IMG/VR virus record: IMGVR_UViG_2751185970_000003
Length of the DNA stretch: 17,229 nucleotides
Source: a virus
Taxonomy: Duplodnaviria > Heunggongvirae > Uroviricota > Caudoviricetes
Reading direction: 5' to 3' (one strand)
Shown here: positions 1 to 17,229 of the stretch, in pieces
How positions within the stretch are numbered: position 1 is the stretch's first letter
Layout of the letters: each line of letters starts with the position of its first letter
Program-made: the position numbers and the translations under genes
Notes under the pieces: generated by a model
The model's database searches: none
Told to the model about the DNA's origin: nothing
Seen by the model: only the letters and a program-made list of their open reading frames with translations

Positions 1-238
1 CATCAATGGTCTTTACAAAGCGGAGGTAATACACCGTAAGAGCTGGAAAAACCGTGCAGAAGTGGAACTGGCCACACTCACGTGGGTGGACTGGTATAAT
101 AATCGACGATTGCTGGAAAGGCTGGGCCACATCCCTCCGGCAGAAGCAGAAAAAGCTTATTATGCTTCCATCGGAAACGATGATCTGGCAGCCTGAGTTC
201 ACAGATAAAACACTCTCCAGGAAACCCGGGGCGGTTCA
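1..238 (+). mobile_element. IS629-like (IS3 family) insertion sequence, right-hand end; element continues upstream of the window
   Basis: The terminal 42 bp (197..238) read on the minus strand are TGAACCGCCCCGGGTTTCCTGGAGAGTGTTTTATCTGTGAAC, which matches the IS629/IS1203 inverted repeat as I remember it, with the TG...CA ends typical of IS3-family elements. The transposase reading frame stops at 194..196, immediately before this repeat. Confidence 0.75.
2..196 (+). CDS. IS3-family transposase OrfB, C-terminal fragment (5' end outside the window)
   Basis: Frame 2 translates to INGLYKAEVIHRKSWKNRAEVELATLTWVDWYNNRRLLERLGHIPPAEAEKAYYASIGNDDLAA followed by TGA at 194..196, a typical IS3-group integrase C-terminus. 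Confidence 0.8.
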   Translation: MNGLYKAEVIHRKSWKNRAEVELATLTWVDWYNNRRLLERLGHIPPAEAEKAYYASIGNDDLAA

Positions 239-773
239 CTCTATTGTTCTTGGTGATAATGACACCGGATTTAAACAGAATGGAGACGGTATTCTGGATG
301 TTTATGCTAATAGTCAGCGTGTATTCCGCTTTCAGAATGGAGTGGCTATTGCTTTTAAAAATATTCAGGCCGGGGATGGTAAAAAATTCACGCTATCCAG
401 CTCCAACAACTCCACAAAGAATGCAACGTTTAATTTATGGGGTGCTTCAACCCGTCCAGTAGTTGCAGAGTTAGGCAATGAGGCAGGATGGCATTTCTAT
501 AGCCAGCGAAATACAGATAACTCGGTAATATTTTCTGTTAACGGTCAGATACAGCCCAGCAACTGGGGGAATTTTGATTCACGCTATGTAAAAGATGTTC
601 GCCTGGGTACGCGTGTTGTTCAATTGATGGCGCGTGGTGGTCGTTATGAAAAAGCCGGACACGCAATTACCGGATTAAGAATCATTGGTGAAGTAGATGG
701 CGATGATGAAGCCATCTTCAGACCAATACAAAAATACATCAATGGCACATGGTATAACGTCGCACAGGTGTAA
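239..773 (+). pseudogene. Tail fibre C-terminal (variable, receptor-binding) fragment, P2 gpH type; 5'-truncated silent inversion cassette (Hv')
   Basis: The translation SIVLGDNDTGFKQNGDGILDVYANSQRVFRFQNGVAIAFKNIQAGDGKKF...[17 protein letters not shown] is nearly identical to the C-terminal ~175 aa of phage P2 gpH as I recall it. It has no start codon; its 5' end abuts the IS629 terminus at 238. The ORF-track entry 54..773 is a read-through across the IS end. Confidence 0.8.
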
Positions 774-776
774 ATT

Positions 777-1305
777 ATGCAGCATATTAAAAAATATTAA
801 GTCCGGAAATCCAAAAACAAAAGAACAATATCAGCTAACAAAGAATTTTGATGTTATCTGGTTATGGTCCGAAGACGGTAAAAACTGGTATGAGGAAGTA
901 AATAACTTTCAGGACGACACCATAAAGATTGTATACGACGAAAATAATATTATTGTTGCCATAACCAAAGATGCCCCAACGCTTAATCCCGAAGGCTTTA
1001 GTGTCGTTGAGATTCCAGATATAACAGCCAATCGTCGTGCCGATGATTCAGGGAAGTGGATGTTTAAGGACGGAACTGTGGTTAAGCGGATTTATACAGC
1101 AGACGAACAGCAACAACAGGCCGAATCACAAAAGGTCGCGTTGCTTTCTGAAGCTGAAAGCGTTATTCAGCCACTGGAACGCGCTGTCAGGCTGAATATG
1201 GCGATGGATGAGGAACGCACACGACTGGAGTCATGGGAACGCTACAGCGTTCTGGTCAGCCGTGTGGATACAGCAAATCCCGAATGGCCACAAAAGCCTG
1301 AGTAA
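777..1305 (+). pseudogene. Tail fibre assembly protein, P2 gpG type (G'), with a +1 frameshift after codon 3
   Basis: From about 787 onward the translation is [37 protein letters not shown]...[10 protein letters not shown], a P2 gpG-like tail fibre assembly protein. The ATG at 777 (atg cag cat) is in frame 0 but the body is in frame +1. An extra A at about 786 creates a stop (tat taa) after 7 codons in the ATG frame. Confidence 0.6.
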
Positions 1306-1310
1306 AAATT

Positions 1311-1330
1311 AAGGCCCAATATCGGGCCTT
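1311..1330. terminator. Bidirectional hairpin terminator between the convergent G' and G genes
   Basis: AAGGCCC-aatatc-GGGCCTT forms a 7-bp stem with a 6-nt loop. On the minus strand it is followed by a T-run (complement of 1305..1309), directly downstream of the minus-strand tfa stop at 1334. Confidence 0.55.
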
Positions 1331-1333
1331 CTC

Positions 1334-1867
1334 TCATTCTGGTTGTTCGGGAAACGTTACTGGCAGGCTGGAGGTGTCTGTAGATTCGACTTTCTGCGCA
1401 TAGAGCATCCACTCGGTTAATTTTTGTTTATTCTCGTCGGAAATGATGCCCAGTCGTAGCTGTGAGTCCCATAGCTGGGTTTTATCCCTGACAAGTTGCA
1501 ACAGGCTTTGCTTTTCATTTTCCGCTTGTTGCCTCTGCTCTTCCTCGGTATAAGTTCGCTTTATCACTACGCCATCTTTGAACAACCATTTCCCCGAAAT
1601 ATCAGCCCGGCGATTTGCTGTAATATCAGGTAATTCAACGACGCTTGCGCCTTCCGGATTAATTGCTGAAACATCCTTTTCAATACAAATAATAACGCCG
1701 TTATGGTAATAGACCATTTTCAAAGTGTCTGGCTGGAAATTCTTTTGTTCCTCATACCAGTTTTTTCCATCATCTGAATAAAGCCATTTGATGTTAAATT
1801 GCTTTGTTAGCTGGTATTGCTCTTTTGTTTTAGGGTTGCCAGCAGTAATGTTTTTTAAGTGCATCAT
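1334..1867 (-). CDS. G: Tail fibre assembly protein (expressed copy)
   Basis: 177 aa, [40 protein letters not shown]...; this is a tail fibre assembly/chaperone family protein. It starts 3 nt after the H stop and the region is AT-rich, as expected for a host-range module. Confidence 0.9.
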   Translation of the reverse strand: MMHLKNITAGNPKTKEQYQLTKQFNIKWLYSDDGKNWYEEQKNFQPDTLKMVYYHNGVIICIEKDVSAINPEGASVVELPDITANRRADISGKWLFKDGVVIKRTYTEEEQRQQAENEKQSLLQLVRDKTQLWDSQLRLGIISDENKQKLTEWMLYAQKVESTDTSSLPVTFPEQPE

Positions 1868-1869
1868 CG

Positions 1870-3855
1870 TTAAATACTCCCCGCGTTATACCACGTCCCA
1901 TTAATGCAATACTGAATTGGCCTTGCCTGTGTTGTATCAATTAATTCATCACGGTTTCCGTTAACTGAACCCGTAACGACATAACCTGACCTGTCAGACC
2001 AGCCGGGACCATTCCATGTCTGAACAGATGACAGACCGCCAAGGCGAATACCTGTAATAAACCTTGAGTTACATTCTGCCCGCGTATATGCACCAACATC
2101 TCCCGCTGAAGGTTTTCGTGTCGTGGTATAGAAATCTGACCAACCTAATTCAACCCCATAACCATCACGAGCCGACCTGTAGGAAATGCCACCATTTTTA
2201 TAATTCACACGGAATTGTACGGCAGGACAGCTACCAGCATTTATATTAAAGTGAAGAATTAATGCAGATGCACCACCAATCAGGGCGTTATATGCACCAC
2301 TATCCCAATTCCATCCAACGGATGTATCACCATTAACAGTATTACCTGTTTGTCGGAGTGCAAATGCATTGACATTTTTGGCACTAATTGAGATATCGCT
2401 AGAACCATCAAAACCAACTCCAGCAATTTTTCGTGCTGTTTTCAGCTTTGTTGCAGTAGCGGCATTGCCGGACAGTTCCCCAGAAAGGCCACCGCTGAAT
2501 GTTTGTCGATTGGTCCAGGTATTCGCTGTACTGAGTAACGGTATTTTCTCCCCGCTTGTGCCGAGTTCTCGTAAACCGAGGTATTCGATAACGGCAGCAA
2601 CGGTCGATTTCGCAAGAATATCCCGCCCGACTTTTGTCAGGGTTGCCAGGCTGGCGACATCATTCCCCGTAAAATACGGAAACCTGTCTGCCGCAGTAGC
2701 AAGCCCGGCCAGCGCCGTCAGGGTGGCATCTTTCGGTTGCTTACCCGCAAGCGCGTTAGTCATGGTGGTCGCAAAATTCGGGGCGTTTCCCAGCGCCGCC
2801 GCTAACTCGTTCAGCGTATTCAGTGCGTCAGGTGACGAATCTACAAGGGCGGCAATCGCAGCCATAACGAAAGCCGTGCTTGCGATTTGGGTATTATTCG
2901 TTCCCTGTCGCGCAGCTGGCGTTGTTGGCGTTCCGGTCAGCGCAGGACTGTTTAAGGGCGCTTTCTTGTTCGTTTCATCCATTACCGCCTTAACCGCTTT
3001 CGATGTCGCGGCCAGTGTTTCAGACGTGCTGTTGGTGGCACTACTGAGCTGGACTATCCCTTTTTGTGCCGTCGTGGCGTCCTGAGCGGTATATTTTGCG
3101 TTAGCAAGGTCATACGCGGCCTTTACTGCTTTCGGCGTTGCAGCCTGCGTTTCAGACGTGCTGTTGGTGGCGCTACTGAGCTGGACAAGGCCTTTTCGCG
3201 TCGTGCTGGCATCCTGCGCAGTATATTTACCGTTAGCAAGATCATACGCGGCCTTTACTGCTTTCGGTGTTGCAGCCTGCGTTTCAGACACGCTGTTAGT
3301 GGCGCTACTGAGTTGAACAAAGCCTTTTGCGGTCAGCGAGGCGTCCGGGTGACGTCGTGACTGTTCATGCTCTTTCAGTTTGTCATCCACGTAATCCACT
3401 GTGGCCATCACCATGGTGTTGTCCACGGTAAGCGCCACGGTGGCAGTGCTGGATACGGTCAGAATGGTGCGAAATGTTTGTGCACGACCGGACCCTTCGG
3501 CAACGGCTGGCTTGTAACTTTCGGCAGTATTTCCCACCGCGATTAAATCGCCGTGCTCATCAAATACACCAATTTCCCGGATCCAGAATCCGCCCGTTTC
3601 AGGAGGAATAACCAGCTCCGCAATAATGCGGTTCTGATGTGTTGCGTCCAGGATGACGCGATTAACAGTATGTCGCCACACCTCATGCACCAGACGGGTC
3701 TGCTTACTGTCTGGTGTGGGCAACGTGCCGCCACCGTCGCCCACGGCCATATGAGTCAGGCGGACAGGCTTACCATCTGGCGCGGCTACCTGAGCTAATT
3801 TTTTTGCACCCGTATCGGTGATAATGGTTTTAAATTTTCGTGTTGTGGTACTCAT
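1870..3855 (-). CDS. H: Tail fibre protein (P2 gpH homologue with a divergent C-terminal receptor-binding region)
   Basis: 661 aa. The N-terminal ~430 aa track P2 gpH (HEVWRH..., IAELVIPPE...GGFW, EHEQSRRHPDASLTAKGF, repeated QLSSATNSTSETLAATPKAVKA units, ...AVIEYLGL). The C-terminus after the crossover site is unrelated to the P2-type Hv' cassette at 239..773. Confidence 0.92.
   Translation of the reverse strand: MSTTTRKFKTIITDTGAKKLAQVAAPDGKPVRLTHMAVGDGGGTLPTPDSKQTRLVHEVWRHTVNRVILDATHQNRIIAELVIPPETGGFWIREIGVFDEHGDLIAVGNTAESYKPAVAEGSGRAQTFRTILTVSSTATVALTVDNTMVMATVDYVDDKLKEHEQSRRHPDASLTAKGFVQLSSATNSVSETQAATPKAVKAAYDLANGKYTAQDASTTRKGLVQLSSATNSTSETQAATPKAVKAAYDLANAKYTAQDATTAQKGIVQLSSATNSTSETLAATSKAVKAVMDETNKKAPLNSPALTGTPTTPAARQGTNNTQIASTAFVMAAIAALVDSSPDALNTLNELAAALGNAPNFATTMTNALAGKQPKDATLTALAGLATAADRFPYFTGNDVASLATLTKVGRDILAKSTVAAVIEYLGLRELGTSGEKIPLLSTANTWTNRQTFSGGLSGELSGNAATATKLKTARKIAGVGFDGSSDISISAKNVNAFALRQTGNTVNGDTSVGWNWDSGAYNALIGGASALILHFNINAGSCPAVQFRVNYKNGGISYRSARDGYGVELGWSDFYTTTRKPSAGDVGAYTRAECNSRFITGIRLGGLSSVQTWNGPGWSDRSGYVVTGSVNGNRDELIDTTQARPIQYCINGTWYNAGSI
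2566..2591. other. gix/hix/cix-like 26-bp crossover site for a Din-family serine DNA invertase, inside the tail fibre gene
   Basis: TTCTCGTAAACCGAGGTATTCGATAA matches about 21 of 26 positions of Mu gixL (TTCCTGTAAACCGAGGTTTTGGATAA, from memory). It sits at the constant/variable boundary of H, where the protein reads VIEYLGLRE. Confidence 0.6.
2988..3345. repeat. Tandem 132-bp (44-codon) repeats inside H, about 2.7 copies
   Basis: Units beginning at 3017, 3149 and 3281 are near-identical (gtttcagacgtgctgttggtgg...), with partial units at the flanks. They encode KGFVQLSSATNSxSETQAATPKAVKAAYDLANGKYTAQDAxTT repeated. Confidence 0.85.
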
Positions 3856-3857
3856 GC

Positions 3858-4388
3858 TTAATCGCCTGGATAAATGGTAATAACTTCACCGTCATAAGTT
3901 GCCGCCGCTGCGAAAATATCCCCCGGAATTTCCTGAATGATATTCAGCCCTGTCATGTGGCGGCTGACCGGGCGGGCATCAGCAATCAACCGCTCCATTT
4001 CCAGATACATTTCCTCCGTCACGCCACTGTCCAGCGTGCCGACTTCAACGGTAAATGTTCCCGGTTCTCCGCCGAACTCCCACCACTCAGACACGCGAAT
4101 GAGGTATCCCAGCGGCTCAATGGCCCGGCGCAGTGCGCTGATGGTCCCTTTGTGTCGGTGTATCAGCCATGCATCACGAATAACCTGTCGCTTTGTCTCT
4201 TCCGGCCAGTTGCGATCCCAGCGGTCAACGGAAAACGCCCAGGCGAGATAAGGCAGCAGATGCACCGGGCAGGTGTCCGGCGACCACAGCGTGTTGAGGT
4301 CTACCGGAATGTCTGTAATGCGTGTTCCGACGGCTTCGGCACAACGCATGAAATTGCTGGCTGATGGTGGTAACAACGAATTACTCAT
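3858..4388 (-). CDS. I: Baseplate assembly protein gpI
   Basis: 176 aa from the ATG at 4388 (MSNSLLPPSASNF...WAFSVDRWD...GEVITIYPGD), with a GAAGGTGG ribosome-binding site 5 nt upstream. The ORF-track start at 4421 is an upstream extension overlapping J. Confidence 0.88.
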   Translation of the reverse strand: MSNSLLPPSASNFMRCAEAVGTRITDIPVDLNTLWSPDTCPVHLLPYLAWAFSVDRWDRNWPEETKRQVIRDAWLIHRHKGTISALRRAIEPLGYLIRVSEWWEFGGEPGTFTVEVGTLDSGVTEEMYLEMERLIADARPVSRHMTGLNIIQEIPGDIFAAAATYDGEVITIYPGD

Positions 4389-5276
4389 TGCGTCCACCTT
4401 CGCTGATGGTGAATGACTCACAGCGCGCCGCCTGTATGTCGCTGATGGCCATATTCTGTGTGGGTTCGATTATCTCCACGCGTTGCACACCGTGCACATG
4501 CAGTGCGGCAGCAATGGCGGACAACGCCACGTCCTGACCGATAAGCCCCTGCTCAGCCAGCCACTTCCTGAACGACGATTCAGCCGCGGCCAGAATAGGT
4601 TCGGATTCCGGGCCGGGGTAAAAGTACAGTTTTGCATTCAGCCGCCATGTCACGATTCTGGCACTCTGTACGGTCAGGCGGTCGCCACCGGGCGGGTATC
4701 CTCTGCATTCAGAACGGCGCGAACGGTATTAAGCAACGCCTCCGTTGCTGTGCCGTCGCCCTCAGTGGACAGGATGGAAACCGTCACGTTGGCCGGAGAC
4801 GGGCTGATGGCCCGCGCATCGCGTACCAGACCGCTGGCGCTGCGTGCAAAATACTCGTATGCACCTGACGGGCCAGCAACACTCAGACCGTCATATGCCC
4901 GTTGCGCCCGTAGTCTCAGCGAGGTGTCACTTTCCATCACTGCATCGGTGGTATCCGTTGCCGGAGTGATAACCAGGCGCTTTGTGTTCATATTGCCCGC
5001 GAGGTTGTCCAGGTCTGTCCCGGCGCTGTGGCTTAGCATGCAGGCGCGTGCACCCTCATTGACCCGCTGGCGTAACAGCATTTCACGAAACGACATGGTT
5101 TGAGCGATAACGTTAAGGGGTTCCGATTCCAGCTCCAGCGCGGCGGAAACGGCTTCACGCTGTTCGGCGGGATAGGACGCAATCATCATGGCCTTTGTGT
5201 CAGCCAGAATTGCCTCAAAGTCAGGCTCCGCGATGATGGCGGGTTCCGGTAACTGTGAAAGGTCAACGGCAGGCAT
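4381..5276 (-). pseudogene. J: Baseplate assembly protein gpJ, split by a 1-bp deletion (frameshift near 4683)
   Basis: Two ORFs (4674..5276 and 4381..4653) together cover a P2 gpJ-like protein (MPAVDLSQLPEPAIIAE...TRPVA then, in another frame, GDRLTVQSARIVTWRLNAKLYFYPGPESEP...). The minus strand reads gtggcgaccgcctga where gtggcgGaccgcctg would restore the frame. Confidence 0.7.
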
Positions 5277-5279
5277 GAT

Positions 5280-5630
5280 TTACTCCCTCAGCGTGATGGT
5301 TAATTCAACATTCTGCATGGTCTGCATGACAGTGCCCGACAGCGTCACCCCGGCGCGGCCTCCTGCCTTCCAGACAACGTCGATAGCGTCCAGGGCAATG
5401 CGGGGTTCCCATCGTGTCAGCGCAATCACGGCAGCACTCATGCATTGCAGACGCGTGGTGTTATTCATGGGTTCGTCAATCAAATCAGGCACAAGGCTGC
5501 CATATTCCCGTCGCATAACCCGGCTTGCCAGCGGGGTGGTCAGGATGTCCCTGACTGACTGTTTCAGGTGCTCCATATCGTTCAGGTTTCCCGTTCCGTC
5601 CGGGTTCATTCCTGTGTAGCGGGTTGTCAC
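5280..5630 (-). CDS. W: Baseplate wedge protein gpW
   Basis: 116 aa, MTTRYTGMNPDG...SRVMRREYGSL...; the size and sequence pattern fit P2 gpW. It overlaps the V stop by 4 nt (ATGA). Confidence 0.88.
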   Translation of the reverse strand: MTTRYTGMNPDGTGNLNDMEHLKQSVRDILTTPLASRVMRREYGSLVPDLIDEPMNNTTRLQCMSAAVIALTRWEPRIALDAIDVVWKAGGRAGVTLSGTVMQTMQNVELTITLRE

Positions 5631-6208
5631 TGCGGGCCTCCTGTCGAATCGCTGCCACCTTTAACGCCACCGTGTTTATGCGTATGCACTGTGATGCCGT
5701 TTGAGGTGAAATTGCCGCCGCTGTGCGTGATATTGCCGCTCATCTTTCCCCCTTTTGTGACGTCAAGCGTCGCCGTTCTCAGAAGGTCTGTGCATTCCAC
5801 GACGGGCGTATCCAGTGTCACGCTGACGGATGCCTGCAGGGTGGCTGTTTTCATGCCGCTGGCGCTCAGTGCGCCTGCGTCCGCGTCGTAGCGGAACACC
5901 GCGCCATCCGGCGCGCTGACCACGATTTCTTTCAGGCTTTTGCCGGGGGCCGGAATGGCATCACTCCACAGGCTGCCAATTATCATGGCGGTTTCCGGGT
6001 TGCCGCCAATGCAGGCAATTACCACCTGTTCGCCTGGTGATGGCGGCAGCCACACATTGAAGGCTCCCGCGCGAGAGGTGTTCCAGCGCAGCCAACCTGT
6101 TTCCAGTTCGCCGCTGCGAACGCGCACGCGCCAGGACTTCTCATCAACTTCAGAGATGATCCCGGTGCGGATGATATTGCTCAGTAGCCGCATGAGTTCT
6201 GCGCTCAC
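5627..6208 (-). CDS. V: Baseplate spike protein gpV
   Basis: 193 aa, with the NIIRTGII, GEQVVI and C-terminal SNGITVHTHKHGG motifs characteristic of the P2 gpV spike. Confidence 0.9.
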   Translation of the reverse strand: MSAELMRLLSNIIRTGIISEVDEKSWRVRVRSGELETGWLRWNTSRAGAFNVWLPPSPGEQVVIACIGGNPETAMIIGSLWSDAIPAPGKSLKEIVVSAPDGAVFRYDADAGALSASGMKTATLQASVSVTLDTPVVECTDLLRTATLDVTKGGKMSGNITHSGGNFTSNGITVHTHKHGGVKGGSDSTGGPQ

Positions 6209-6840
6209 CGTACAGCCTCCGCAATCCGGCCCAGCACCGTGTTATAAATCAGACGCTCATCTGCCTGGCTGATACCCAGCAGCTCACGTACCGGGTAATC
6301 GGTGAAAATGCCCGGCGCAACCTGATCGCGCTCACCGAACTGATGAACGCGTGCAATACGTGCGGCCACGCCGCTGTAACCCACCGTCACACCGGAAGCA
6401 TCTGCACGGGCTTTCAGGTAGCGGGCGGTGCGCAGTTTTACGAACATGGGGACGCGCTTTGTGCTGTCCTGGTTGATGCGCCGGGTGCGTATTTCCAGAA
6501 AGCGGTCGATGTCATCCCGGTAAAACGTGCGGATGCTGTTTTTATCCTCATCCCACCCGGTGATGGTTCGCCCGTATTTCCCCGTGTCGTGATGCCAGTT
6601 TTTCAGCGTGCGTGCTTCGTTATTCCAGATAAAGCGAATGCGCTCCTGTATCCGGGTTACGTGGCGTCTGCGTGGTGTCCATGCGGTCCCGTCCGGCGCT
6701 TTCTGTGGCCGGATACGTGCCTGCTGGGCGCGGCGTAAATCCTGTGCCAGCTTTCTGGCGATGTTATTGATGGCCTGCTGATTCAGGCTGTCGCGGATGG
6801 CCTCAAAGGTTTCATCCACGCGAGTGAATGCCTTATCCAT
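6205..6840 (-). CDS. S: Tail completion / virion morphogenesis protein gpS
   Basis: 211 aa from the ATG at 6840, which has a GGGGTGA ribosome-binding site; the ORF track starts at a GTG at 6849. The PDGTAWTPRRR, FVKLRTARYLK and ARIARVHQFG motifs fit the P2 gpS family, and the gene lies between R and V. Confidence 0.8.
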   Translation of the reverse strand: MDKAFTRVDETFEAIRDSLNQQAINNIARKLAQDLRRAQQARIRPQKAPDGTAWTPRRRHVTRIQERIRFIWNNEARTLKNWHHDTGKYGRTITGWDEDKNSIRTFYRDDIDRFLEIRTRRINQDSTKRVPMFVKLRTARYLKARADASGVTVGYSGVAARIARVHQFGERDQVAPGIFTDYPVRELLGISQADERLIYNTVLGRIAEAVR

Positions 6841-7300
6841 CGCTTTCACCCCACGTCACATCCTGGAATACATGCGACCAGTCGCCTTCGGAAGATGGCA
6901 GGCGGGGTTTTGGCTCCAGCAGGTGTTCTGCCTGCGGTGTGCCCTGACTGCTGCGCGTGATGCGAACGCGTTCCCGCAGGGGGAGCGTAAACAGGAGATC
7001 GGCGCTGTCATCGTCATTGATAACGGCGGAAAATTTGATGTCCTGATTACGCTCAGGGTTGAGCAACAACTGTGGCTGATTTTCGGATAACCACGCCAGC
7101 AGCGGCAGCGTGAGGTCGTCCAGCTCCCCGGCGTAATCCATGACAAACATCACCATCTGATAGCGGTAAACAAACGATGGGGTTTCTCCGGTCGTTTCAA
7201 TGTTGCCGCTCTCCACGAAAATGGTGAATTTTTCCGGGTTAGCCTGACACCATCGGCATGAACGGGTCATGGCTTCACGCAGGGAATCAGTTTTCAGCAT
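6833..7300 (-). CDS. R: Tail completion protein gpR
   Basis: 155 aa, MLKTDSLREAMTRS...LLAWLSENQP...; same length as P2 gpR with clear N-terminal similarity. Confidence 0.88.
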   Translation of the reverse strand: MLKTDSLREAMTRSCRWCQANPEKFTIFVESGNIETTGETPSFVYRYQMVMFVMDYAGELDDLTLPLLAWLSENQPQLLLNPERNQDIKFSAVINDDDSADLLFTLPLRERVRITRSSQGTPQAEHLLEPKPRLPSSEGDWSHVFQDVTWGESDG

Positions 7301-7577
7301 GGTTGTTATCCTCGTTGTTCAGTCGTTGCAGCCTGCGCTGTTCCAGTAATTCAATGGCCCGTTTATCCGCGTTACAGGTTTCCAGTGCATCCAGAAGGCG
7401 GTCGCCCCATATACCGAGATTTCCCCATGTGGGAGTGTCAGGGAAGGGGGGAGGCGTTACCGGTATGGTCAGCGTCTGCGGTATAAGCCGGACTGACGGC
7501 GCTGGCAGTGGCGCGTTCTGCGTGCCTGCGCAGCCTGTCAGTAAAACGAGCGTCAGGCAAAGCGTGGGCGCATTCAT
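7287..7577 (-). CDS. lysC: Outer-membrane spanin lipoprotein (Rz1-like, LysC)
   Basis: 96 aa from the ATG at 7577: MNAPTLCLTLVLLTGCAG has a lipobox, followed by a proline-rich stretch (PLPAPSVRLIPQTLTIPVTPPPFPDTP). It begins inside the 3' part of lysB in another frame and extends beyond it. The ORF-track start at 7607 is a GTG. Confidence 0.8.
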   Translation of the reverse strand: MNAPTLCLTLVLLTGCAGTQNAPLPAPSVRLIPQTLTIPVTPPPFPDTPTWGNLGIWGDRLLDALETCNADKRAIELLEQRRLQRLNNEDNNHAEN

Positions 7578-7845
7578 CTTTTGCAATATCGTTGCGTAGC
7601 TGTTCACGTCTTACCTCTCCGTCCTGATTGCGTTGCTGATTTTCCACGCGGAGTTGCGCCAGCACCTGCTGCATATCCTGTACCCCGGCGCTGATGATAT
7701 TCAGGGTGTCGGCGGTACTTTTCAGGGTGCTGGCCTGCGCTTCGTTTCTGGCGTTCTCCCGGCCCAGCGACCACGACAGACGCATGGATGTTCCCCATCC
7801 GGCAGTCAGAAGGAAAGCGACGCCAAGCGTGGGCCAGAGCTTCAT
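7438..7845 (-). CDS. lysB: Inner-membrane spanin (Rz-like, LysB)
   Basis: 135 aa from the ATG at 7845 (MKLWPTLGVAFLLTAGW...), with an N-terminal transmembrane segment followed by a charged coiled-coil. It overlaps the endolysin stop by 4 nt (ATGA). Confidence 0.8.
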   Translation of the reverse strand: MKLWPTLGVAFLLTAGWGTSMRLSWSLGRENARNEAQASTLKSTADTLNIISAGVQDMQQVLAQLRVENQQRNQDGEVRREQLRNDIAKDECAHALPDARFTDRLRRHAERATASAVSPAYTADADHTGNASPLP

Positions 7846-8234
7846 GCCGGATAGGCTCCGTGTGGTAACTGAAAATGCGGTCCGTCTTTCAGGGTCTTCC
7901 AGTCGCCGCCCCATTCCACCGGAATATTCAGTTCCCGGCTGGCCTGTCTGAATGCTGCTGCGATTTTTTCGTACAGCGGCCATTCCCATGACATCTGGCT
8001 GCCGATATAAGCCACAACATCCACGGCATGCCCCGTAAGGTGGCGGCTGTTCATGGTCTGGCTCTTACCCGTGGCCACCAGTTGCTTCTGGCGGTAACGG
8101 CTGCGCAACCCTTCGGTGATACCAAAATCCACTTCCGAGATTTCCAGTGCCCGTCGGGTCACTTTCACCAGATCAGGATTTACACCCTGCAAATTCTTTT
8201 CGCTCCGGCTGCTGAATTTAAATGTGTTGCTCAT
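7842..8234 (-). CDS. Endolysin, peptidase M15 / L-alanyl-D-glutamate peptidase type
   Basis: 130 aa with the zinc-peptidase signature SRHLTGHAVDV and a downstream DGPHFQ, placed between holin and spanins. This is not the lysozyme-type P2 gpK. Confidence 0.75.
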   Translation of the reverse strand: MSNTFKFSSRSEKNLQGVNPDLVKVTRRALEISEVDFGITEGLRSRYRQKQLVATGKSQTMNSRHLTGHAVDVVAYIGSQMSWEWPLYEKIAAAFRQASRELNIPVEWGGDWKTLKDGPHFQLPHGAYPA

Positions 8235-8554
8235 TCGTCCTTCTCCTTCACCCTGCGATTAAAGGCCGCAATAACCTTGTCGCGTGCTTTCTCTGCACCC
8301 ATAAAACCGATTGATGCGCCGATAAACGTCACGGCATCTTCAGGAAACCCGAAGAAGCGCAACGACCCGGCCACGGCCATGGCAAGAACGCCGCACGCCA
8401 GCGATCCCGTTACGGTCTGAACCAGTGTTCGTCCGTCATAAAGGCTCATCAGCGCGGAAATGCTGACCGCCGCGCCTACTGCATACACCGTTGGCAGGTG
8501 GTCAAAGAGCCACGCAATAACCTGCTCTGTGATCCCTGTTTGAATGGTGCTCAC
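8231..8554 (-). CDS. Holin (three predicted transmembrane segments, charged C-terminus)
   Basis: About 107 aa from the GTG at 8554, with a GGGGGAG ribosome-binding site 6 nt upstream. Hydrophobic segments TVYAVGAAVSISALMSL, VTGSLACGVLAMAVAGSL and AVTFIGASIGFMGA are followed by a KR-rich tail. It sits immediately upstream of the endolysin with an ATGA overlap. Confidence 0.7.
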   Translation of the reverse strand: MSTIQTGITEQVIAWLFDHLPTVYAVGAAVSISALMSLYDGRTLVQTVTGSLACGVLAMAVAGSLRFFGFPEDAVTFIGASIGFMGAEKARDKVIAAFNRRVKEKDE

Positions 8555-8556
8555 TG

Positions 8557-8757
8557 CTACTCCCCCCACAACTGAATCATTTCTCGTTTCTTCTTCTCCG
8601 GCTCCGGCATCTCCACTTCCTGCCCGGCGTCCAGAAATACCTGCTGACAGAGTCCGGGGTTGGCATCCAGCACCTTTTCGGTGACGCCCTGCGTCGTGCC
8701 GTAGTACCGGAAACAGAGCGAATCCACGGTGTCGCCTTCCAGTGCCTTCACTTTCAT
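8557..8757 (-). CDS. X: Tail protein gpX
   Basis: 66 aa from the ATG at 8757 (MKVKALEGDTVDSLCFRYYGTTQGVTEKVLDANPGL...LWGE), resembling P2 gpX (MKTFALQGDTLDAICVRYYG...). It overlaps the L stop by 1 nt (TGATG). Confidence 0.88.
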   Translation of the reverse strand: MKVKALEGDTVDSLCFRYYGTTQGVTEKVLDANPGLCQQVFLDAGQEVEMPEPEKKKREMIQLWGE

Positions 8758-9251
8758 CAGCACAACTCCGCAAAGATTCGCGGGCGGCACAGAATGTCAG
8801 AGATGGCCCAGCTCACATCACGCCACAAATCCGATGTCTGTATATCCAGAGCGTCTGCCCGGCGGTCGCCCTTGTCCGTAGTGTCTGCATCACGATAACG
8901 CTCCAGAATCAGGGCGCGCGTGGCGGTATAAACAGCATTGCGCCAGTGCCAGAGATTGACGCTTTCTCCGTTAATTACGGGTGCCGGAACATCGGCCAGC
9001 GTCTGATGGCCAGCTGCCTGCTGTTCCTGCTGCCATGCTTCCAGCTCGCGGGTAACGTGTGCCACAGCCCCGGTGGCAGTATGCAGCAGGCGGGAGGTGG
9101 TCACGCGCCCCGGCAGTCGTACCGCCAGACGCAGCTCGCGCAGCACAATATCCGGCCAGAATGCACCCGCTGAAATGCGGGTATCGCCATCATCGGTATC
9201 GGTGATGTCGTCCTCTGCGGGTCCGGGTTCAGTTCTGGCAACTATAGTCAT
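8757..9251 (-). CDS. L: Head completion / stabilisation protein gpL
   Basis: 164 aa from the ATG at 9251, with an AGGAG ribosome-binding site 9 nt upstream. Its position between M and X and its size fit P2 gpL. Confidence 0.8.
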   Translation of the reverse strand: MTIVARTEPGPAEDDITDTDDGDTRISAGAFWPDIVLRELRLAVRLPGRVTTSRLLHTATGAVAHVTRELEAWQQEQQAAGHQTLADVPAPVINGESVNLWHWRNAVYTATRALILERYRDADTTDKGDRRADALDIQTSDLWRDVSWAISDILCRPRIFAELC

Positions 9252-9354
9252 GGGGTTCACTCCTGAAAAAAAATCGGGCGGTGGGTGCGCGGTGTAAACG
9301 GTCACGGAGTCAAACTGGAACACCGCGCACGCCGCCCGCTGACGGGGTCAGTCG

Positions 9355-10155
9355 TTAACCGCGCTTCGCCTTCTGCGTCGCGGTGGTTTTTCGTGTTGCA
9401 GGCTTCCGCGTTGTCTTTTTACTTTTGCTGCTTTCGTCCTGCGCCTGCTGTGCGCTGGCGTCTTCTGGTTCGGCTGCGGAATCGGCTTTTTTCAGGGCGC
9501 GGGAAAGGGTTGCAATCTCGCGTTTCACACCTGCGTTCGGGTTCAGGTGCATTGCTTCGCGCAGCAGCTTCAGTGACAGGGCCATGCTGTCCGCATCACT
9601 CAGGCCACGGCGGGCAAAGGCGCACGCTTTGCATAATTTGGCGCGCACTTCGTCCGGCATGTCCTGGTCGGTGACAATCTCCCGGAGGGTGTCCAGTGGT
9701 TCGATAAAGGCGGACAAATCCGCGTCGGCATCCGTCCCGGCCTGCGTCAGTACCGGATTACAGATTTCTTCGGTCAGTACCGTGGCAGCAGTACGGCCAA
9801 AGTTATCCGGCATGATGAGGTTGTGACGGACTACATACGCGCCGATACGCAGCGCAAGCGGAAGATCGCCACAGTCAATCGCCCACACCATCAGCGTGGC
9901 AATCACTTCATCCTGCTGCCCGCCGTCAGCCTCCAGCGTTCCCTCAATCCAGCCGGAAAAATCCGGCAACAACTCTTTTTTGATGGCGGCTTTCGCGCTT
10001 CTGGCCTGTACGCCCTTAAGCCGGGCCTGTGCCAGACGCAGACGATACAGCACCTCTTCATGCGCGGTACGCGCGGCGTGGTCCACGCCTTCATTCGCCC
10101 GGCCTGCGCGCTGTGCCATCACGTTCTGCCAGTGTTGTTGTGCAGGAGTAATCAT
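9355..10155 (-). CDS. M: Terminase endonuclease (small) subunit gpM
   Basis: 266 aa, with a GGAGAG ribosome-binding site upstream of the ATG at 10155. Its position after the capsid gene and its basic C-terminal tail (KKTTRKPATRKTTATQKAKRG) fit P2 gpM. Confidence 0.85.
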   Translation of the reverse strand: MITPAQQHWQNVMAQRAGRANEGVDHAARTAHEEVLYRLRLAQARLKGVQARSAKAAIKKELLPDFSGWIEGTLEADGGQQDEVIATLMVWAIDCGDLPLALRIGAYVVRHNLIMPDNFGRTAATVLTEEICNPVLTQAGTDADADLSAFIEPLDTLREIVTDQDMPDEVRAKLCKACAFARRGLSDADSMALSLKLLREAMHLNPNAGVKREIATLSRALKKADSAAEPEDASAQQAQDESSKSKKTTRKPATRKTTATQKAKRG

Positions 10156-10172
10156 TTTTGCTCTCCGTTACA

Positions 10173-10191
10173 GGCGGGCATGATGCCCGCC
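10173..10191 (-). other. Perfect 19-bp palindrome / stem-loop between capsid gene N and terminase gene M
   Basis: GGCGGGCAT-g-ATGCCCGCC has 9-bp arms. It lies between the N stop (10201) and the M ribosome-binding site and is a candidate attenuator, RNA processing or stability element. Confidence 0.5.
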
Positions 10192-10200
10192 GTGAGTTGA

Positions 10201-11252
10201 TTAGCTGTCGGCGAACTTCAGGCCAGTAACCATCGCGCACTTGCCATAGTCTTCAACGACATAAGCGTCATTGATGGACTGGTAGGTGGCGATGCGGTTG
10301 TATTCCGGCTCGTCTTTCATCAGGCGACGCATTGAACCTTTCTGCCAGTAAATCGACAGGTTGTTGAACGAGGTGATCAGCATCGTTGCATCCGGGAAGA
10401 ACGGCGCAAGGAACACGCCCAGCCCGCCAATGGTGCGCGATGACAGGATGAGCTGCCCGGCGAGTAATTCCGCATTGGGATTCTGGCCGCTGATGCTGTT
10501 CAGCACGGGCAGACGCAGCGAGTTAAACAGGTTGCGCCCCATAATCACCACGAGGTCGTCAGCTTCCTTGTGCCATTCATCCAGCAGGGATGAACGCGCG
10601 TCCTGTACCAGTGCATCAGCGTTCGCATACTTACCCGCGTGCGCCACGGTGTTGTCCATGTTGCGGGAGGTCAGCGTCACGTCATTCATAACGCGTTCGC
10701 TGGCGTCGGTTCTGATGTGCTCCAGCCAGCCCACGTTAACGTCCTGAAGCAGCTTGTTGGTGCTGAAGTTGGACTCATCCGCGTGAGACGTGCCGTTGAA
10801 ACCGATCATGATGCGGTCAAGCGCCACCTGTCGGGCAATCTGTGCGCTGATGCGGGACTGAAAATCAGGGTGTGCCGACCAGGCATCAAGCTGCGGATAC
10901 GAAATAAACGTGTCGTAGTTCACCTGTTCACACTGATATTTGCGGTTTTTCAGATCAACCACGTTATTCGGGTTACGGCGTTTTGTGCCGTCATAACTGG
11001 TATTCGTGCGCGCAATCGGTCCTGTGGTATCCAGGAGGATTTTTTCGCCTTTCTGGTCGGTCACGCCGATCACGTTATTTTTTTCGTAAATTCGGTACTT
11101 TCCTTTGAGGCGTTTTCAAAACGCTGCTGCACCGCGGGTTCCACGGTAAATCGCGACACCAGTGCAGATACCGGGATATTATTAAGCGACACCTGCTGCG
11201 CCATATAGCAACCCAGCTTGTTGCGGGTAATATCTGACATCACCAGATTCAT
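10201..11252 (-). pseudogene. N: Major capsid protein gpN, interrupted by a 1-bp frameshift in a homopolymer (T7 at 11078..11084)
   Basis: The ATG at 11252 has an AAGGAG ribosome-binding site 9 nt upstream. The first 60 codons (...FTVEPAVQQRFENASKESTEFTKK) end at a stop at 11070; the rest (...NVIGVTDQKGEKILLDTTG...NLSIYWQKG...YVVEDYGKCAMV) is in the -1 frame. One extra T/A in the run would give a continuous ~350-aa P2 gpN-like protein. Confidence 0.75.
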
Positions 11253-11275
11253 AAAAAATTTGCTCCTTTGTCTAA

Positions 11276-12112
11276 TCAGAAGTCGGCCAGCTGGTCGGAG
11301 GCTGCGCCCGTTGCGGTGAAGCGGTTCTGCGGATCGCCGTCCTGCGTGCGCAGTTTTTCCTTCAGTGCTGCCAGCTCTGTGGTCAGTGACGTAATTTTCT
11401 GGCGGTCCTGCTGATGGCGGGTTTCCAGCACATTAAAACGGTCGATAATGTCGGCCTGTGACGTTGCGACGCCTTCCACCGCTTCCTGAATACGGGAAAA
11501 ACTGGCGTCATCCGCTTTGCGGCCACGGCCAATAATCCCCATTACGCGGTTAAACCACTGGGTGCCTTCTTCCTGGCGTTGTTCTGCCATTTCGATGATT
11601 TCAGACTCGATGGCTTCGGAGATAAGCGGCGCTTCACCCTGGATACTGTTAAACGTCATCACCGCCTGACGTTGCTGTGCCGTGAATTTCAGGCGCTCAG
11701 TGCCCAGGCTTGCCGGGGTGTCGGTCATCGCCAGCCCGACCAGATAGGCGCGCCCGTTAACGGAGAACTGCGGGTGCAGTTCGATACTGGAATAGATTTT
11801 CTTGCCGTCCGCAACAAGCTGCTTCATGCGCTCGGTCGGTTCGATTTCTGCATACAGCGCAGTACGTCCGGCCAGCGGACCTTCCGTAATCTCTTCCGTA
11901 CTCAGTGCGGTGACATCGCCCATTGCGGAAAATTCGCTTGACGGGCATGGCGAGAGATAGTGCTCAACGTTCACGCGGGCAGCGTAAACATCCGGGTTGA
12001 AGTTCTCGGCGGCTTCACGCAGATGCACCGGACTGATTTCACGGCCATCAACAGTTGATCCGGAGACAGCCACGCGAAACTTTTTGCGGGATGTCTTTTT
12101 TTCATTAGCCAT
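11276..12112 (-). CDS. O: Capsid scaffolding protein gpO
   Basis: 278 aa from the ATG at 12112 (MANEKKTSRKKFRVAVSGSTVDGREISPVHL...YLVGLAMTDTPASLGTE...), resembling P2 gpO (FRIGVEGDTCDGRVIS..., CYLVGLAVTDDPASLGTE). The ORF-track start at 12145 is an upstream extension. Confidence 0.88.
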   Translation of the reverse strand: MANEKKTSRKKFRVAVSGSTVDGREISPVHLREAAENFNPDVYAARVNVEHYLSPCPSSEFSAMGDVTALSTEEITEGPLAGRTALYAEIEPTERMKQLVADGKKIYSSIELHPQFSVNGRAYLVGLAMTDTPASLGTERLKFTAQQRQAVMTFNSIQGEAPLISEAIESEIIEMAEQRQEEGTQWFNRVMGIIGRGRKADDASFSRIQEAVEGVATSQADIIDRFNVLETRHQQDRQKITSLTTELAALKEKLRTQDGDPQNRFTATGAASDQLADF

Positions 12113-12266
12113 AGTTTTTGCCCCTCTGACTGGTTCTTCAGTCATGATGGCAAAGCGTAACAGGCTGATACAAAGGGCTTTTGTTGTAAGAAAACGGCCA
12201 GAACAGAGGGTTAAGGAGAACAGTTTCGCGCGCGGGTAATCTTCCTGTAATTACTCAGGGGGAGCA
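12113..12266. promoter_or_regulatory. Divergent O / P intergenic region; expected site of the late promoters for the O-operon (minus) and P-Q operon (plus)
   Basis: A 154-bp non-coding gap between divergently transcribed O and P, with ribosome-binding sites at both ends. This is the same arrangement as in P2. I could not find a clean TGT-N12-ACA activator box. Confidence 0.4.
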
Positions 12267-14018
12267 ATGATTCAGGACGCTTTTGTGCGCCAGCGTGCGC
12301 GGCAACTTTACTGGCAGGGTTATCCGCCCGCAGAAATATCACGTCTGATGGGAATAAACCCGAACACGATTTATGCGTGGAAAAAACGTGACCAGTGGGA
12401 TGAAACGCCACCCGGGCAGCGTGTCACGCAGTCCATCGATGCGCGCCTCATCCAGCTTACTGAAAAACAGAATAAAACAGGCGGTGACTTTAAGGAAATA
12501 GACCTGCTGACCCGGCAGCTTAAAAAGCTGCATGATGGCCAGCCGGATGTGATGGCCGCAGGAAAGAAAGGCCGGGCGAAAAAACTCAAAAATCATTTCA
12601 CGCCGGAACAGATTGCCGCACTGCGGGAAAAAATCATCAGCAGGCTGGAGTGGCATCAGCGGGGCTGGTTTGACTCCCTGACCCTTTGCAGGGAAGCCGG
12701 GATACGTAACAGGATGATCCTGAAATCCCGACAGATTGGGGCGACCTGGTATTTTGCACAGGAAGCACTGCTGATGGCGCTGCGTGACGATGTGGCGCAA
12801 CCTTACCAGCGTAACCAGATTTTTTTGTCTGCGTCGCGTCGTCAGGCGTTCCAGTTTAAAAGCATTATTCAGAAGGCCGCGGCTGAAGTTGATGTGGAGC
12901 TGAAAGGGGGCGATAAAATCATCCTCTCCAACGGCGCAGAGCTGCATTTTCTCGGCACTTCTGCTGCGTCGGCACAGTCCTATACGGGCAATTTTTATTT
13001 TGATGAATTTTTCTGGGTCAGTCGCTTTGCTGAACTGCGCAAGGTGGCTGGCGCTATGGCAACCCTCAGCGGACTGCGGCGCACCTACTTCTCCACGCCA
13101 TCCACCGAAACGCACGAGGCATACGCCTACTGGAACGGCGACCGCTGGAACGAGAAAAAGGCCTCGCATAAACGCCAGCGTTTTTCTGTGGACTGGAAAA
13201 CGCTGCATAACGGGCTTATCTGCCCTGACCGGACGTGGCGGCAAATTGTCACGCTGGAAGATGTGGTTAATCACGGCTGGAAACACACCGATATCGACGA
13301 AATTCGTGATGAAAACACCGAAGACGAGTTCCTCAATCTCTATATGTGTGAGTTTGTCCGCGAAGGGGAATCGGCATTTAACCTGAATATCCTGATTGGC
13401 TGCGGCGTTGACGGATACGACGACTGGAAAGACTGGAAACCTTTTGCTCCCCGCCCGATGGGGAATCGTCCGGTATGGATTGGGTATGACGCAAACGGCA
13501 GCAGTGGCAACGGCGACAGCGGCGCTGTGTCCGTGGTGGTTCCTCCGTCTGTTCCTGGTGGCCGTTTTCGAACGGTGGAGACGCGACGCGTTCAGGGGCT
13601 GGAGTTTGAAGAACAGGCCAGAGTCATTGAAGAGTTCACGTGTCGCTACAACGTGGAACACATCGGCATTGATGTGACGGGCGGGAACGGGGAGGCTGTT
13701 TATCAGATAGTGAAACGGTTTTTCCCTGCCGCTATTCCGTACACCTTCACGCTGTCATCAAAACGGTCGCTGGTACTGAAAATGCTGCAAATAATGCGTG
13801 CCGGGCGGTGGGAATACGATCGCGCCGAACGCGAGCTGGTCGCGGCCTTTAACGCCGTGCGTAAGGTGAAAACACCGGGCGGCTTTATCACTTACGAAAC
13901 GGACCGAGCGAGGGGGATCAGCCACGGCGACCTTGCGTGGGCAACCATGCTTGCTGTCATTAACGAACCGATTGGCGGCGAAGGAGAAAACGAGCGTTTC
14001 ACGGTTATGGAGTTCTGA
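12267..14018 (+). CDS. P: Terminase large subunit (ATPase) gpP
   Basis: 583 aa, with a GGGGGAG ribosome-binding site. The N-terminal MIQDAFVRQRARQLYWQGY...ISRLMGINPNTIYAWKKRDQW region and the overall size match P2 gpP. It overlaps the Q start by 1 nt (TGATG). Confidence 0.93.
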   Translation: MIQDAFVRQRARQLYWQGYPPAEISRLMGINPNTIYAWKKRDQWDETPPGQRVTQSIDARLIQLTEKQNKTGGDFKEIDLLTRQLKKLHDGQPDVMAAGKKGRAKKLKNHFTPEQIAALREKIISRLEWHQRGWFDSLTLCREAGIRNRMILKSRQIGATWYFAQEALLMALRDDVAQPYQRNQIFLSASRRQAFQFKSIIQKAAAEVDVELKGGDKIILSNGAELHFLGTSAASAQSYTGNFYFDEFFWVSRFAELRKVAGAMATLSGLRRTYFSTPSTETHEAYAYWNGDRWNEKKASHKRQRFSVDWKTLHNGLICPDRTWRQIVTLEDVVNHGWKHTDIDEIRDENTEDEFLNLYMCEFVREGESAFNLNILIGCGVDGYDDWKDWKPFAPRPMGNRPVWIGYDANGSSGNGDSGAVSVVVPPSVPGGRFRTVETRRVQGLEFEEQARVIEEFTCRYNVEHIGIDVTGGNGEAVYQIVKRFFPAAIPYTFTLSSKRSLVLKMLQIMRAGRWEYDRAERELVAAFNAVRKVKTPGGFITYETDRARGISHGDLAWATMLAVINEPIGGEGENERFTVMEF

Positions 14019-15064
14019 TGAGCAGAAAAAATAAAAAAGTGCGCATGAGTTCACGCATTGATCTCGCTGATGCGCTCAGGAAAGAATCATCGCTCAGTGC
14101 ATTCACATTTGATGGTCCTTATCGCCTGACCGGGCATGACCTGCTGGACAATATGTACTGTGCTGATAACGGGCGGTGGTATGAAACCCCGGTGGACTGG
14201 TACGGTCTGGCAAGAGCTGCCCGGCAAACGTCCTGGCATCAGTCTGCGCTTTATTTTAAGCGCAATGTATTGCTCGGTTGCTACATCCCGCACCCGCTGC
14301 TTTCCCGGCAGGATTTCTCGGCGCTGGCGCTGGACTGGTTTGTGTTCGGTAACGCATTCCTTGAGCTTCGAAGCAATATGCTCGGCGAACCGCTTAAATT
14401 ACGGCACGCCCTGGCGAAATACATGCGACGCGGAAGCGATCTTGAATCATGGAGGTATGTGCAGGATGGCAAGGATGCGTTTCAGTTTCGCCCAGGCAAA
14501 GTGTGTCACCTGATGAATCCTGACATTAACCAGGAAATCTACGGCATGCCGGAATATCTCGGCGCATTACTCTCGGCCAGCCTGTCTCATTCGGCGGACA
14601 TGTTCAGAAAACTGTATTACGACAACGGATCCCACGCCGGGTGCATCATCTACATCGGTGCCGCGCAGGTAAACCGCGAAAGCATGGACTCCCTGAAAGA
14701 AACGCTACAGGGTGCGCGTGGTGGTGGTGCGTTTAAAAACGTGCTCATTCATGCGCCCAACGGGGGCAAAGAGGGGGTGCAAATTTTGCCGTTCCAGCAG
14801 ATCACCGCAAAGGATGAGTTCATGAATGTTAAGGCGGCATCCCGTGATGATGTGCTGGCTGCGCACCGCGTTCCGCCGCAACTGATGGGGGCGATGCCGG
14901 GTGAAAAAAGTGCGTTTGGTGATGTGGAGAAGGCCGCGCGGGTTTACGCAATTAACGAGCTGATGCCCGTCATGGAGGCCATGAAGCACATCAATGACTG
15001 GCTTGGCGAAGAGGTGATCCGCTTTAACCCTTACGCACTGTTAGACATCCAGCCCACATCCTGA
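14018..15064 (+). CDS. Q: Portal (capsid vertex) protein gpQ
   Basis: 348 aa, MSRKNKKVRMSSRIDLADALRKES...; the size and position downstream of P fit P2 gpQ. Confidence 0.92.
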   Translation: MSRKNKKVRMSSRIDLADALRKESSLSAFTFDGPYRLTGHDLLDNMYCADNGRWYETPVDWYGLARAARQTSWHQSALYFKRNVLLGCYIPHPLLSRQDFSALALDWFVFGNAFLELRSNMLGEPLKLRHALAKYMRRGSDLESWRYVQDGKDAFQFRPGKVCHLMNPDINQEIYGMPEYLGALLSASLSHSADMFRKLYYDNGSHAGCIIYIGAAQVNRESMDSLKETLQGARGGGAFKNVLIHAPNGGKEGVQILPFQQITAKDEFMNVKAASRDDVLAAHRVPPQLMGAMPGEKSAFGDVEKAARVYAINELMPVMEAMKHINDWLGEEVIRFNPYALLDIQPTS

Positions 15065-15091
15065 CGCGCTTCGCTTGTCTGCTGCTTCGCC

Positions 15092-15114
15092 GGGGCATAA
15101 AAAATTTATGCCCC
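15092..15114 (+). terminator. Hairpin immediately downstream of Q
   Basis: GGGGCATAAA-aaa-TTTATGCCCC has a 10-bp stem and begins 28 nt after the Q stop. There is no strong U-tract, so it may act as an RNA stability element or weak terminator. Confidence 0.45.
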
Positions 15115-15283
15115 GACTCTCCAGCTCCTGTATCAGTCAGATAATTTCACGACGCCTTCCAGTTTATCGCCACCATCGACGGTCAGACTCTTACGCAATC
15201 CCACCGCGTTGACTGCATGTTCTCGCCGCCTCAGTGCGATTTTGACGGCCTTACCTTTCACCCCATCAAATCAGAATCCCTCA

Positions 15284-15314
15284 CGTATTTTTCACGCTCA
15301 GCGTGAGAAATACG
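15284..15314. other. 31-bp near-perfect palindrome in the cos-proximal non-coding region
   Basis: CGTATTTTTCACGCT-c-AGCGTGAGAAATACG has 15-bp arms with a single mismatch; it is a candidate protein-binding or packaging element. Confidence 0.6.
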
Positions 15315-15393
15315 GCCATTCTGTCGTGTCGCTGCGACATCGTTAAGGGAACGCTATTTACCCCCTGAAACGCGGGCTGTTCCCCCGTCACCT

Positions 15394-15418
15394 GCGCGCA
15401 GAAAAAGCGCGTTTTTTT
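15394..15418 (+). terminator. Rho-independent terminator (plus strand)
   Basis: GCGCGC-agaaaaa-GCGCG followed by TTTTTTT at 15412..15418. Confidence 0.6.
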
Positions 15419-15488
15419 GTGCACGCACGGATCCTTGACGGATCCAGCCGCCACGCGGGCTGGAAGGGCAAAAATTCGTTCAAAAAAA

Positions 15489-15515
15489 TTGTGCAAATTT
15501 GTGCACTATTGTGCA
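15489..15515. repeat. Three direct TTGTGCA repeats with exact 10-bp phasing
   Basis: aTTGTGCAaa tTTGTGCAct aTTGTGCAgc at 15489, 15499 and 15509, preceded by an A-tract. The one-helical-turn spacing suggests an array of protein-binding sites. Confidence 0.6.
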
Positions 15516-15517
15516 GC

Positions 15518-15541
15518 AGGGCGATGTGCGATTATCGCCCT
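15518..15541 (-). terminator. Stem-loop 14 nt downstream of the Ea22-like gene stop (possible terminator)
   Basis: AGGGCGAT-gtgcgatt-ATCGCCCT has an 8-bp stem. No immediate U-tract follows on the minus strand. Confidence 0.3.
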
Positions 15542-15554
15542 GGTTTGAGGGGGA

Positions 15555-16145
15555 TCAGGTGTTATTTTTATCTGTCGTCAGTGGGCTAAACCATCCACAA
15601 TTTACATCGCATGACTGATGCGTTCTGTCCTCGTGTTTCTCCTGCCACAATGCTTTTCCGCCAGCCTTTATGATGGCTCTTTCAACATCCCGCTCGTATC
15701 GCAAGGGCTGAAATACGTCATTAATGAAATATTCGCTTATGTCCGGAAGCGATACTGCAAAATTATTTGTTTGTTGCGCCGTCCTGCTATGCAGCAAAGC
15801 GGCATGCTTTAATGCGTCCTGTGCTTTCTGGAATTTAAGTGCATAGTCAGTGGCGATTTTTTCCAGTTCAGCGATTCGGTTGTCTTTGGTTTCCAGCCAA
15901 TCAAGTAGCGCCAATACTTCAGGATCCCCGACATCCAACACTGTTACGCGTGATTTTTCATAATGTTCGTCAGCAAGAGTTCGGCCAATTTTGAAATCTC
16001 CATCATCACCATAACCGGAGCAGGCATAAACAACCTGTGCTCCAGATATTCGCTGAATTGACATTTCCTCGCCGCAAATAGGGCATTTCGGTACTGGCAC
16101 AGGTGAATAACGTTCACGTAATGCCTGATAGTTGATTTCGCTCAT
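15555..16145 (-). CDS. Ead/Ea22-like family protein with an N-terminal zinc-ribbon (CPICGEEM...YACSGYG) and a central coiled-coil; function unknown
   Basis: 196 aa, with an AAGGAGA ribosome-binding site 8 nt upstream of the ATG. MSEINYQALRERY... and PEVLALLDWLETKDNRIAELEK resemble the Ea22-like proteins of enterobacterial prophages that I remember. The gene is visibly lower in GC than the flanking phage genes. Confidence 0.7.
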   Translation of the reverse strand: MSEINYQALRERYSPVPVPKCPICGEEMSIQRISGAQVVYACSGYGDDGDFKIGRTLADEHYEKSRVTVLDVGDPEVLALLDWLETKDNRIAELEKIATDYALKFQKAQDALKHAALLHSRTAQQTNNFAVSLPDISEYFINDVFQPLRYERDVERAIIKAGGKALWQEKHEDRTHQSCDVNCGWFSPLTTDKNNT

Positions 16146-16208
16146 TAAGTCGTTCTCCTTGTTTATGTTCTGAGGTGGAGAGCAGGGCGAACTCGCCCTG
16201 ATGTTGTG

Positions 16209-16520
16209 TTATTCAGGAAATAACGCCCGGATATTTCCGGCCATCTGACTGGTTATCTGTGCGGTTGATACTGGCTGTGATGCGGGGCGTTCTGTCCTGG
16301 TTTGTGTCACTGATAACGCTTCATCACCAGCCCATGCAGCCAGTCGATAAGCCTCTGCCGGATTCATTTTCAGAAGTGCCAGCCCGGCCAGAAAAGCCAC
16401 GCGTTGGCCGCTTTTGCGGGCTTCTGGTGTAAGGCTGTCCAGCCAGGCGCATGCTTCTCCTTCGTTCTTGACGGCGGTGGGCTTCAGATAGAAACTTATC
16501 CGTCTGGTTGGAGTCGTCAT
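16209..16520 (-). CDS. parR: ParR/StbB-like ribbon-helix-helix centromere-binding protein
   Basis: 103 aa from the ATG at 16520 (MTTPTRRISFYLKP...AWLDSLTPEARKSGQRVAFLAGLALL...), resembling R1 ParR (RRTIAFKLNP...LDSIPQGERSRLNRAALTAGLALY). It starts 4 nt after the parM stop, the same gene order as R1 parM-parR. Confidence 0.7.
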   Translation of the reverse strand: MTTPTRRISFYLKPTAVKNEGEACAWLDSLTPEARKSGQRVAFLAGLALLKMNPAEAYRLAAWAGDEALSVTQTRTERPASQPVSTAQITSQMAGNIRALFPE

Positions 16521-16524
16521 TGGT

Positions 16525-17130
16525 TTACTCCTTGTCCATTGCGTACAGCCCATTAACCAGAGCAAACTGTGGCACCCCGTCCGCGATGAAAGTCGCATTA
16601 ACTCCGCAGGCTTCGCGGATAGCGGGTGCCACAATCTCCGCCCCTCCACCGACAACCATCACCCGCCCGTAACCCGAAAAAACCGCCAGCGCGCGGATCA
16701 CGCGTTGTTTCAGTGTTTCTTCCTTTTCACGAATTACCGCCATCAGGCTGGCGTAATGCGCGTCATTGTGGATGTGCTGGCGCAGCCAGGCTTCATCATG
16801 GCGATGTTCGATAATGGTATTGGCGATGTGGTGACTGGTGCGCATACCGTTAGTGGCCATCACCGACAGTACGGCATCGGCCATCAGAGAAACGCCCACG
16901 TGTGGATCGCAAAACACCTGGCTGATACCTGCCAGTTGCCCCTGAACCTTTGCCACATCCAGCGTGGTTCCGCCCAAATCCACAATCAGCAGGGATTCAA
17001 ACGGACTCATGTCAGCCAGTGCCTTAAAGCCAGCCGGAATGGATTCAGGCATAACCTGTACGTTACGGATAGTGAATGCTTCGCCGTTCTGGTACTCCAC
17101 CGGGCGCATGACGTTCGCTTTTTTGCGGTT
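16525..17130 (-). pseudogene. parM: ParM/StbA-like actin-type partition ATPase, 5'-truncated (about 115 N-terminal residues missing) by an IS insertion
   Basis: The translation ...NRKKANVMRPVEYQNGEAFTIRNVQVMPESIPAGFKAL...LLIVDLGGTTLDVAKV...VFSGYGRVMVVGGGAEIVAPAI...FALVNGLYAMDKE aligns with R1 ParM from about residue 120 onward (phosphate-2 and adenosine motifs present). The coding sequence abuts the IS terminus at 17131 and the only in-frame start is a TTG inside the IS end. Confidence 0.75.
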
Positions 17131-17229
17131 TGAAGTGGTCAACAAAAACTGGCCACCGAGTTAGAGTTTTTCCAGTATCGATTTTCCGATTCGTTTGGGG
17201 GGAACCCACCGTTATATTCGTGCGGTCTT
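17131..17229. mobile_element. Terminus of an IS3-family-like insertion sequence (IS911-like end), continuing beyond the window
   Basis: The sequence begins TGAAGTGGTCAACAAAAACTGGCCACC, which resembles the IS911-type terminal repeat (TGAAGTGG...TGGCCACC) as I recall it, exactly where ParM homology stops. No ORF is included in the 99 bp available. Confidence 0.5.

Follow-up and report, generated by a model that had tools for sequence, protein, structure and literature searches.

The stretch of DNA analysed here (17,229 nt, hereafter the window) covers the late region of a P2-like prophage and carries part of an insertion sequence (IS) at either end. It is 100% identical to contig MDDH01000574.1 (GCA_001712585.1), as identified by exact look-up of the open reading frame (ORF) that crosses its left-hand junction (window 180–773), and corresponds to the whole of that draft contig, with IS629 at its left border and IS911 at its right. 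MDDH00000000 is the genome of Shigella boydii FC1764, a clinical isolate from India (PMC6563743, Table I), consistent with the Shigella host background hinted at in a preliminary description of this DNA. Both contig ends stop in repeats, and the rest of the Hv′ tail-fibre cassette therefore seems to be absent from the window. The features at the left end are as follows (window coordinates unless stated otherwise).

1–238, plus strand: right end of IS629 (IS3 family), with the C-terminal 64 codons of OrfB at 2–193, the stop codon at 194–196 and a terminal repeat at approximately 213–238 that ends in ...GGCGGTTCA
239–241, plus strand: CTC, right copy of a 3-bp target-site duplication; the left copy stands directly before TGAACCGCCCC at 8360–8362 of contig L015 and 11617–11619 of contig L016
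239–773, plus strand: C-terminal part of Hv′ (Hv′C), the silent cassette in this orientation (178 codons, residues ~102–278 of a 278-aa ORF; stop codon at 771–773)
742–1305, plus strand: tfa′, the alternative tail-fibre assembly gene (187 aa from the ATG at 742)
1334–1867, minus strand: tfa, the expressed tail-fibre assembly gene (177 aa, Caudo_TAP domain), within the invertible segment
1870–2565, minus strand: Hv, the variable C-terminal part of the expressed fibre gene H, within the invertible segment
2566–2591, plus strand: crossover site L (TTCTCGTAAACC GA GGTATTCGATAA), inside H codons 422–430 and the sole Din-type site in the window
2592–3855, minus strand: Hc, the constant N-terminal part of H; full-length H spans 1870–3855 (661 aa)

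Over 14,874 bp, the prophage shares 97.8% identity with Escherichia phage 520873 (Peduoviridae, Xuanwuvirus); across the 17 kb of the window compared, 30 genes stand in the same order in both. It shares with this P88-like phage parM, Q, P, O-N-M-L, the baseplate genes, H, tfa, tfa′, Hv′, the invertase and gpU; the Shigella copy differs in its frameshifted capsid gene, in the IS911 in parM and in the IS629 in Hv′. The major capsid gene (10201–11252, minus strand) has lost 1 bp near 11077 (nucleotide 176 of the gene, relative to phage 520873), which splits the product into 60 + 290 aa, and this split was called in all ten related contigs (L003–L012). The tube and D genes are shortened in several relatives. 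Given the capsid frameshift, the prophage is defective. Between the window and an IS-free Shigella relative (L005), the only differences across 13.6 kb are one substitution and one 1-bp indel. In the baseplate gene J (minus strand), one G of the GG present in L005 and L016 is missing at ~4683, a 1-bp deletion that divides the product into 200 + 90 aa; it is private to the window assembly and may be a homopolymer sequencing error. At the right end of the contig, an IS911 end (~17132–17229) that is 98–99% identical to copies annotated as ‘IS3-like element IS911 family transposase’ cuts the prophage parM (16525–17145, minus strand)—two different IS3-family elements thus bound the contig.

The surrounding gene order was read from two uninterrupted relatives, L001 (Escherichia coli) and L005, in which Hv′ (278 aa) is followed by a 26-bp site, a 199-aa recombinase and then gpU. 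The FI-FII-E-T-U operon converges on V-W-J-I-H-G with the invertase between them and gpD on the opposite strand (L005 14652–21502; L001 1–4966). All these tail genes run in one direction in phage P2, and converging tail operons would differ from the P2 arrangement; they are normal in the Xuanwuvirus phage 520873. Two local features of the fibre genes were also noted. Hc contains an internal direct repeat (window 2987–3200, ~214 bp, 86% identity) that encodes ...GxVQLSSATNSxSETxAATPKAVKAAYDLAN... units. In tfa′, a 1-bp insertion near 786 (ATGCAGCATATTAAAAAA, compared with ATGCAGCATTTAAAAAA in E. coli) breaks the usual frame, with its start at 777, by a stop after seven codons; the ATG at 742, in another frame, gives back a 187-aa ORF, a form that is present on 506 Shigella contigs.

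The contig begins within IS629. The OrfB C-terminal part matches positions 321–369 of the 369-position IS3 profile NF033516 (E = 1.6 × 10−11), and the reverse complement of window 213–238 is TGAACCGCCCCGGGTTTCCTGGAGAG, identical to the right repeat of a 1,310-bp copy in E. coli O103:H2 strain 12009 (left repeat TGAACCGCCCCGGAAATCCTGGAGAC; 3-bp duplication ATC). That copy is itself 98.7% identical to the phage BP-4795 element annotated as ‘OrfA/OrfB protein of IS629’. The right 238 bp at the present locus are 98.7% identical to the O103/O145 copies, and an element with this degree of identity to window 1–238 is found in 4,130 of 5,426 complete E. coli genomes, at 25,453 places in all and as many as 50 in a single genome. 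Compared with the BP-4795 IS629, identity at the right end is 96.2% over 238 bp and 95.8% over 382 bp, and at the left end it is 96.6% over 294 bp. As IS629 subtypes diverge by 4–5% (PMC3271280), the 96.2% identity falls within the subtype spread. Terminal inverted repeats beginning TGAACCGCCCCGG... lie at both ends of the element, the right one ending at window 238 and the left one starting at L015 8363 and L016 11620, and both agree with the repeats of the BP-4795 IS629 and of the 1,310-bp copy in O103. No uninterrupted relative aligns to the window before position 239 and all do so from there on, which places the boundary exactly at 238/239. At this locus, 294 bp of the left end and 382 bp of the right end are assembled and no contig spans the element; the coding parts recovered are the OrfB C terminus (window and L013) and the start of OrfA (L016 11674–11913, HTH_Tnp_1 domain). 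In a complete IS629 (~1,310 bp), a −1 frameshift links orfA to orfB for production of a DDE transposase; the copy at this locus is probably full length. The assignment of positions 1–238 to an IS629-like element in the preliminary description thus holds, as the OrfB C terminus, the terminal repeats and the identity to annotated IS629 all agree; transposase-coding sequence, a partner for the terminal repeat and an alignment to IS629, any of which might have been missing, are all present.

The other side of the insertion was recovered from a sister contig, L015 (LPTK01000418.1), which carries the IS629 left junction. In it, gpD, FI, FII, E, T and U are followed by an intact invertase gene, a second crossover site (site R, 8008–8033), 329 bp of Hv′ and the left end of IS629 (8363). 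The left junction in L015 reads ...AGCTC/TGAACCGCCCC, where the slash marks the edge of the IS; the left-junction DNA of L015 and L016 (...GGTGGTAGCTC/TGAACCGCCCCGGGAATCC) can be set against the right junction in the window (...GGTTCA/CTCTATTG) and against the uninterrupted sequence at the insertion point, GGTGGTAGCTCTATTG. The trinucleotide CTC is doubled and nothing has been lost, which indicates a simple insertion without deletion; the two CTC copies were seen in different assemblies (LPTK/LPTF for the left, the FC strains for the right) of the same allele. IS629 has no sequence-specific target and generates duplications of 3–4 bp (PMC3271280). Left-junction proteins were predicted for several duplication lengths and then sought by exact protein look-up. 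For a duplication of 3 bp, the predicted protein was matched by a 117-aa protein of S. boydii (P0007, WP_290124118.1), encoded on L015, except for one Ser-to-Phe change in the IS-encoded part, where the IS copy at the locus has TTC in place of the predicted TCC. On the right-hand side, the 197-aa version of the junction ORF (window 180–773) was found on four contigs, L013 among them, and the 239-aa and 203-aa versions had no exact protein match. The junction was not found in any complete E. coli genome. Much of what the preliminary description had proposed for this junction is therefore supported: the IS interrupts the silent Hv′ of a P2-like prophage, approximately 330 bp (in L015, 329 bp separate site R from the left end of the IS) and the second crossover site lie beyond it, and both the remainder of Hv′, recovered on L015, and a 3-bp target-site duplication (CTC) exist. 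Its wording that the cassette is truncated has to be corrected—Hv′ is interrupted, with nothing deleted.

The segment into which the IS has inserted is flanked by two 26-bp sites. Site L was located in the window with a Din-consensus pattern, and site R, beside the invertase gene (L005 13944–13969; L015 8008–8033), reads TTCCTGTAAACC GA GGTTTTAAATAA. The two sites are inverted relative to each other, share the same GA core and both fit the Din consensus; a search for the site R sequence with up to three mismatches found no match within the window, site L differing at more positions. The Din-family format is two 12-bp halves around a 2-bp core, with a GA core in gix and bix (PMC3241671, Table 3). 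Without the IS, 2,679 bp separate the site centres; with it, the segment probably measures ~3,992 bp, assuming the full 1,310-bp element. The invertase ORF (199 aa) is intact and identical in L005, L013 and L015 and has Resolvase and HTH_7 domains. Its product is ~88% identical to Gin of phage Mu (E = 3 × 10−100 over 183 residues against the Gin structures 4m6f and 3uj3), with the catalytic Ser9 aligned; NCBIfam gave no specific invertase family above cut-off for the 199-aa protein. At the nucleotide level, the first 240 nt of the gene match Mu gin at 234 positions (97.5%), and it is in the 5′ part of gin that Mu carries its Fis-dependent enhancer.

Both orientations of the segment were found, among different isolates, with and without the IS. 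In orientation A, that of the window, Hc is joined to Hv, and the corresponding 661-aa H (one of the two IS-free orientations) is present on 71 contigs. In silico inversion yields an in-frame 716-aa H′, and this exact protein is present on 182 contigs, including S. boydii Sb227. For the interrupted allele, the opposite orientation (orientation B) is represented by L013 (MINU01000009.1, S. boydii FC2710), which has the same IS junction. Positions 145–2726 of L013 are 100% identical to window 1–2582, including the IS end and a single-nucleotide polymorphism (1454T) that L005 lacks; the only four mismatches (2583–2592) are those of the swapped outer half-site. Beyond the window-like part, L013 runs into the invertase gene and gpU with 100% identity to L005. 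The reciprocal junction is found on L016 (LPTF01000073.1), in which gene I and a chimeric H are followed by IS629 OrfA. The chimera in orientation B (P0046, 555 aa) was predicted and then found exactly on three contigs; it consists of Hc, the N-terminal part of Hv′ (Hv′N) and 15 IS-encoded residues, the fibre being cut after residue 540. The four crossover sites read as follows.

Orientation A, site L: TTATCGAATACC TC GGTTTACGAGAA
Orientation A, site R: TTATTTAAAACC TC GGTTTACAGGAA
Orientation B, H-side site (L016): TTATCGAATACC TC GGTTTACAGGAA
Orientation B, invertase-side site (L013): TTATTTAAAACC TC GGTTTACGAGAA

These form a perfect reciprocal set in which the sites of the flipped state are exact hybrids, exchanged at the central GA. 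The exchange falls within an identical core of 10 bp, the place at which serine invertases cut and too short a stretch for homologous recombination. Given one insertion allele in two orientations, linked by reciprocal hybrid sites, the insertion was followed by at least one site-specific inversion; the IS lies inside the invertible segment and was carried along at the flip.

This bears directly on the preliminary reading, in which the IS had severed the cassette from its crossover site and invertase and so fixed the switch in its present orientation. The window itself, which shows neither a second site nor an invertase gene, gives that impression, and the IS does sit between Hv′C and the invertase gene. 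Just past the IS, however, lie an intact site R and an intact invertase gene, the sites are moved apart only to ~4 kb, and one and the same insertion allele is seen in both orientations with reciprocal hybrid sites. A frozen switch is thus contradicted, and a fixation of the present orientation is very improbable. A separation of the cassette from its invertase in any functional sense is likewise not supported, as the IS lies within a segment whose two sites, like the invertase gene, are intact.

The two orientations could also have arisen without any inversion after the insertion, if two independent IS629 insertions had hit the same base with the same relative orientation, one in a genome with orientation A and the other in a genome with orientation B. 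IS629 is a multicopy element that is often found in prophages (PMC3271280), and both IS-free orientations circulate in Shigella. Such a coincidence is nevertheless scarcely credible for an element without sequence-specific targeting (PMC3271280): the junction and its 3-bp duplication are identical to the base, and 2,582 bp of the window, with the private polymorphism, recur in L013 without a difference. In addition, FC1764 and FC2710 are both S. boydii from one hospital collection with near-identical sets of resistance genes (PMC6563743). That the orientation-B contigs are assembly artefacts, joined across the short common core, deserves mention in that all of the data are short-read draft assemblies and the common core is a repeat. 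We regard it as negligible in probability, as the identical core (~10–14 bp) is far below assembler k-mers, each reciprocal junction is on three contigs from independent assemblies in two projects, and the chimeric protein was found exactly as it had been predicted beforehand.

We therefore consider it highly probable that the locus represents a simple insertion of IS629 into Hv′ of a Gin-type invertible segment, in a defective P88-like prophage of S. boydii, and that the segment has flipped since. In the sequence of events that we propose, IS629 would have transposed into the non-expressed Hv′, 329 bp inside the segment from site R, duplicating CTC and deleting nothing, and the segment would then have flipped, IS included, at least once. 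Orientation A, as in the window, would provide full-length H (Hc-Hv, 661 aa) together with an intact tfa; in orientation B, Hc would be joined to Hv′N and run into the IS, with a truncated 555-aa product as the outcome. The alternative fibre is thereby knocked out and the switch itself is spared. The flip was probably catalysed by the cis-encoded invertase with Fis and a putative enhancer, and flipping probably continues. In ~90 public assemblies there are ~14.5-kb contigs (L023–L026) that start at the IS911/parM junction and stop 8 nt into site L, with a partial H of 424 aa; contigs that end inside site L suggest an assembly fork in cultures with mixed orientations.

The flip could also have been catalysed in trans, by a different Din-family enzyme encoded elsewhere in the host, such as in a Mu-like or e14-like prophage, and this has some precedent. 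PinQ of the Qin prophage inverts the e14 P segment, cross-action within the Din family being known (PMC12529663), and a Mu-like fibre/invertase module was found in related samples (L019 and L011). We nonetheless think it unlikely that such an enzyme performed the flip, as the neighbouring invertase ORF, unbroken and without differences in three of three contigs examined, is the simplest candidate; the finding that the interrupted segment was inverted would be the same whichever enzyme acted.

Among known systems, the locus most closely recalls three invertible tail-fibre modules. Like the G segment of Mu with Gin, it comprises a constant fibre part, a site, Sv-U facing U′-S′v, a second site and an invertase gene, with 26-bp sites centred on GA; two positions distinguish site R from gix. 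In contrast to Mu, the module is located between gpU and the H/G genes of a Xuanwuvirus prophage, not in a Mu genome, its segment measures 2.68 kb as opposed to ~3.0 kb, its constant part is that of a P2-type H and one of its cassettes contains IS629. The B segment with pinB (D00660; Tominaga et al. 1991, here as represented in PMC3241671) shares the host genus, Shigella. In the sites given in PMC3241671, bixL (TTCCTGTAAACC GA GGTATTCGATAA) equals the orientation-B H-side site of L016 and bixR differs from site R by one base; the inner half-sites of D00660 both read TTCCTG, whereas site L of the present locus reads TTCTCG. The D00660 stretch used in PMC3241671 covers ~3.2 kb (positions 600–3788). 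The e14 P segment, with Pin/PinQ, is likewise a Din-family tail-fibre switch, whose inversion goes on although its E. coli prophage is cryptic (PMC12529663); it belongs to another prophage type and has other sites (AA core). With regard to the insertion itself, the same IS, with duplications of 3–4 bp and no target specificity, is familiar from E. coli O157:H7 and its relatives, in which most IS629 copies sit inside prophages (PMC3271280). The present case differs in that the host is S. boydii and the target is inside an invertible segment, such that the IS changes orientation with the segment.

A literature search found no report of IS629 in this tail-fibre switch. The locus is a new instance of two well-known things—IS629 in a prophage and a Gin/PinB-type tail-fibre switch—and implies no new biology. 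Given that the prophage had already decayed (capsid and parM), the biological weight of the insertion is small, and its fibre genes may be without phenotype, the prophage being defective. It could be imagined that a former two-fibre host-range switch has turned into an ON/OFF toggle (661 versus 555 aa), and that the host keeps it in this capsid-less prophage because the fibre or its chaperone may serve the cell, an idea that we think very improbable. If it were true, the toggle could, for example, block a receptor against superinfecting phages, as reported for StfE2/PinQ of e14, in which the host phenotype is a block of phage T2 adsorption (PMC12529663). The value of the analysis is mostly corrective: a contig that ends in an IS resembles a truncation, and public sister assemblies show an intact, invertible switch. 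The locus also shows, as a modest natural example, that a Gin-type system can cope with an additional 1.3 kb between its sites, and an IS can therefore disable one of two phase-variable outputs and leave the switch untouched. Gaps of this kind in draft genomes can be closed by exact-protein look-up of predicted junction products.

Two further observations concern sequences close to the insertion point. Short contigs of 322–330 bp (L020–L022) were considered as the missing Hv′ piece, bounded by the IS and site R, and were not counted as IS alleles: their right ends stop 3–4 nt short of the insertion point, and such a break could equally stem from a second fibre gene, on L011, with sequence in common from window 243 on. 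On this contig (UAUO01000003.1, 13300–14650), Hv′C-tfa′ is joined from window 243 on to a different fibre N terminus (367 aa), which adjoins a Mu-type Phage_Wedge1 gene, and IS3- and IS66-family elements then follow. This join coincides with the start of the conserved ...SIVLGDNDTGF domain and is 4 bp away from the IS629 site.

Follow-up and report, generated by a model that had tools for sequence, protein, structure and literature searches.

Organization of the tail-fibre region

The window, which is the whole stretch of 17,229 nucleotides analysed here, corresponds to the complete contig MDDH01000574.1 and is bounded on both sides by the ends of insertion sequences (IS). The late operon has the gene order V-W-J-I-H-G. 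Its tail-fibre gene H and tail-fibre assembly chaperone gene G are located on the minus strand, and they are followed on the plus strand by a second chaperone gene (G′) and part of a second fibre tip (Hv′). The features of this region are:

1–238, plus strand: right (3′) end of an IS3-family element, IS629/IS1203-like; tail of transposase orfB at 2–196 (rve_2/rve_3)
239–773, plus strand: Hv′, 3′ part of the silent alternative tip, P2 gpH-type; 177 codons and a stop
777–1305 (ORF body 778–1305), plus strand: G′, silent tail-fibre assembly chaperone, Mu U/P2 G-type; Caudo_TAP
1311–1330, minus strand: G+C-rich hairpin of 8 pairs (5 G-C) followed by a T run, between the convergent chaperone genes
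1334–1867, minus strand: G, expressed tail-fibre assembly chaperone, Mu U′-type; Caudo_TAP
1870–3855, minus strand: H, tail fibre of 661 aa; Pfam Phage_tail_fib and three Phage_fiber_2 stretches
1870–2578, minus strand: Hv, expressed variable C-terminal part of H, from crossover codon L426 to residue 661; Mu S′/P7 S-type tip
2566–2591: 26-bp Din-family crossover site, bixL/gix-like; inner half TTCTCGTAAACC, core GA at 2578–2579, outer (Hc) half GGTATTCGATAA
2579–3855, minus strand: Hc, constant N-terminal part of H, P2 gpH-like; Phage_tail_fib, Phage_fiber_2

The window encodes two fibre C-termini as alternatives, oppositely oriented and each accompanied by a chaperone gene. The initial annotation had read this layout, with H-G on the minus strand and G′-Hv′ on the plus strand, as the architecture of the Mu G segment and the P1 C segment, and we agree with that reading. 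Judged by its match to the consensus, the hairpin between the chaperone genes is a probable terminator of the expressed H-G operon. Hc contains 2.6 copies of a 132-bp tandem repeat (2987–3328).

Protein identities confirm that the silent cassette is of the P2 H/G-type, as first proposed, and that the expressed one is of another type, the Mu S′/U′-type. The portion of Hv′ retained in the window is 95.5% identical to P2 gpH 493–669, and the full Hv′, as read from the relative L005, is 96% identical to P2 gpH 384–669. G′, from residue 4, is 91% identical to P2 gpG and 96.5% to Mu U. Over its last 165 residues, Hv reaches an identity of only ∼38% with P2, compared with 88% for each of Mu S′, P7 S and the silent Hv′ of phage P88. 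The nearest counterparts of G are Mu U′ (96.6% identity) and the silent G′ of P88 (98%). The constant part, Hc, is 73% identical to P2 gpH 4–381 and 99% to P88 H 1–428. The two tips are likely to differ in receptor specificity.

Crossover sites, insertion sequence and invertase

The 26-bp sequence at 2566–2591 had been singled out for its resemblance to gix-like sites and for its position where H diverges from P2 gpH. It differs from bixL at two positions and is the sole match to bixL in the window at up to three mismatches; none of 200 shuffled controls gave a match. Four of its 26 positions differ from Mu gixL/gixR, which were located at the annotated boundaries of the G segment. On the H strand the site codes for V-I-E-Y-L-G-L-R-E, so that the agreement with P2 gpH stops at ...AVIEYLGL (residues 421–428 of H, equivalent to P2 H 374–381). 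The matches to bixL and gix identify it as a genuine Din-family site at the junction between the constant and variable parts of H. No second, inverted site was found within the window, even when up to eight substitutions were allowed.

Hv′ is interrupted at 238/239 by the IS, whose terminal inverted repeat ends in ...CCCGGGGCGGTTCA at 238. These 238 bp carry an IS3-family terminal repeat and are 95–97% identical to IS3/IS1203-family copies in E. coli, which places the element, named IS629 in the initial annotation, in the IS3 family. The IS end ...GGGGCGGTTCA is common to three unrelated insertions, and homology to an intact Hv′ begins at 239, which corresponds to position 13617 of L005. Some BLAST matches suggested an IS reaching to 253–266; however, the flanks are unrelated at two such loci that were inspected, and the IS is thus taken to end at 238, with the longer matches representing chance extension. 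About 108 codons from the 5′ part of Hv′, as well as the partner site, would sit beyond the IS, the insertion point being ∼327 bp from the partner site as measured in L005 and L001. As the contig stops within the IS, neither the partner site nor the invertase of this particular genome is visible. A junction probe (1–480) detected no complete E. coli genome with the same insertion, the exact junction 37-mer is absent from species-representative genomes, and a 203-aa ORF (162–773) has no exact-protein match. A 197-aa ORF (180–773) is matched exactly by its own contig and by a sister contig, L013, in which the segment is flipped.

An inverted partner site and a serine invertase had been predicted to lie past the IS. 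Both are present at this position in IS-free relatives. The closest of these, L005, is 99.985% identical to window 239–13854 (one mismatch, one gap) and continues beyond the insertion point with the 5′ part of Hv′, a site (TTCCTGTAAACCGAGGTTTTAAATAA) and a 199-aa protein with Resolvase and HTH_7 domains. The partner site of L005 and of the intact E. coli prophage L001 is TTCCTGTAAACC GA GGTTTTAAATAA, in inverted orientation; the inverted repeat of L001 comprises 5645–5674 and 8327–8356. The 199-aa invertase (PF00239 and PF02796) is 85% identical to Mu Gin, 72% to P7 Cin, and 99% over 183 aa to the ‘DNA invertase’ of P88. The names in its sequence cluster are limited to ‘recombinase family protein’, with no ‘PinB’ among them. 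The invertase adjoins the segment in nine relatives (L001, L002, L005–L007, L009, L010, L012 and L013) and in P88.

All IS-free relatives examined have the partner site and a Gin-like invertase gene adjacent to the segment. In three of them (L003, L004 and L008, 99.8% identical to the window) the gene is frameshifted by a 1-nt deletion, and the enzyme has therefore been lost in part of the lineage. The genome under study probably retains the partner site and an intact invertase, although an IS-mediated deletion could conceivably have followed the insertion. The first 235 nt of the invertase gene (L005, L013 and P88) show few differences from Mu gin. The 5′ part of gin holds a Fis-dependent recombinational enhancer, and the switch described here may depend on Fis and an enhancer too.

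Segment orientation and the proposed switch

The sister contig L013 has the same IS/Hv′ junction as the window, but the opposite orientation of the segment. It matches positions 1–2582 of the window without a difference, and beyond them follows L005 at 100% identity into the invertase gene. The crossover site of L013, TTCTCGTAAACCGAGGTTTTAAATAA, is an exact half-site recombinant, in which the inner half and core are kept and the outer half is exchanged; all four differences from the window site fall in the outer half-site. Hv is identical in the two contigs and in L013 adjoins the invertase, not Hc. Since L013 is flipped with the same IS junction, the IS lies inside the segment and the flip occurred after the insertion. 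The segment of P88 is likewise inverted relative to the window. A flipped junction constructed in silico has matches of 100% identity in complete E. coli genomes; at least 80% of the flipped probe is covered by 359 such genomes, and at least 80% of the unflipped probe by 330. UTI89 (unflipped) and NU14 (flipped), for example, have their junctions at nearly the same coordinate (∼0.92 Mb). Both orientations therefore exist, as had been anticipated, with exchange at the core as in other Din-family segments. Inversions have been measured experimentally in P2-like prophages of EPEC (PMC4272514).

We are confident that this is an invertible tail-fibre segment carried by a P88-like (Xuanwuvirus, P2-family) prophage, apparently a PinB/bix ‘B segment’ system and close to the Gin/G segment of Mu. 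A Gin-like serine invertase, whose gene lies immediately outside the segment, would pair two inverted 26-bp sites, one in H (2566–2591) and the other between Hv′ and the invertase gene. Strand exchange at the central GA would invert ∼2.7 kb and so give Hc one of two continuations, Hv and G or Hv′ and G′; transcription of the late operon would extend only into the cassette connected to Hc. In the orientation of the window, the Mu S′/U′-type tip and chaperone would be expressed, with the P2-type spare cut by the IS. A flip now would produce Hc and ∼108 Hv′ codons and then run into the IS; the two-specificity switch would therefore be, in effect, an on/off fibre switch. The initial description of the switch as disrupted applies to the coding capacity of the spare cassette, but not to the recombination device, which evidently still worked after the IS had inserted. 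The flipped product in a sister isolate that shares the IS junction shows that neither the sites nor the invertase had been destroyed.

The switch could nevertheless be locked in this particular genome, with its orientation frozen after the invertase was inactivated or the partner site lost, by a frameshift or an IS-mediated deletion. The 1-nt invertase deletion in L003, L004 and L008, the accumulation of lesions in the prophage and the end of the contig within the IS are all compatible with this possibility. It is, however, unlikely given the intact 199-aa invertase in L005 and in the IS-sharing L013, and the flip of L013 after the insertion. Tail-fibre genes are notoriously mosaic, and the H gene of P2 has a fossil site, TTCCTGTAAACCGAGATATTCGATAA, without an invertase; the locus might accordingly be a static mosaic or duplication left by exchange among P2-, Mu- and P1-like fibres, with the 26-mer as a fossil and no inversion. 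Such an explanation is very improbable in view of the partner site and adjacent invertase in the IS-free relatives, and of the two orientations with exact half-site exchange. Finally, homologous recombination between inverted IS copies, or misassembly, as the source of the difference between the window and L013 might be suggested by the many IS copies in the host and the IS ends bounding the contig, but we reject it as having almost no likelihood because the sole breakpoint lies inside the 26-bp site, with the IS/Hv′ junction unchanged and a shared core (∼12 bp) too short to mislead an assembler.

Prophage decay and comparison with known systems

Three genes of the prophage, namely G′, J and the capsid gene, are frameshifted. 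An extra base near 786 in G′ places the native ATG (777) out of frame, with a stop at codon 8. This frameshift, defined by comparison with L001, L002, P88 and P2, is common to nine of the ten close relatives compared; in the tenth, the divergent L011, the sequence used to trace it was not found. With three genes damaged in this way, the switch may have lost any function for the phage. The lineage appears to record a stepwise decay of the switch, through the IS in Hv′, the G′ frameshift and the invertase frameshift in sister strains, and these steps may serve as a typing marker for the E. coli/Shigella lineages concerned. It seems improbable that the host keeps the switch for its own benefit, either as a phase-variable fibre or fragment that blocks receptors against other phages or in a tailocin-like function. 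Receptor blocking against other phages has been reported for PinQ/StfE2 of e14 (PMC12529663). In this prophage, which can no longer form capsids, the switch would alternate reversibly between an intact Mu S′-type fibre (on) and a truncated Hc-Hv′ stub (off).

An invertible tail-fibre switch of this kind is already known, and the finding is real but ordinary. The earlier characterization of the element as a P2 relative with a Mu-like switch holds, but such a combination is not new, given PinB/bix, P88 and the P2-like prophages of EPEC. The import of the finding is largely one of annotation: in place of separate ‘tail fiber protein’ and ‘hypothetical’ genes, the locus should be labelled a PinB/Gin-type invertible tail-fibre segment whose spare cassette is interrupted by an IS, carried by a P88-like prophage. 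Isolates that share one IS insertion and differ in orientation also offer a natural example of a segment that its Din invertase can flip despite an additional IS inside it.

One of the known systems closest to the invertible segment proposed here is the PinB/bix B segment of Shigella boydii/sonnei (GenBank D00660; Tominaga et al. 1991, as tabulated in PMC3241671, table 3: bixL/bixR), a likeness known from the sites. The outer (Hc-side) half and GA core of the window site are those of bixL (24/26 overall), the partner site of L005 matches bixR at 25/26, and the sites of P88 match bixL and bixR at 26/26. The E. coli/Shigella host background is also alike. The differences are two changes in the inner half of the window site (TTCTCG... 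instead of TTCCTG...), which make it cix-like, and the IS in the spare cassette.

P88 (Xuanwuvirus P88, NC_026014) is an inducible P2-family phage with 97.9% nucleotide identity to window 2571–15515 (12.9 kb) and 96.7% to a further region, 16183–17130, collinear and in the same gene order. Its order H-G-G′-Hv′-invertase, followed by the convergent U-T-E-FII-FI block, is that of this prophage type. P88 differs in the opposite orientation of its segment, the absence of the IS and an intact capsid gene, and the middle of its long cassette is unlike the P2-type Hv′ of the window. The P88 record annotates a DNA invertase. The P88 paper mentions neither an invertase nor inversion.

Mu gix matches the window site at 22/26 positions and the partner site at 24/26. 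The 5′ DNA of Mu gin is almost the same as that of the invertase gene in the relatives, and for both genes transcription leads away from the segment. Unlike in Mu, the constant fibre part and the whole virion module are here of P2-type, and the second cassette is P2 H-type and only 46% identical to Mu S. The C segment of P1/P7 has the same architecture, and its cix site (TTCTCTTAAACC) resembles the inner half-site of the window; however, cin is transcribed towards the segment, and the cix core is AA rather than GA. P2 represents a fixed version, in which the fossil site has one change beside the core, there is no second cassette or invertase, and fun(Z) follows G. In E. coli K-12, the P segment of e14, with its Pin invertase, is a fibre segment that continues to be flipped within a defective prophage (PMC4272514; PMC12529663), although e14 is a lambdoid remnant with other sites (pix, core AA) and has no IS within its segment.

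Gene layout and the crossover site in H

The layout of the fibre region was established by ORF listing, translation and Pfam scans of the window. It bears out the initial annotation, which had placed H and G on the minus strand and G′ and Hv′ on the plus strand.

Features of the window
1..238, 3′ end of an IS3-family element; the transposase tail (2..196) matches rve_2/rve_3
239..773, plus, Hv′, silent fibre tip cut by the element at 238/239; 177-codon ORF fragment
778..1305, plus, body of G′, the silent chaperone; second Caudo_TAP gene (Pfam)
1311..1330, hairpin and T run between the convergent chaperone genes G and G′
1334..1867, minus, G, chaperone of the expressed fibre; Caudo_TAP (Pfam)
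1870..3855, minus, H, expressed tail fibre, 661 aa; Phage_tail_fib at the N-terminus and three Phage_fiber_2 repeats (Pfam)
Remainder, P2-type late genes I, J, W, V, S, R, lysis, X, L, M, N, O; then divergent P, Q

Protein identities of the constant part (Hc) and the two cassettes
Hc (H 1-428): 73% to P2 gpH; 99% to P88 H
Expressed Hv tip (last 165 aa): 88% to Mu S′ (G(-) fibre), the P7 S tip and the P88 silent cassette
Expressed G: 96.6% to Mu U′
Silent Hv′ (full version, from the IS-free relative L005): 96% to P2 gpH 384-669
Silent G′: 96.5% to Mu U; 91% to P2 gpG

The silent cassette is thus P2-type while the expressed one, related to Mu S′/U′, has another specificity, as had been proposed. 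The 26-bp sequence at 2566..2591 reads TTCTCGTAAACC GA GGTATTCGATAA. It differs at two positions from bixL (TTCCTGTAAACC GA GGTATTCGATAA), a crossover site of the Shigella invertase PinB, with the outer half and core identical, and at four from gixL/gixR of Mu (TTCCTGTAAACC GA GGTTTTGGATAA; both from the Din-family site table, PMC3241671). Inspection of Mu at the annotated ends of its G segment confirmed the gix sequences directly, and inspection of P7 the cix sequences. Nothing else in the window matches, and 200 dinucleotide shuffles produced no match; the gix-like sequence noted at the outset is a real Din-family site.

On the H strand, the site is read as VIEYLGLRE, with the crossover core within the L426 codon. 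Similarity to P2 gpH ends here, at AVIEYLGL (H 421-428, P2 H 374-381), which is the point of divergence originally described. The 47-residue offset between the two proteins arises because Hc has one repeat copy more than P2 gpH. The tandem repeat in Hc (2987..3328) comprises 2.6 copies of a 132-bp unit, equal to 44 aa, which corresponds to the Phage_fiber_2 repeat (...QLSSATNSxSETxAATPKAVKAAYDLANxKYTAQDA...).

Partner site, invertase and orientation in relatives

The IS stops at 238 with the terminal repeat ...CCCGGGGCGGTTCA, an end also found in three unrelated insertions from this IS family. Since the window is the whole of contig MDDH01000574.1 (GCA_001712585.1), its own continuation beyond the IS cannot be read. 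Many contigs encode exactly the same H protein, and L005 is 99.985% identical to window 239..13854. Past the insertion point, L005 carries in order the missing 5′ part of Hv′, an inverted partner site (TTCCTGTAAACCGAGGTTTTAAATAA, differing from bixR at a single base), a 199-aa Resolvase and HTH_7 protein, and gpU. The same partner site and invertase arrangement is found in complete E. coli genomes and in phage P88, whose record annotates the corresponding gene as 'DNA invertase'. The enzyme shares 85% of its residues with Mu Gin, 72% with P7 Cin and 99% with its P88 counterpart, and in DNA sequence its gene is almost the same as gin over the 5′ part. The Fis-dependent enhancer of gin sits in the 5′ part of the gene. 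Measured from the partner site, the IS insertion point lies 327 bp inside the segment. A related prophage of E. coli 99-3311 carries an independent insertion of the same family (8065..9376 of L002) inside the expressed H rather than Hv′; IS3-family elements have therefore struck this fibre locus at least twice.

Both orientations of the segment occur. P88 has the reverse orientation, and its homology to the window breaks off at 2571. An in silico probe for the flipped Hc-Hv′ junction has matches of 100% identity in complete E. coli genomes; coverage of at least 80% was seen in 359 genomes for this probe and in 330 for the unflipped probe. UTI89 has the unflipped and NU14 the flipped junction at almost one coordinate (about 0.92 Mb).

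The segment has also rearranged with the IS inside it. The IS/Hv′ fusion ORF (180..773) is present on four contigs, three of which are represented by L013 (GCA_001730465.1). L013 matches window 1..2582 exactly, through the IS end, Hv′ fragment, G′, G and Hv, and then runs into the invertase and tail genes, not Hc, where it is 100% identical to L005. It also carries 144 bases of the IS beyond those in the window. Its site, TTCTCGTAAACCGAGGTTTTAAATAA, is an exact composite, with inner half and core from the window site and outer half from the partner; all four differences from the window fall in the outer half-site. By its sequence, L013 is the product expected of Din-type inversion of a segment carrying the IS. 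Recombination between IS copies, or misassembly, would not give an exact half-site recombinant. The site, the cassettes, the inverted partner and invertase in relatives, and the two orientations together support the original interpretation of a host-range switch. The description of the switch as 'disrupted' holds for the spare cassette, which was lost to the IS, but not for the recombination device, which still flipped after the insertion.

In the proposed mechanism, the invertase would pair the two inverted sites, cut the GA core and rotate, inverting about 2.7 kb, or about 4 kb if the IS3-family element within is full-length. The late V operon would express the variable end joined to Hc together with the chaperone that follows it, leaving the other cassette without a promoter; in the window, the Mu S′/U′-type end would be on. 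This expression logic, the Fis dependence and the receptor specificities are extrapolated from Mu, P1 and P2 biology. A flip would fuse Hc to about 108 Hv′ codons followed by the IS, with G′ split off, and no functional P2-type fibre would be possible. Past the IS, the genome itself is expected to contain about 300 bp of the Hv′ 5′ part, then TTATTTAAAACCTCGGTTTACAGGAA, then the 600-bp invertase gene. The switch is probably locked in the window's orientation in part of the lineage, judging from three sister contigs with an identical H protein (L003, L004, L008) that share a 1-nt invertase deletion at about codon 53 (equivalent to L005 14181); that it is locked in this genome too seems unlikely. 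Retention of the flipping switch by the host for its own benefit is speculative; PinQ/StfE2 is a cited precedent for host use (PMC12529663).

Decay of the prophage

Of ten close relatives examined, nine carry one extra base in G′ that shifts the native start out of frame. The insertion, near 786 (window 777..800), follows codon 3 (CAT-A-TTAAAAAA, compared with CATTTAAAAAA in the intact E. coli prophage L001, L002 and P88), and the native ATG now reads MQHIKKY-stop. Gene callers instead give a 187-aa ORF from 742 that overlaps Hv′. The extra base occurs in relatives with and without the IS and was not found in the divergent L011.

Compared with P88, the major capsid gene N lacks one base at nucleotide 176 (window about 11077, minus strand), which splits it into 10201..11073 and 11070..11252, with ORFs of 60 and 290 aa. 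The same 60- and 290-aa calls in L003-L012 suggest that close relatives share the deletion, so the prophage lineage is probably unable to make capsids. In baseplate gene J (4381..5276, minus), one base present in L005 is missing at 4683, within a G/C-rich stretch, which leaves gpJ as two ORFs of 90 and 200 aa; the window contig is alone in this among those compared, and the missing base may reflect either a genuine frameshift or a fault in the assembly.

The last ~99 bases (17131..17229) have no match to prophage homologues and open with a terminal-repeat-like TGAAGTGG... (longer reading TGAAGTGGTCAACAAAAACTGGCCACC). They look like the end of another IS3-family element, in which case both ends of the contig would lie in IS sequence, and the prophage would be interrupted in its ParM/partition-like early region as well. 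The lesions in G′, the capsid gene, J and the invertase of sister contigs, together with the second IS-like contig end, therefore indicate a degrading prophage. The host appears IS-rich and probably belongs to Shigella or a closely related E. coli lineage.

Relation to known inversion systems

The P88-like prophages examined have the tail block FI-FII-E-T-U on the strand opposite H-G, converging on the invertase gene (L001 1..4966; P88 27600..33175; L005 14652..20235), while gpD beyond it keeps the H-G orientation. Compared with the P2 order (H G FI FII E T U D), the block is inverted as a unit, directly beside the invertase; a Din-type inversion using secondary sites is one possible origin.

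The feature is real and of an already known kind. The PinB/bix invertible B segment of Shigella has been described (Tominaga et al. 1991, as summarized in PMC3241671), and phase-variable inversions were measured directly in P2-like prophages of EPEC (PMC4272514). P88-like phages (Xuanwuvirus) carry such a system too, with an annotated invertase. P2, in contrast, has no second cassette and no invertase, but its gene H retains a fossil crossover site, TTCCTGTAAACCGAGATATTCGATAA (4115..4140), with one change from bixL, adjoining the core. This falls exactly at the Hc/Hv′ fusion point, and P2 looks like a frozen 'flipped' state of such a switch. Against these systems, the sole mildly unusual aspect here is an IS carried within a segment still able to flip.

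Follow-up and report, generated by a model that had tools for sequence, protein, structure and literature searches.

One-base loss in the baseplate gene J of an already defective P88-like prophage remnant

The baseplate gene J of the prophage analysed here is split into two open reading frames (ORFs) by the loss of a single C. We lean towards reading this split as a genuine but inconsequential mutation, which turned J into a pseudogene late, in a remnant that was already non-viable. In either case, mutation or error, the J lesion has no biological effect, since the prophage lacks a working capsid gene and IS elements have truncated it.

Results

The deletion that splits J

We analysed a stretch of 17,229 nucleotides of viral DNA, here called the window. 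J occupies the minus strand from 5276 to 4381, where a one-base loss divides it into a 200-aa ORF (5276..4674) and a 90-aa ORF (4653..4381). In the six-frame ORF list the second ORF lies in the -1 frame relative to the first. The reading frame of J runs ...GAT ACC CGC CCG GTG GCG ACC GCC TGA, with the stop at 4676..4674 (the minus-strand letters at 4690-4674 are CGG TGG CGA CCG CCT GA). The translation of the 200-aa ORF ends in ...EDTRPVATA*, and that of the 90-aa ORF starts with MTWRLNAKLYFYPGPESEP....

DNA alignments with five relatives, including E. coli ETEC4088, E. coli WAT, phage P88 and the near-identical sister L014, contain exactly one gap across the 896 nucleotides of J. At the junction the relatives read GGTGGCCGACCGC and the window reads GGTGGCGACCGC (aligned window string GGTGG-CGACCGC). 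The initial annotation had proposed a single-base deletion at this place, and the alignments bear it out. It had taken the lost base to be a G. The relatives show instead that a C is missing: all of them carry GTGGCCGAC, which has become GTGGCGAC in the window. The missing base is one C of the GCC codon of Ala198, between window positions 4685 and 4683 (deletion site 4683..4685, minus strand), so that a single C stands at 4684 where all relatives have CC. Since GCG and GCC both encode alanine, the restored protein is the same for either base. The restored frame and the peptide ...EDTRPVADRLTVQSARIVTWRLNAKLYFYPGPESEP..., as originally predicted, match the sister protein exactly.

The 5' part of the J pseudogene (4674..5276, minus strand) consists of 198 native codons and two out-of-frame codons (Thr-Ala), followed by the TGA. 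But for the deletion it is identical to J of the sister L014 (GCA_026486345.1). The 3' part (4381..4728, minus strand) lies in the -1 frame and is open from 4728, with the GTG at 4653 as its start in the ORF list. In the alignments to J and P2 gpJ, native residues 199-298 resume directly after the deletion. A chance pattern is ruled out because the two ORFs jointly account for a 298-aa protein from end to end, and this protein occurs with its exact sequence on at least 1000 contigs. The split is thus confirmed in the sequence and is due to the loss of one base.

Relatives of J

Judged by its sequence, the window belongs to a Xuanwuvirus (P88-like) prophage. A megablast search with the 896-nt stretch returned 13 phage records, all of them P88-like Xuanwuvirus with 95-97% identity, and 1017 E. 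coli records, with a subject span of 897 bases in every match listed. Over the whole gene, J of P88 (Xuanwuvirus, Peduoviridae) and the prophage copies in E. coli and Shigella share 96-99.8% DNA identity. The window itself is 96% identical to P88 over J and 98.1% identical over 5.7 kb with the same gene order, and the order V-W-J-I-H-G is common to the window and P88-type prophages. In P88 and in about 1000 copies from E. coli prophages, J is in frame and encodes 298 aa, whereas J of the window is one C short and yields 200 + 90 aa.

Phage P2 had been used as the model for J in the initial annotation. This choice holds in part. P2 gpJ is 54% identical end to end and collinear across the junction, it shares the junction motif EDxRPVADRxTVQSA and the same place in the V operon, and aligning both halves to it confirms the junction. 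However, P2 belongs to a different genus (Peduovirus), J of the window is a pseudogene, and the nearest phage is P88, with 96% DNA identity.

The relatives keep J in frame, and the arrangement in two ORFs is not conserved among them. In complete E. coli records the junction is intact (100% identical) in 118 and deleted in one. The deleted junction, with CC reduced to C, occupies 1 of 1087 places in complete E. coli genomes. IMG/VR holds at least 120 intact junctions and no deleted one. The deleted junction has no match in species-representative genomes either, which is uninformative as that collection holds one genome per species. An exact look-up in a collection of 15 billion proteins found the intact 298-aa sister J on at least 1000 contigs of E. 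coli or Enterobacteriaceae. The truncated J of 200 aa was found on a single contig, from a different prophage. The only match to the deleted junction in JGI metagenomes was rejected: it is a chance 24-mer from an unrelated high-GC organism that has no similarity to the window.

The product of J

J lies between the gpW/gp25-like gene and the gpI gene in a contractile-tail baseplate operon. The genes V (5627-6208), W (5280-5630) and I (3858-4388) are all on the minus strand, in the order known from P2 and P88; H and G are also on the minus strand. The N-terminal ORF matches the Pfam family PF04865 (Baseplate_J) with 38.9 bits (cut-off 21.1; E = 7.9e-10), and this match stops at profile position 195 of 255. 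The repaired or sister J reaches 69.8 bits and matches positions 112-255 of the 255 in the profile. No Pfam-A family matches the 90-aa ORF by itself. Hence no uninterrupted ORF covers the whole Baseplate_J domain including its C-terminal part. J of the window appears to be a pseudogene of the Baseplate_J/gp47 family (P2 gpJ, Mu gp47, T4 gp6-like wedge proteins), not a working member of it.

A close homologue of J is PA0618 (Tri1; PDB 6u5b, 6u5k, 5ces) from the baseplate of the Pseudomonas R-type pyocin. Two copies of PA0618 and one of the gpI-like PA0619 make up a wedge module, and PA0618 is the functional analogue of T4 gp6. The (PA0618)2-PA0619 module is the counterpart of the (gp6)2-gp7 wedge module of T4, and dimerisation of gp6-like subunits between wedges fastens the wedges into the baseplate ring (PMC10457771). 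Intact J aligns to PA0618 (PDB 6u5b) over residues 4-297 with E = 7e-75, and the C-terminal domain of PA0618, which was crystallised separately (PDB 5ces), aligns to J residues 205-297. In T4, the dimer between gp6 subunits is made by their C-terminal part. The truncated product of J is predicted to lack exactly the equivalent of the 5ces domain (residues ~205-298), and we infer that truncated J is non-functional. Unlike J, PA0618 belongs to a tailocin and not to a phage.

Sister loci

Sisters of the prophage were found by an exact look-up of the 661-aa tail-fibre protein of the window. Many assemblies carry the same prophage, and ten of these loci were examined. The lineage is a prophage found in Shigella flexneri serotype 6, the serotype of CP026811.1 (strain 64-5500) and CP055124.1 (FDAARGOS_714) (PMC9455713). 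All ten sister loci listed have an intact 298-aa J with GGTGGCCGACCG, and in all ten the capsid gene N is split (60 + 290 aa). L014, the nearest among the sisters listed, matches window positions 239-13854 (13,617 bp) and departs from them at two places, the gap in J at 4684, which is the only indel, and a synonymous SNP at 1454. Both are private to the window among the sister loci listed. Because the SNP at 1454 is synonymous, the exact-protein look-up cannot trace closer sisters by it.

Mutation or consensus error

It is quite possible, if somewhat improbable, that the deletion is a consensus error: the strain would have an intact J, and one C of CC would have been dropped in the record. Against the ten sister loci and some 640-690 contigs of the lineage, the deletion stands alone as a singleton. 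A private indel should be a less frequent event than a private SNP, and the 13.6 kb compared contain just one such SNP. In addition, E. coli 2011C-3911 (L004 13444-17015) contains an identical 76-mer with the same loss of C, in an indel-rich stretch at the end of a record. Over the final ~3.8 kb of that record indels are numerous, and the annotation marks J ('frameshifted', a RefSeq pseudogene), I and the following tail-fibre pieces all as frameshifted. This cluster probably reflects poor consensus or an unpolished contig end. Since the same loss occurs in such an error-like record end, the GC-rich J site can be miscalled. The locus of 2011C-3911 was rejected as being the window itself, as the two are only 95.9% identical with 35 gap positions. 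It has the same gene and the same loss in a prophage that is only ~96% identical, and the occurrence there is independent.

Several observations speak against an error. The record is otherwise clean: one indel in 13,617 bp against L014 means that it is not riddled with indel errors, which favours a real mutation. A pair of C residues is no long homopolymer. J is under no selection, and a real frameshift in it would be unremarkable. Furthermore, the private SNP at 1454 and the private IS3-family insertion at 238/239 show that the source has undergone some real divergence. The gap in J is read directly from the alignments; that the base is also missing in the cell is what we infer from these observations, against which stands the absence of the deletion from all ten sister loci listed.

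For the annotation of the record, J should either be marked as a pseudogene or have the base re-checked.

The capsid gene N broke first

The gene N for the major capsid protein is a pseudogene too (10201..11252, minus strand). A T has been lost at 11077 after a run of seven A (11084..11078): the window reads ACG AAA AAA ATA ACG TGA, where relatives read ACG AAA A(G/A)A ATT AAC GTG. N is left as a 60-aa ORF (11252..11070) and a 290-aa ORF (11073..10201), which overlap at GTGA, and tblastn also finds it in two frames. The exact look-up in the collection of 15 billion proteins found the 290-aa fragment on 690 contigs named Shigella and the 60-aa fragment on 636 contigs named Shigella or S. flexneri. 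The frameshift in N is thus real and ancestral in this lineage; the deletion in J is derived and a singleton. N must have broken before J because N is frameshifted in every sister that still holds an intact J.

Decay also continues among the sisters, through further lesions of independent origin. In L012, L013, L015-L019 and L021, M (small terminase) is cut short to 248 aa by 10 inserted bp at the place that corresponds to window 9434, an insertion that neither the window nor L014 has. FII, the tail tube gene (18544-19051 in L014 and L021), is spread over three reading frames and interrupted by a stop in both sisters that were checked. The lesions in M and FII show that neutral decay is under way, and a frameshift in J is what one would expect of it. 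Shigella-type genomes are known for the expansion of IS elements and the accumulation of pseudogenes.

The state of the prophage

The prophage remnant, P88-like and thus P2-like, extends from 239 to 17130 on the minus strand. Its genes were assigned by tblastn of each gene against L005 (GCA_900163925.1), a relative whose prophage is otherwise intact, and from the annotation of relatives. The remnant comprises Q, P, O, N, M, L, X, the lysis genes (holin, lysin), R, S, V, W, J, I, H and G, of which N and J are frameshifted. All of these are on the minus strand except P and Q, which are on the plus strand. Apart from J and N, the structural genes in the window are full length by the comparison with L005. 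The same comparison found no sheath, tube, tape-measure, U or D genes adjoining the remnant in the window.

Both ends of the prophage are cut by repeated elements. Positions 1..238 are the end of an IS3-family element, which terminates in ...GGTTCA at 238 and cuts the prophage inside the alternative tail-fibre segment. This stretch occurs at 25,453 places in 4,130 E. coli genomes and is annotated as IS3 family transposase. The IS at 238/239 is absent from all ten sister loci listed, most of which continue into the invertase, U, T, E, FII and FI. At the other end, the match to the prophage relatives stops at 17130, and a repeated IS-like element (17131..17229) cuts the prophage inside parM; the query from this end is found at 7,787 places across 3,565 genomes.

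An inducible prophage has its head, tail, lysis and replication genes all intact, and the window does not hold such a set. The prophage is a defective, IS-bounded remnant. It was non-viable before the J lesion because the ancestral N frameshift is present in sisters that keep an intact J.

The initial annotation had considered that the J frameshift, if real, would stop the production of infectious particles, and a version of this idea is that the deletion killed an otherwise functional prophage. Proteins of the J family are core components of the baseplate wedge, and the other structural genes in the window, N excepted, are full length. Yet the frameshift in N is common to the window and to every sister with an intact J, so N came first; IS-type repeats cut both ends, with no sheath, tube, tape-measure, U or D genes adjoining; and FII is broken in the sisters checked (L014, L021). 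It is therefore very improbable that the J deletion was the killing lesion. A single frameshift in an essential gene should not be taken as the cause of prophage death before neighbouring genes and sister genomes have been checked. In this prophage the older lesion, and the one that tells more, is the frameshift in N, which is fixed across hundreds of Shigella assemblies. We would class the prophage as a defective, IS-bounded remnant that was inactivated before the lesion in J arose.

If the J split is a late and neutral mutation, as we prefer to read it, one C of the Ala198 codon GCC would have been lost in the source strain's copy of the P88-like remnant. Translation would then pass into the +1 register, add Thr-Ala and stop. 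The resulting product of 200 aa would be without its C-terminal domain (residues ~205-298). By homology with PA0618/Tri1 and T4 gp6, the role of J would lie in a (gp6-like)2-gp7-like wedge module and in fastening the baseplate ring. The loss would be later than the N frameshift fixed in the S. flexneri serotype 6 lineage, the broken tail-tube gene of the sisters and the IS truncations. J would have been drifting neutrally, and its lesion would add no phenotype. A frameshifted Baseplate_J/gpJ pseudogene in a defective P88-like prophage is an already known kind, and nothing in the window departs from it.

Other one-base losses in J

Besides 2011C-3911, two assemblies have lost one base within the same GC-rich 12 bp of J. 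GCA_900163925.1 (L005 10001-10896) has the same loss of one C from CC in an otherwise intact prophage, which is 97.7% identical to the window overall. Its local haplotype resembles that of the window, but we rejected a deletion shared by descent, as the flanking SNPs differ 260 bp upstream and 100 bp downstream. An independent origin is more parsimonious because of these flanking SNPs and because the window is, apart from its two differences, identical to L014, in which J is intact. In GCA_019980425.1 (L007 9378-10273) one base is lost 12 bp upstream (CCC to CC), which turns ACCCGCCC into ACCGCCC and has the same 200 + 90 outcome. This deletion is an event independent of that in the window, and its type is found in none of the complete E. 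coli genomes. As an example of a natural frameshift in J elsewhere, it favours a real mutation in the window.

The CC to C loss occurs in three unrelated prophage backgrounds, and the CCC to CC loss 12 bp away in a fourth. Evidently, the J site can be hit, or miscalled, more than once. One could take the 21-nt GC-rich ACCCGCCCGGTGGCCGACCGCC for a recurrent hotspot of one-base deletions that would cut J right where its ring-forming C-terminal domain begins and would offer a repeated route to disarming P88-like prophages or to a J in two pieces that still assembles. We give this idea very little credence. A strong hotspot is rejected by the complete E. coli genomes, in which the CC to C loss holds 1 of 1087 places and the L007 type none.

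Least credible of all is a functional split, in which -1 ribosomal frameshifting yields the full-length J or both pieces work as polypeptides of their own: the break at residue 198 does fall seven residues before the start of the PA0618 C-terminal domain (about 205), and the same or a neighbouring 1-nt deletion occurs in three other assemblies, but J contains no X XXY YYZ heptamer anywhere, the frames overlap by only 55 nt, no Shine-Dalgarno sequence precedes the GTG at 4653, the two-frame arrangement is unconserved (118 versus 1 in E. coli, at least 120 versus 0 in IMG/VR, at least 1000 versus 1 contigs) and the prophage has no working capsid gene. J thus shows neither the slippery heptamer nor the conserved two-frame arrangement of a programmed -1 frameshift such as P2 E/E'.

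Further observations on the prophage

In N, the context A AAA AAA followed by ATA, near the stop, would in principle allow -1 slippage in the P site. The predicted slippage product would read ...KKNNV... instead of ...KKINV.... ATA is a rare codon in E. coli.

The closest E. coli relative, in ETEC4088, carries a 1-nt deletion of its own, in the gene for a DUF2570 (LysB-like) protein (L001 3433-3837, equivalent to window ~7451), which is annotated as a pseudogene. Unlike in ETEC4088, this gene is intact in the window.

The element at 17131 starts with TGAAGTGGTCAACAAAAACTGGCC... and looks like an IS3-family inverted repeat.

At the other end, window positions 239-2595 hold a segment with the C-terminal part of the tail fibre and the assembly gene, which is inverted relative to the prophage of ETEC4088. 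A 25-bp overlap at 2571-2595 is probably the crossover site. The segment is an invertible host-range segment of the Cin/Gin type, and the Shigella sisters have it in the orientation of the window. Its invertase gene (Resolvase/HTH_7, L014 14024-14623) is found on the far side of the IS, outside the window. Finally, the tail-fibre gene H (2987-3331) contains an internal tandem-like repeat, in which 2987-3200 aligns to 3119-3331 with about 84-87% identity; the repeat corresponds to the motif ...KGxVQLSSATNSxSETxAATPKAVKAAYDLA....

Follow-up and report, generated by a model that had tools for sequence, protein, structure and literature searches.

The locus raises a plain question: is the major capsid gene N of this P2-like phage DNA truly broken, or does it only appear so because a homopolymer was misread? 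The window, by which we mean the whole 17,229-nt stretch analysed, comprises the late genes of a cryptic P2-family prophage in a Shigella lineage, closest to Escherichia phages 500465-2 and P88. The original prediction, made from the letters alone, placed the first 60 and the remaining ~290 codons of the capsid protein in different frames, joined at a T7 run (11078..11084), and offered two readings of this arrangement: either a mutation had really inactivated the gene in a decaying prophage, or the homopolymer had been missequenced. We consider it very probable that gpN is a genuine pseudogene, created by a single ancestral lesion and vertically inherited in a decaying cryptic P2-family prophage.

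The split itself is upheld by the sequence, the ORF list and the Pfam profile. Rather than a single uninterrupted ORF of about 350 codons, the ORF list gives two gpN ORFs on the minus strand (Table 1), which lie in different frames and overlap by 4 nt. The first opens with ATG at 11252; its frame changes after codon 59 and it reaches a stop after codon 60, and the capsid homology resumes in the second at ...NVIGVTDQKGEK. Junction peptides from the break would read EFTKKNNVIGVTDQK or EFTKKIT. Both fragments belong to PF05125 (Phage_cap_P2; 327 positions) by profile score, each exceeding the gathering cut-off of 27 bits, and the profile is divided cleanly between them at positions 49/50, which indicates that the two ORFs are contiguous halves of one capsid gene. 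The gpN of the window is, in other words, a pseudogene of the P2-family capsid family.

Table 1. Features of the window discussed in the text, in window coordinates; a slash marks the frame break.
Feature	Position	Strand	State and basis
Tail-fibre IS3-family element, 3' end	1..238	+	Inserted in the alternative tail-fibre C-terminal segment
Tail-fibre assembly gene of the invertible segment (G')	777..1305	+	+A at 786, codon 5; first start ATG changed to ATT
Baseplate gene J	4381..5276	-	Split, 200 + 90 codons; one G lost from GG at 4683/4684
gpM, small terminase	9355..10155	-	Intact, 266 aa; PF05944
gpN, 3' fragment	10201..11073	-	290 codons to the native stop; PF05125 positions 50-324, 341.2 bits
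gpN, 5' fragment	11070..11252	-	60 codons, ends ...STEFTKKIT* at a premature TGA; PF05125 positions 4-49, 28.8 bits
gpN frameshift site	11076..11084	-	Window ACG AAA AAA A/TA ACG TGA; intact ACG AAA AGA ATT AAC GTG
gpO, capsid scaffold/protease	11276..12145	-	Intact; PF05929, 304.6 bits; synteny with L006
gpP, large terminase	12267..14018	+	Intact; ORF list, L006 annotation, Pfam labels
gpQ, portal	14018..15064	+	Intact; ORF list, L006 annotation, Pfam labels
Second IS3-family element, end	17131..17229	-	Truncates parM; remnant ORF 16525..17145

Comparison with orthologous N genes, which had been proposed as a check on the frameshift, bears this out: intact relatives carry one more base, their gpN region being 1053 nt long and that of the window 1052 nt. 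Sixteen phage records match the N region over its full length at 94-98%, among them Escherichia phages 500465-2 and P88, a Xuanwuvirus and Citrobacter phage Shae_phiSM. Each has the additional base, those that are annotated have a 350-aa capsid gene here, and none of the 16 carries the window allele. The capsid segment is also found in 1045-1098 complete E. coli genomes, the best matches being 99.6-99.7% identical and again one base longer, with the top matches annotated as an intact 350-aa capsid. For the window allele, 0 of the 1045 complete E. coli genomes with the capsid segment reach 99% identity, and the full search set of 5426 complete E. coli genomes, which was screened for both the window allele and the P88-type A7 allele, contains no genome that shares the frameshift in either form. 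Among GTDB genomes, with one representative per species, the exact allele has no match; the sole match there to a looser pattern covering both candidate -1 alleles (L022) lies in an unrelated gene and was set aside as a chance match. The genes of 500465-2, P88 and the E. coli prophages (WP_001055089.1) are thus the same gene in the same place of the Q-P / O-N-M-L head module, at 96-99.7% nucleotide identity to the window gpN, but all of these relatives are intact, whereas the window has lost one base at codon 59/60 and its frame is broken after 60 codons. Over positions 239-17130 the window is collinear with an annotated intact E. coli prophage (L006) at 98.0% identity.

The exact change at the site differs from what its position suggests. 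On the plus strand the T7 run follows a single A at 11077 and corresponds to A7 on the coding strand, and the original prediction had placed the shift inside this homopolymer. At these codons, the ortholog alignment (A1) has TTT ACG AAA AGA ATT AAC GTG (F T K R I N V) in the closest intact alleles, ACA AAA AAA ATT AAC (T K K I N) in P88, and ACG AAA AAA A-T AAC in the window. Relative to its nearest intact alleles, the window therefore has one base fewer and a G-to-A change, and it is because of this G-to-A change that the window has an A7 run at all. Since the intact relatives read either ACG AAA AGA ATT AAC or, in P88, ACA AAA AAA ATT, the A7 run is not ancestral. Both the ortholog alignment and the blastn gap put the lost base at plus-strand 11076/77 (AA to A), next to the T7 run and not within it, contrary to the placement in the original prediction. 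The lost base is best placed beside the run, as the T of ATT, which is more parsimonious than a loss within the run. As this case shows, a frameshift can sit at a homopolymer without being a change in its length.

How the frame is repaired makes the same point at the protein level. Inserting a T, which restores the codon ATT, gives a gpN that differs from the E. coli protein WP_001055089.1 at A21V and R58K only, and the 290-codon part is nucleotide-identical to the intact E. coli allele. Because the repaired gene is only 2 of 1053 nt and 2 of 350 aa from an intact E. coli allele, the inactivation appears to be recent. The original prediction had instead added one more T to the run. This is mechanically correct, in that one T/A added there also restores a single ORF, but the restored peptide is off by one residue: it reads TKKNNV (I59N), a residue absent from every homolog, all of which read TK(R/K)INV. 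The mutational path would have had two steps, either G-to-A followed by loss of T, or loss of G followed by T-to-A. The one-step intermediate ACG-A7-TT was not found in the 1045 E. coli genomes or in the phage records.

An artefact, in which the true sequence is one base longer and gpN is intact, would be confined to one assembly and irreproducible. The gpN frameshift is widely shared. The exact 60-aa product is already catalogued, as 'MULTISPECIES: P2 family phage major capsid protein [Shigella]' and as 'Capsid protein, Shigella flexneri', and occurs on 636 contigs (indexed in 1122 blocks, 21 of which have contigs >1 Mb); the exact 290-aa product occurs on 690. We compared ten independent Shigella assemblies (L008-L017), of which seven are chromosome-sized, at 4.3-4.7 Mb. 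The 28-nt frameshift site is identical in all ten loci, and the 1052-nt N region is identical to the window in five, with one further SNP (G671A) in the other five. That the same lesion is found across sub-lineages that have diverged from one another indicates that it was inherited and is not an artefact. Judged from these sequences, the gpN frameshift is a genuine, inherited one-base deletion and not a sequencing error. The first of the two readings offered at the outset, an inactivating mutation in a decaying prophage, is thereby supported by ten of ten assemblies and 636 contigs, and the second, a homopolymer sequencing error, is rejected.

The grounds for suspecting an error were that the frame change falls at a 7-base homopolymer and that single bases have also been lost or gained in J and G'. 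For this prophage an error-prone assembly does exist: one of the Shigella loci, L009 (CP026731.1), carries six private one-base deletions, at window positions 531, 557, 565, 846, 4633 and 5536, all of them within homopolymers of 3 to 5 nt, and here homopolymer assembly error is the explanation. The window stands in contrast to it. Against its nearest sister, L017, it has 2 mismatches and 1 gap over 14.7 kb, that is, one private indel over about 15 kb, which speaks against an error-prone assembly. The J deletion, moreover, is also present in an unrelated assembly, and a longer run at the N site would have introduced the residue that no homolog carries. Together with the identical allele in all ten assemblies, these observations lead us to regard a sequencing or assembly error at gpN as extremely unlikely.

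A genuine -1 allele might still be something other than a dead gene, and similar alleles occur elsewhere at this Lys-Lys site. A 60-aa fragment from Shigella sonnei 53G and 3226-85 (P0007) ends in TKKLT*, as seen at the protein level. Three IMG/VR contigs have ACA-A7-TT where P88 has A8 (L018, 3856-4038; L019, about 2020-2041; L020, about 654-675). Such P88-type A7 alleles are absent from the complete E. coli genomes, and the IMG/VR alleles could be draft-genome errors. The site has been hit by -1 events more than once and is at most a mild mutational hotspot. A stronger version of this idea would make codons 57-59 a recurrent hotspot, independently hit in Shigella lineages (the flexneri/boydii-type A7-T allele ending TKKIT* and the sonnei allele ending TKKLT*), with the -1 alleles partly expressed through tRNA-Lys or RNA-polymerase slippage as a low, tunable supply of capsid. 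We hold this to be very improbable.

The same alleles bear on whether the tract could be a phase-variable switch, in which homopolymer length varies within populations and toggles the capsid on and off. The frame change does lie at a homopolymeric tract, and the A8-to-A7 alleles of L018-L020 are independent -1 changes at the same site, albeit in drafts. A switch of this kind should leave variation in run length, but the run is constant in the ten Shigella loci, the 60-aa product that fixes its frame is carried on the 636 contigs, and no A7 variant is seen among complete E. coli genomes with the A8 allele, at least 78 of which match at >=99%. Restoring the run would, furthermore, not recreate the wild-type residue. 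Phase variation is, in our judgement, next to impossible here.

Recoding is a related proposal. It holds that leaky or programmed slippage, either of tRNA-Lys by -1 on G_AAA_AAA_A or of RNA polymerase adding an extra A, yields a useful full-length capsid with the TKKNNV junction. Several features of the site are compatible with it. The downstream ORF is in the -1 frame, and A-runs are slippery for both ribosomes and RNA polymerase (PMC4066793; PMC1088944); E. coli genes are depleted in A7 and U7, possibly as a result of slippage or of a high indel rate (PMC4066793). The independent S. sonnei allele also ends at the same codons. By the motif definitions of PMC4066793, the zero frame ACG AAA AAA ATA does place an A_AAA tetramer in phase, but the heptamer G_AAA_AAA is non-canonical at its first position with respect to X_XXY_YYZ. 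Selection against transcriptional slippage is typically evident at runs of about nine (PMC1088944); a conserved A/T run of slippage length (typically 9, sometimes 8; PMC1088944) is not found at this site, where the run counts seven bases in the window and is split by a G in the nearest intact alleles. The sequence downstream of the run shows no stimulatory structure: its minimum free energy of -22.1 kcal/mol (z = -1.58) does not set it apart from shuffles, 12 of 200 of which fold as well, and the same sequence is present in intact genes. An Rfam scan of the whole window returned nothing at gathering thresholds.

The comparative evidence points the same way. A two-ORF layout maintained for recoding would be expected to be conserved, but the gene is one continuous ORF in more than 1000 E. 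coli genomes and in every phage relative, and the two-frame arrangement is absent from all 16 phage records and from every E. coli match examined. The prophage also carries other disabling lesions. The closest parallels are poly(A) frameshifts that are partly rescued by transcriptional slippage, such as Shigella mxiE and the disrupted 9A genes (Baranov et al. 2005, PMC1088944), where, as here, one A added to the mRNA rejoins the frames. The gpN of the window differs from those cases in that its run is 7 and not 9 or occasionally 8, is not conserved in homologs, and would insert a non-native residue upon rescue. Trace amounts of full-length gpN could be made through a leak at the A7 run, but nothing supports programmed or useful recoding at gpN, and we consider a useful recoded capsid very unlikely.

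We therefore return to simple inactivation as the preferred reading. We propose that codons 57-60 changed from ACG AAA AGA ATT to ACG AAA AAA AT, through a G-to-A change and the loss of one base. A ribosome would then read ...TKKIT and stop at the TGA after 60 codons, and the remaining 290 codons, nearly all of the capsid fold, would lie in the -1 frame and remain untranslated as capsid. Functional capsid protein would, on this sequence, not be made. The lesion would have arisen once in an ancestor and been inherited vertically from then on, alongside other lesions of independent origin; the prophage is presumably no longer able to complete a lytic cycle.

Several independent disabling lesions are indeed found in the window: the N frameshift, the IS in parM, the IS in the tail fibre, and the J frameshift. 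The original prediction had taken the J and G' frameshifts and two IS insertions as signs of a decaying prophage, and this context of decay is real. All three frameshifts that it listed are present, but they have differing histories: the N lesion is in all ten Shigella loci, that of G' is in the five that cover the spot, and that of J is private to the window among them.

The J deletion recurs outside this set, in a P2-like prophage diverged by 2.2% (L021; GCA_900163925.1) that encodes the exact 200-aa truncated product. Around the J site, about 1 kb (4583-5574) of L021 has one difference from the window, which suggests either a recurrence or a recombined patch. Because the deletion is also present in a diverged prophage of another assembly, the J frameshift is probably real as well. 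The additional A in G' is not in a homopolymer and is common to all five Shigella loci covering it, in which gene prediction continues to yield a 187-aa Caudo_TAP product. With an in-frame ATG further upstream, at 697, the window retains an open frame of 202 codons (697-1305), and G' may thus not be inactivated.

The two insertions differ in a similar way. The element at the left end is 98.3% identical to an annotated IS3-family transposase element in L007 and 100% identical to an IS copy in L017, and it is absent from all five Shigella loci that cover the insertion spot. At the right end, homology to E. coli parM ends at 17130, where an IS3-family end begins (TGAAGTGG...), a sequence that matches the gene for a 389-aa HTH_Tnp_1/rve transposase in L017. 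This parM junction (17130/17131) is common to ten of ten Shigella loci. Beyond parM, the sister loci contain only IS copies, a DUF4754 gene and a short integrase remnant before host genes resume.

The head module around gpN has otherwise kept its form. The ORF map, the Pfam assignments of O and M, and the collinearity with L006 over 239-17130 recover the expected order, with the portal and large terminase on one strand and O, N, M and the head completion gene L on the other. The small terminase is intact at 266 aa in the window and in L017; nine of the ten Shigella loci have a shortened 248-aa call or no call. In the four loci that were compared base by base, the cause is a 10-bp duplication (TTTTGCTGCT-like) at window position 9434, which frameshifts the gene and is absent from the window and L017. 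This duplication came later, as a second lesion, and sets a sub-lineage apart. Intergenic A-runs also vary among relatives, with A8 versus A6 between L and M (window 9266-9267) and A6 versus A5 just upstream of the N start codon (window 11253), in both cases without coding consequence.

This pattern resembles that of other cryptic Shigella and E. coli prophages, which decay by IS insertions and small indels, as here by two IS3-family insertions and the N and J frameshifts. As in the stepwise vertical decay of such prophages, the lesions are nested among strains, the 10-bp duplication of M in the sisters included. Nothing about the prophage in the window is unusual in this comparison. Most of its late genes are still intact and nearly identical to those of functional relatives, which suggests that the decay is recent. 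Domestication of the tailocin type, with the head switched off and the tail kept, was considered and rejected: the other head genes (O, M, L, P and Q) are intact, and tail-fibre and baseplate genes have lesions too.

The break in gpN is thus biological and not technical, but it has little importance beyond annotation. The frameshift is already public, in that its fragments are annotated in hundreds of Shigella genomes, and it is an ordinary pseudogene. For annotation hygiene, the 60- and 290-aa Shigella entries named 'P2 family phage major capsid protein' are the two parts of a single pseudogene. The nested lesions could also provide a small marker of lineage within this cryptic prophage: those in N, G' and parM (parM::IS) are shared, the M duplication is carried by a subset of strains, and the J frameshift and the tail-fibre IS are in the strain of the window and in no fetched sister locus covering those spots.

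Some smaller features concern the window as a whole. It starts and ends inside IS copies (1-238 and 17131-17229), and the longest contig is 10-20 kb in 797 of the 1122 index blocks for the capsid fragment; from these two observations, the window may be a whole short-read contig broken at IS repeats. At position 17202, within the right-hand IS end, a G completes a run of six; the five sister loci aligned base by base carry T there, and the difference is due either to a private substitution or to a sequence error in a repeat copy. The tail-fibre region (window 239-2570) lies in the opposite orientation in half of the sister strains (comparisons with L008, L009, L013, L015 and L017). The two orientations give fibres of 716 aa and 661 aa, as expected for a Cin/Gin-type invertible segment, and in the window one of the alternative fibre C-termini is cut by the IS at 238/239.

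Follow-up and report, generated by a model that had tools for sequence, protein, structure and literature searches.

The cohesive-end packaging site (cos) of a P88-like prophage very probably lies at positions 15356-15516 of the DNA analysed here, and it appears to follow the build of the P2, 186 and P4 sites with a different recognition sequence. The probability of this reading, which was reached from sequence comparison, is put at roughly 0.8. Throughout, the window means the whole stretch of DNA that was analysed, 17,229 nt in length. An earlier note made from the letters of the window had expected cos and the packaging signals in the gap after the portal gene Q, in the P2 orientation, and that expectation is borne out by three observations: the conservation of a 161-bp block within the gap, the sharing of this block with satellites, and the match of its geometry to that of the known sites. 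A cos site is in itself to be expected in every cos phage, and it is this version of its sequence that was not found described. In the literature searched, including papers that name Xuanwuvirus, there was no mention of a cos site for P88 or Xuanwuvirus, and the core sequence was not found in a relevant context.

The window is a P88-like prophage of the P2 family (genus Xuanwuvirus, Peduoviridae), presented in the orientation opposite to the P2 map. The order along it is small terminase gene M, large terminase gene P, portal gene Q, a 490-bp non-coding gap and variable cargo, with the following coordinates:

9355..10155, minus strand: small terminase subunit, gpM homologue (PF05944, E 5.6e-37)
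12267..14018, plus strand: large terminase subunit, gpP homologue (583 aa, Terminase_6N/6C Pfam matches)
14018..15064, plus strand: portal gene Q (PF04860), whose stop is the left edge of the gap
15356..15516, plus strand: whole putative cos block, 161 bp, the only DNA shared with terminase-less satellites save one capsid-gene match
15517..16145, minus strand: variable cargo next to the putative cos and outside cos itself, the sequence after 15515 differing between phages
15555-16145, minus strand: Ead/Ea22-like gene, hotspot cargo (PF13935, E 2e-32), the next supported gene after Q

Compared with their P2 counterparts, the portal protein is 47% identical to gpQ and the large terminase protein 44% identical to gpP; the small terminase protein is only 36% identical to gpM. 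By analogy with P2, the large subunit is presumed to be the cutter at cos, and the small subunit is presumed to bind DNA there as the reader of the GTGCA repeats described below. The stop codon of Q is the TGA at 15062-15064, and the gap extends from 15065 to 15554. As the earlier note had proposed, this 490-bp gap downstream of Q is real and non-coding, the small ORFs annotated there in P88 being unsupported. Over 15065-15515, the gap is 92-98% identical to 16 P88-like phage records (Xuanwuvirus). The match to most of these records ends at 15515-15516, with three records stopping elsewhere, and the cargo past 15515 differs even between otherwise identical phages. The cargo region has two hairpins of its own (15517-15542 and 15539-15559), and plasmid-partition genes lie beyond the Ead/Ea22-like gene. 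A variable hotspot adjacent to cos is known from P2-like phages (PMC9122126); the region past 15515 is the corresponding hotspot in the window.

Within the block, a GC-rich flank is followed from left to right by five parts:

15376..15394, plus strand: predicted cosN, GCTGTTCCCCCGTCACCTG, its register taken from motif geometry
15395..15418, plus strand: 24-nt module of a weak hairpin plus T7, adjoining the predicted cosN and the same in length and position as CGCCCGCTTCACGGGGCGGTTTTA in P2
15419..15424, plus strand: proximal GTGCAC copy, the counterpart of the AATGCA that closes the 55-bp cos of P2 and P4
15425..15481, plus strand: spacer of fixed length and variable sequence, with the start-to-start distance of 72 nt kept
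15482..15515, plus strand: A7 and three TTGTGCA repeats 10 nt (one helical turn) apart, the presumed terminase-binding array

Among 5426 E. coli genomes, 1140 carry the block, about a fifth of the complete ones, yet no public phage record has been opened at the site. Its limits and its most constant part emerge from relatives at increasing distance. The stretch 15371-15397 is invariant in 68 distinct Xuanwuvirus-like relatives, and in Enterobacter phage phiT5282H (Novemvirus), whose portal is 69% identical, only 15371-15515 of the gap is still recognisable. An initial survey of conservation took the array as its anchor, so that the conservation of 15489-15506 in that set holds by construction. 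This circularity is removed by a core-anchored search, since the latter used the 22-mer 15378-15399 alone, scanned over one genome per species. The 22-mer occurs exactly in 18 species genomes from about 11 genera of Enterobacterales (Kluyvera, Erwinia, Pantoea, Mixta, Kosakonia, Enterobacter, Citrobacter, Salmonella, Escherichia, Izhakiella and Apirhabdus). All 18 matches are followed at the same distances by the T-run, a proximal copy of (G/T)TGCA type and the three-copy TTGTGCA array. A portal gene lies just upstream of the core in 13 of them and none is found in the remaining five, of which four can be judged, the fifth having only 2 nt of upstream sequence.

Several loci that carry the block are satellite islands. 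Two of them (L006 and L122) have genes for an integrase, a toprim primase, an Ogr/Delta zinc finger and a capsid protein; neither has a terminase or a portal. When the whole loci were compared by blastn with the 17-kb window, both matched 15356-15516 at 80-82% identity; the sole further match, in L006, is a weak one of 133 nt inside the capsid gene, and the capsid proteins of the two islands are only about 35% identical to that of the window. In E. coli NCTC9082, a 78% identical copy of the block has an ogr/Delta-like gene on one side and an integrase on the other; the island around it includes a toprim primase and a P2-family capsid gene and again lacks terminase and portal. A P2-family capsid gene is likewise present in both of the portal-less loci from the core search that were scanned with Pfam (L154 and L149), the former also having Ogr/Delta and integrase genes. 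Since these satellites have the block but neither terminase nor portal, a helper terminase could package them, and by analogy the satellites would have copied the block so as to be packaged in this way. The precedent is helper P2 and its satellite P4, whose only shared DNA is the 55-bp cos (PMC9594776, PMC9122126).

The layout of the known sites provides further evidence. For this comparison, the genome ends of P2, P4 and 186 were joined and read in the window orientation. The three then present GCGCGC, the 19-nt cohesive end, a hairpin, TTTTAATGCA closing the 55 bp, an unrelated spacer and three ATGCA copies, with (A/G)TGCA starting at +24, +96, +106 and +118/119 after the last cohesive-end base. 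In the window, TTGTGCA occurs at 15489, 15499 and 15509, with a further copy at 15417, and the corresponding GTGCA starts (15419, 15491, 15501 and 15511) fall at +24, +96, +106 and +116 after the predicted cosN. These copies make up four of the six TTGTGCA in the window, all on the plus strand and within 99 nt, where about 0.02 would be expected; the phased repeat array described in the earlier note is therefore real and exceeds chance. When the 138-nt layouts of P2, P4 and 186 were scanned without gaps over the whole window and both strands, the peak register was 15369, which places cosN at 15376 (rank 1 of 34,184, z 4.5).

The proximal GTGCAC thus stands at +24 after the predicted cosN, matching P2, P4 and 186, and its GTGCA is invariant in alignment A1. 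The spacer that follows differs in sequence between lineages, and P2, P4, 186 and the window all have the same 72-nt distance across it. It contains A-tracts, the dyad CCAGCC/GGCTGG (15444-15463) and two copies of the direct repeat ACGGATCC at 15427-15445. To this repeat belongs the GGATCC-TTGAC-GGATCC of the earlier note, which is present at 15429-15445, one base off the earlier coordinates (15430..15446). The fold of the GGATCC pair with the GC dyad after it (15429-15463) is unexceptional (z -0.5).

The cohesive-end core is placed at 15376-15394 because +24 was set at the GTGCA of 15419, and this placement is rated at slightly better than even odds. In the P2 convention, the predicted 5' cohesive end would be CAGGTGACGGGGGAACAGC, with nick positions good to about +/-3 nt. 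The core starts 311 nt past the Q stop; the corresponding distance in the P2 record is 167 nt, where the earlier note had given about 130 bp. According to Ziermann and Calendar (1990), P2, 186 and P4 reportedly have 19-nt 5' cohesive ends of the form GGCG(A/T)GGCGGGGAAAGCA(C/T), and a 55-bp stretch is said to be common to P2 and P4. The aligned core of the window is identical to that of P2 at 10 of 19 positions, and no 19-mer of the P2/186 type was found within 3 mismatches on either strand of the whole window. Since the cohesive-end sequence of P2, 186 and P4 is not matched, the cos of the window would fall into a specificity group of another kind. When the 55-mers of P2, P4 and 186 were locally aligned to the whole window, the best matches lay elsewhere and within the shuffle range, and with a 55-mer alone the predicted register ranks 12-19 of about 17,000 plus-strand positions. 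The argument therefore cannot rest on direct sequence similarity. The alignment of the gap to the P2 and 186 cos regions suggested in the earlier note accordingly yields no significant direct sequence match, and what it does yield is a match of layout at 15376-15394.

A bridging lineage brings the two types of site closer together. Its members (L119 and L022) are P2-like prophages that combine the TTGTGCA array seen in the window with the core GCGCGCTTGCTCCCCCGCCTCGCC. Over their whole loci, the best match of the P2 55-mer falls at -118 from the array, a position equivalent to 15371 of the window (z 4.4-5.3, reached by 0-1 of 200 shuffles). The M, P and Q proteins of these prophages are closer to those of the window than to those of P2. 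The divergence of the terminase subunits of the window from P2 (36% and 44%) fits a changed specificity.

Beyond cos, three features of the gap need to be weighed as transcription signals, and the first of them adjoins the core. The earlier note described 15394..15418 as a canonical intrinsic terminator and raised the possibility of a small RNA or a structured 3' UTR ending at 15418. On this account, the site would be a working rho-independent terminator, either of a small RNA or of read-through from P-Q, and its conservation would reflect an RNA function; we consider this unlikely, although it is the best placed of the alternatives. In a pattern scan, the site 15394-15418 does fit a terminator, with 6 pairs (5 of them GC), a 7-nt loop and T7. 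P2, P4 and 186 likewise have a hairpin and TTTT at this position, oriented as here, and a second function common to these sites might be to halt transcription through cos. However, the stem at 15394-15412 with its T-run folds no better than shuffled sequence (z -1.4, with 19 of 200 shuffles folding as well), and in the minimum-energy structure of 15394-15418 the A-run pairs with the T-run instead. Nor are the pairing and the arms of the stem kept across lineages. Among 12 lineages, 55% of cells are paired, there are 0 compensatory changes and every shuffle reaches the observed values. The T-run of the module is conserved, and satellites and Novemvirus-type phages keep it along with GCGCGC, but not the complementary arm. 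No promoter-like site was found in 14900-15800 and no Rfam family over 14500-16500 at a permissive E-value; furthermore, a strong hairpin already follows Q 280 nt upstream, although some read-through of the P-Q operon past that hairpin (15091-15115) may occur. Of the earlier claim, the pattern stands and the excess stability and covariation that would distinguish a terminator are absent. The small RNA or structured 3' UTR finds no support, with neither a promoter-like site nor an Rfam match, excess stability or covariation in its favor. By analogy, the "intrinsic terminator" is instead to be read as the hairpin and T-run module that forms part of cos in P2, P4 and 186.

The array itself (15482-15515) could similarly be mainly a transcription element, whether a minus-strand terminator or insulator that keeps cargo transcripts out of cos and from reading antisense into Q, or an operator or promoter of the cargo, and this is judged slightly less probable again. 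Read on the minus strand, GTGCACAAATTTGCAC with the AATTTTTTTG after it conforms to the terminator pattern, and the cargo gene of the window is transcribed toward the array. There is also precedent in the known phages: annotated old-tin transcript starts of P2 lie close to the ATGCA array, some 150 nt from cos, and 186 has the terminator t95b on the cargo side. Against this, the minus-strand hairpin of the array is weak (about -6 kcal/mol, z -0.4), and both the orientation of the array and its exact distance to the core are kept in phages and satellites, whatever the neighbouring gene or its strand. A terminator would also leave unexplained the fourth copy, which lies 72 nt away beside the core as it does in P2, P4 and 186. 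Separately, an Ogr-type TGT-N12-ACA late-promoter site in the array was considered and set aside, the window having TGT-N12-ACT, the motif being too uninformative and no gene being suitably spaced.

With the array and the core taken as parts of one cos site, it may still be asked whether the cut falls elsewhere. Two stretches had been pointed out in the earlier note as loosely resembling the P2/186 cos core. They exist, at 15218-15236 and 15448-15463, with resemblance to parts of that core (CGCCGCCTC; GCGTGGCGG on the other strand); neither is supported as the core, however, and neither is conserved outside the genus. The one public linear record that breaks inside the block, P88_4B11, does so at 15470/15471 and begins at 15471. 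A cut at either stretch, or at another point of the spacer such as 15470/15471, is nevertheless very improbable. The stretch at 15218-15236 is found only in Xuanwuvirus; the satellites and the other lineages with this cos block lack it, and 15222-15229 varies even within Xuanwuvirus. Both 15448-15463 and 15470 are in the spacer, which is replaced in satellites and Novemvirus-type phages, and the resemblance of 15448-15463 is on the opposite strand from P2. As for P88_4B11, its first base was the choice of its authors, made "relative to reference genomes" (PMC6969025), and was not mapped. Other record ends offer little guidance: none of the phage records matching the gap is cut at the predicted site, the contigs encoding an identical portal are all bacterial assemblies, and the IMG/VR contig ends near the block are scattered. 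Least probable of all is that the gap encodes small minus-strand proteins (gp21 of 47 aa and gp22 of 42 aa in phage P88) and is conserved as coding sequence. In its favour, equivalents of the ORFs 15133-15261 and 15281-15424 are annotated in P88 and in some assemblies, and 57 of 68 relatives keep the 42-aa ORF intact. Against it, the variable sites show no preference for any codon position (15/18/18, 18/15/15 and 25/23/22), the 47-aa ORF is interrupted in 55 of 68 relatives and a 71-aa ORF in 54 of 68, and these ORFs overlap the cos core.

All the features listed for the gap in the earlier note are present, with three coordinates off by one. Beyond the repeat array, only two of them exceed chance:

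15091-15101 / 15105-15115, plus strand: post-Q hairpin, 11 perfect pairs, -17.6 kcal/mol, z -5.2
15284-15298 / 15300-15314, no strand assigned: 31-bp palindrome, arms 93% complementary, -19.4 kcal/mol, z -7.0

The strong hairpin reported right after Q (15092..15114) is thus real, with arms spanning 15091-15115, and it is invariant in the 68 relatives. Other lineages have an unrelated GC hairpin at the post-Q position, every related lineage having one. By analogy with tQ of P2 and tW of 186, which are annotated terminators formed by a strong hairpin shortly past the portal stop, it is probably the end or the stabiliser of the late P-Q transcript. It differs from them in having no U-tract after the stem on either strand and in lying 26 nt from the portal stop, as compared with 5-8 nt in P2 and 186. 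The near-perfect palindrome at 15284..15314 is equally genuine and occurs once in the window. Its inner positions (15289-15309) are nearly invariant, with one site varying in 12% of sequences, and its outer pairs decay without compensation. It is absent from the satellites and Novemvirus-type phages compared with the window, and because of its absence from satellites it would be dispensable for packaging. On this comparison, the palindrome is taken to be a Xuanwuvirus-specific extra outside the packaging signal. An IHF site in the A-rich spacer is not claimed, an off-by-one near match by eye being all that is there.

The arrangement of the block suggests how it may work. Four copies of GTGCA would be bound by the small terminase gpM, and the fixed geometry of 72 + 10 + 10 nt may set them on one face of bent or wrapped DNA; A-tracts flank the copies. 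Bound in this manner, gpM could position the large terminase gpP for staggered nicks in the core, leaving 5' cohesive ends of about 19 nt, and islands that have no terminase or portal would be packaged by the helper enzyme through their own copy of the block. The cutting positions, binding partners and overhang length in this scheme are deduced from the comparison with P2, 186 and P4.

If the ends are confirmed by experiment, phage genomes of this kind could be given a first base with biological meaning. The end of the block at 15515/15516 marks the exact left edge of the cos-adjacent defence and cargo hotspot. The 161-bp fragment is also a candidate for use in cosmids or transducing particles with P88-like helpers. 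For the P2 family more widely, the same 72 + 10 nt spacing in two otherwise diverged cos types constrains how the terminase holds DNA. In addition, the cos sequence offers a handle for pairing satellites with their helpers. A broader reading, which is tentative and rated at a little under even odds, is that P2-family phages of Enterobacterales form at least two packaging-compatibility groups, ATGCA-type and GTGCA-type, around one fixed protein-DNA geometry, and that the GTGCA group has its own dedicated satellites, apparently an undescribed family. Were this to hold, the type of cos sequence would predict which helper mobilises which satellite. As proposed, the ATGCA type comprises P2, 186 and P4, and the GTGCA type comprises P88/Xuanwuvirus, Novemvirus and relatives. 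Read as two groups, both have four short repeats at +24, +96, +106 and about +117. In the proposed GTGCA satellites, a P2-family capsid gene is accompanied by genes for an Ogr/Delta activator, a primase and an integrase, with no terminase.

Set beside known systems, the predicted site is closest in plan to those of P2, 186 and P4. These are placed in the same way, between the portal gene and the hotspot cargo, with the C-rich strand running outward from the portal. The parts follow in the same order, with a GC flank, a C-rich core of about 19 nt (TTCCCC(C)G), a 24-nt hairpin and T-run, and a proximal (A/G)TGCA, and the start-to-start distances of 72 nt and 10 nt to the three-copy array are identical. 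Like the block of the window, the P2/186/P4 cos is shared with satellites that have no terminase, and the relation of P2 to P4 is that of the window to the terminase-less islands, with cos essentially the sole DNA held in common. The differences lie mainly in the sequence that would be recognised. The core departs from the 19-nt consensus as described above, the repeat is GTGCA where P2, 186 and P4 have ATGCA, and the third array copy is 10 nt from the second rather than 12-13 nt. The core also stands farther from the portal stop than in P2. Unlike in the P2/186/P4 comparison set, the hairpin beside the core is not conserved within the cos family of the window. Finally, the terminase subunits are only 36-44% identical to those of P2, and the cohesive ends of the window are a prediction from sequence.

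The cos of lambda offers a more distant parallel, for which neither sequence nor protein homology would be expected. It is organised as cosQ-cosN-cosB, with 12-nt ends, three R sites and bending induced by IHF. The general logic is that proposed for the window, in which a nicking site has, to one side of it, phased repeats for the small subunit of the terminase, with A/T tracts between the repeats. The two differ in that lambda combines its three R sites with an IHF site, whereas the window has four short copies and one long fixed spacer.

Copies of the cos block, the predicted packaging site in the gap after the portal gene Q, recur in a satellite-like island found at seven of the loci compared with the window:

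L006, E. coli NCTC9082, NZ_LR134080.1 4008176-4018320
L105 and L122, IMG/VR
L157, Escherichia sp.
L154, Izhakiella
L149, Apirhabdus
L143, Ca. Erwinia dacicola

The islands share a gene order in which a capsid gene is followed by a gene for a protein of ~240 amino acids (aa), an ogr/Delta zinc finger gene, the cos block and an integrase gene. The capsid protein belongs to the P2 family (430-455 aa, PF05125) and is ~35% identical to the phage gpN, while the ~240-aa protein has no Pfam match. In L006 and L122, whose loci reach that far, a toprim primase of ~890 aa is also encoded. Neither a terminase nor a portal gene is present in these islands. The arrangement looks like a P4-style satellite whose capsid protein is its own and whose cos copies the GTGCA type. 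P4-like satellites with a capsid gene did not turn up in two papers on satellites. A Kluyvera locus, L142, is probably a further case, and a cos-block copy of 60-80% identity is found in 23 E. coli records, one of which (H77) was inspected.

L108, an IMG/VR locus, represents another kind of island. Its genes resemble the scaffold, capsid and small-terminase region of the window (tblastx, 26-46%), and, together with open reading frames (ORFs) of 871 and 437 aa, they adjoin a more diverged cos retaining the TTGTGCA array (at 10635). Size and position suggest a primase and an integrase for the two ORFs; portal and large terminase genes were not seen in L108. The enterobacterial prophage region of the window, its cos block included, also occurs in L147 (NZ_JBQPOM010000071.1, 'Vagococcus sp. 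WN89Y'), where the portal is 98.6% identical across the 222 aa available. Since Vagococcus is Gram-positive and the prophage region enterobacterial, L147 suggests a contaminated or mislabelled assembly.

Within the phages, window 15061-15150, which takes in the stop codon of Q, the post-Q hairpin and the next 35 nucleotides, is near-invariant across 68 distinct relatives, unlike the last Q codons, which vary in the same set. Further along, three phage lineages share GCCATTCTG, which lies at differing distances upstream of their cos (window 15315-15323, L008 ~2882 and the bridging-lineage prophage L119 ~7580) and is absent from the satellites; its recurrence may be due to chance. Two small hypothetical proteins of the P88 reference genome (NC_026014), gp21 (window 15281-15424) and gp22 (window 15133-15261), overlap the cos core. 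No coding signature was found for either, and both are probably annotation artefacts.

Hotspot cargo begins directly past the last repeat, at junction 15515/15516, where P88 and further relatives have other genes. In the window, the cargo and its surroundings are as follows:

15516-16145, cargo, with an Ead/Ea22-like gene (PF13935) as its sole gene, transcribed toward cos
15517-15542, cargo hairpin of 9 bp
15539-15559, + strand, terminator-like site of the cargo
16209-17145, Plasmid_stab_B and ParM/StbA partition genes of plasmid type, flanked by the cargo and the replication gene

The partition genes are annotated likewise in P88 and P88_4B11, and hint that the P2-like prophage passes through a plasmid-like phase or that they serve in stabilisation.

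Folding, applied to the cos spacer of the window alone, revealed nothing exceptional. P2, P4 and 186 were represented by joined cos regions (L001/L005, L128/L129 and L130/L131, respectively). By eye, P4 and 186 carry a GC-rich dyad in the spacer that separates the proximal ATGCA copy from the distal ones (CCGCGCCGGGAATGGCGCGG; CGCCAGCTCTGGCG), and most GTGCA-type lineages, likewise judged by eye, have a short GC dyad of other sequence in roughly the same place.

What the first reader, a model, noticed from the sequence alone, without database searches (positions are those of the whole stretch)
15489..15515. Three TTGTGCA direct repeats at exact 10-bp spacing
Helically phased direct repeats are characteristic of cooperative protein-binding arrays such as terminase small-subunit sites in cosB-like regions, iterons or regulator operators. 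They sit between the cos-proximal region and the 3' end of the cargo gene and are flanked by A-tracts that would bend DNA. No known P2 operator (C repressor, Cox boxes) has this sequence as far as I recall.
Basis: seen in the sequence. Interest (0 to 1): 0.5.

Follow-up and report, generated by a model that had tools for sequence, protein, structure and literature searches.

The report
Phased repeats in phage packaging site
The three TTGTGCA repeats are real and form the outer edge of this P2-like prophage's DNA-packaging (cos) signal: related phages, and parasitic satellite elements that share nothing else with them, keep the repeats unchanged, so they most likely guide the packaging enzyme.

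Summary
Chance expectation is about 7e-5 per period.

The window is a P88/Xuanwuvirus-type P2-like prophage. In about 1,150 E. coli genomes, similarity to relatives stops at 15515/15516, the last base of the third repeat. Variable cargo begins there.

A scan seeded only on the cos core recovered about 21 Enterobacterales loci. All carry the array at the same offset.

Ten of the elements examined are satellites with no portal or terminase. Their only similarity to the phage is a roughly 160-bp module:
- the cos core;
- T-run plus TTGTGCA;
- a 35-nt spacer of variable sequence but fixed length;
- A-run plus 3x TTGTGCA.

P2, 186, P4 and Ralstonia phiRSA1 carry TGCAT repeats in the same geometry, 72 and 82 bp from a cos-proximal TGCA. 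Pseudomonas phiCTX has YGCAG repeats 71 and 81 bp from its proximal copy.

The array is therefore the P88-type version of a conserved distal, cosB-like element of P2-family cos sites. It is probably bound by terminase (gpM/gpP), but no binding was tested. The cos nick position is inferred, and I could not read the 1990 paper that dissected the cos site.

Verdict: new member of a known kind, moderate interest.

The parts
15489..15515 (+). Three direct TTGTGCA repeats at 10-bp spacing: the distal recognition element of the cos site and the last conserved bases before the variable cargo
   Evidence: presence and chance. (similarity to relatives ends at 15515/16). (present at a fixed offset in all Enterobacterales loci found through the cos core alone). 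(kept in satellites).
15466..15488 (+). Conserved GGGCAAAAA ... TC AAAAAAA lead-in to the array (A5 and A7 tracts); together with the repeats this forms 'block C'
   Evidence: Alignments A1: the A6-7 run and GGG(C/T)A(A/T)AAA are near-invariant in phages and satellites. No exact IHF consensus was seen by eye; no scan was run.
15430..15465 (+). Spacer whose sequence is free to vary but whose length is conserved (about 35 nt)
   Evidence: ungapped alignment with the satellite, sequence not conserved; length constant to within 1 nt in 23 sequences.
15412..15429 (+). Block B: T7 run plus the fourth TTGTGCA copy (15417-15423) plus CGCACG; the cos-proximal copy of the motif
   Evidence: TTTTT(T/C)GTGCA is conserved in all lineages. 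It corresponds to P2/P4/186 'TGCATTAAAA' inside the published 55-bp core.
15393..15411 (+). 19-nt GC-rich palindromic segment (GCGCGC-agaaaaa-GCGCG) between the predicted nick and block B; same length as P2's CCGCCC..GGGCGG segment
   Evidence: hairpin. The sequence is not conserved in satellites or other genera, but the length is.
15374..15392 (-). Predicted 19-nt cohesive-end sequence GGTGACGGGGGAACAGCCC (cosN), inside conserved block A (15356-15399); the nick position is uncertain by about 2 nt
   Evidence: Inference. It is colinear with the P2 GGCGAGGCGGGGAAAGCAC core (13/19 ungapped) with identical 19-nt spacing to the T-run/TGCA block. Block A is 43/44 identical in the satellite. Not mapped experimentally.
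9355..10155 (-). Terminase small subunit (gpM homologue), the candidate binder of the repeats
   Evidence: Pfam PF05944, E = 5.6e-37; 36% identical to P2 gpM.
12267..14018 (+). Terminase large subunit (gpP homologue)
   Evidence: 44% identical to P2 gpP over 593 aa.
14018..15064 (+). Portal protein (gpQ homologue); its 3' end faces the cos region as in P2
   Evidence: 47% identical to P2 gpQ; annotated as portal in relatives.
15517..16145 (-). Variable cargo module abutting the array: hairpin 15517-15542 and an Ead/Ea22-like ORF 15555-16145. Not part of the packaging signal; it marks where conservation ends.
   Evidence: Pfam PF13935. Present in only a minority of relatives. At least 10 different sequences follow the third repeat in other lineages.

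Best explanation
The three TTGTGCA repeats are the distal, cosB-like half of the cos packaging signal of a P88/Xuanwuvirus-type P2-like phage. The functional module spans roughly 15356-15516, about 160 bp, and reads from the portal side as follows: the cleavage core (predicted 19-nt cohesive end at about 15374-15392); a 19-nt GC-rich segment; one proximal TTGTGCA with a T-run; a 35-nt spacer of fixed length and free sequence; then A-tracts and three phased TTGTGCA copies lying 72, 82 and 92 bp from the proximal copy. The proposed mechanism is inferred, not shown. Terminase, most likely an oligomer of the small subunit gpM, contacts the same face of the helix at the phased copies and at the proximal copy. 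It bends or wraps the intervening DNA, with the A-tracts and perhaps a host bending protein helping. This positions the large subunit gpP to nick about 100 bp away. Satellites must carry the same module to be packaged by this helper. What is shown: the element is under strong purifying selection, its boundary coincides with the end of the third repeat, and it is shared by phages and satellites. Its geometry also matches the TGCAT repeats of P2, 186, P4 and phiRSA1.
For: (1) In blast searches against 5,426 complete E. coli genomes, about 1,150 carry the region, and in nearly all of them similarity ends at window 15515/15516. The same holds in P88-like phage records and in Enterobacter phage phiT5282H, which matches only 15371-15515. 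(2) An unbiased test: a genome-collection scan with a 19-mer from the cos core (15379-15397), not the array, gave 36 loci. All of the roughly 21 Enterobacterales loci carry AAAAAAATTGTGCAAAtTTGTGCACtaTTGTGCA at the same offset. The 15 chance hits in high-GC genomes do not. At least 10 unrelated sequences follow the third repeat. (3) Satellites lack portal, terminase and tail genes: their gene content is capsid, a 236-aa ORF, ogr/Delta-like, integrase and toprim primase. They share only L008 5985-6151 with the phage. That segment holds blocks A, B and C, with a non-conserved spacer of equal length. Satellite proteins from other genera are only 42-59% identical to the E. coli ones, yet the array is intact. 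Helper and satellite co-reside in Enterobacter hormaechei B17-3 and in Izhakiella. (4) The geometry is conserved across the family. TGCA starts relative to the cos nick are: P2 -123/-111/-101/-29; P4 -124/-111/-101/-29; 186 -124/-111/-101/-29; phiRSA1 -129/-110/-100/-29; phiCTX (YGCAG) -109/-99/-28; window -123/-113/-103/-31 with the inferred nick. Proximal-to-distal spacings of 72 and 82 bp are identical in the window, P2, P4 and 186; phiRSA1 and phiCTX give 71 and 81. (5) In 66 non-redundant P2-type loci chosen by the core alone, information content is 0-0.2 bit in the flanks but 0.7-1.1 bit at the two TGCAT positions. 88 of 117 loci have TGCA at both -111 and -101 (each within 1 nt), and 0 of 117 have the TTGTGCA type. 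Core type and array type therefore co-vary. (6) Chance is excluded.
Against: No binding or packaging experiment exists for this sequence, and the identity of the binder is inference. The cos nick in P88-type phages is inferred from colinearity with P2. The GenBank record of P88_4B11 (LR595891) instead starts and ends at window 15470|15471, inside block C. Conservation of block A in the genome scan is partly by construction, because it was the search key. In P2-type sites the third, outermost repeat varies in position (-120 to -129), and 29 of 117 loci lack one of the two inner TGCA positions. So not every copy is indispensable. The direction of P2-family packaging relative to this side of cos is not known to me, so 'cosB' (initiation) is an analogy rather than a demonstrated role. 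The terminase small subunit is no more diverged from P2 (36%) than the scaffold protein is (36%). Protein divergence therefore gives no specific co-variation signal.
Confidence: 0.75

Rival explanations
1. The array is an architectural site for a host nucleoid protein (IHF, Fis or HU), or simply intrinsically bent DNA. It would still serve packaging, but terminase itself would not read it.
For: A-tracts (A5, A7, A3) flank and interleave the repeats and are conserved. The phiCTX GenBank record annotates an IHF site and repeats near cosR. Lambda cosB uses IHF (established knowledge).
Against: The conserved letters are the TTGTGCA/TGCAT cores, not just the A/T tracts. The motif type switches together with the cos-core type, 0 of 117 against about 21 of 21. 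That is expected for a phage-specific reader, not for a host protein shared by all these hosts. I saw no exact WATCAANNNNTTR match in 15466-15516 by eye; the nearest candidate has a 5-nt rather than 4-nt gap. No scan was run.
Confidence: 0.12
2. The repeats and the following T-run (on the minus strand) act as an intrinsic terminator or insulator. It would stop transcription of the converging cargo genes before it enters cos.
For: The consensus scan finds a terminator-like site on the minus strand: GTGCACAAATTTGCAC plus AATTTTTTTG, at 15506-15491. The cargo ORF 15555-16145 reads toward it.
Against: The stem is only 5 bp (3 G-C). The fold of the region is dominated by the cargo-specific hairpin 15517-15542, which is not conserved. 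A terminator needs two arms, not three phased copies plus a fourth 72 bp away. P2-type TGCAT arrays cannot form an equivalent stem with a T-run. In P2 the array instead overlaps the -35 region of the outward-reading old promoter. Satellites keep the array next to about 700 bp of non-coding DNA.
Confidence: 0.06
3. The array is a recombination or cargo-exchange site that defines the edge of the defence/cargo hotspot next to cos.
For: The cargo junction lies exactly at the end of the third repeat in more than 1,000 genomes. Rousset et al. 2022 (PMC9122126) note that hotspots abut cos and speculate that cos ends promote recombination.
Against: In P4 the hotspot (gop side) lies on the other side of cos, while the TGCAT array sits between psu and cos. 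The array is kept at the same base-pair distance from the cos core in phages with no hotspot on that side (phiRSA1). A sharp boundary is what purifying selection on a packaging signal next to freely exchangeable DNA would produce anyway.
Confidence: 0.04
4. The array has a termination-type role like lambda cosQ, acting at the end of packaging rather than in initial recognition.
For: The array lies on the genome-end ('right end') side of the nick in the P2 map orientation. In lambda that is the cosQ side (established knowledge).
Against: From my own knowledge (Pruss et al. 1975; not re-read here), P2-family phages package from monomeric circles, so a single cos event makes both ends. Four phased copies spread over 100 bp look like a multi-site recognition array, not the single 7-bp cosQ.
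Confidence: 0.08

Closest known systems
P2/P4/186 cos site (55-bp conserved core of Ziermann & Calendar 1990, as cited in PMC5694545 and PMC9594776)
   Same: Same genomic position, just beyond the end of the portal gene. Same order of parts: G-rich 19-mer, 19-nt GC-rich segment, T/A-run with TGCA. It also has the same distal pair of phased TGCA-containing repeats, 72 and 82 bp from the proximal copy. It is likewise shared with satellites.
   Different: The repeat word is TTGTGCA rather than (T)TGCAT. The three copies are exactly 10 bp apart (P2-type: 12-13 bp then 10 bp). The core 19-mer matches P2 at only 13 of 19 positions. The head proteins are 36-47% identical to P2's. The recent papers I could read describe only the 55-bp core as shared between P2 and P4; none mentions the distal repeats.
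Bacteriophage lambda cosB (gpNu1 R3-I1-R2-R1 sites)
   Same: Several copies of one recognition word on one side of the nicking site, spread over about 100-120 bp. One copy is near cosN and the others lie beyond a spacer that tolerates sequence change. Presumed reader: the terminase small subunit.
   Different: No sequence relationship. All four copies here are direct repeats. No clear IHF site. The terminase small subunit belongs to a different family (PF05944). Whether this side is packaged first is unknown.
phiCTX cos region repeats (R4-R6 and IHF site annotated in NC_003278)
   Same: A P2-family phage for which repeats next to cosR were already annotated. YGCAG copies lie at -109, -99, -37 and -28, the same geometry.
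   Different: Different repeat word. I could not read the original paper, so I do not know what function its authors assigned.
Satellites that copy a helper's cos site (P4; cos-type PICIs such as SaPIbov5)
   Same: Satellite elements carry the helper's complete packaging signal, including this array.
   Different: The satellites found here encode their own P2-family capsid protein. They pair with the P88-type cos rather than the P2-type.

Membership tests
P2-family (Peduoviridae) cos packaging site | Lies just beyond the 3' end of the portal gene of a Q-P / O-N-M head gene cluster | tested here: met
   Q 14018-15064, P 12267-14018 and M 9355-10155 are identified by similarity to P2 and by Pfam. 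The same arrangement occurs in 13 related loci.
P2-family (Peduoviridae) cos packaging site | Core colinear with the 55-bp P2/P4 core (TGCA + A/T-run, 19-nt GC-rich segment, G-rich 19-nt cohesive end) | tested here: met
   The order of parts and the 19-nt spacing are identical. The 19-mer matches P2 at 13/19 ungapped. Similarity is too low for blast, so this rests on architecture.
P2-family (Peduoviridae) cos packaging site | 19-nt 5' cohesive ends generated at this site in virion DNA | not testable with these tools
   No virion end data are available. The only linear record (LR595891) breaks at 15470|15471, which disagrees with the predicted nick.
P2-family (Peduoviridae) cos packaging site | Module shared with satellites that lack terminase | tested here: met
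   Satellites in E. coli (56 genomes) and in five other genera share only this roughly 160-bp module.
P2-family (Peduoviridae) cos packaging site | Distal phased TGCA-containing repeats 72 and 82 bp from the proximal copy (a feature defined here) | tested here: met
   The window gives 72/82/92 bp. P2 gives 72/82/94, P4 and 186 72/82/95, and phiRSA1 71/81/100.
Lambda-type cosB | Repeats bound by the terminase small subunit | not testable with these tools
   Needs EMSA or footprinting with the gpM homologue (9355-10155).
Lambda-type cosB | IHF site between the proximal and distal repeats | not tested
   No consensus scan was run. Reading the sequence by eye, I saw no exact WATCAANNNNTTR in 15430-15516. 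ATCAA-N5-TTG in other lineages is off by one base.
Lambda-type cosB | Located on the side of cosN that enters the capsid first | not testable with these tools
   I could not establish packaging polarity for P2-type phages from the accessible literature.
Intrinsic (rho-independent) terminator | Stable G+C-rich stem followed by a U-run, with pairing conserved in relatives | tested here: not met
   There is only a 5-bp stem (3 G-C) on the minus strand. It is not part of the minimum-energy fold. P2-type arrays have no equivalent stem.
Iterons / replication origin | Repeats adjacent to or within a replication initiator gene or origin | tested here: not met
   The neighbours are the portal gene and an Ead/Ea22-like cargo gene. 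The array travels with cos, not with any replication gene, in both phages and satellites.
Promoter operator | Overlaps or adjoins a promoter that it could regulate | tested here: not met
   No sigma-70-like site in 15000-16300, and both flanking genes converge on the region. In P2 itself the array does overlap the -35 region of the old promoter, but that is lineage-specific.

The most novel reading that the evidence does not exclude
The phased YGCA-type repeats are the long-undefined terminase recognition (cosB) element of the whole P2 family. Their word variant (TGCAT in P2/186/P4/phiRSA1, TTGTGCA in P88-type, YGCAG in phiCTX) would then act as a packaging specificity code. That code would decide which satellites a given helper can mobilise: P4-like satellites pairing with P2/186-type helpers, and the capsid-encoding satellites found here pairing with P88-type helpers.
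Probability: 0.45. Interest if true: 0.6.

Novelty: new member of a known kind. Interest (0 to 1): 0.45.

Why it matters
The result gives a base-pair-precise, testable definition of the packaging signal of a prophage type present in about a fifth of complete E. coli genomes.

It also explains why the well-known defence/cargo hotspot of P2-like phages starts exactly where it does: the last base of the third repeat is the last base under selection for packaging.

Recent papers describe the sequence shared by P2 and P4 as 55 bp. The shared signal appears to extend well beyond that, to a distal repeat array that has been kept in the same geometry from Escherichia to Ralstonia.

There are two practical uses:
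- designing minimal, efficient cosmids for P2/P4-based delivery particles;
- predicting helper-satellite compatibility from the repeat word.

Tried and rejected
(1) My first guess for the cos site was GCGTGGCGG at about 15449-15457, which resembles the cohesive end of 186. I rejected it because it lies in the 35-nt spacer that is not conserved in the satellite or in other genera.

(2) I tried to use GenBank record termini to locate the cohesive ends. Only LR595891 breaks within the region, at 15470|15471. That point is in an A-run inside block C and is not colinear with P2, so I left it unresolved.

(3) A blast search with the P2 cos junction against E. coli genomes was meant to find the hotspot boundary in P2-type phages. 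The alignments start only at the 55-bp core (query position 148), because the spacer is too variable for blast to extend through it. The array therefore had to be assessed by fixed-offset analysis instead.

(4) Literature: I could not obtain Ziermann & Calendar 1990 or the Christie & Calendar P2 review. Five full-text searches found no description of distal cos repeats in P2-like phages.

(5) Rfam found nothing relevant; the only match was a sub-threshold nadA hit at 15678-15762.

(6) The promoter scan found none.

(7) I looked for co-variation between the terminase small subunit and the repeat word. It was uninformative, because all head proteins are similarly diverged from P2: M 36%, O 36%, P 44%, Q 47%.

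(8) HP1 has a different repeat word (CACGGAAA) and does not fit the same geometry, so I did not use it as support.

Full report
**Observation**

TTGTGCA occurs at 15489, 15499 and 15509 on the + strand, at exact 10-bp spacing. The 7-mer is not enriched in the window as a whole: 6 copies against 4.2 expected. The phased triplet, however, is unique in the window. Its analytic expectation is 7.5e-5 per period, and only 1 of 1500 Markov simulations produced any phased triple 7-mer at periods 9-12. A fourth copy in the same orientation sits at 15417-15423 behind a T7 run.

**Context**

The window is a P2-like prophage. The head genes are:
- terminase large subunit, 12267-14018, 44% identical to P2 gpP;
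- portal, 14018-15064, 47% identical to gpQ;
- scaffold, 36% identical to gpO;
- terminase small subunit, 9355-10155, Pfam PF05944, 36% identical to gpM.

The closest phage records are P88-like Xuanwuvirus genomes. About 490 nt of non-coding DNA follow the portal gene. Then comes a converging Ead/Ea22-like ORF at 15555-16145. This is the position of the variable cargo/defence hotspot that Rousset et al. 2022 describe next to cos in P2-like phages (PMC9122126).

**The array is the edge of the conserved backbone**

A 561-nt query (15060-15620) matches 1,146 of 5,426 complete E. coli genomes. A 155-nt query (15366-15520) matches 1,153. In nearly all listed rows the alignment stops at window 15515 or 15516, the last base of the third repeat. 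Phage records behave the same way. The distant Enterobacter phage phiT5282H matches only 15371-15515.

**An unbiased conservation test**

I scanned one genome per species (185,579 species) with a 19-mer from the cos core (15379-15397) that does not touch the array. Of 36 loci returned, 15 are chance hits in high-G+C genomes. About 21 are Enterobacterales: Kluyvera, Erwinia, Pantoea, Mixta, Kosakonia, Enterobacter, Apirhabdus, Citrobacter, Izhakiella, Escherichia, Salmonella, and a probably contaminated 'Vagococcus' assembly.

Every one of the 21 carries AAAAAAATTGTGCAAAtTTGTGCACtaTTGTGCA at the same offset; one locus is a single nucleotide shorter. At least ten unrelated sequences begin immediately after the third repeat.

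**The satellite test**

One weak E. coli hit (77.6% identity) is not a phage. It is a roughly 10-kb island with these genes: a P2-family major capsid gene, a 236-aa ORF, an ogr/Delta-like gene, an integrase, a toprim primase and an Icd-like gene. It has no portal, terminase or tail genes. The family occurs in 56 E. coli genomes. Its only similarity to P88-type phages is L008 5985-6151, which corresponds to window about 15350-15516.

The ungapped alignment shows four segments:
- Block A (15356-15399): 43 of 44 positions identical.
- Block B (15412-15429, T-run plus TTGTGCA plus CGCACG): identical.
- A 35-nt spacer with no sequence conservation but the same length.
- Block C (15466-15516, GGGCAAAAA...A-run plus three repeats): conserved.

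Similarity ends right after the third repeat.

tblastn shows that six more loci from the genome scan are satellites of the same type. They come from Kluyvera, Erwinia dacicola, Apirhabdus, Enterobacter hormaechei, Izhakiella and Escherichia sp. In the five from other genera the proteins are only 42-59% identical to the E. coli ones. Thirteen loci are helper phages with portal and terminase next to cos. Helper and satellite co-reside in two genomes. An element that needs nothing from the phage DNA except to be packaged keeps the array base for base. This is the strongest evidence that the array belongs to the packaging signal.

**Where the cleavage site is**

Reading the minus strand gives the following comparison.

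| Part | Window | P2 |
|---|---|---|
| Proximal TGCA block | GTGCACAAAAAAA | GTGCATTAAAA |
| 19-nt GC-rich segment | CGCGCTTTTTCTGCGCGCA | CCGCCCCGTGAAGCGGGCG |
| G-rich 19-mer | GGTGACGGGGGAACAGCCC | GGCGAGGCGGGGAAAGCAC |

The order of parts is the same, both middle segments are 19 nt, and the 19-mers match at 13 of 19 positions. The Klebsiella Reipivirus ST16-OXA48phi5.4 is an intermediate with the same layout.

I therefore place cosN at about 15374-15392, with an uncertainty of about 2 nt. This is inference. The linear record LR595891 breaks at 15470|15471 instead. My first guess, GCGTGGCGG at about 15449, lies in the non-conserved spacer and was dropped.

**The same geometry across the P2 family**

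TGCA (or YGCA) starts relative to the nick:

| Phage | Positions |
|---|---|
| P2 | -123, -111, -101, -29 |
| P4 | -124, -111, -101, -35, -29 |
| 186 | -124/-120, -111, -101, -35, -29 |
| Ralstonia phiRSA1 | -129, -110, -100, -35, -29 |
| Pseudomonas phiCTX (YGCAG) | -109, -99, -37, -28 |
| Window (inferred nick) | -123, -113, -103, -31 |

Independently of where the nick lies, the distances from the proximal copy to the two nearest distal copies are 72 and 82 bp in the window, P2, P4 and 186.

I also retrieved 117 IMG/VR loci through the P2-type core alone, of which 66 are non-redundant. In these, the flanks and spacer carry 0-0.2 bit per column, while the two TGCAT positions carry 0.7-1.1 bit. 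88 of 117 loci have TGCA at both -111 and -101 (each within 1 nt), and none has the TTGTGCA type. Core type and repeat word therefore co-vary without exception in this sample.

The phiCTX GenBank record already annotates repeats R4-R6 and an IHF site at cosR. Recent papers describe P2 and P4 as sharing only a 55-bp core (PMC9594776; PMC5694545).

**Mechanism**

Shown: purifying selection on four same-strand copies of one word, a fixed-length spacer of free sequence, and a sharp outer boundary. Also shown: the module is shared between helpers and satellites, and the repeat word co-varies with the cleavage core.

Inferred: terminase, most likely a gpM oligomer, reads the phased copies on one face of the helix. 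The first two distal copies are about 7 and 8 helical turns from the proximal one. The spacer would be bent or wrapped, and gpP positioned at cosN. This resembles lambda cosB (R3-I1-R2-R1) in logic but not in sequence, repeat orientation or protein family. I could not determine whether this side of cos enters the capsid first.

**Rivals**

- Host architectural protein: unlikely as the sole reader, because the word switches with the phage type.
- Terminator on the minus strand: weak, with a 5-bp stem that is not in the minimum-energy fold. It does not explain three phased copies plus a fourth, and it is absent in P2-type arrays.
- Cargo-exchange site: disfavoured. In P4 the hotspot is on the other side of cos, yet the array stays at the same distance.
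- Iterons or operator: no replication gene and no promoter nearby.

**Verdict**

The element is the P88-type member of a conserved class of cos-flanking recognition repeats.

I therefore rate novelty conservatively and interest as moderate.

Noticed in passing
L008 2500-12150 (NZ_CP122604 4123-4133 kb); also L009, L016, L019, L029, L034, L038, L044: A satellite-like island family carries, in order: a MazEF-like pair, a P2-family major capsid gene (Pfam PF05125), a 236-aa ORF with no Pfam match, ogr/Delta-like, a P88-type cos, integrase, toprim primase and Icd-like. It has no portal, terminase or tail genes. It occurs in 56 complete E. coli genomes and in five other Enterobacterales genera. All members seen carry the TTGTGCA-type cos, whereas P4-like elements carry the TGCAT type.
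   Followed up: partly
window 15470-15471: The linear GenBank record of Xuanwuvirus P88_4B11 (LR595891) starts and ends exactly here, within the A5 run of the conserved lead-in to the array. This is about 80 nt from the cos nick predicted by colinearity with P2. It is either an arbitrary assembly break or a sign that the nick prediction is wrong.
   Followed up: partly
P2-type loci L049-L168, positions -65 to -51 from the cos nick: Midway between the proximal and distal TGCA copies there is a moderately conserved inverted repeat, GCCAGnnCTGGCG (0.5-0.9 bit per column). It could be a further protein site. No obvious counterpart exists in the P88-type spacer.
   Followed up: no
L001 653-679 (P2 33452-33478): In P2 itself the TGCAT array overlaps positions -27 to -54 of the old-tin promoter (annotated transcript starts 33424/33426, minus strand). 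In that phage the packaging repeats and a cargo promoter therefore share DNA.
   Followed up: no
L024 (NZ_JBQPOM010000071, 'Vagococcus sp. WN89Y'): A contig assigned to a Gram-positive Vagococcus carries a near-identical E. coli-type P88-like prophage end (portal 98.6% identical to the window's). This is probably contamination or a mis-binned contig.
   Followed up: no
L172 (phiCTX 35200-35580): The phiCTX record annotates 'R3' and 'R4, R5, R6' repeats and an IHF binding site around cosR. YGCAG copies fall at -109, -99, -37 and -28, matching the P2-family geometry.
   Followed up: partly
window 15430-15446: A direct repeat of the palindromic BamHI site (GGATCCttgacGGATCC) lies in the spacer. 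It is specific to the E. coli/Salmonella lineage and absent from satellites and other genera.
   Followed up: no
window 15394-15412: GCGCGCagaaaaaGCGCG plus T7 scores as a plus-strand intrinsic terminator, directly after the predicted cohesive end. The hairpin is not conserved in satellites or other genera, but the length of the segment (19 nt) is.
   Followed up: partly

Follow-up and report, generated by a model that had tools for sequence, protein, structure and literature searches.

The Ea22 proteins of phage lambda and of Stx phages are the closest described systems to the gene analyzed here, and the experimental data on the family come solely from these phages. Ea22 is a tetrameric protein with a central coiled coil and a dimeric C-terminal domain, it is transcribed early, and it favours lysogeny and host survival; two-hybrid screens with lambda Ea22 yielded no partner (PMC10834534, PMC7093339). 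In the Stx phages, the variants V1 to V3 share a conserved first half, the C-terminal domain is swapped between variants, and several variants can occur per genome (PMC10834534). As the preliminary description of the present DNA stated, the family is without an established mechanism (PMC10834534).

A second comparison is offered by the old and tin genes of phage P2, a non-essential cargo located between the replication gene A and cos/Q. The old-tin genes have their own promoter with mapped transcript starts beside cos, and they are transcribed towards A, against the early operon. P2 Old is an ATPase-Toprim nuclease. The gpA-gpQ cos-adjacent hotspot was defined by Rousset et al. 2022 in 18,150 E. 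coli P2-like loci, about a quarter of which carry a partition system (PMC9122126).

The window (the whole stretch of 17,229 nucleotides that was analyzed) derives from a P88-like prophage (Xuanwuvirus, Peduoviridae), which belongs to the P2 family and resides in E. coli. Phage P88_4B11 (NC_049391) and many E. coli chromosomes carry the cos-ea22-stbB-parM stretch with 99.9% identity. In intact relatives, the gene order is A (replication endonuclease), parM, stbB, the Ea22-like gene and cos, followed by Q and P on the opposite strand. The previous assignment of the gene to the position of the P2 old/tin locus, between A and Q and beside cos, was therefore correct. The ORF itself was present as described, on the minus strand, with an ATG start and a TGA stop (Table 1). 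Plus-strand ORFs inside the gene (e.g. 15618..15812, 64 aa) were dismissed as antisense shadows that move together with the cassette (cluster 2). RefSeq labels the product "ead/Ea22-like family protein", and this exact protein was entered at the gpA-gpQ cos-adjacent hotspot in Table S5 of Rousset et al. 2022 (PMC9122126). The gene, its family label and its residence in a P2-type hotspot are thus already public through annotation and a published supplementary table, and this cataloguing of both gene and location had been missed by the preliminary description. As far as the evidence goes, this is an unremarkable accessory gene that had been catalogued before. The present analysis adds the boundaries of the cassette, a dissection of the protein into three modules, the recognition of a widely shuffled 38-aa C module, and the contrast between its transcription architecture and that of old-tin.

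Table 1. Features at the cos-adjacent end of the window (positions are those of the window; residue numbers refer to the Ea22-like protein).
Feature	Position	Strand	Remarks
Ead/Ea22-like CDS	15555..16145	-	196 aa + TGA; WP_001289966; P88_4B11 gp56
Shine-Dalgarno AAGGAGA	16154..16160	-	8 nt 5' of ATG; strong
N module, residues 1-75	15921..16145	-	leader MSEINYQALRE and Cys3 small beta-hairpin head
Coiled-coil core, residues 76-125	15771..15920	-	conserved junctions LALLDxLE and RIAELE are recombination breakpoints
C-terminal module, residues 126-169	15639..15770	-	F.V.LP...YFI..VFQPLRYERD.E.A...AGG
27-aa tail	15558..15638	-	predicted disordered; unconserved; neutral, dN/dS ~1.1
3' hairpins after Ea22-like stop	15491..15542	-	CAGGGCGAT-N8-ATCGCCCTG, then GTGCAC-AAATTT-GCAC and T run
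Putative cos cohesive-end region	15452..15470 (approx.)		inferred from NC_049391 ends
Replaceable cargo cassette	15500..16190		outside it, sequence common to relatives with unrelated cargo
GC hairpin CAGGGCG-N4-CGCCCTG	16183..16200		9 nt after stbB stop; no U-tract on minus strand
stbB / ParR-like partition gene, 103 aa	16209..16520	-	upstream neighbour, same strand
parM 3' part	16525..17130	-	truncated by IS911 insertion
IS911 orfB-proximal end	17131..17229		transposase genes in same direction as parM-stbB-ea22

The GC content of the Ea22-like ORF is 45.2% (GC3, 41%), compared to 55.9% for the structural region at 2400-15064 (sd 2.5%, minimum 50.1%, in 591-nt windows that match the size of the ORF), while the neighbours stbB, parM, Q and P have values of 54-55%. 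The ORF is a clear compositional outlier relative to the structural genes, as had been noted previously. When relatives with unrelated cargo were compared, the shared sequence ended at approximately 15497-15500 on the cos side and at approximately 16190-16196 on the stbB side, inside a conserved GC hairpin, which delimits a cassette of about 0.7 kb with the Ea22-like gene as its single gene. The earlier claim of a separate acquisition is upheld by the low GC content together with this replaced cassette and its sharp edges. Most slot variants retain the GC hairpin at 16183-16200, with a loop that varies, and it forms the boundary of the variable cassette on the stbB side. A hairpin of identical stem sequence (CAGGGCG...CGCCCTG) is located at 15517-15542, on the other side of the Ea22-like gene. 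A second region of low GC content (39-46%) was observed at the other end of the window (1-2400). It contains two opposed tail-fibre assembly genes, both Caudo_TAP (697..1305, plus strand; 1334..1867, minus strand), which adjoin a 661-aa tail-fibre gene (1870..3855, minus strand), an arrangement reminiscent of a host-range segment that can be inverted or exchanged.

The ends of the linear NC_049391 record map to positions 15470/15471 of the window, which places the putative cos about 85 bp from the Ea22-like stop codon. The position of cos rests on these record ends because the P2 cos junction, when aligned locally to 15065-15554, gave only a weak match of 20 nt. The 3' hairpins listed in Table 1 have a fold z of -4.9 and are likely to mark the end of the transcript before cos. 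Three TTGTGCA repeats with a 10-bp spacing are located at 15485-15515, between the putative cos and the stop codon. These repeats contain the cos-side edge of the cassette, overlap the terminator-like hairpin, and could be a candidate binding array for terminase or another protein. A scan of 14800-17229 against Rfam at E<=1 returned no RNA family.

The content of the slot in related prophages was surveyed in IMG/VR, where 80 loci were fetched with a StbB query and 66 of these contained both stbB and the portal gene. The stbB-to-cos slot in the 66 loci ranged from 988 to 4169 nt and had 27 architectures. The Ea22-like gene was resident in 19 loci, in addition to truncated or module-swapped forms, and it was also found in P2-like prophages of E. 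albertii, so that it does occupy the equivalent hotspot of relatives, a point that the preliminary description had left to be checked. Known or candidate defence or toxin-antitoxin cargo included IetA with IetS in five loci (L034, L045, L048, L049 and L073; slot of about 4.17 kb), AbiLi/AbiLii in one (L059), an RmrA-like protein with a 183-aa partner in three (L067, L069 and L078), DUF3800/PDC-M04A in two (L090 and L093), DUF4760 in four, and a Doc/Phd-like pair in three (assigned by eye, from sequence only). Small modular proteins were further residents. Because the 27 architectures include IetAS, AbiL, RmrA-like, DUF3800 and Doc/Phd cargo, the stbB-to-cos slot is a real hotspot for cargo and defence, as previously proposed, and the survey agrees with the hotspot of Rousset et al. 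2022 (PMC9122126). Like the residents of that hotspot, the Ea22-like gene lies between A and Q beside cos, in a slot whose content is variable among collinear relatives.

The commonest resident (24/66 loci) was a protein of 111-123 aa with a ClpX C4 zinc finger (PF06689, E=1.5e-17). It is the first gene after stbB in L056, L088, L036 and others (the ORF in L101 is at 2084-2419) and often precedes Ea22-like or related modular genes; it may imitate the ClpX N-domain. Another neighbour was a protein of 197 aa that matched neither Pfam nor PADLOC and was found in L054, L057, L064, L068, L070, L071, L075, L076, L077, L082 and L083. In 10 of these 11 loci, the gene that directly follows it is an Ea22-like gene with the C half of the window gene. 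The two may form a two-gene unit.

Membership in the Ea22 family, which the preliminary description had proposed, was supported by a match of Pfam PF13935 (Ead_Ea22) to residues 2-140 with E=2.1e-32 (113 bits; gathering cut-off 27). Lambda Ea22 matches the same model with E=1e-28. In a direct BLASTP comparison of the two proteins, the similarity was confined to the 11-residue leader MSEIN(Y/S)QALRE, in which 10/11 residues are identical. L80, L81, I91 and L94 are invariant in the alignment, and the coiled-coil junction motifs LLDE and RIAELE are present. The matches to PHROGs were to families of unknown function only, and the NCBIfam scan resulted in no match.

The AlphaFold2 model of the full-length protein has a low overall confidence (pLDDT 60) and was hence left out of the fold search. 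It contains one long helix at residues 75-123 (pLDDT 77-83), in agreement with the coiled coil described earlier, whose quoted string is present in the protein. The head includes a beta-hairpin at residues 29-41, with a pLDDT of only about 65-72. When the C part was modelled alone, its core reached a pLDDT above 90 and formed a short helix, a beta-hairpin and a helix, and the 27-aa tail was disordered. The protein is a mosaic of a Cys3 head, a coiled coil, a small conserved C module and a disordered tail. The remote-homology and structure check that had been suggested matched no solved structure or fold: phmmer and profile searches of PDB sequences resulted in chance matches only (E>0.3), and Foldseek with the confident C-module model gave 0 matches in the PDB and a best E of 1.6 in BFVD. 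The dimeric C-terminal domain of the lambda type (beta-beta-alpha-beta-beta-alpha) was absent by BLASTP, by phmmer/profile searches and by Foldseek against the PDB.

The N-terminal region had been described as a zinc ribbon of the form CPxC...C. The CPIC motif (C21 and C24) and C42 are indeed present; however, these are the only three cysteines, there is no second CxxC, and the protein does not have the two knuckles and four ligands of a zinc ribbon. The zinc-ribbon Pfam models gave best E values of 0.014-0.11, all below their cut-offs. The label is weaker than was implied, although the conserved H61 could be a candidate fourth ligand for zinc beside the three cysteines.

The homologue search yielded 515 proteins, all of which are Ead_Ea22 members. 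Pairwise coverage placed the breakpoints of the mosaic at residues ~73, ~93-96 (the RIAELE motif) and ~112-125. Heads with about 75% identity to the N module occur in lambdoid and CPS-53-like prophages, where the Cys3 head carries many other C modules in early-left operons and is adjoined by genes for DUF551, YfdP and DUF2303. The head-coding DNA has matches of about 83-86% in O157:H7 prophages and in plasmids of about 100 kb. Residues 1-113/138 are approximately 51-53% identical to ES18 gp41, ST64B sb32 and proteins of the phage-plasmid D6, which share the Cys3 N head and the start of the coiled coil; in contrast, these uncharacterised proteins have other C modules and belong to other phage families. 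Conversely, at least three further N heads precede the C half (residues 73-196) in the P88-like slot, in some cases within tandem Ea22-like genes. One such tandem arrangement, at 5405-6540 in L009, L010 and L011, consists of genes of 199 aa and 179 aa that overlap by 4 nt, one with the Cys3 head and the other with the C half of the window gene.

The C-terminal domain had been called unrelated, and this was not the case, since it is a conserved module common to other prophage proteins and not an orphan. An exhaustive HMMER scan with residues 124-196 returned 21 representative clusters, and in 21/21 of these a module of about 38 aa with 16 invariant positions is located at the extreme C-terminus. 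Its fusion partners include Ea22-type coiled coils, DUF551-type leaders and a dATP/dGTP pyrophosphohydrolase domain. The module, YFI..VFQPLRYERD.E.A...AGG, is a recurrent C-terminal end-piece of enterobacterial prophage proteins (P0124-P0140); further fusions are to several unknown N-terminal regions, and no Pfam model spans the 38 aa. A relationship of the C module to DUF551 was considered and rejected, as DUF551 matches were found only in the fusion partners, with marginal scores, and none in the window protein.

The N head is under purifying selection. Relative to the E. albertii orthologues, dN/dS was approximately 0.23 in the head, 0.5 overall and 1.1 in the tail (small counts). Among 5426 complete E. 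coli genomes, 129 carry the whole cassette in intact form.

With respect to expression, the Ea22-like gene shares its strand with A-parM-stbB. A simple consensus scan, which could miss a weak or non-sigma-70 promoter, found no sigma-70-like promoter in the 63-bp stbB-ea22 spacer, and the same type of scan found none upstream of parM in an intact relative. In the E. albertii P2-like prophages without parMR, the order is A, a 153-aa ORF, a ClpX zinc-finger ORF, a 174-aa ORF and the Ea22-like gene, the start of which overlaps the preceding ORF by 4 nt. The shared strand, the lack of a promoter match in these scans, the terminator-like 3' hairpin and the 4-nt overlap in E. albertii point to co-transcription of the gene with the early operon, as lambda ea22 is co-transcribed from pL. 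In the window prophage, IS911 lies upstream; the window lacks about 118 codons for the N-terminus of ParM, and the IS911 end is 99% identical to the IS911 of Sf6 and SfII. Expression in this prophage may thus differ from that in intact relatives, and the orientation of IS911 is such that read-through could still reach the Ea22-like gene.

The reading that we prefer, with a probability of only about 0.4, is that the protein is an early-expressed Ea22-type oligomeric adaptor that modulates the choice between lysis and lysogeny. The gene would be a non-essential accessory gene of the P88-like prophage that encodes an Ea22-type modular coiled-coil protein. As the last cistron of the rightward early/replication string A-parM-stbB-ea22, it would be made after infection or induction. 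The central helix would oligomerise, as in tetrameric lambda Ea22, so that several copies of the Cys-rich N head and the small conserved C module are displayed, and these modules would engage a partner from the host or the phage in stoichiometric fashion. If Ea22 of lambda and the Stx phages is a guide, lytic development would be attenuated or delayed, and host survival and lysogeny favoured. This reading is based on the PF13935 membership with the near-identical leader, the long predicted helix flanked by small folded modules, the uniform family membership of the homologues with a mosaicism like that of Stx-phage Ea22 (PMC10834534), and the tetrameric, pro-lysogenic and early-transcribed character of lambda Ea22 (PMC10834534, PMC7093339). 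The operon context, including that of the N-module relatives in early-left operons of lambdoid-type prophages, and the constraint on the head with the persistence of the intact cassette in E. coli genomes also argue for it.

The likeness to lambda Ea22 (NP_040612, exo-xis region) extends to the overall layout, since in both proteins a long coiled coil separates a short N region from a small C-terminal domain, and both genes are non-essential and the last or a large gene of an early operon. In contrast to lambda Ea22, the window protein has a Cys3 N head of 60 aa that is missing in lambda, and its gene is located between stbB and cos of a P2-family prophage and not between exo and xis. Because the similarity consists of 11 residues and profile-level features of the coiled coil, and because the lambda C-terminal domain is absent, the transfer of the lambda function to the window protein is weak. 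The Stx-phage variants resemble the window gene in that tandem copies occur at the P88 slot too; they differ in their C modules (e.g. DUF551 in V2), and they reside in lambdoid prophages, the only setting in which function was assayed (PMC10834534). A further argument against the adaptor reading is that the slot holds bona fide defence systems in relatives, which would favour a conflict-related role.

One such role is that of a single-gene anti-phage defence or superinfection-exclusion factor, expressed from the prophage as a functional equivalent of P2 old/tin. We consider this unlikely. It would fit the gpA-gpQ cos-adjacent location, the presence of IetA/IetS, AbiLi/ii, RmrA-like, DUF3800 (PDC-M04A) and Doc/Phd cargo in the same slot of related loci, and the low-GC cassette with sharp boundaries. 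However, the defence role raised in the preliminary description gained no support from the searches that were performed: PADLOC-DB 2.0 gave 0 families at E<=0.1, the protein is not among the entries of the DefensePredictor supplements, and Rousset et al. 2022 did not include the gene in the systems that they cloned and assayed (PMC9122126). The protein is also small and has no catalytic, enzymatic or effector domain, and the Ea22 family resides in early lytic operons of lambdoid phages. The parallel with old/tin that had been drawn earlier holds for the slot and does not hold for the direction and promoter architecture, since the window gene runs in the direction of A and has no predicted promoter of its own. 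Because of the direction shared with A-parM-stbB, the lack of a sigma-70-like promoter in the scans and the 4-nt overlap in relatives, an early-operon accessory gene like lambda ea22 fits better than a prophage-expressed exclusion gene.

The same early-operon placement is compatible with a second conflict-related role, in which an early counter-defence or host-takeover protein would use swappable N and C modules to neutralise host immune sensors, proteases or regulators. The extreme shuffling, with at least four alternative N heads per C half and many C modules per head, the tandem Ea22-like paralogues in some loci, and the frequent presence in the slot of the candidate ClpX zinc-finger mimic would all be in line with this role. 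On the other hand, the protein has no homology to any known anti-defence protein, the phenotype reported from lambda ea22 deletion is pro-lysogenic and not a plating defect (PMC7093339), the two-hybrid screens with lambda Ea22 gave no partner, and the dN/dS of the head is well below 1. On balance, this explanation is unlikely, to the same degree as the defence role.

More speculatively, the Ea22-family proteins of the cos-adjacent slot and of the lambdoid exo-xis region could represent a class of modular single-gene immunity or counter-immunity proteins, which we regard as rather improbable. The coiled coil would then serve as the invariant scaffold for oligomerisation, the exchangeable N heads and C modules would recognise the targets, and the 38-aa YFI..VFQPLRYERD module would act as a common effector or docking element. 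If true, this would account for the hotspot residence, the mosaicism and the tandem paralogues.

It is very unlikely that the gene is a by-product of recombination without a selected function, i.e. a mosaic remnant at the hotspot. Truncated or frameshifted copies do occur in some loci (clusters 45, 58 and 81), the tail evolves neutrally, and the operon in the window is disrupted by IS911. Nevertheless, the full-length ORF is kept at >=99% identity in more than 100 complete genomes, it has a strong Shine-Dalgarno sequence, and the constraint on the head and the 16 invariant residues of the C module across divergent fusion partners argue against a remnant. An accessory role in the adjacent ParM/StbB partition module, which the location directly downstream of stbB on the same strand might suggest, is rejected as largely refuted by distribution and is extremely improbable, since most P88-like loci with parM-stbB carry other cargo instead of an Ea22-like gene, the gene is present in E. 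albertii P2-like prophages without parM/stbB, and its modules are also found in lambdoid prophages.

Few genes from the lambda era still lack a mechanism, and Ea22 is among them. The clean 0.7-kb, single-gene cassette in otherwise collinear phages constitutes a natural isogenic series for the study of Ea22 function. Such a series could separate lysogeny control, exclusion and counter-defence from one another, and could distinguish the contributions of the N head from those of the C module.

Follow-up and report, generated by a model that had tools for sequence, protein, structure and literature searches.

The window, i.e. the whole 17,229-bp stretch of DNA analysed here, holds a P2-like late gene module and, past the portal gene Q, three co-oriented open reading frames (ORFs) on the minus strand: an Ead/Ea22-like gene (ead), the partition gene parR and a truncated parM. 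The features on which the following account is based are:

1-238, plus strand: 3' end of IS629, which forms the left boundary of the remnant and cuts into the tail-fibre region
12267-14018: terminase gene P of the P2-like late module
14018-15064, plus strand: portal gene Q (Pfam Phage_portal), the conserved boundary of the gpA-gpQ hotspot
15065-15554: non-coding gap between Q and ead, the expected location of cos
15555-16145, minus strand: Ead/Ea22-like gene (Pfam Ead_Ea22, 2.1e-32) in the variable cargo slot between parR and cos
16183-16200: GC-rich hairpin CAGGGCG-AACT-CGCCCTG in the 63-bp spacer between parR and ead, seen in the sequence and in a scan for terminator-like structures
16209-16520, minus strand: intact parR (103 codons plus stop; 312 nt)
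16525-17130, minus strand: truncated parM (codons 119-319 plus stop of a 319-codon gene for an actin-like ATPase)
17131-17229, minus strand: terminal 99 bp of IS911, the orfB-proximal IRR end beginning TGAAGTGGTCAAC, with the transposase reading towards parM

Up to position 17130 the DNA of the window is 98–99.9% identical to intact prophages. The portal gene matches that of an E. coli prophage over its full length (99.7% identity), and Q and P are followed by genes O, N, M and L, lysis genes and tail genes. Two of the late genes are broken: the major capsid gene N (10204-11252) is frameshifted at ~11076 and the baseplate gene J (4384-5276) at ~4683–4692, and therefore the prophage cannot make virions. 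Together with IS629 as a second insertion sequence (IS), these frameshifts mark the whole prophage as a remnant. The other late genes that were checked are full length, with the exception of the tail-fibre gene H, for which comparison with the reference gave a divergent (67% identical) full-length match and a separate alternative C-terminal segment. At the left boundary, positions 1-238 are 98.3% identical to annotated IS629 OrfB and 100% identical to the IS copy in a closely related Shigella flexneri contig described below. This IS629 end is adjoined by tail-fibre assembly genes and an alternative C-terminal segment of the tail fibre (239-2156). The block is inverted relative to a S. boydii record that is also treated below, an orientation consistent with a tail-fibre segment capable of inversion, an IS-mediated rearrangement or both.

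Both partition genes were assigned by profile searches. The parR ORF (16209-16523, minus strand) matches the Pfam family Plasmid_stab_B (ParR/StbB, PF10784) over profile positions 1–71 of 72 (E=3.2e-23) and phrog_2515 'partition protein' in PHROGs (1.7e-57), and its product is identical at 103 of 103 residues to ParR from an intact E. coli prophage. This small protein of the matching family is encoded directly 3' of parM; the parR start codon lies 4 nt past the parM stop and is served by a strong AAGGAG ribosome-binding site. A phmmer search of ParR against PDB sequences returned no match at E≤1, so that a claim of a ribbon-helix-helix (RHH) protein would have no structural anchor. The parM ORF (16525-17145, minus strand) matches the whole profile of the ParM C-terminal domain in Pfam (E=2.3e-69) and phrog_691 'partition protein' (7e-90). 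Of the N-terminal domain StbA_N it matches only profile positions 119–157 of 158, and hence the N-terminal part of the protein is missing. Accordingly, tblastn aligned the product to residues 119–319 (201 aa, 63%) of an intact 319-aa E. coli prophage ParM with 99% identity.

It is this intact allele, rather than the fragment itself, that provides full-length similarity to a characterised ParM: the 319-aa protein of an intact prophage (L002) aligns with plasmid R1 ParM (1MWK) at E=1.2e-92, residues 2–316 to 2–318. The Pfam and PHROGs matches and this alignment bear out the naming of the two genes as ParM and ParR in the sequence-only reading, i.e. the interpretation of this DNA that preceded our searches and that profile searches could have overturned. 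The family assignment is unambiguous. Intact ParM carries the phosphate-1 motif DDGSTNIK at residues 6–13, which is present in R1 ParM as well and gone from the window copy; beginning at residue 119, the latter also lacks the full actin/Hsp70-type fold with both nucleotide-binding halves. The window parM thus is a ParM homologue, but a fragment. With the loss of its phosphate-1 ATP-binding motif and of everything upstream, the window copy is non-functional, as had been concluded from the sequence alone: the ATPase fragment is predicted to be incapable of binding ATP normally, and the partition module is dead.

The agent of the truncation is identified by the right-hand end of the window. From the terminal TGAAGTGGTCAAC onwards, positions 17131-17229 are identical at 98 of 99 nt to the annotated IS911 of phage Sf6, and the terminal inverted repeat TGAAGTGG... 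together with this identity to reference IS911 places the element in the IS3 family. Homology to intact loci ends at 17130 and IS911 starts exactly at 17131, so that the extent of the partition gene remnant, 16209-17130, is exact. The earlier view that parM has lost its N-terminus to an IS terminus at 17131 is thereby confirmed, and the IS can be named as the IRR end of IS911.

What lies beyond this end was followed in the nearest relatives. When the truncated ParM product was looked up by exact sequence, four assemblies were found, the longest match being a 91-kb contig of S. flexneri CCH060, a serotype 6 strain (GCA_000267985.1; PMC4374849, PMC6397287). This contig, whose identity to the window is 99.65% over 10.7 kb, contains a complete 1246-bp IS911 at the same parM junction, with orfAB reading towards parM. 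From the chromosomal side, it carries DAHP synthase, hemP, selO and a btuCED-like cluster, then a 45-aa integrase fragment and IS629; after IS629 follow a 122-bp early-gene piece (corresponding to 15301-15422 of L002), an IS fragment and the complete IS911, and past IS911 the truncated parM, parR, ead, Q and further late genes. Relative to an intact prophage, ~5.2 kb have been replaced by IS material in CCH060, and the lost DNA comprises the 5' 354 nt of parM, the repeats upstream of it, gene A and more early genes. The 3 bp on either side of IS911 (GTT and AAC) form no direct repeat. With ~5.2 kb missing and no 3-bp direct repeat present, the junction in CCH060 is the product of a deletion or rearrangement and not of a simple IS911 insertion. 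For the window, which itself ends 99 bp into IS911, we infer the deletion at parM from this 99.65% identical relative.

The same junction occurs in NZ_CP049283.1, a linear, IS-bounded record of 26.7 kb deposited as 'plasmid unnamed' of S. boydii 600657, which probably is an unplaced chromosomal contig. This record is a piece of the same defective prophage, has no counterpart of window positions 8260-11631 and carries IS1 copies. The sequence-only reading had proposed to look for the 5' half of parM beyond the IS. When this was done in the relatives, no 5' half was found past IS911: in CCH060 the far side consists of the IS fragment followed by the early-gene fragment, in keeping with the ~5.2-kb deletion, and in the S. 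boydii record IS629 cuts IS911 at position 542, where the record ends. The replicon context, which had likewise been recommended for checking, is that of a chromosomal contig in the nearest relative, the one record labelled as plasmid being the linear 26.7-kb S. boydii sequence. As the same parM::IS911 junction lies beside btuCED on the 91-kb S. flexneri contig, the proposal that a prophage fragment had been captured on a plasmid is contradicted.

The undamaged state of parR raises the question of whether the remnant retains a function. Transcribed by read-through from IS911, the orphan parR could be imagined to act in trans on incoming P88-like phages, whose parMR/parC it would repress or titrate in an incompatibility-like manner. 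The gene is 100% intact, its ribosome-binding site is strong, and orfAB of the IS911 in the CCH060 contig does read in the required direction. However, a scan of 15000-17229 detected no sigma-70-like promoter, and consequently no hybrid promoter reading outward from IS911 could be proposed; the neighbouring genes are decaying; and in a remnant that is still young, a gene of 312 nt can be expected to be intact by chance. Such residual activity in trans thus appears very improbable. At most, parR may be expressed via IS911 read-through, which is unlikely to matter.

The arrangement from which the window has decayed is common among prophages. Positions 15065-17130 are 99–99.9% identical to chromosomal prophages in many E. 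coli strains, whose intact gene order is int, C, cox, early genes, A (encoding the replication endonuclease), parM, parR, cargo, cos and Q-P-O-N-M-L. The order A-parM-parR-cargo-Q is also found in P88, Citrobacter phage Shae_phiSM, Escherichia phage Chuche, other E. coli prophages and a complete P88-like genome of 34.5 kb, and in functional relatives parMR lies directly downstream of gene A on the same strand. In the window, the Q side of this hotspot cassette is preserved, with Q, ead, parR and truncated parM in the expected order, while the nearest relative has lost the A side. Among complete E. coli genomes, parMR DNA is present in 1285 of 5426 (~24%), and a relative is encoded by 248 IMG/VR viral contigs. 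A parM ORF of 319 aa occurs in all 87 loci without an IS, among 91 related loci. In two IMG/VR contigs (L061 and L078) the tblastn match to ParM spans 1380 instead of 957 bp, and both contain the 319-codon parM ORF.

The content of the slot between parR and cos varies, with the Ead/Ea22-like gene in the window and a DUF3800 protein, a membrane protein or small hypothetical genes in other phages. Neither Ead/Ea22 nor ParR nor ParM matched a defence family in PADLOC, which leaves a reading of the cassette as a defence system unsupported. The record of Xuanwuvirus P884B11 is linearised at the equivalent of window position 15470/15471; the 19-nt cos consensus of P2/186 found no match in the window with up to three mismatches, and cos is placed only roughly, as its position is based on this linearisation point. 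ParR itself is variable: P88-like phages (loci L006–L093) have at least seven allelic types that are 50–85% identical, with a hypervariable linker at about residues 66–92. The N-terminal segment RRISFYLKP and the C-terminal tail NIxxFFPE are conserved in an alignment of seven types. Across the parR allelic types, the ParM protein is ~97–100% identical, with dN of up to 0.035. In many prophages of E. coli O157, the match to the window is restricted to parM and the first ~19 codons of parR.

Rousset et al. (2022; PMC9122126) have described a putative plasmid-partitioning cassette in the gpA-gpQ hotspot of P2-like phages, "around a fourth" of which carry it, and the feature as such is therefore already known. 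P88 is a mitomycin-inducible chromosomal prophage (PMC5285337), and the report on it makes no mention of partition genes; a literature search on ParM in P2-like prophages and on Xuanwuvirus yielded nothing specific. It had been pointed out from the sequence alone that parM and parR do not belong to canonical P2 and that they adjoin a P2-like late module (Q, P, O, N, M, L), and both statements are correct. The adjacency to the late and cos region had further been taken as a possible sign of capture at this locus. This does not follow, since the order A-parM-parR-cargo-cos-Q is native in Xuanwuvirus and hundreds of prophages. As the cassette is normal in one P2-like lineage of E. coli/Shigella prophages, it marks a decaying chromosomal prophage, not a plasmid capture. 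We thus interpret the locus, with a probability of roughly 0.88, as the right-hand end, now decayed, of a defective prophage of the P88-like type (Xuanwuvirus, P2 family) in a Shigella-type chromosome; the host chromosome would be of the type found in the S. boydii/S. flexneri serotype 6 lineage.

The relationship to plasmids was addressed with intact ParM as tblastn query against the 72,556 plasmid records of PLSDB. Only six records carry a ParM that is at least 95% identical, and those inspected among them are a chromosome-sized record of 1.4 Mb, the linear S. boydii contig and a complete phage genome. In the remaining matches (at least 4994 records) identity is below 60%, with 52% as the highest value among the matches listed, and no match falls between 60 and 95%. 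The GC content of parMR (54–55%) equals that of the late genes (54%), the downstream cargo gene ead being at 45%, and pairwise dN/dS is 0.06 for parM and 0.28 for parR. An identity of at most 52% to true plasmid ParM (among the matches listed), the phage-like GC content and the dN/dS of 0.06 argue for an old, native cassette. To judge from these comparisons, parMR is old, phage-adapted and kept by selection in functional phages.

These data also bear on a recent capture, in which plasmid parMR would have entered the prophage hotspot, or a prophage fragment would have moved onto a plasmid via IS rearrangement. IS elements do lie on both flanks of the remnant, and the related contig NZ_CP049283 is labelled as a plasmid. 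Against this, the listed matches include no plasmid ParM above 52% identity and intermediates of 60–95% are absent, the same gene order is found in functional phages and hundreds of prophages, the GC content matches that of the phage, and the same junction is present in a chromosomal contig; a recent event of either kind is scarcely credible. The suggestion that plasmid DNA was captured into the hotspot may therefore stand for an ancient event and fails for a recent one: capture would hold only as the founding event of the whole phage lineage.

A different role for the cassette was implied by the suggestion that the element is, or was, a phage-plasmid. P88-like phages would then lysogenise as plasmids and use ParMR for their maintenance, and the window would stem from a once-episomal element. 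An episomal state has been speculated upon by Rousset et al. (2022; PMC9122126), and the purifying selection on the cassette indicates that it does something. Moreover, a complete P88-like genome from an E. coli isolate from a cat has been deposited as a circular 'plasmid' of 34,461 bp (pZ1323PEC0009-2, NZ_CP148288.1); it contains integrase, cox, A, parMR and late genes and may represent either a replicative form that was excised or a genuinely episomal prophage. If the former, this sole circular record would be a replicative form that was assembled apart from the chromosome. The genomic distribution speaks for integration: of 1426 parMR places in complete E. coli genomes, 1424 are chromosomal and two are on plasmids, an integrase is encoded by every element inspected, including the circular one, and integration was seen in those inspected in chromosomes. 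A chromosomal location also applies to the closest relative of the window, with the shared junction on the Shigella contig, and an extrachromosomal replicon is not what these data indicate. Obligate plasmid lysogeny is argued against by the predominance of integrated copies and the presence of the integrase, whereas the single circular 34.5-kb record keeps an episomal state among the options. On balance, we consider it unlikely that the window derives from a phage-plasmid, and the suggestion finds little support.

A site for ParR was sought upstream of intact parM, where the distance from the gene A stop codon is only 76 bp in intact relatives. Two repeats of 33–38 nt, each containing CGGGAYT-N4-AATCCCG, are located in this region at a distance of 73 bp:

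L002 10453-10490 and 10526-10563: repeat pair straddling the gene A stop codon

The final ~20 codons of gene A contain one repeat, and the gap between A and parM contains the other. Exactly two such palindromic repeats occur per whole phage genome, with none expected by chance, and they are kept in 57 distinct upstream variants. In one of these variants relatedness begins only at the first repeat, the 3' end of gene A before it being otherwise unrelated, and the module boundary is placed there accordingly. A 146-nt segment bearing the repeats was found in exactly the 14 phage records that have parMR, out of 50,697. We regard the pair as a candidate parC/operator and maybe a minimal centromere, as far as can be judged from its sequence and position; alternatively, the two repeats may be no more than an operator or an RNA structure. 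When hairpin covariation was considered, the observed variants were not at symmetric positions, and for this reason no claim of an RNA structure is made.

Across the 17,229 bp of the window the repeat motif is absent, and ParR-site repeats upstream of parM are accordingly not found in it, as IS911 replaces everything before codon 119. It had been proposed that a parC-like repeat array is not visible because the IS replaced the region upstream of parM. The removal of the upstream region by the IS holds true; an array of the expected kind, however, is not part of the ancestral arrangement, as no R1-type iteron array was found upstream of parM in intact relatives with their 76-bp gap.

Taken together, these features allow a mechanism to be sketched. 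In functional members, a type II (ParMRC-like) cassette would be composed of the two palindromic repeats, parM and parR, placed between A and cos. By analogy with R1 ParMRC and with the AlpAC system described below, ParR would bind the palindromic repeats, with filaments of ParM pushing or positioning phage DNA outside the chromosome while it is replicating or before it has integrated. This might take place during replication or establishment, as in AlpAC, or in an occasional episomal state as speculated by Rousset et al. In the window, an IS911-associated rearrangement would have taken parM codons 1–118, the candidate cis site, gene A and other early genes, leaving behind the ATPase fragment and the orphan parR. 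That ParMR of P88-like phages is a working, streamlined type II system, with the two repeats as centromere, which positions or segregates extrachromosomal genomes, is put forward here tentatively, as a possibility somewhat on the doubtful side. If true, one in four E. coli P2-like prophages would make facultative use of an actin-like cytoskeleton. The role of an R1-type actin-like partition system in P2-like phages that integrate is a question at the level of the family that has already been flagged, and the strong purifying selection on parM, the strictly linked repeat pair and the multiple ParR allelic types make it easy to test. The window, for its part, documents IS-driven prophage decay in a Shigella-type genome and cautions against reading a plasmid origin from 'plasmid' gene names.

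Of the known systems, the cassette of P88 and other Xuanwuvirus members is the closest to that in the window: the genes are the same (91–100% DNA identity), as are the position between A and Q, the orientation and the presence of variable cargo past parR. In contrast to it, the window copy lacks parM codons 1–118, the upstream repeats and gene A, and the prophage around it is defective, genes N and J being frameshifted. With ParMRC (StbA/StbB) of plasmids R1 and R100 the phage system shares a full-length ParM alignment with conserved nucleotide-binding motifs, the Pfam family of ParR and the order parM-parR. It differs in that the phage ParM is only ~46–52% identical to plasmid ParMs (among the matches listed) and that the cassette resides in the chromosome as part of an integrating phage. 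The upstream regions are dissimilar too. Plasmid homologues have ~340–410 bp of upstream non-coding DNA with T-rich repeats at a spacing of ~10 bp, and R1 parC consists of 10 iterons, whereas the phages have the 76-bp gap and two palindromic sites, one of them within gene A. A functional parallel is offered by AlpAC/alpS of prophage CGP3 in Corynebacterium glutamicum, which comprises an actin-like ATPase and a DNA-binding adaptor (PMC4446434, PMC5539076) and has been reported to support transport and replication of viral DNA, not plasmid inheritance (PMC4446434). The host phylum and phage type are unrelated to those considered here, and the parallel drawn is a functional one. Nevertheless, AlpAC likewise represents an ATPase and adaptor encoded by an integrated prophage and may thus serve as a plausible functional model for the ParMR of P88-like phages.
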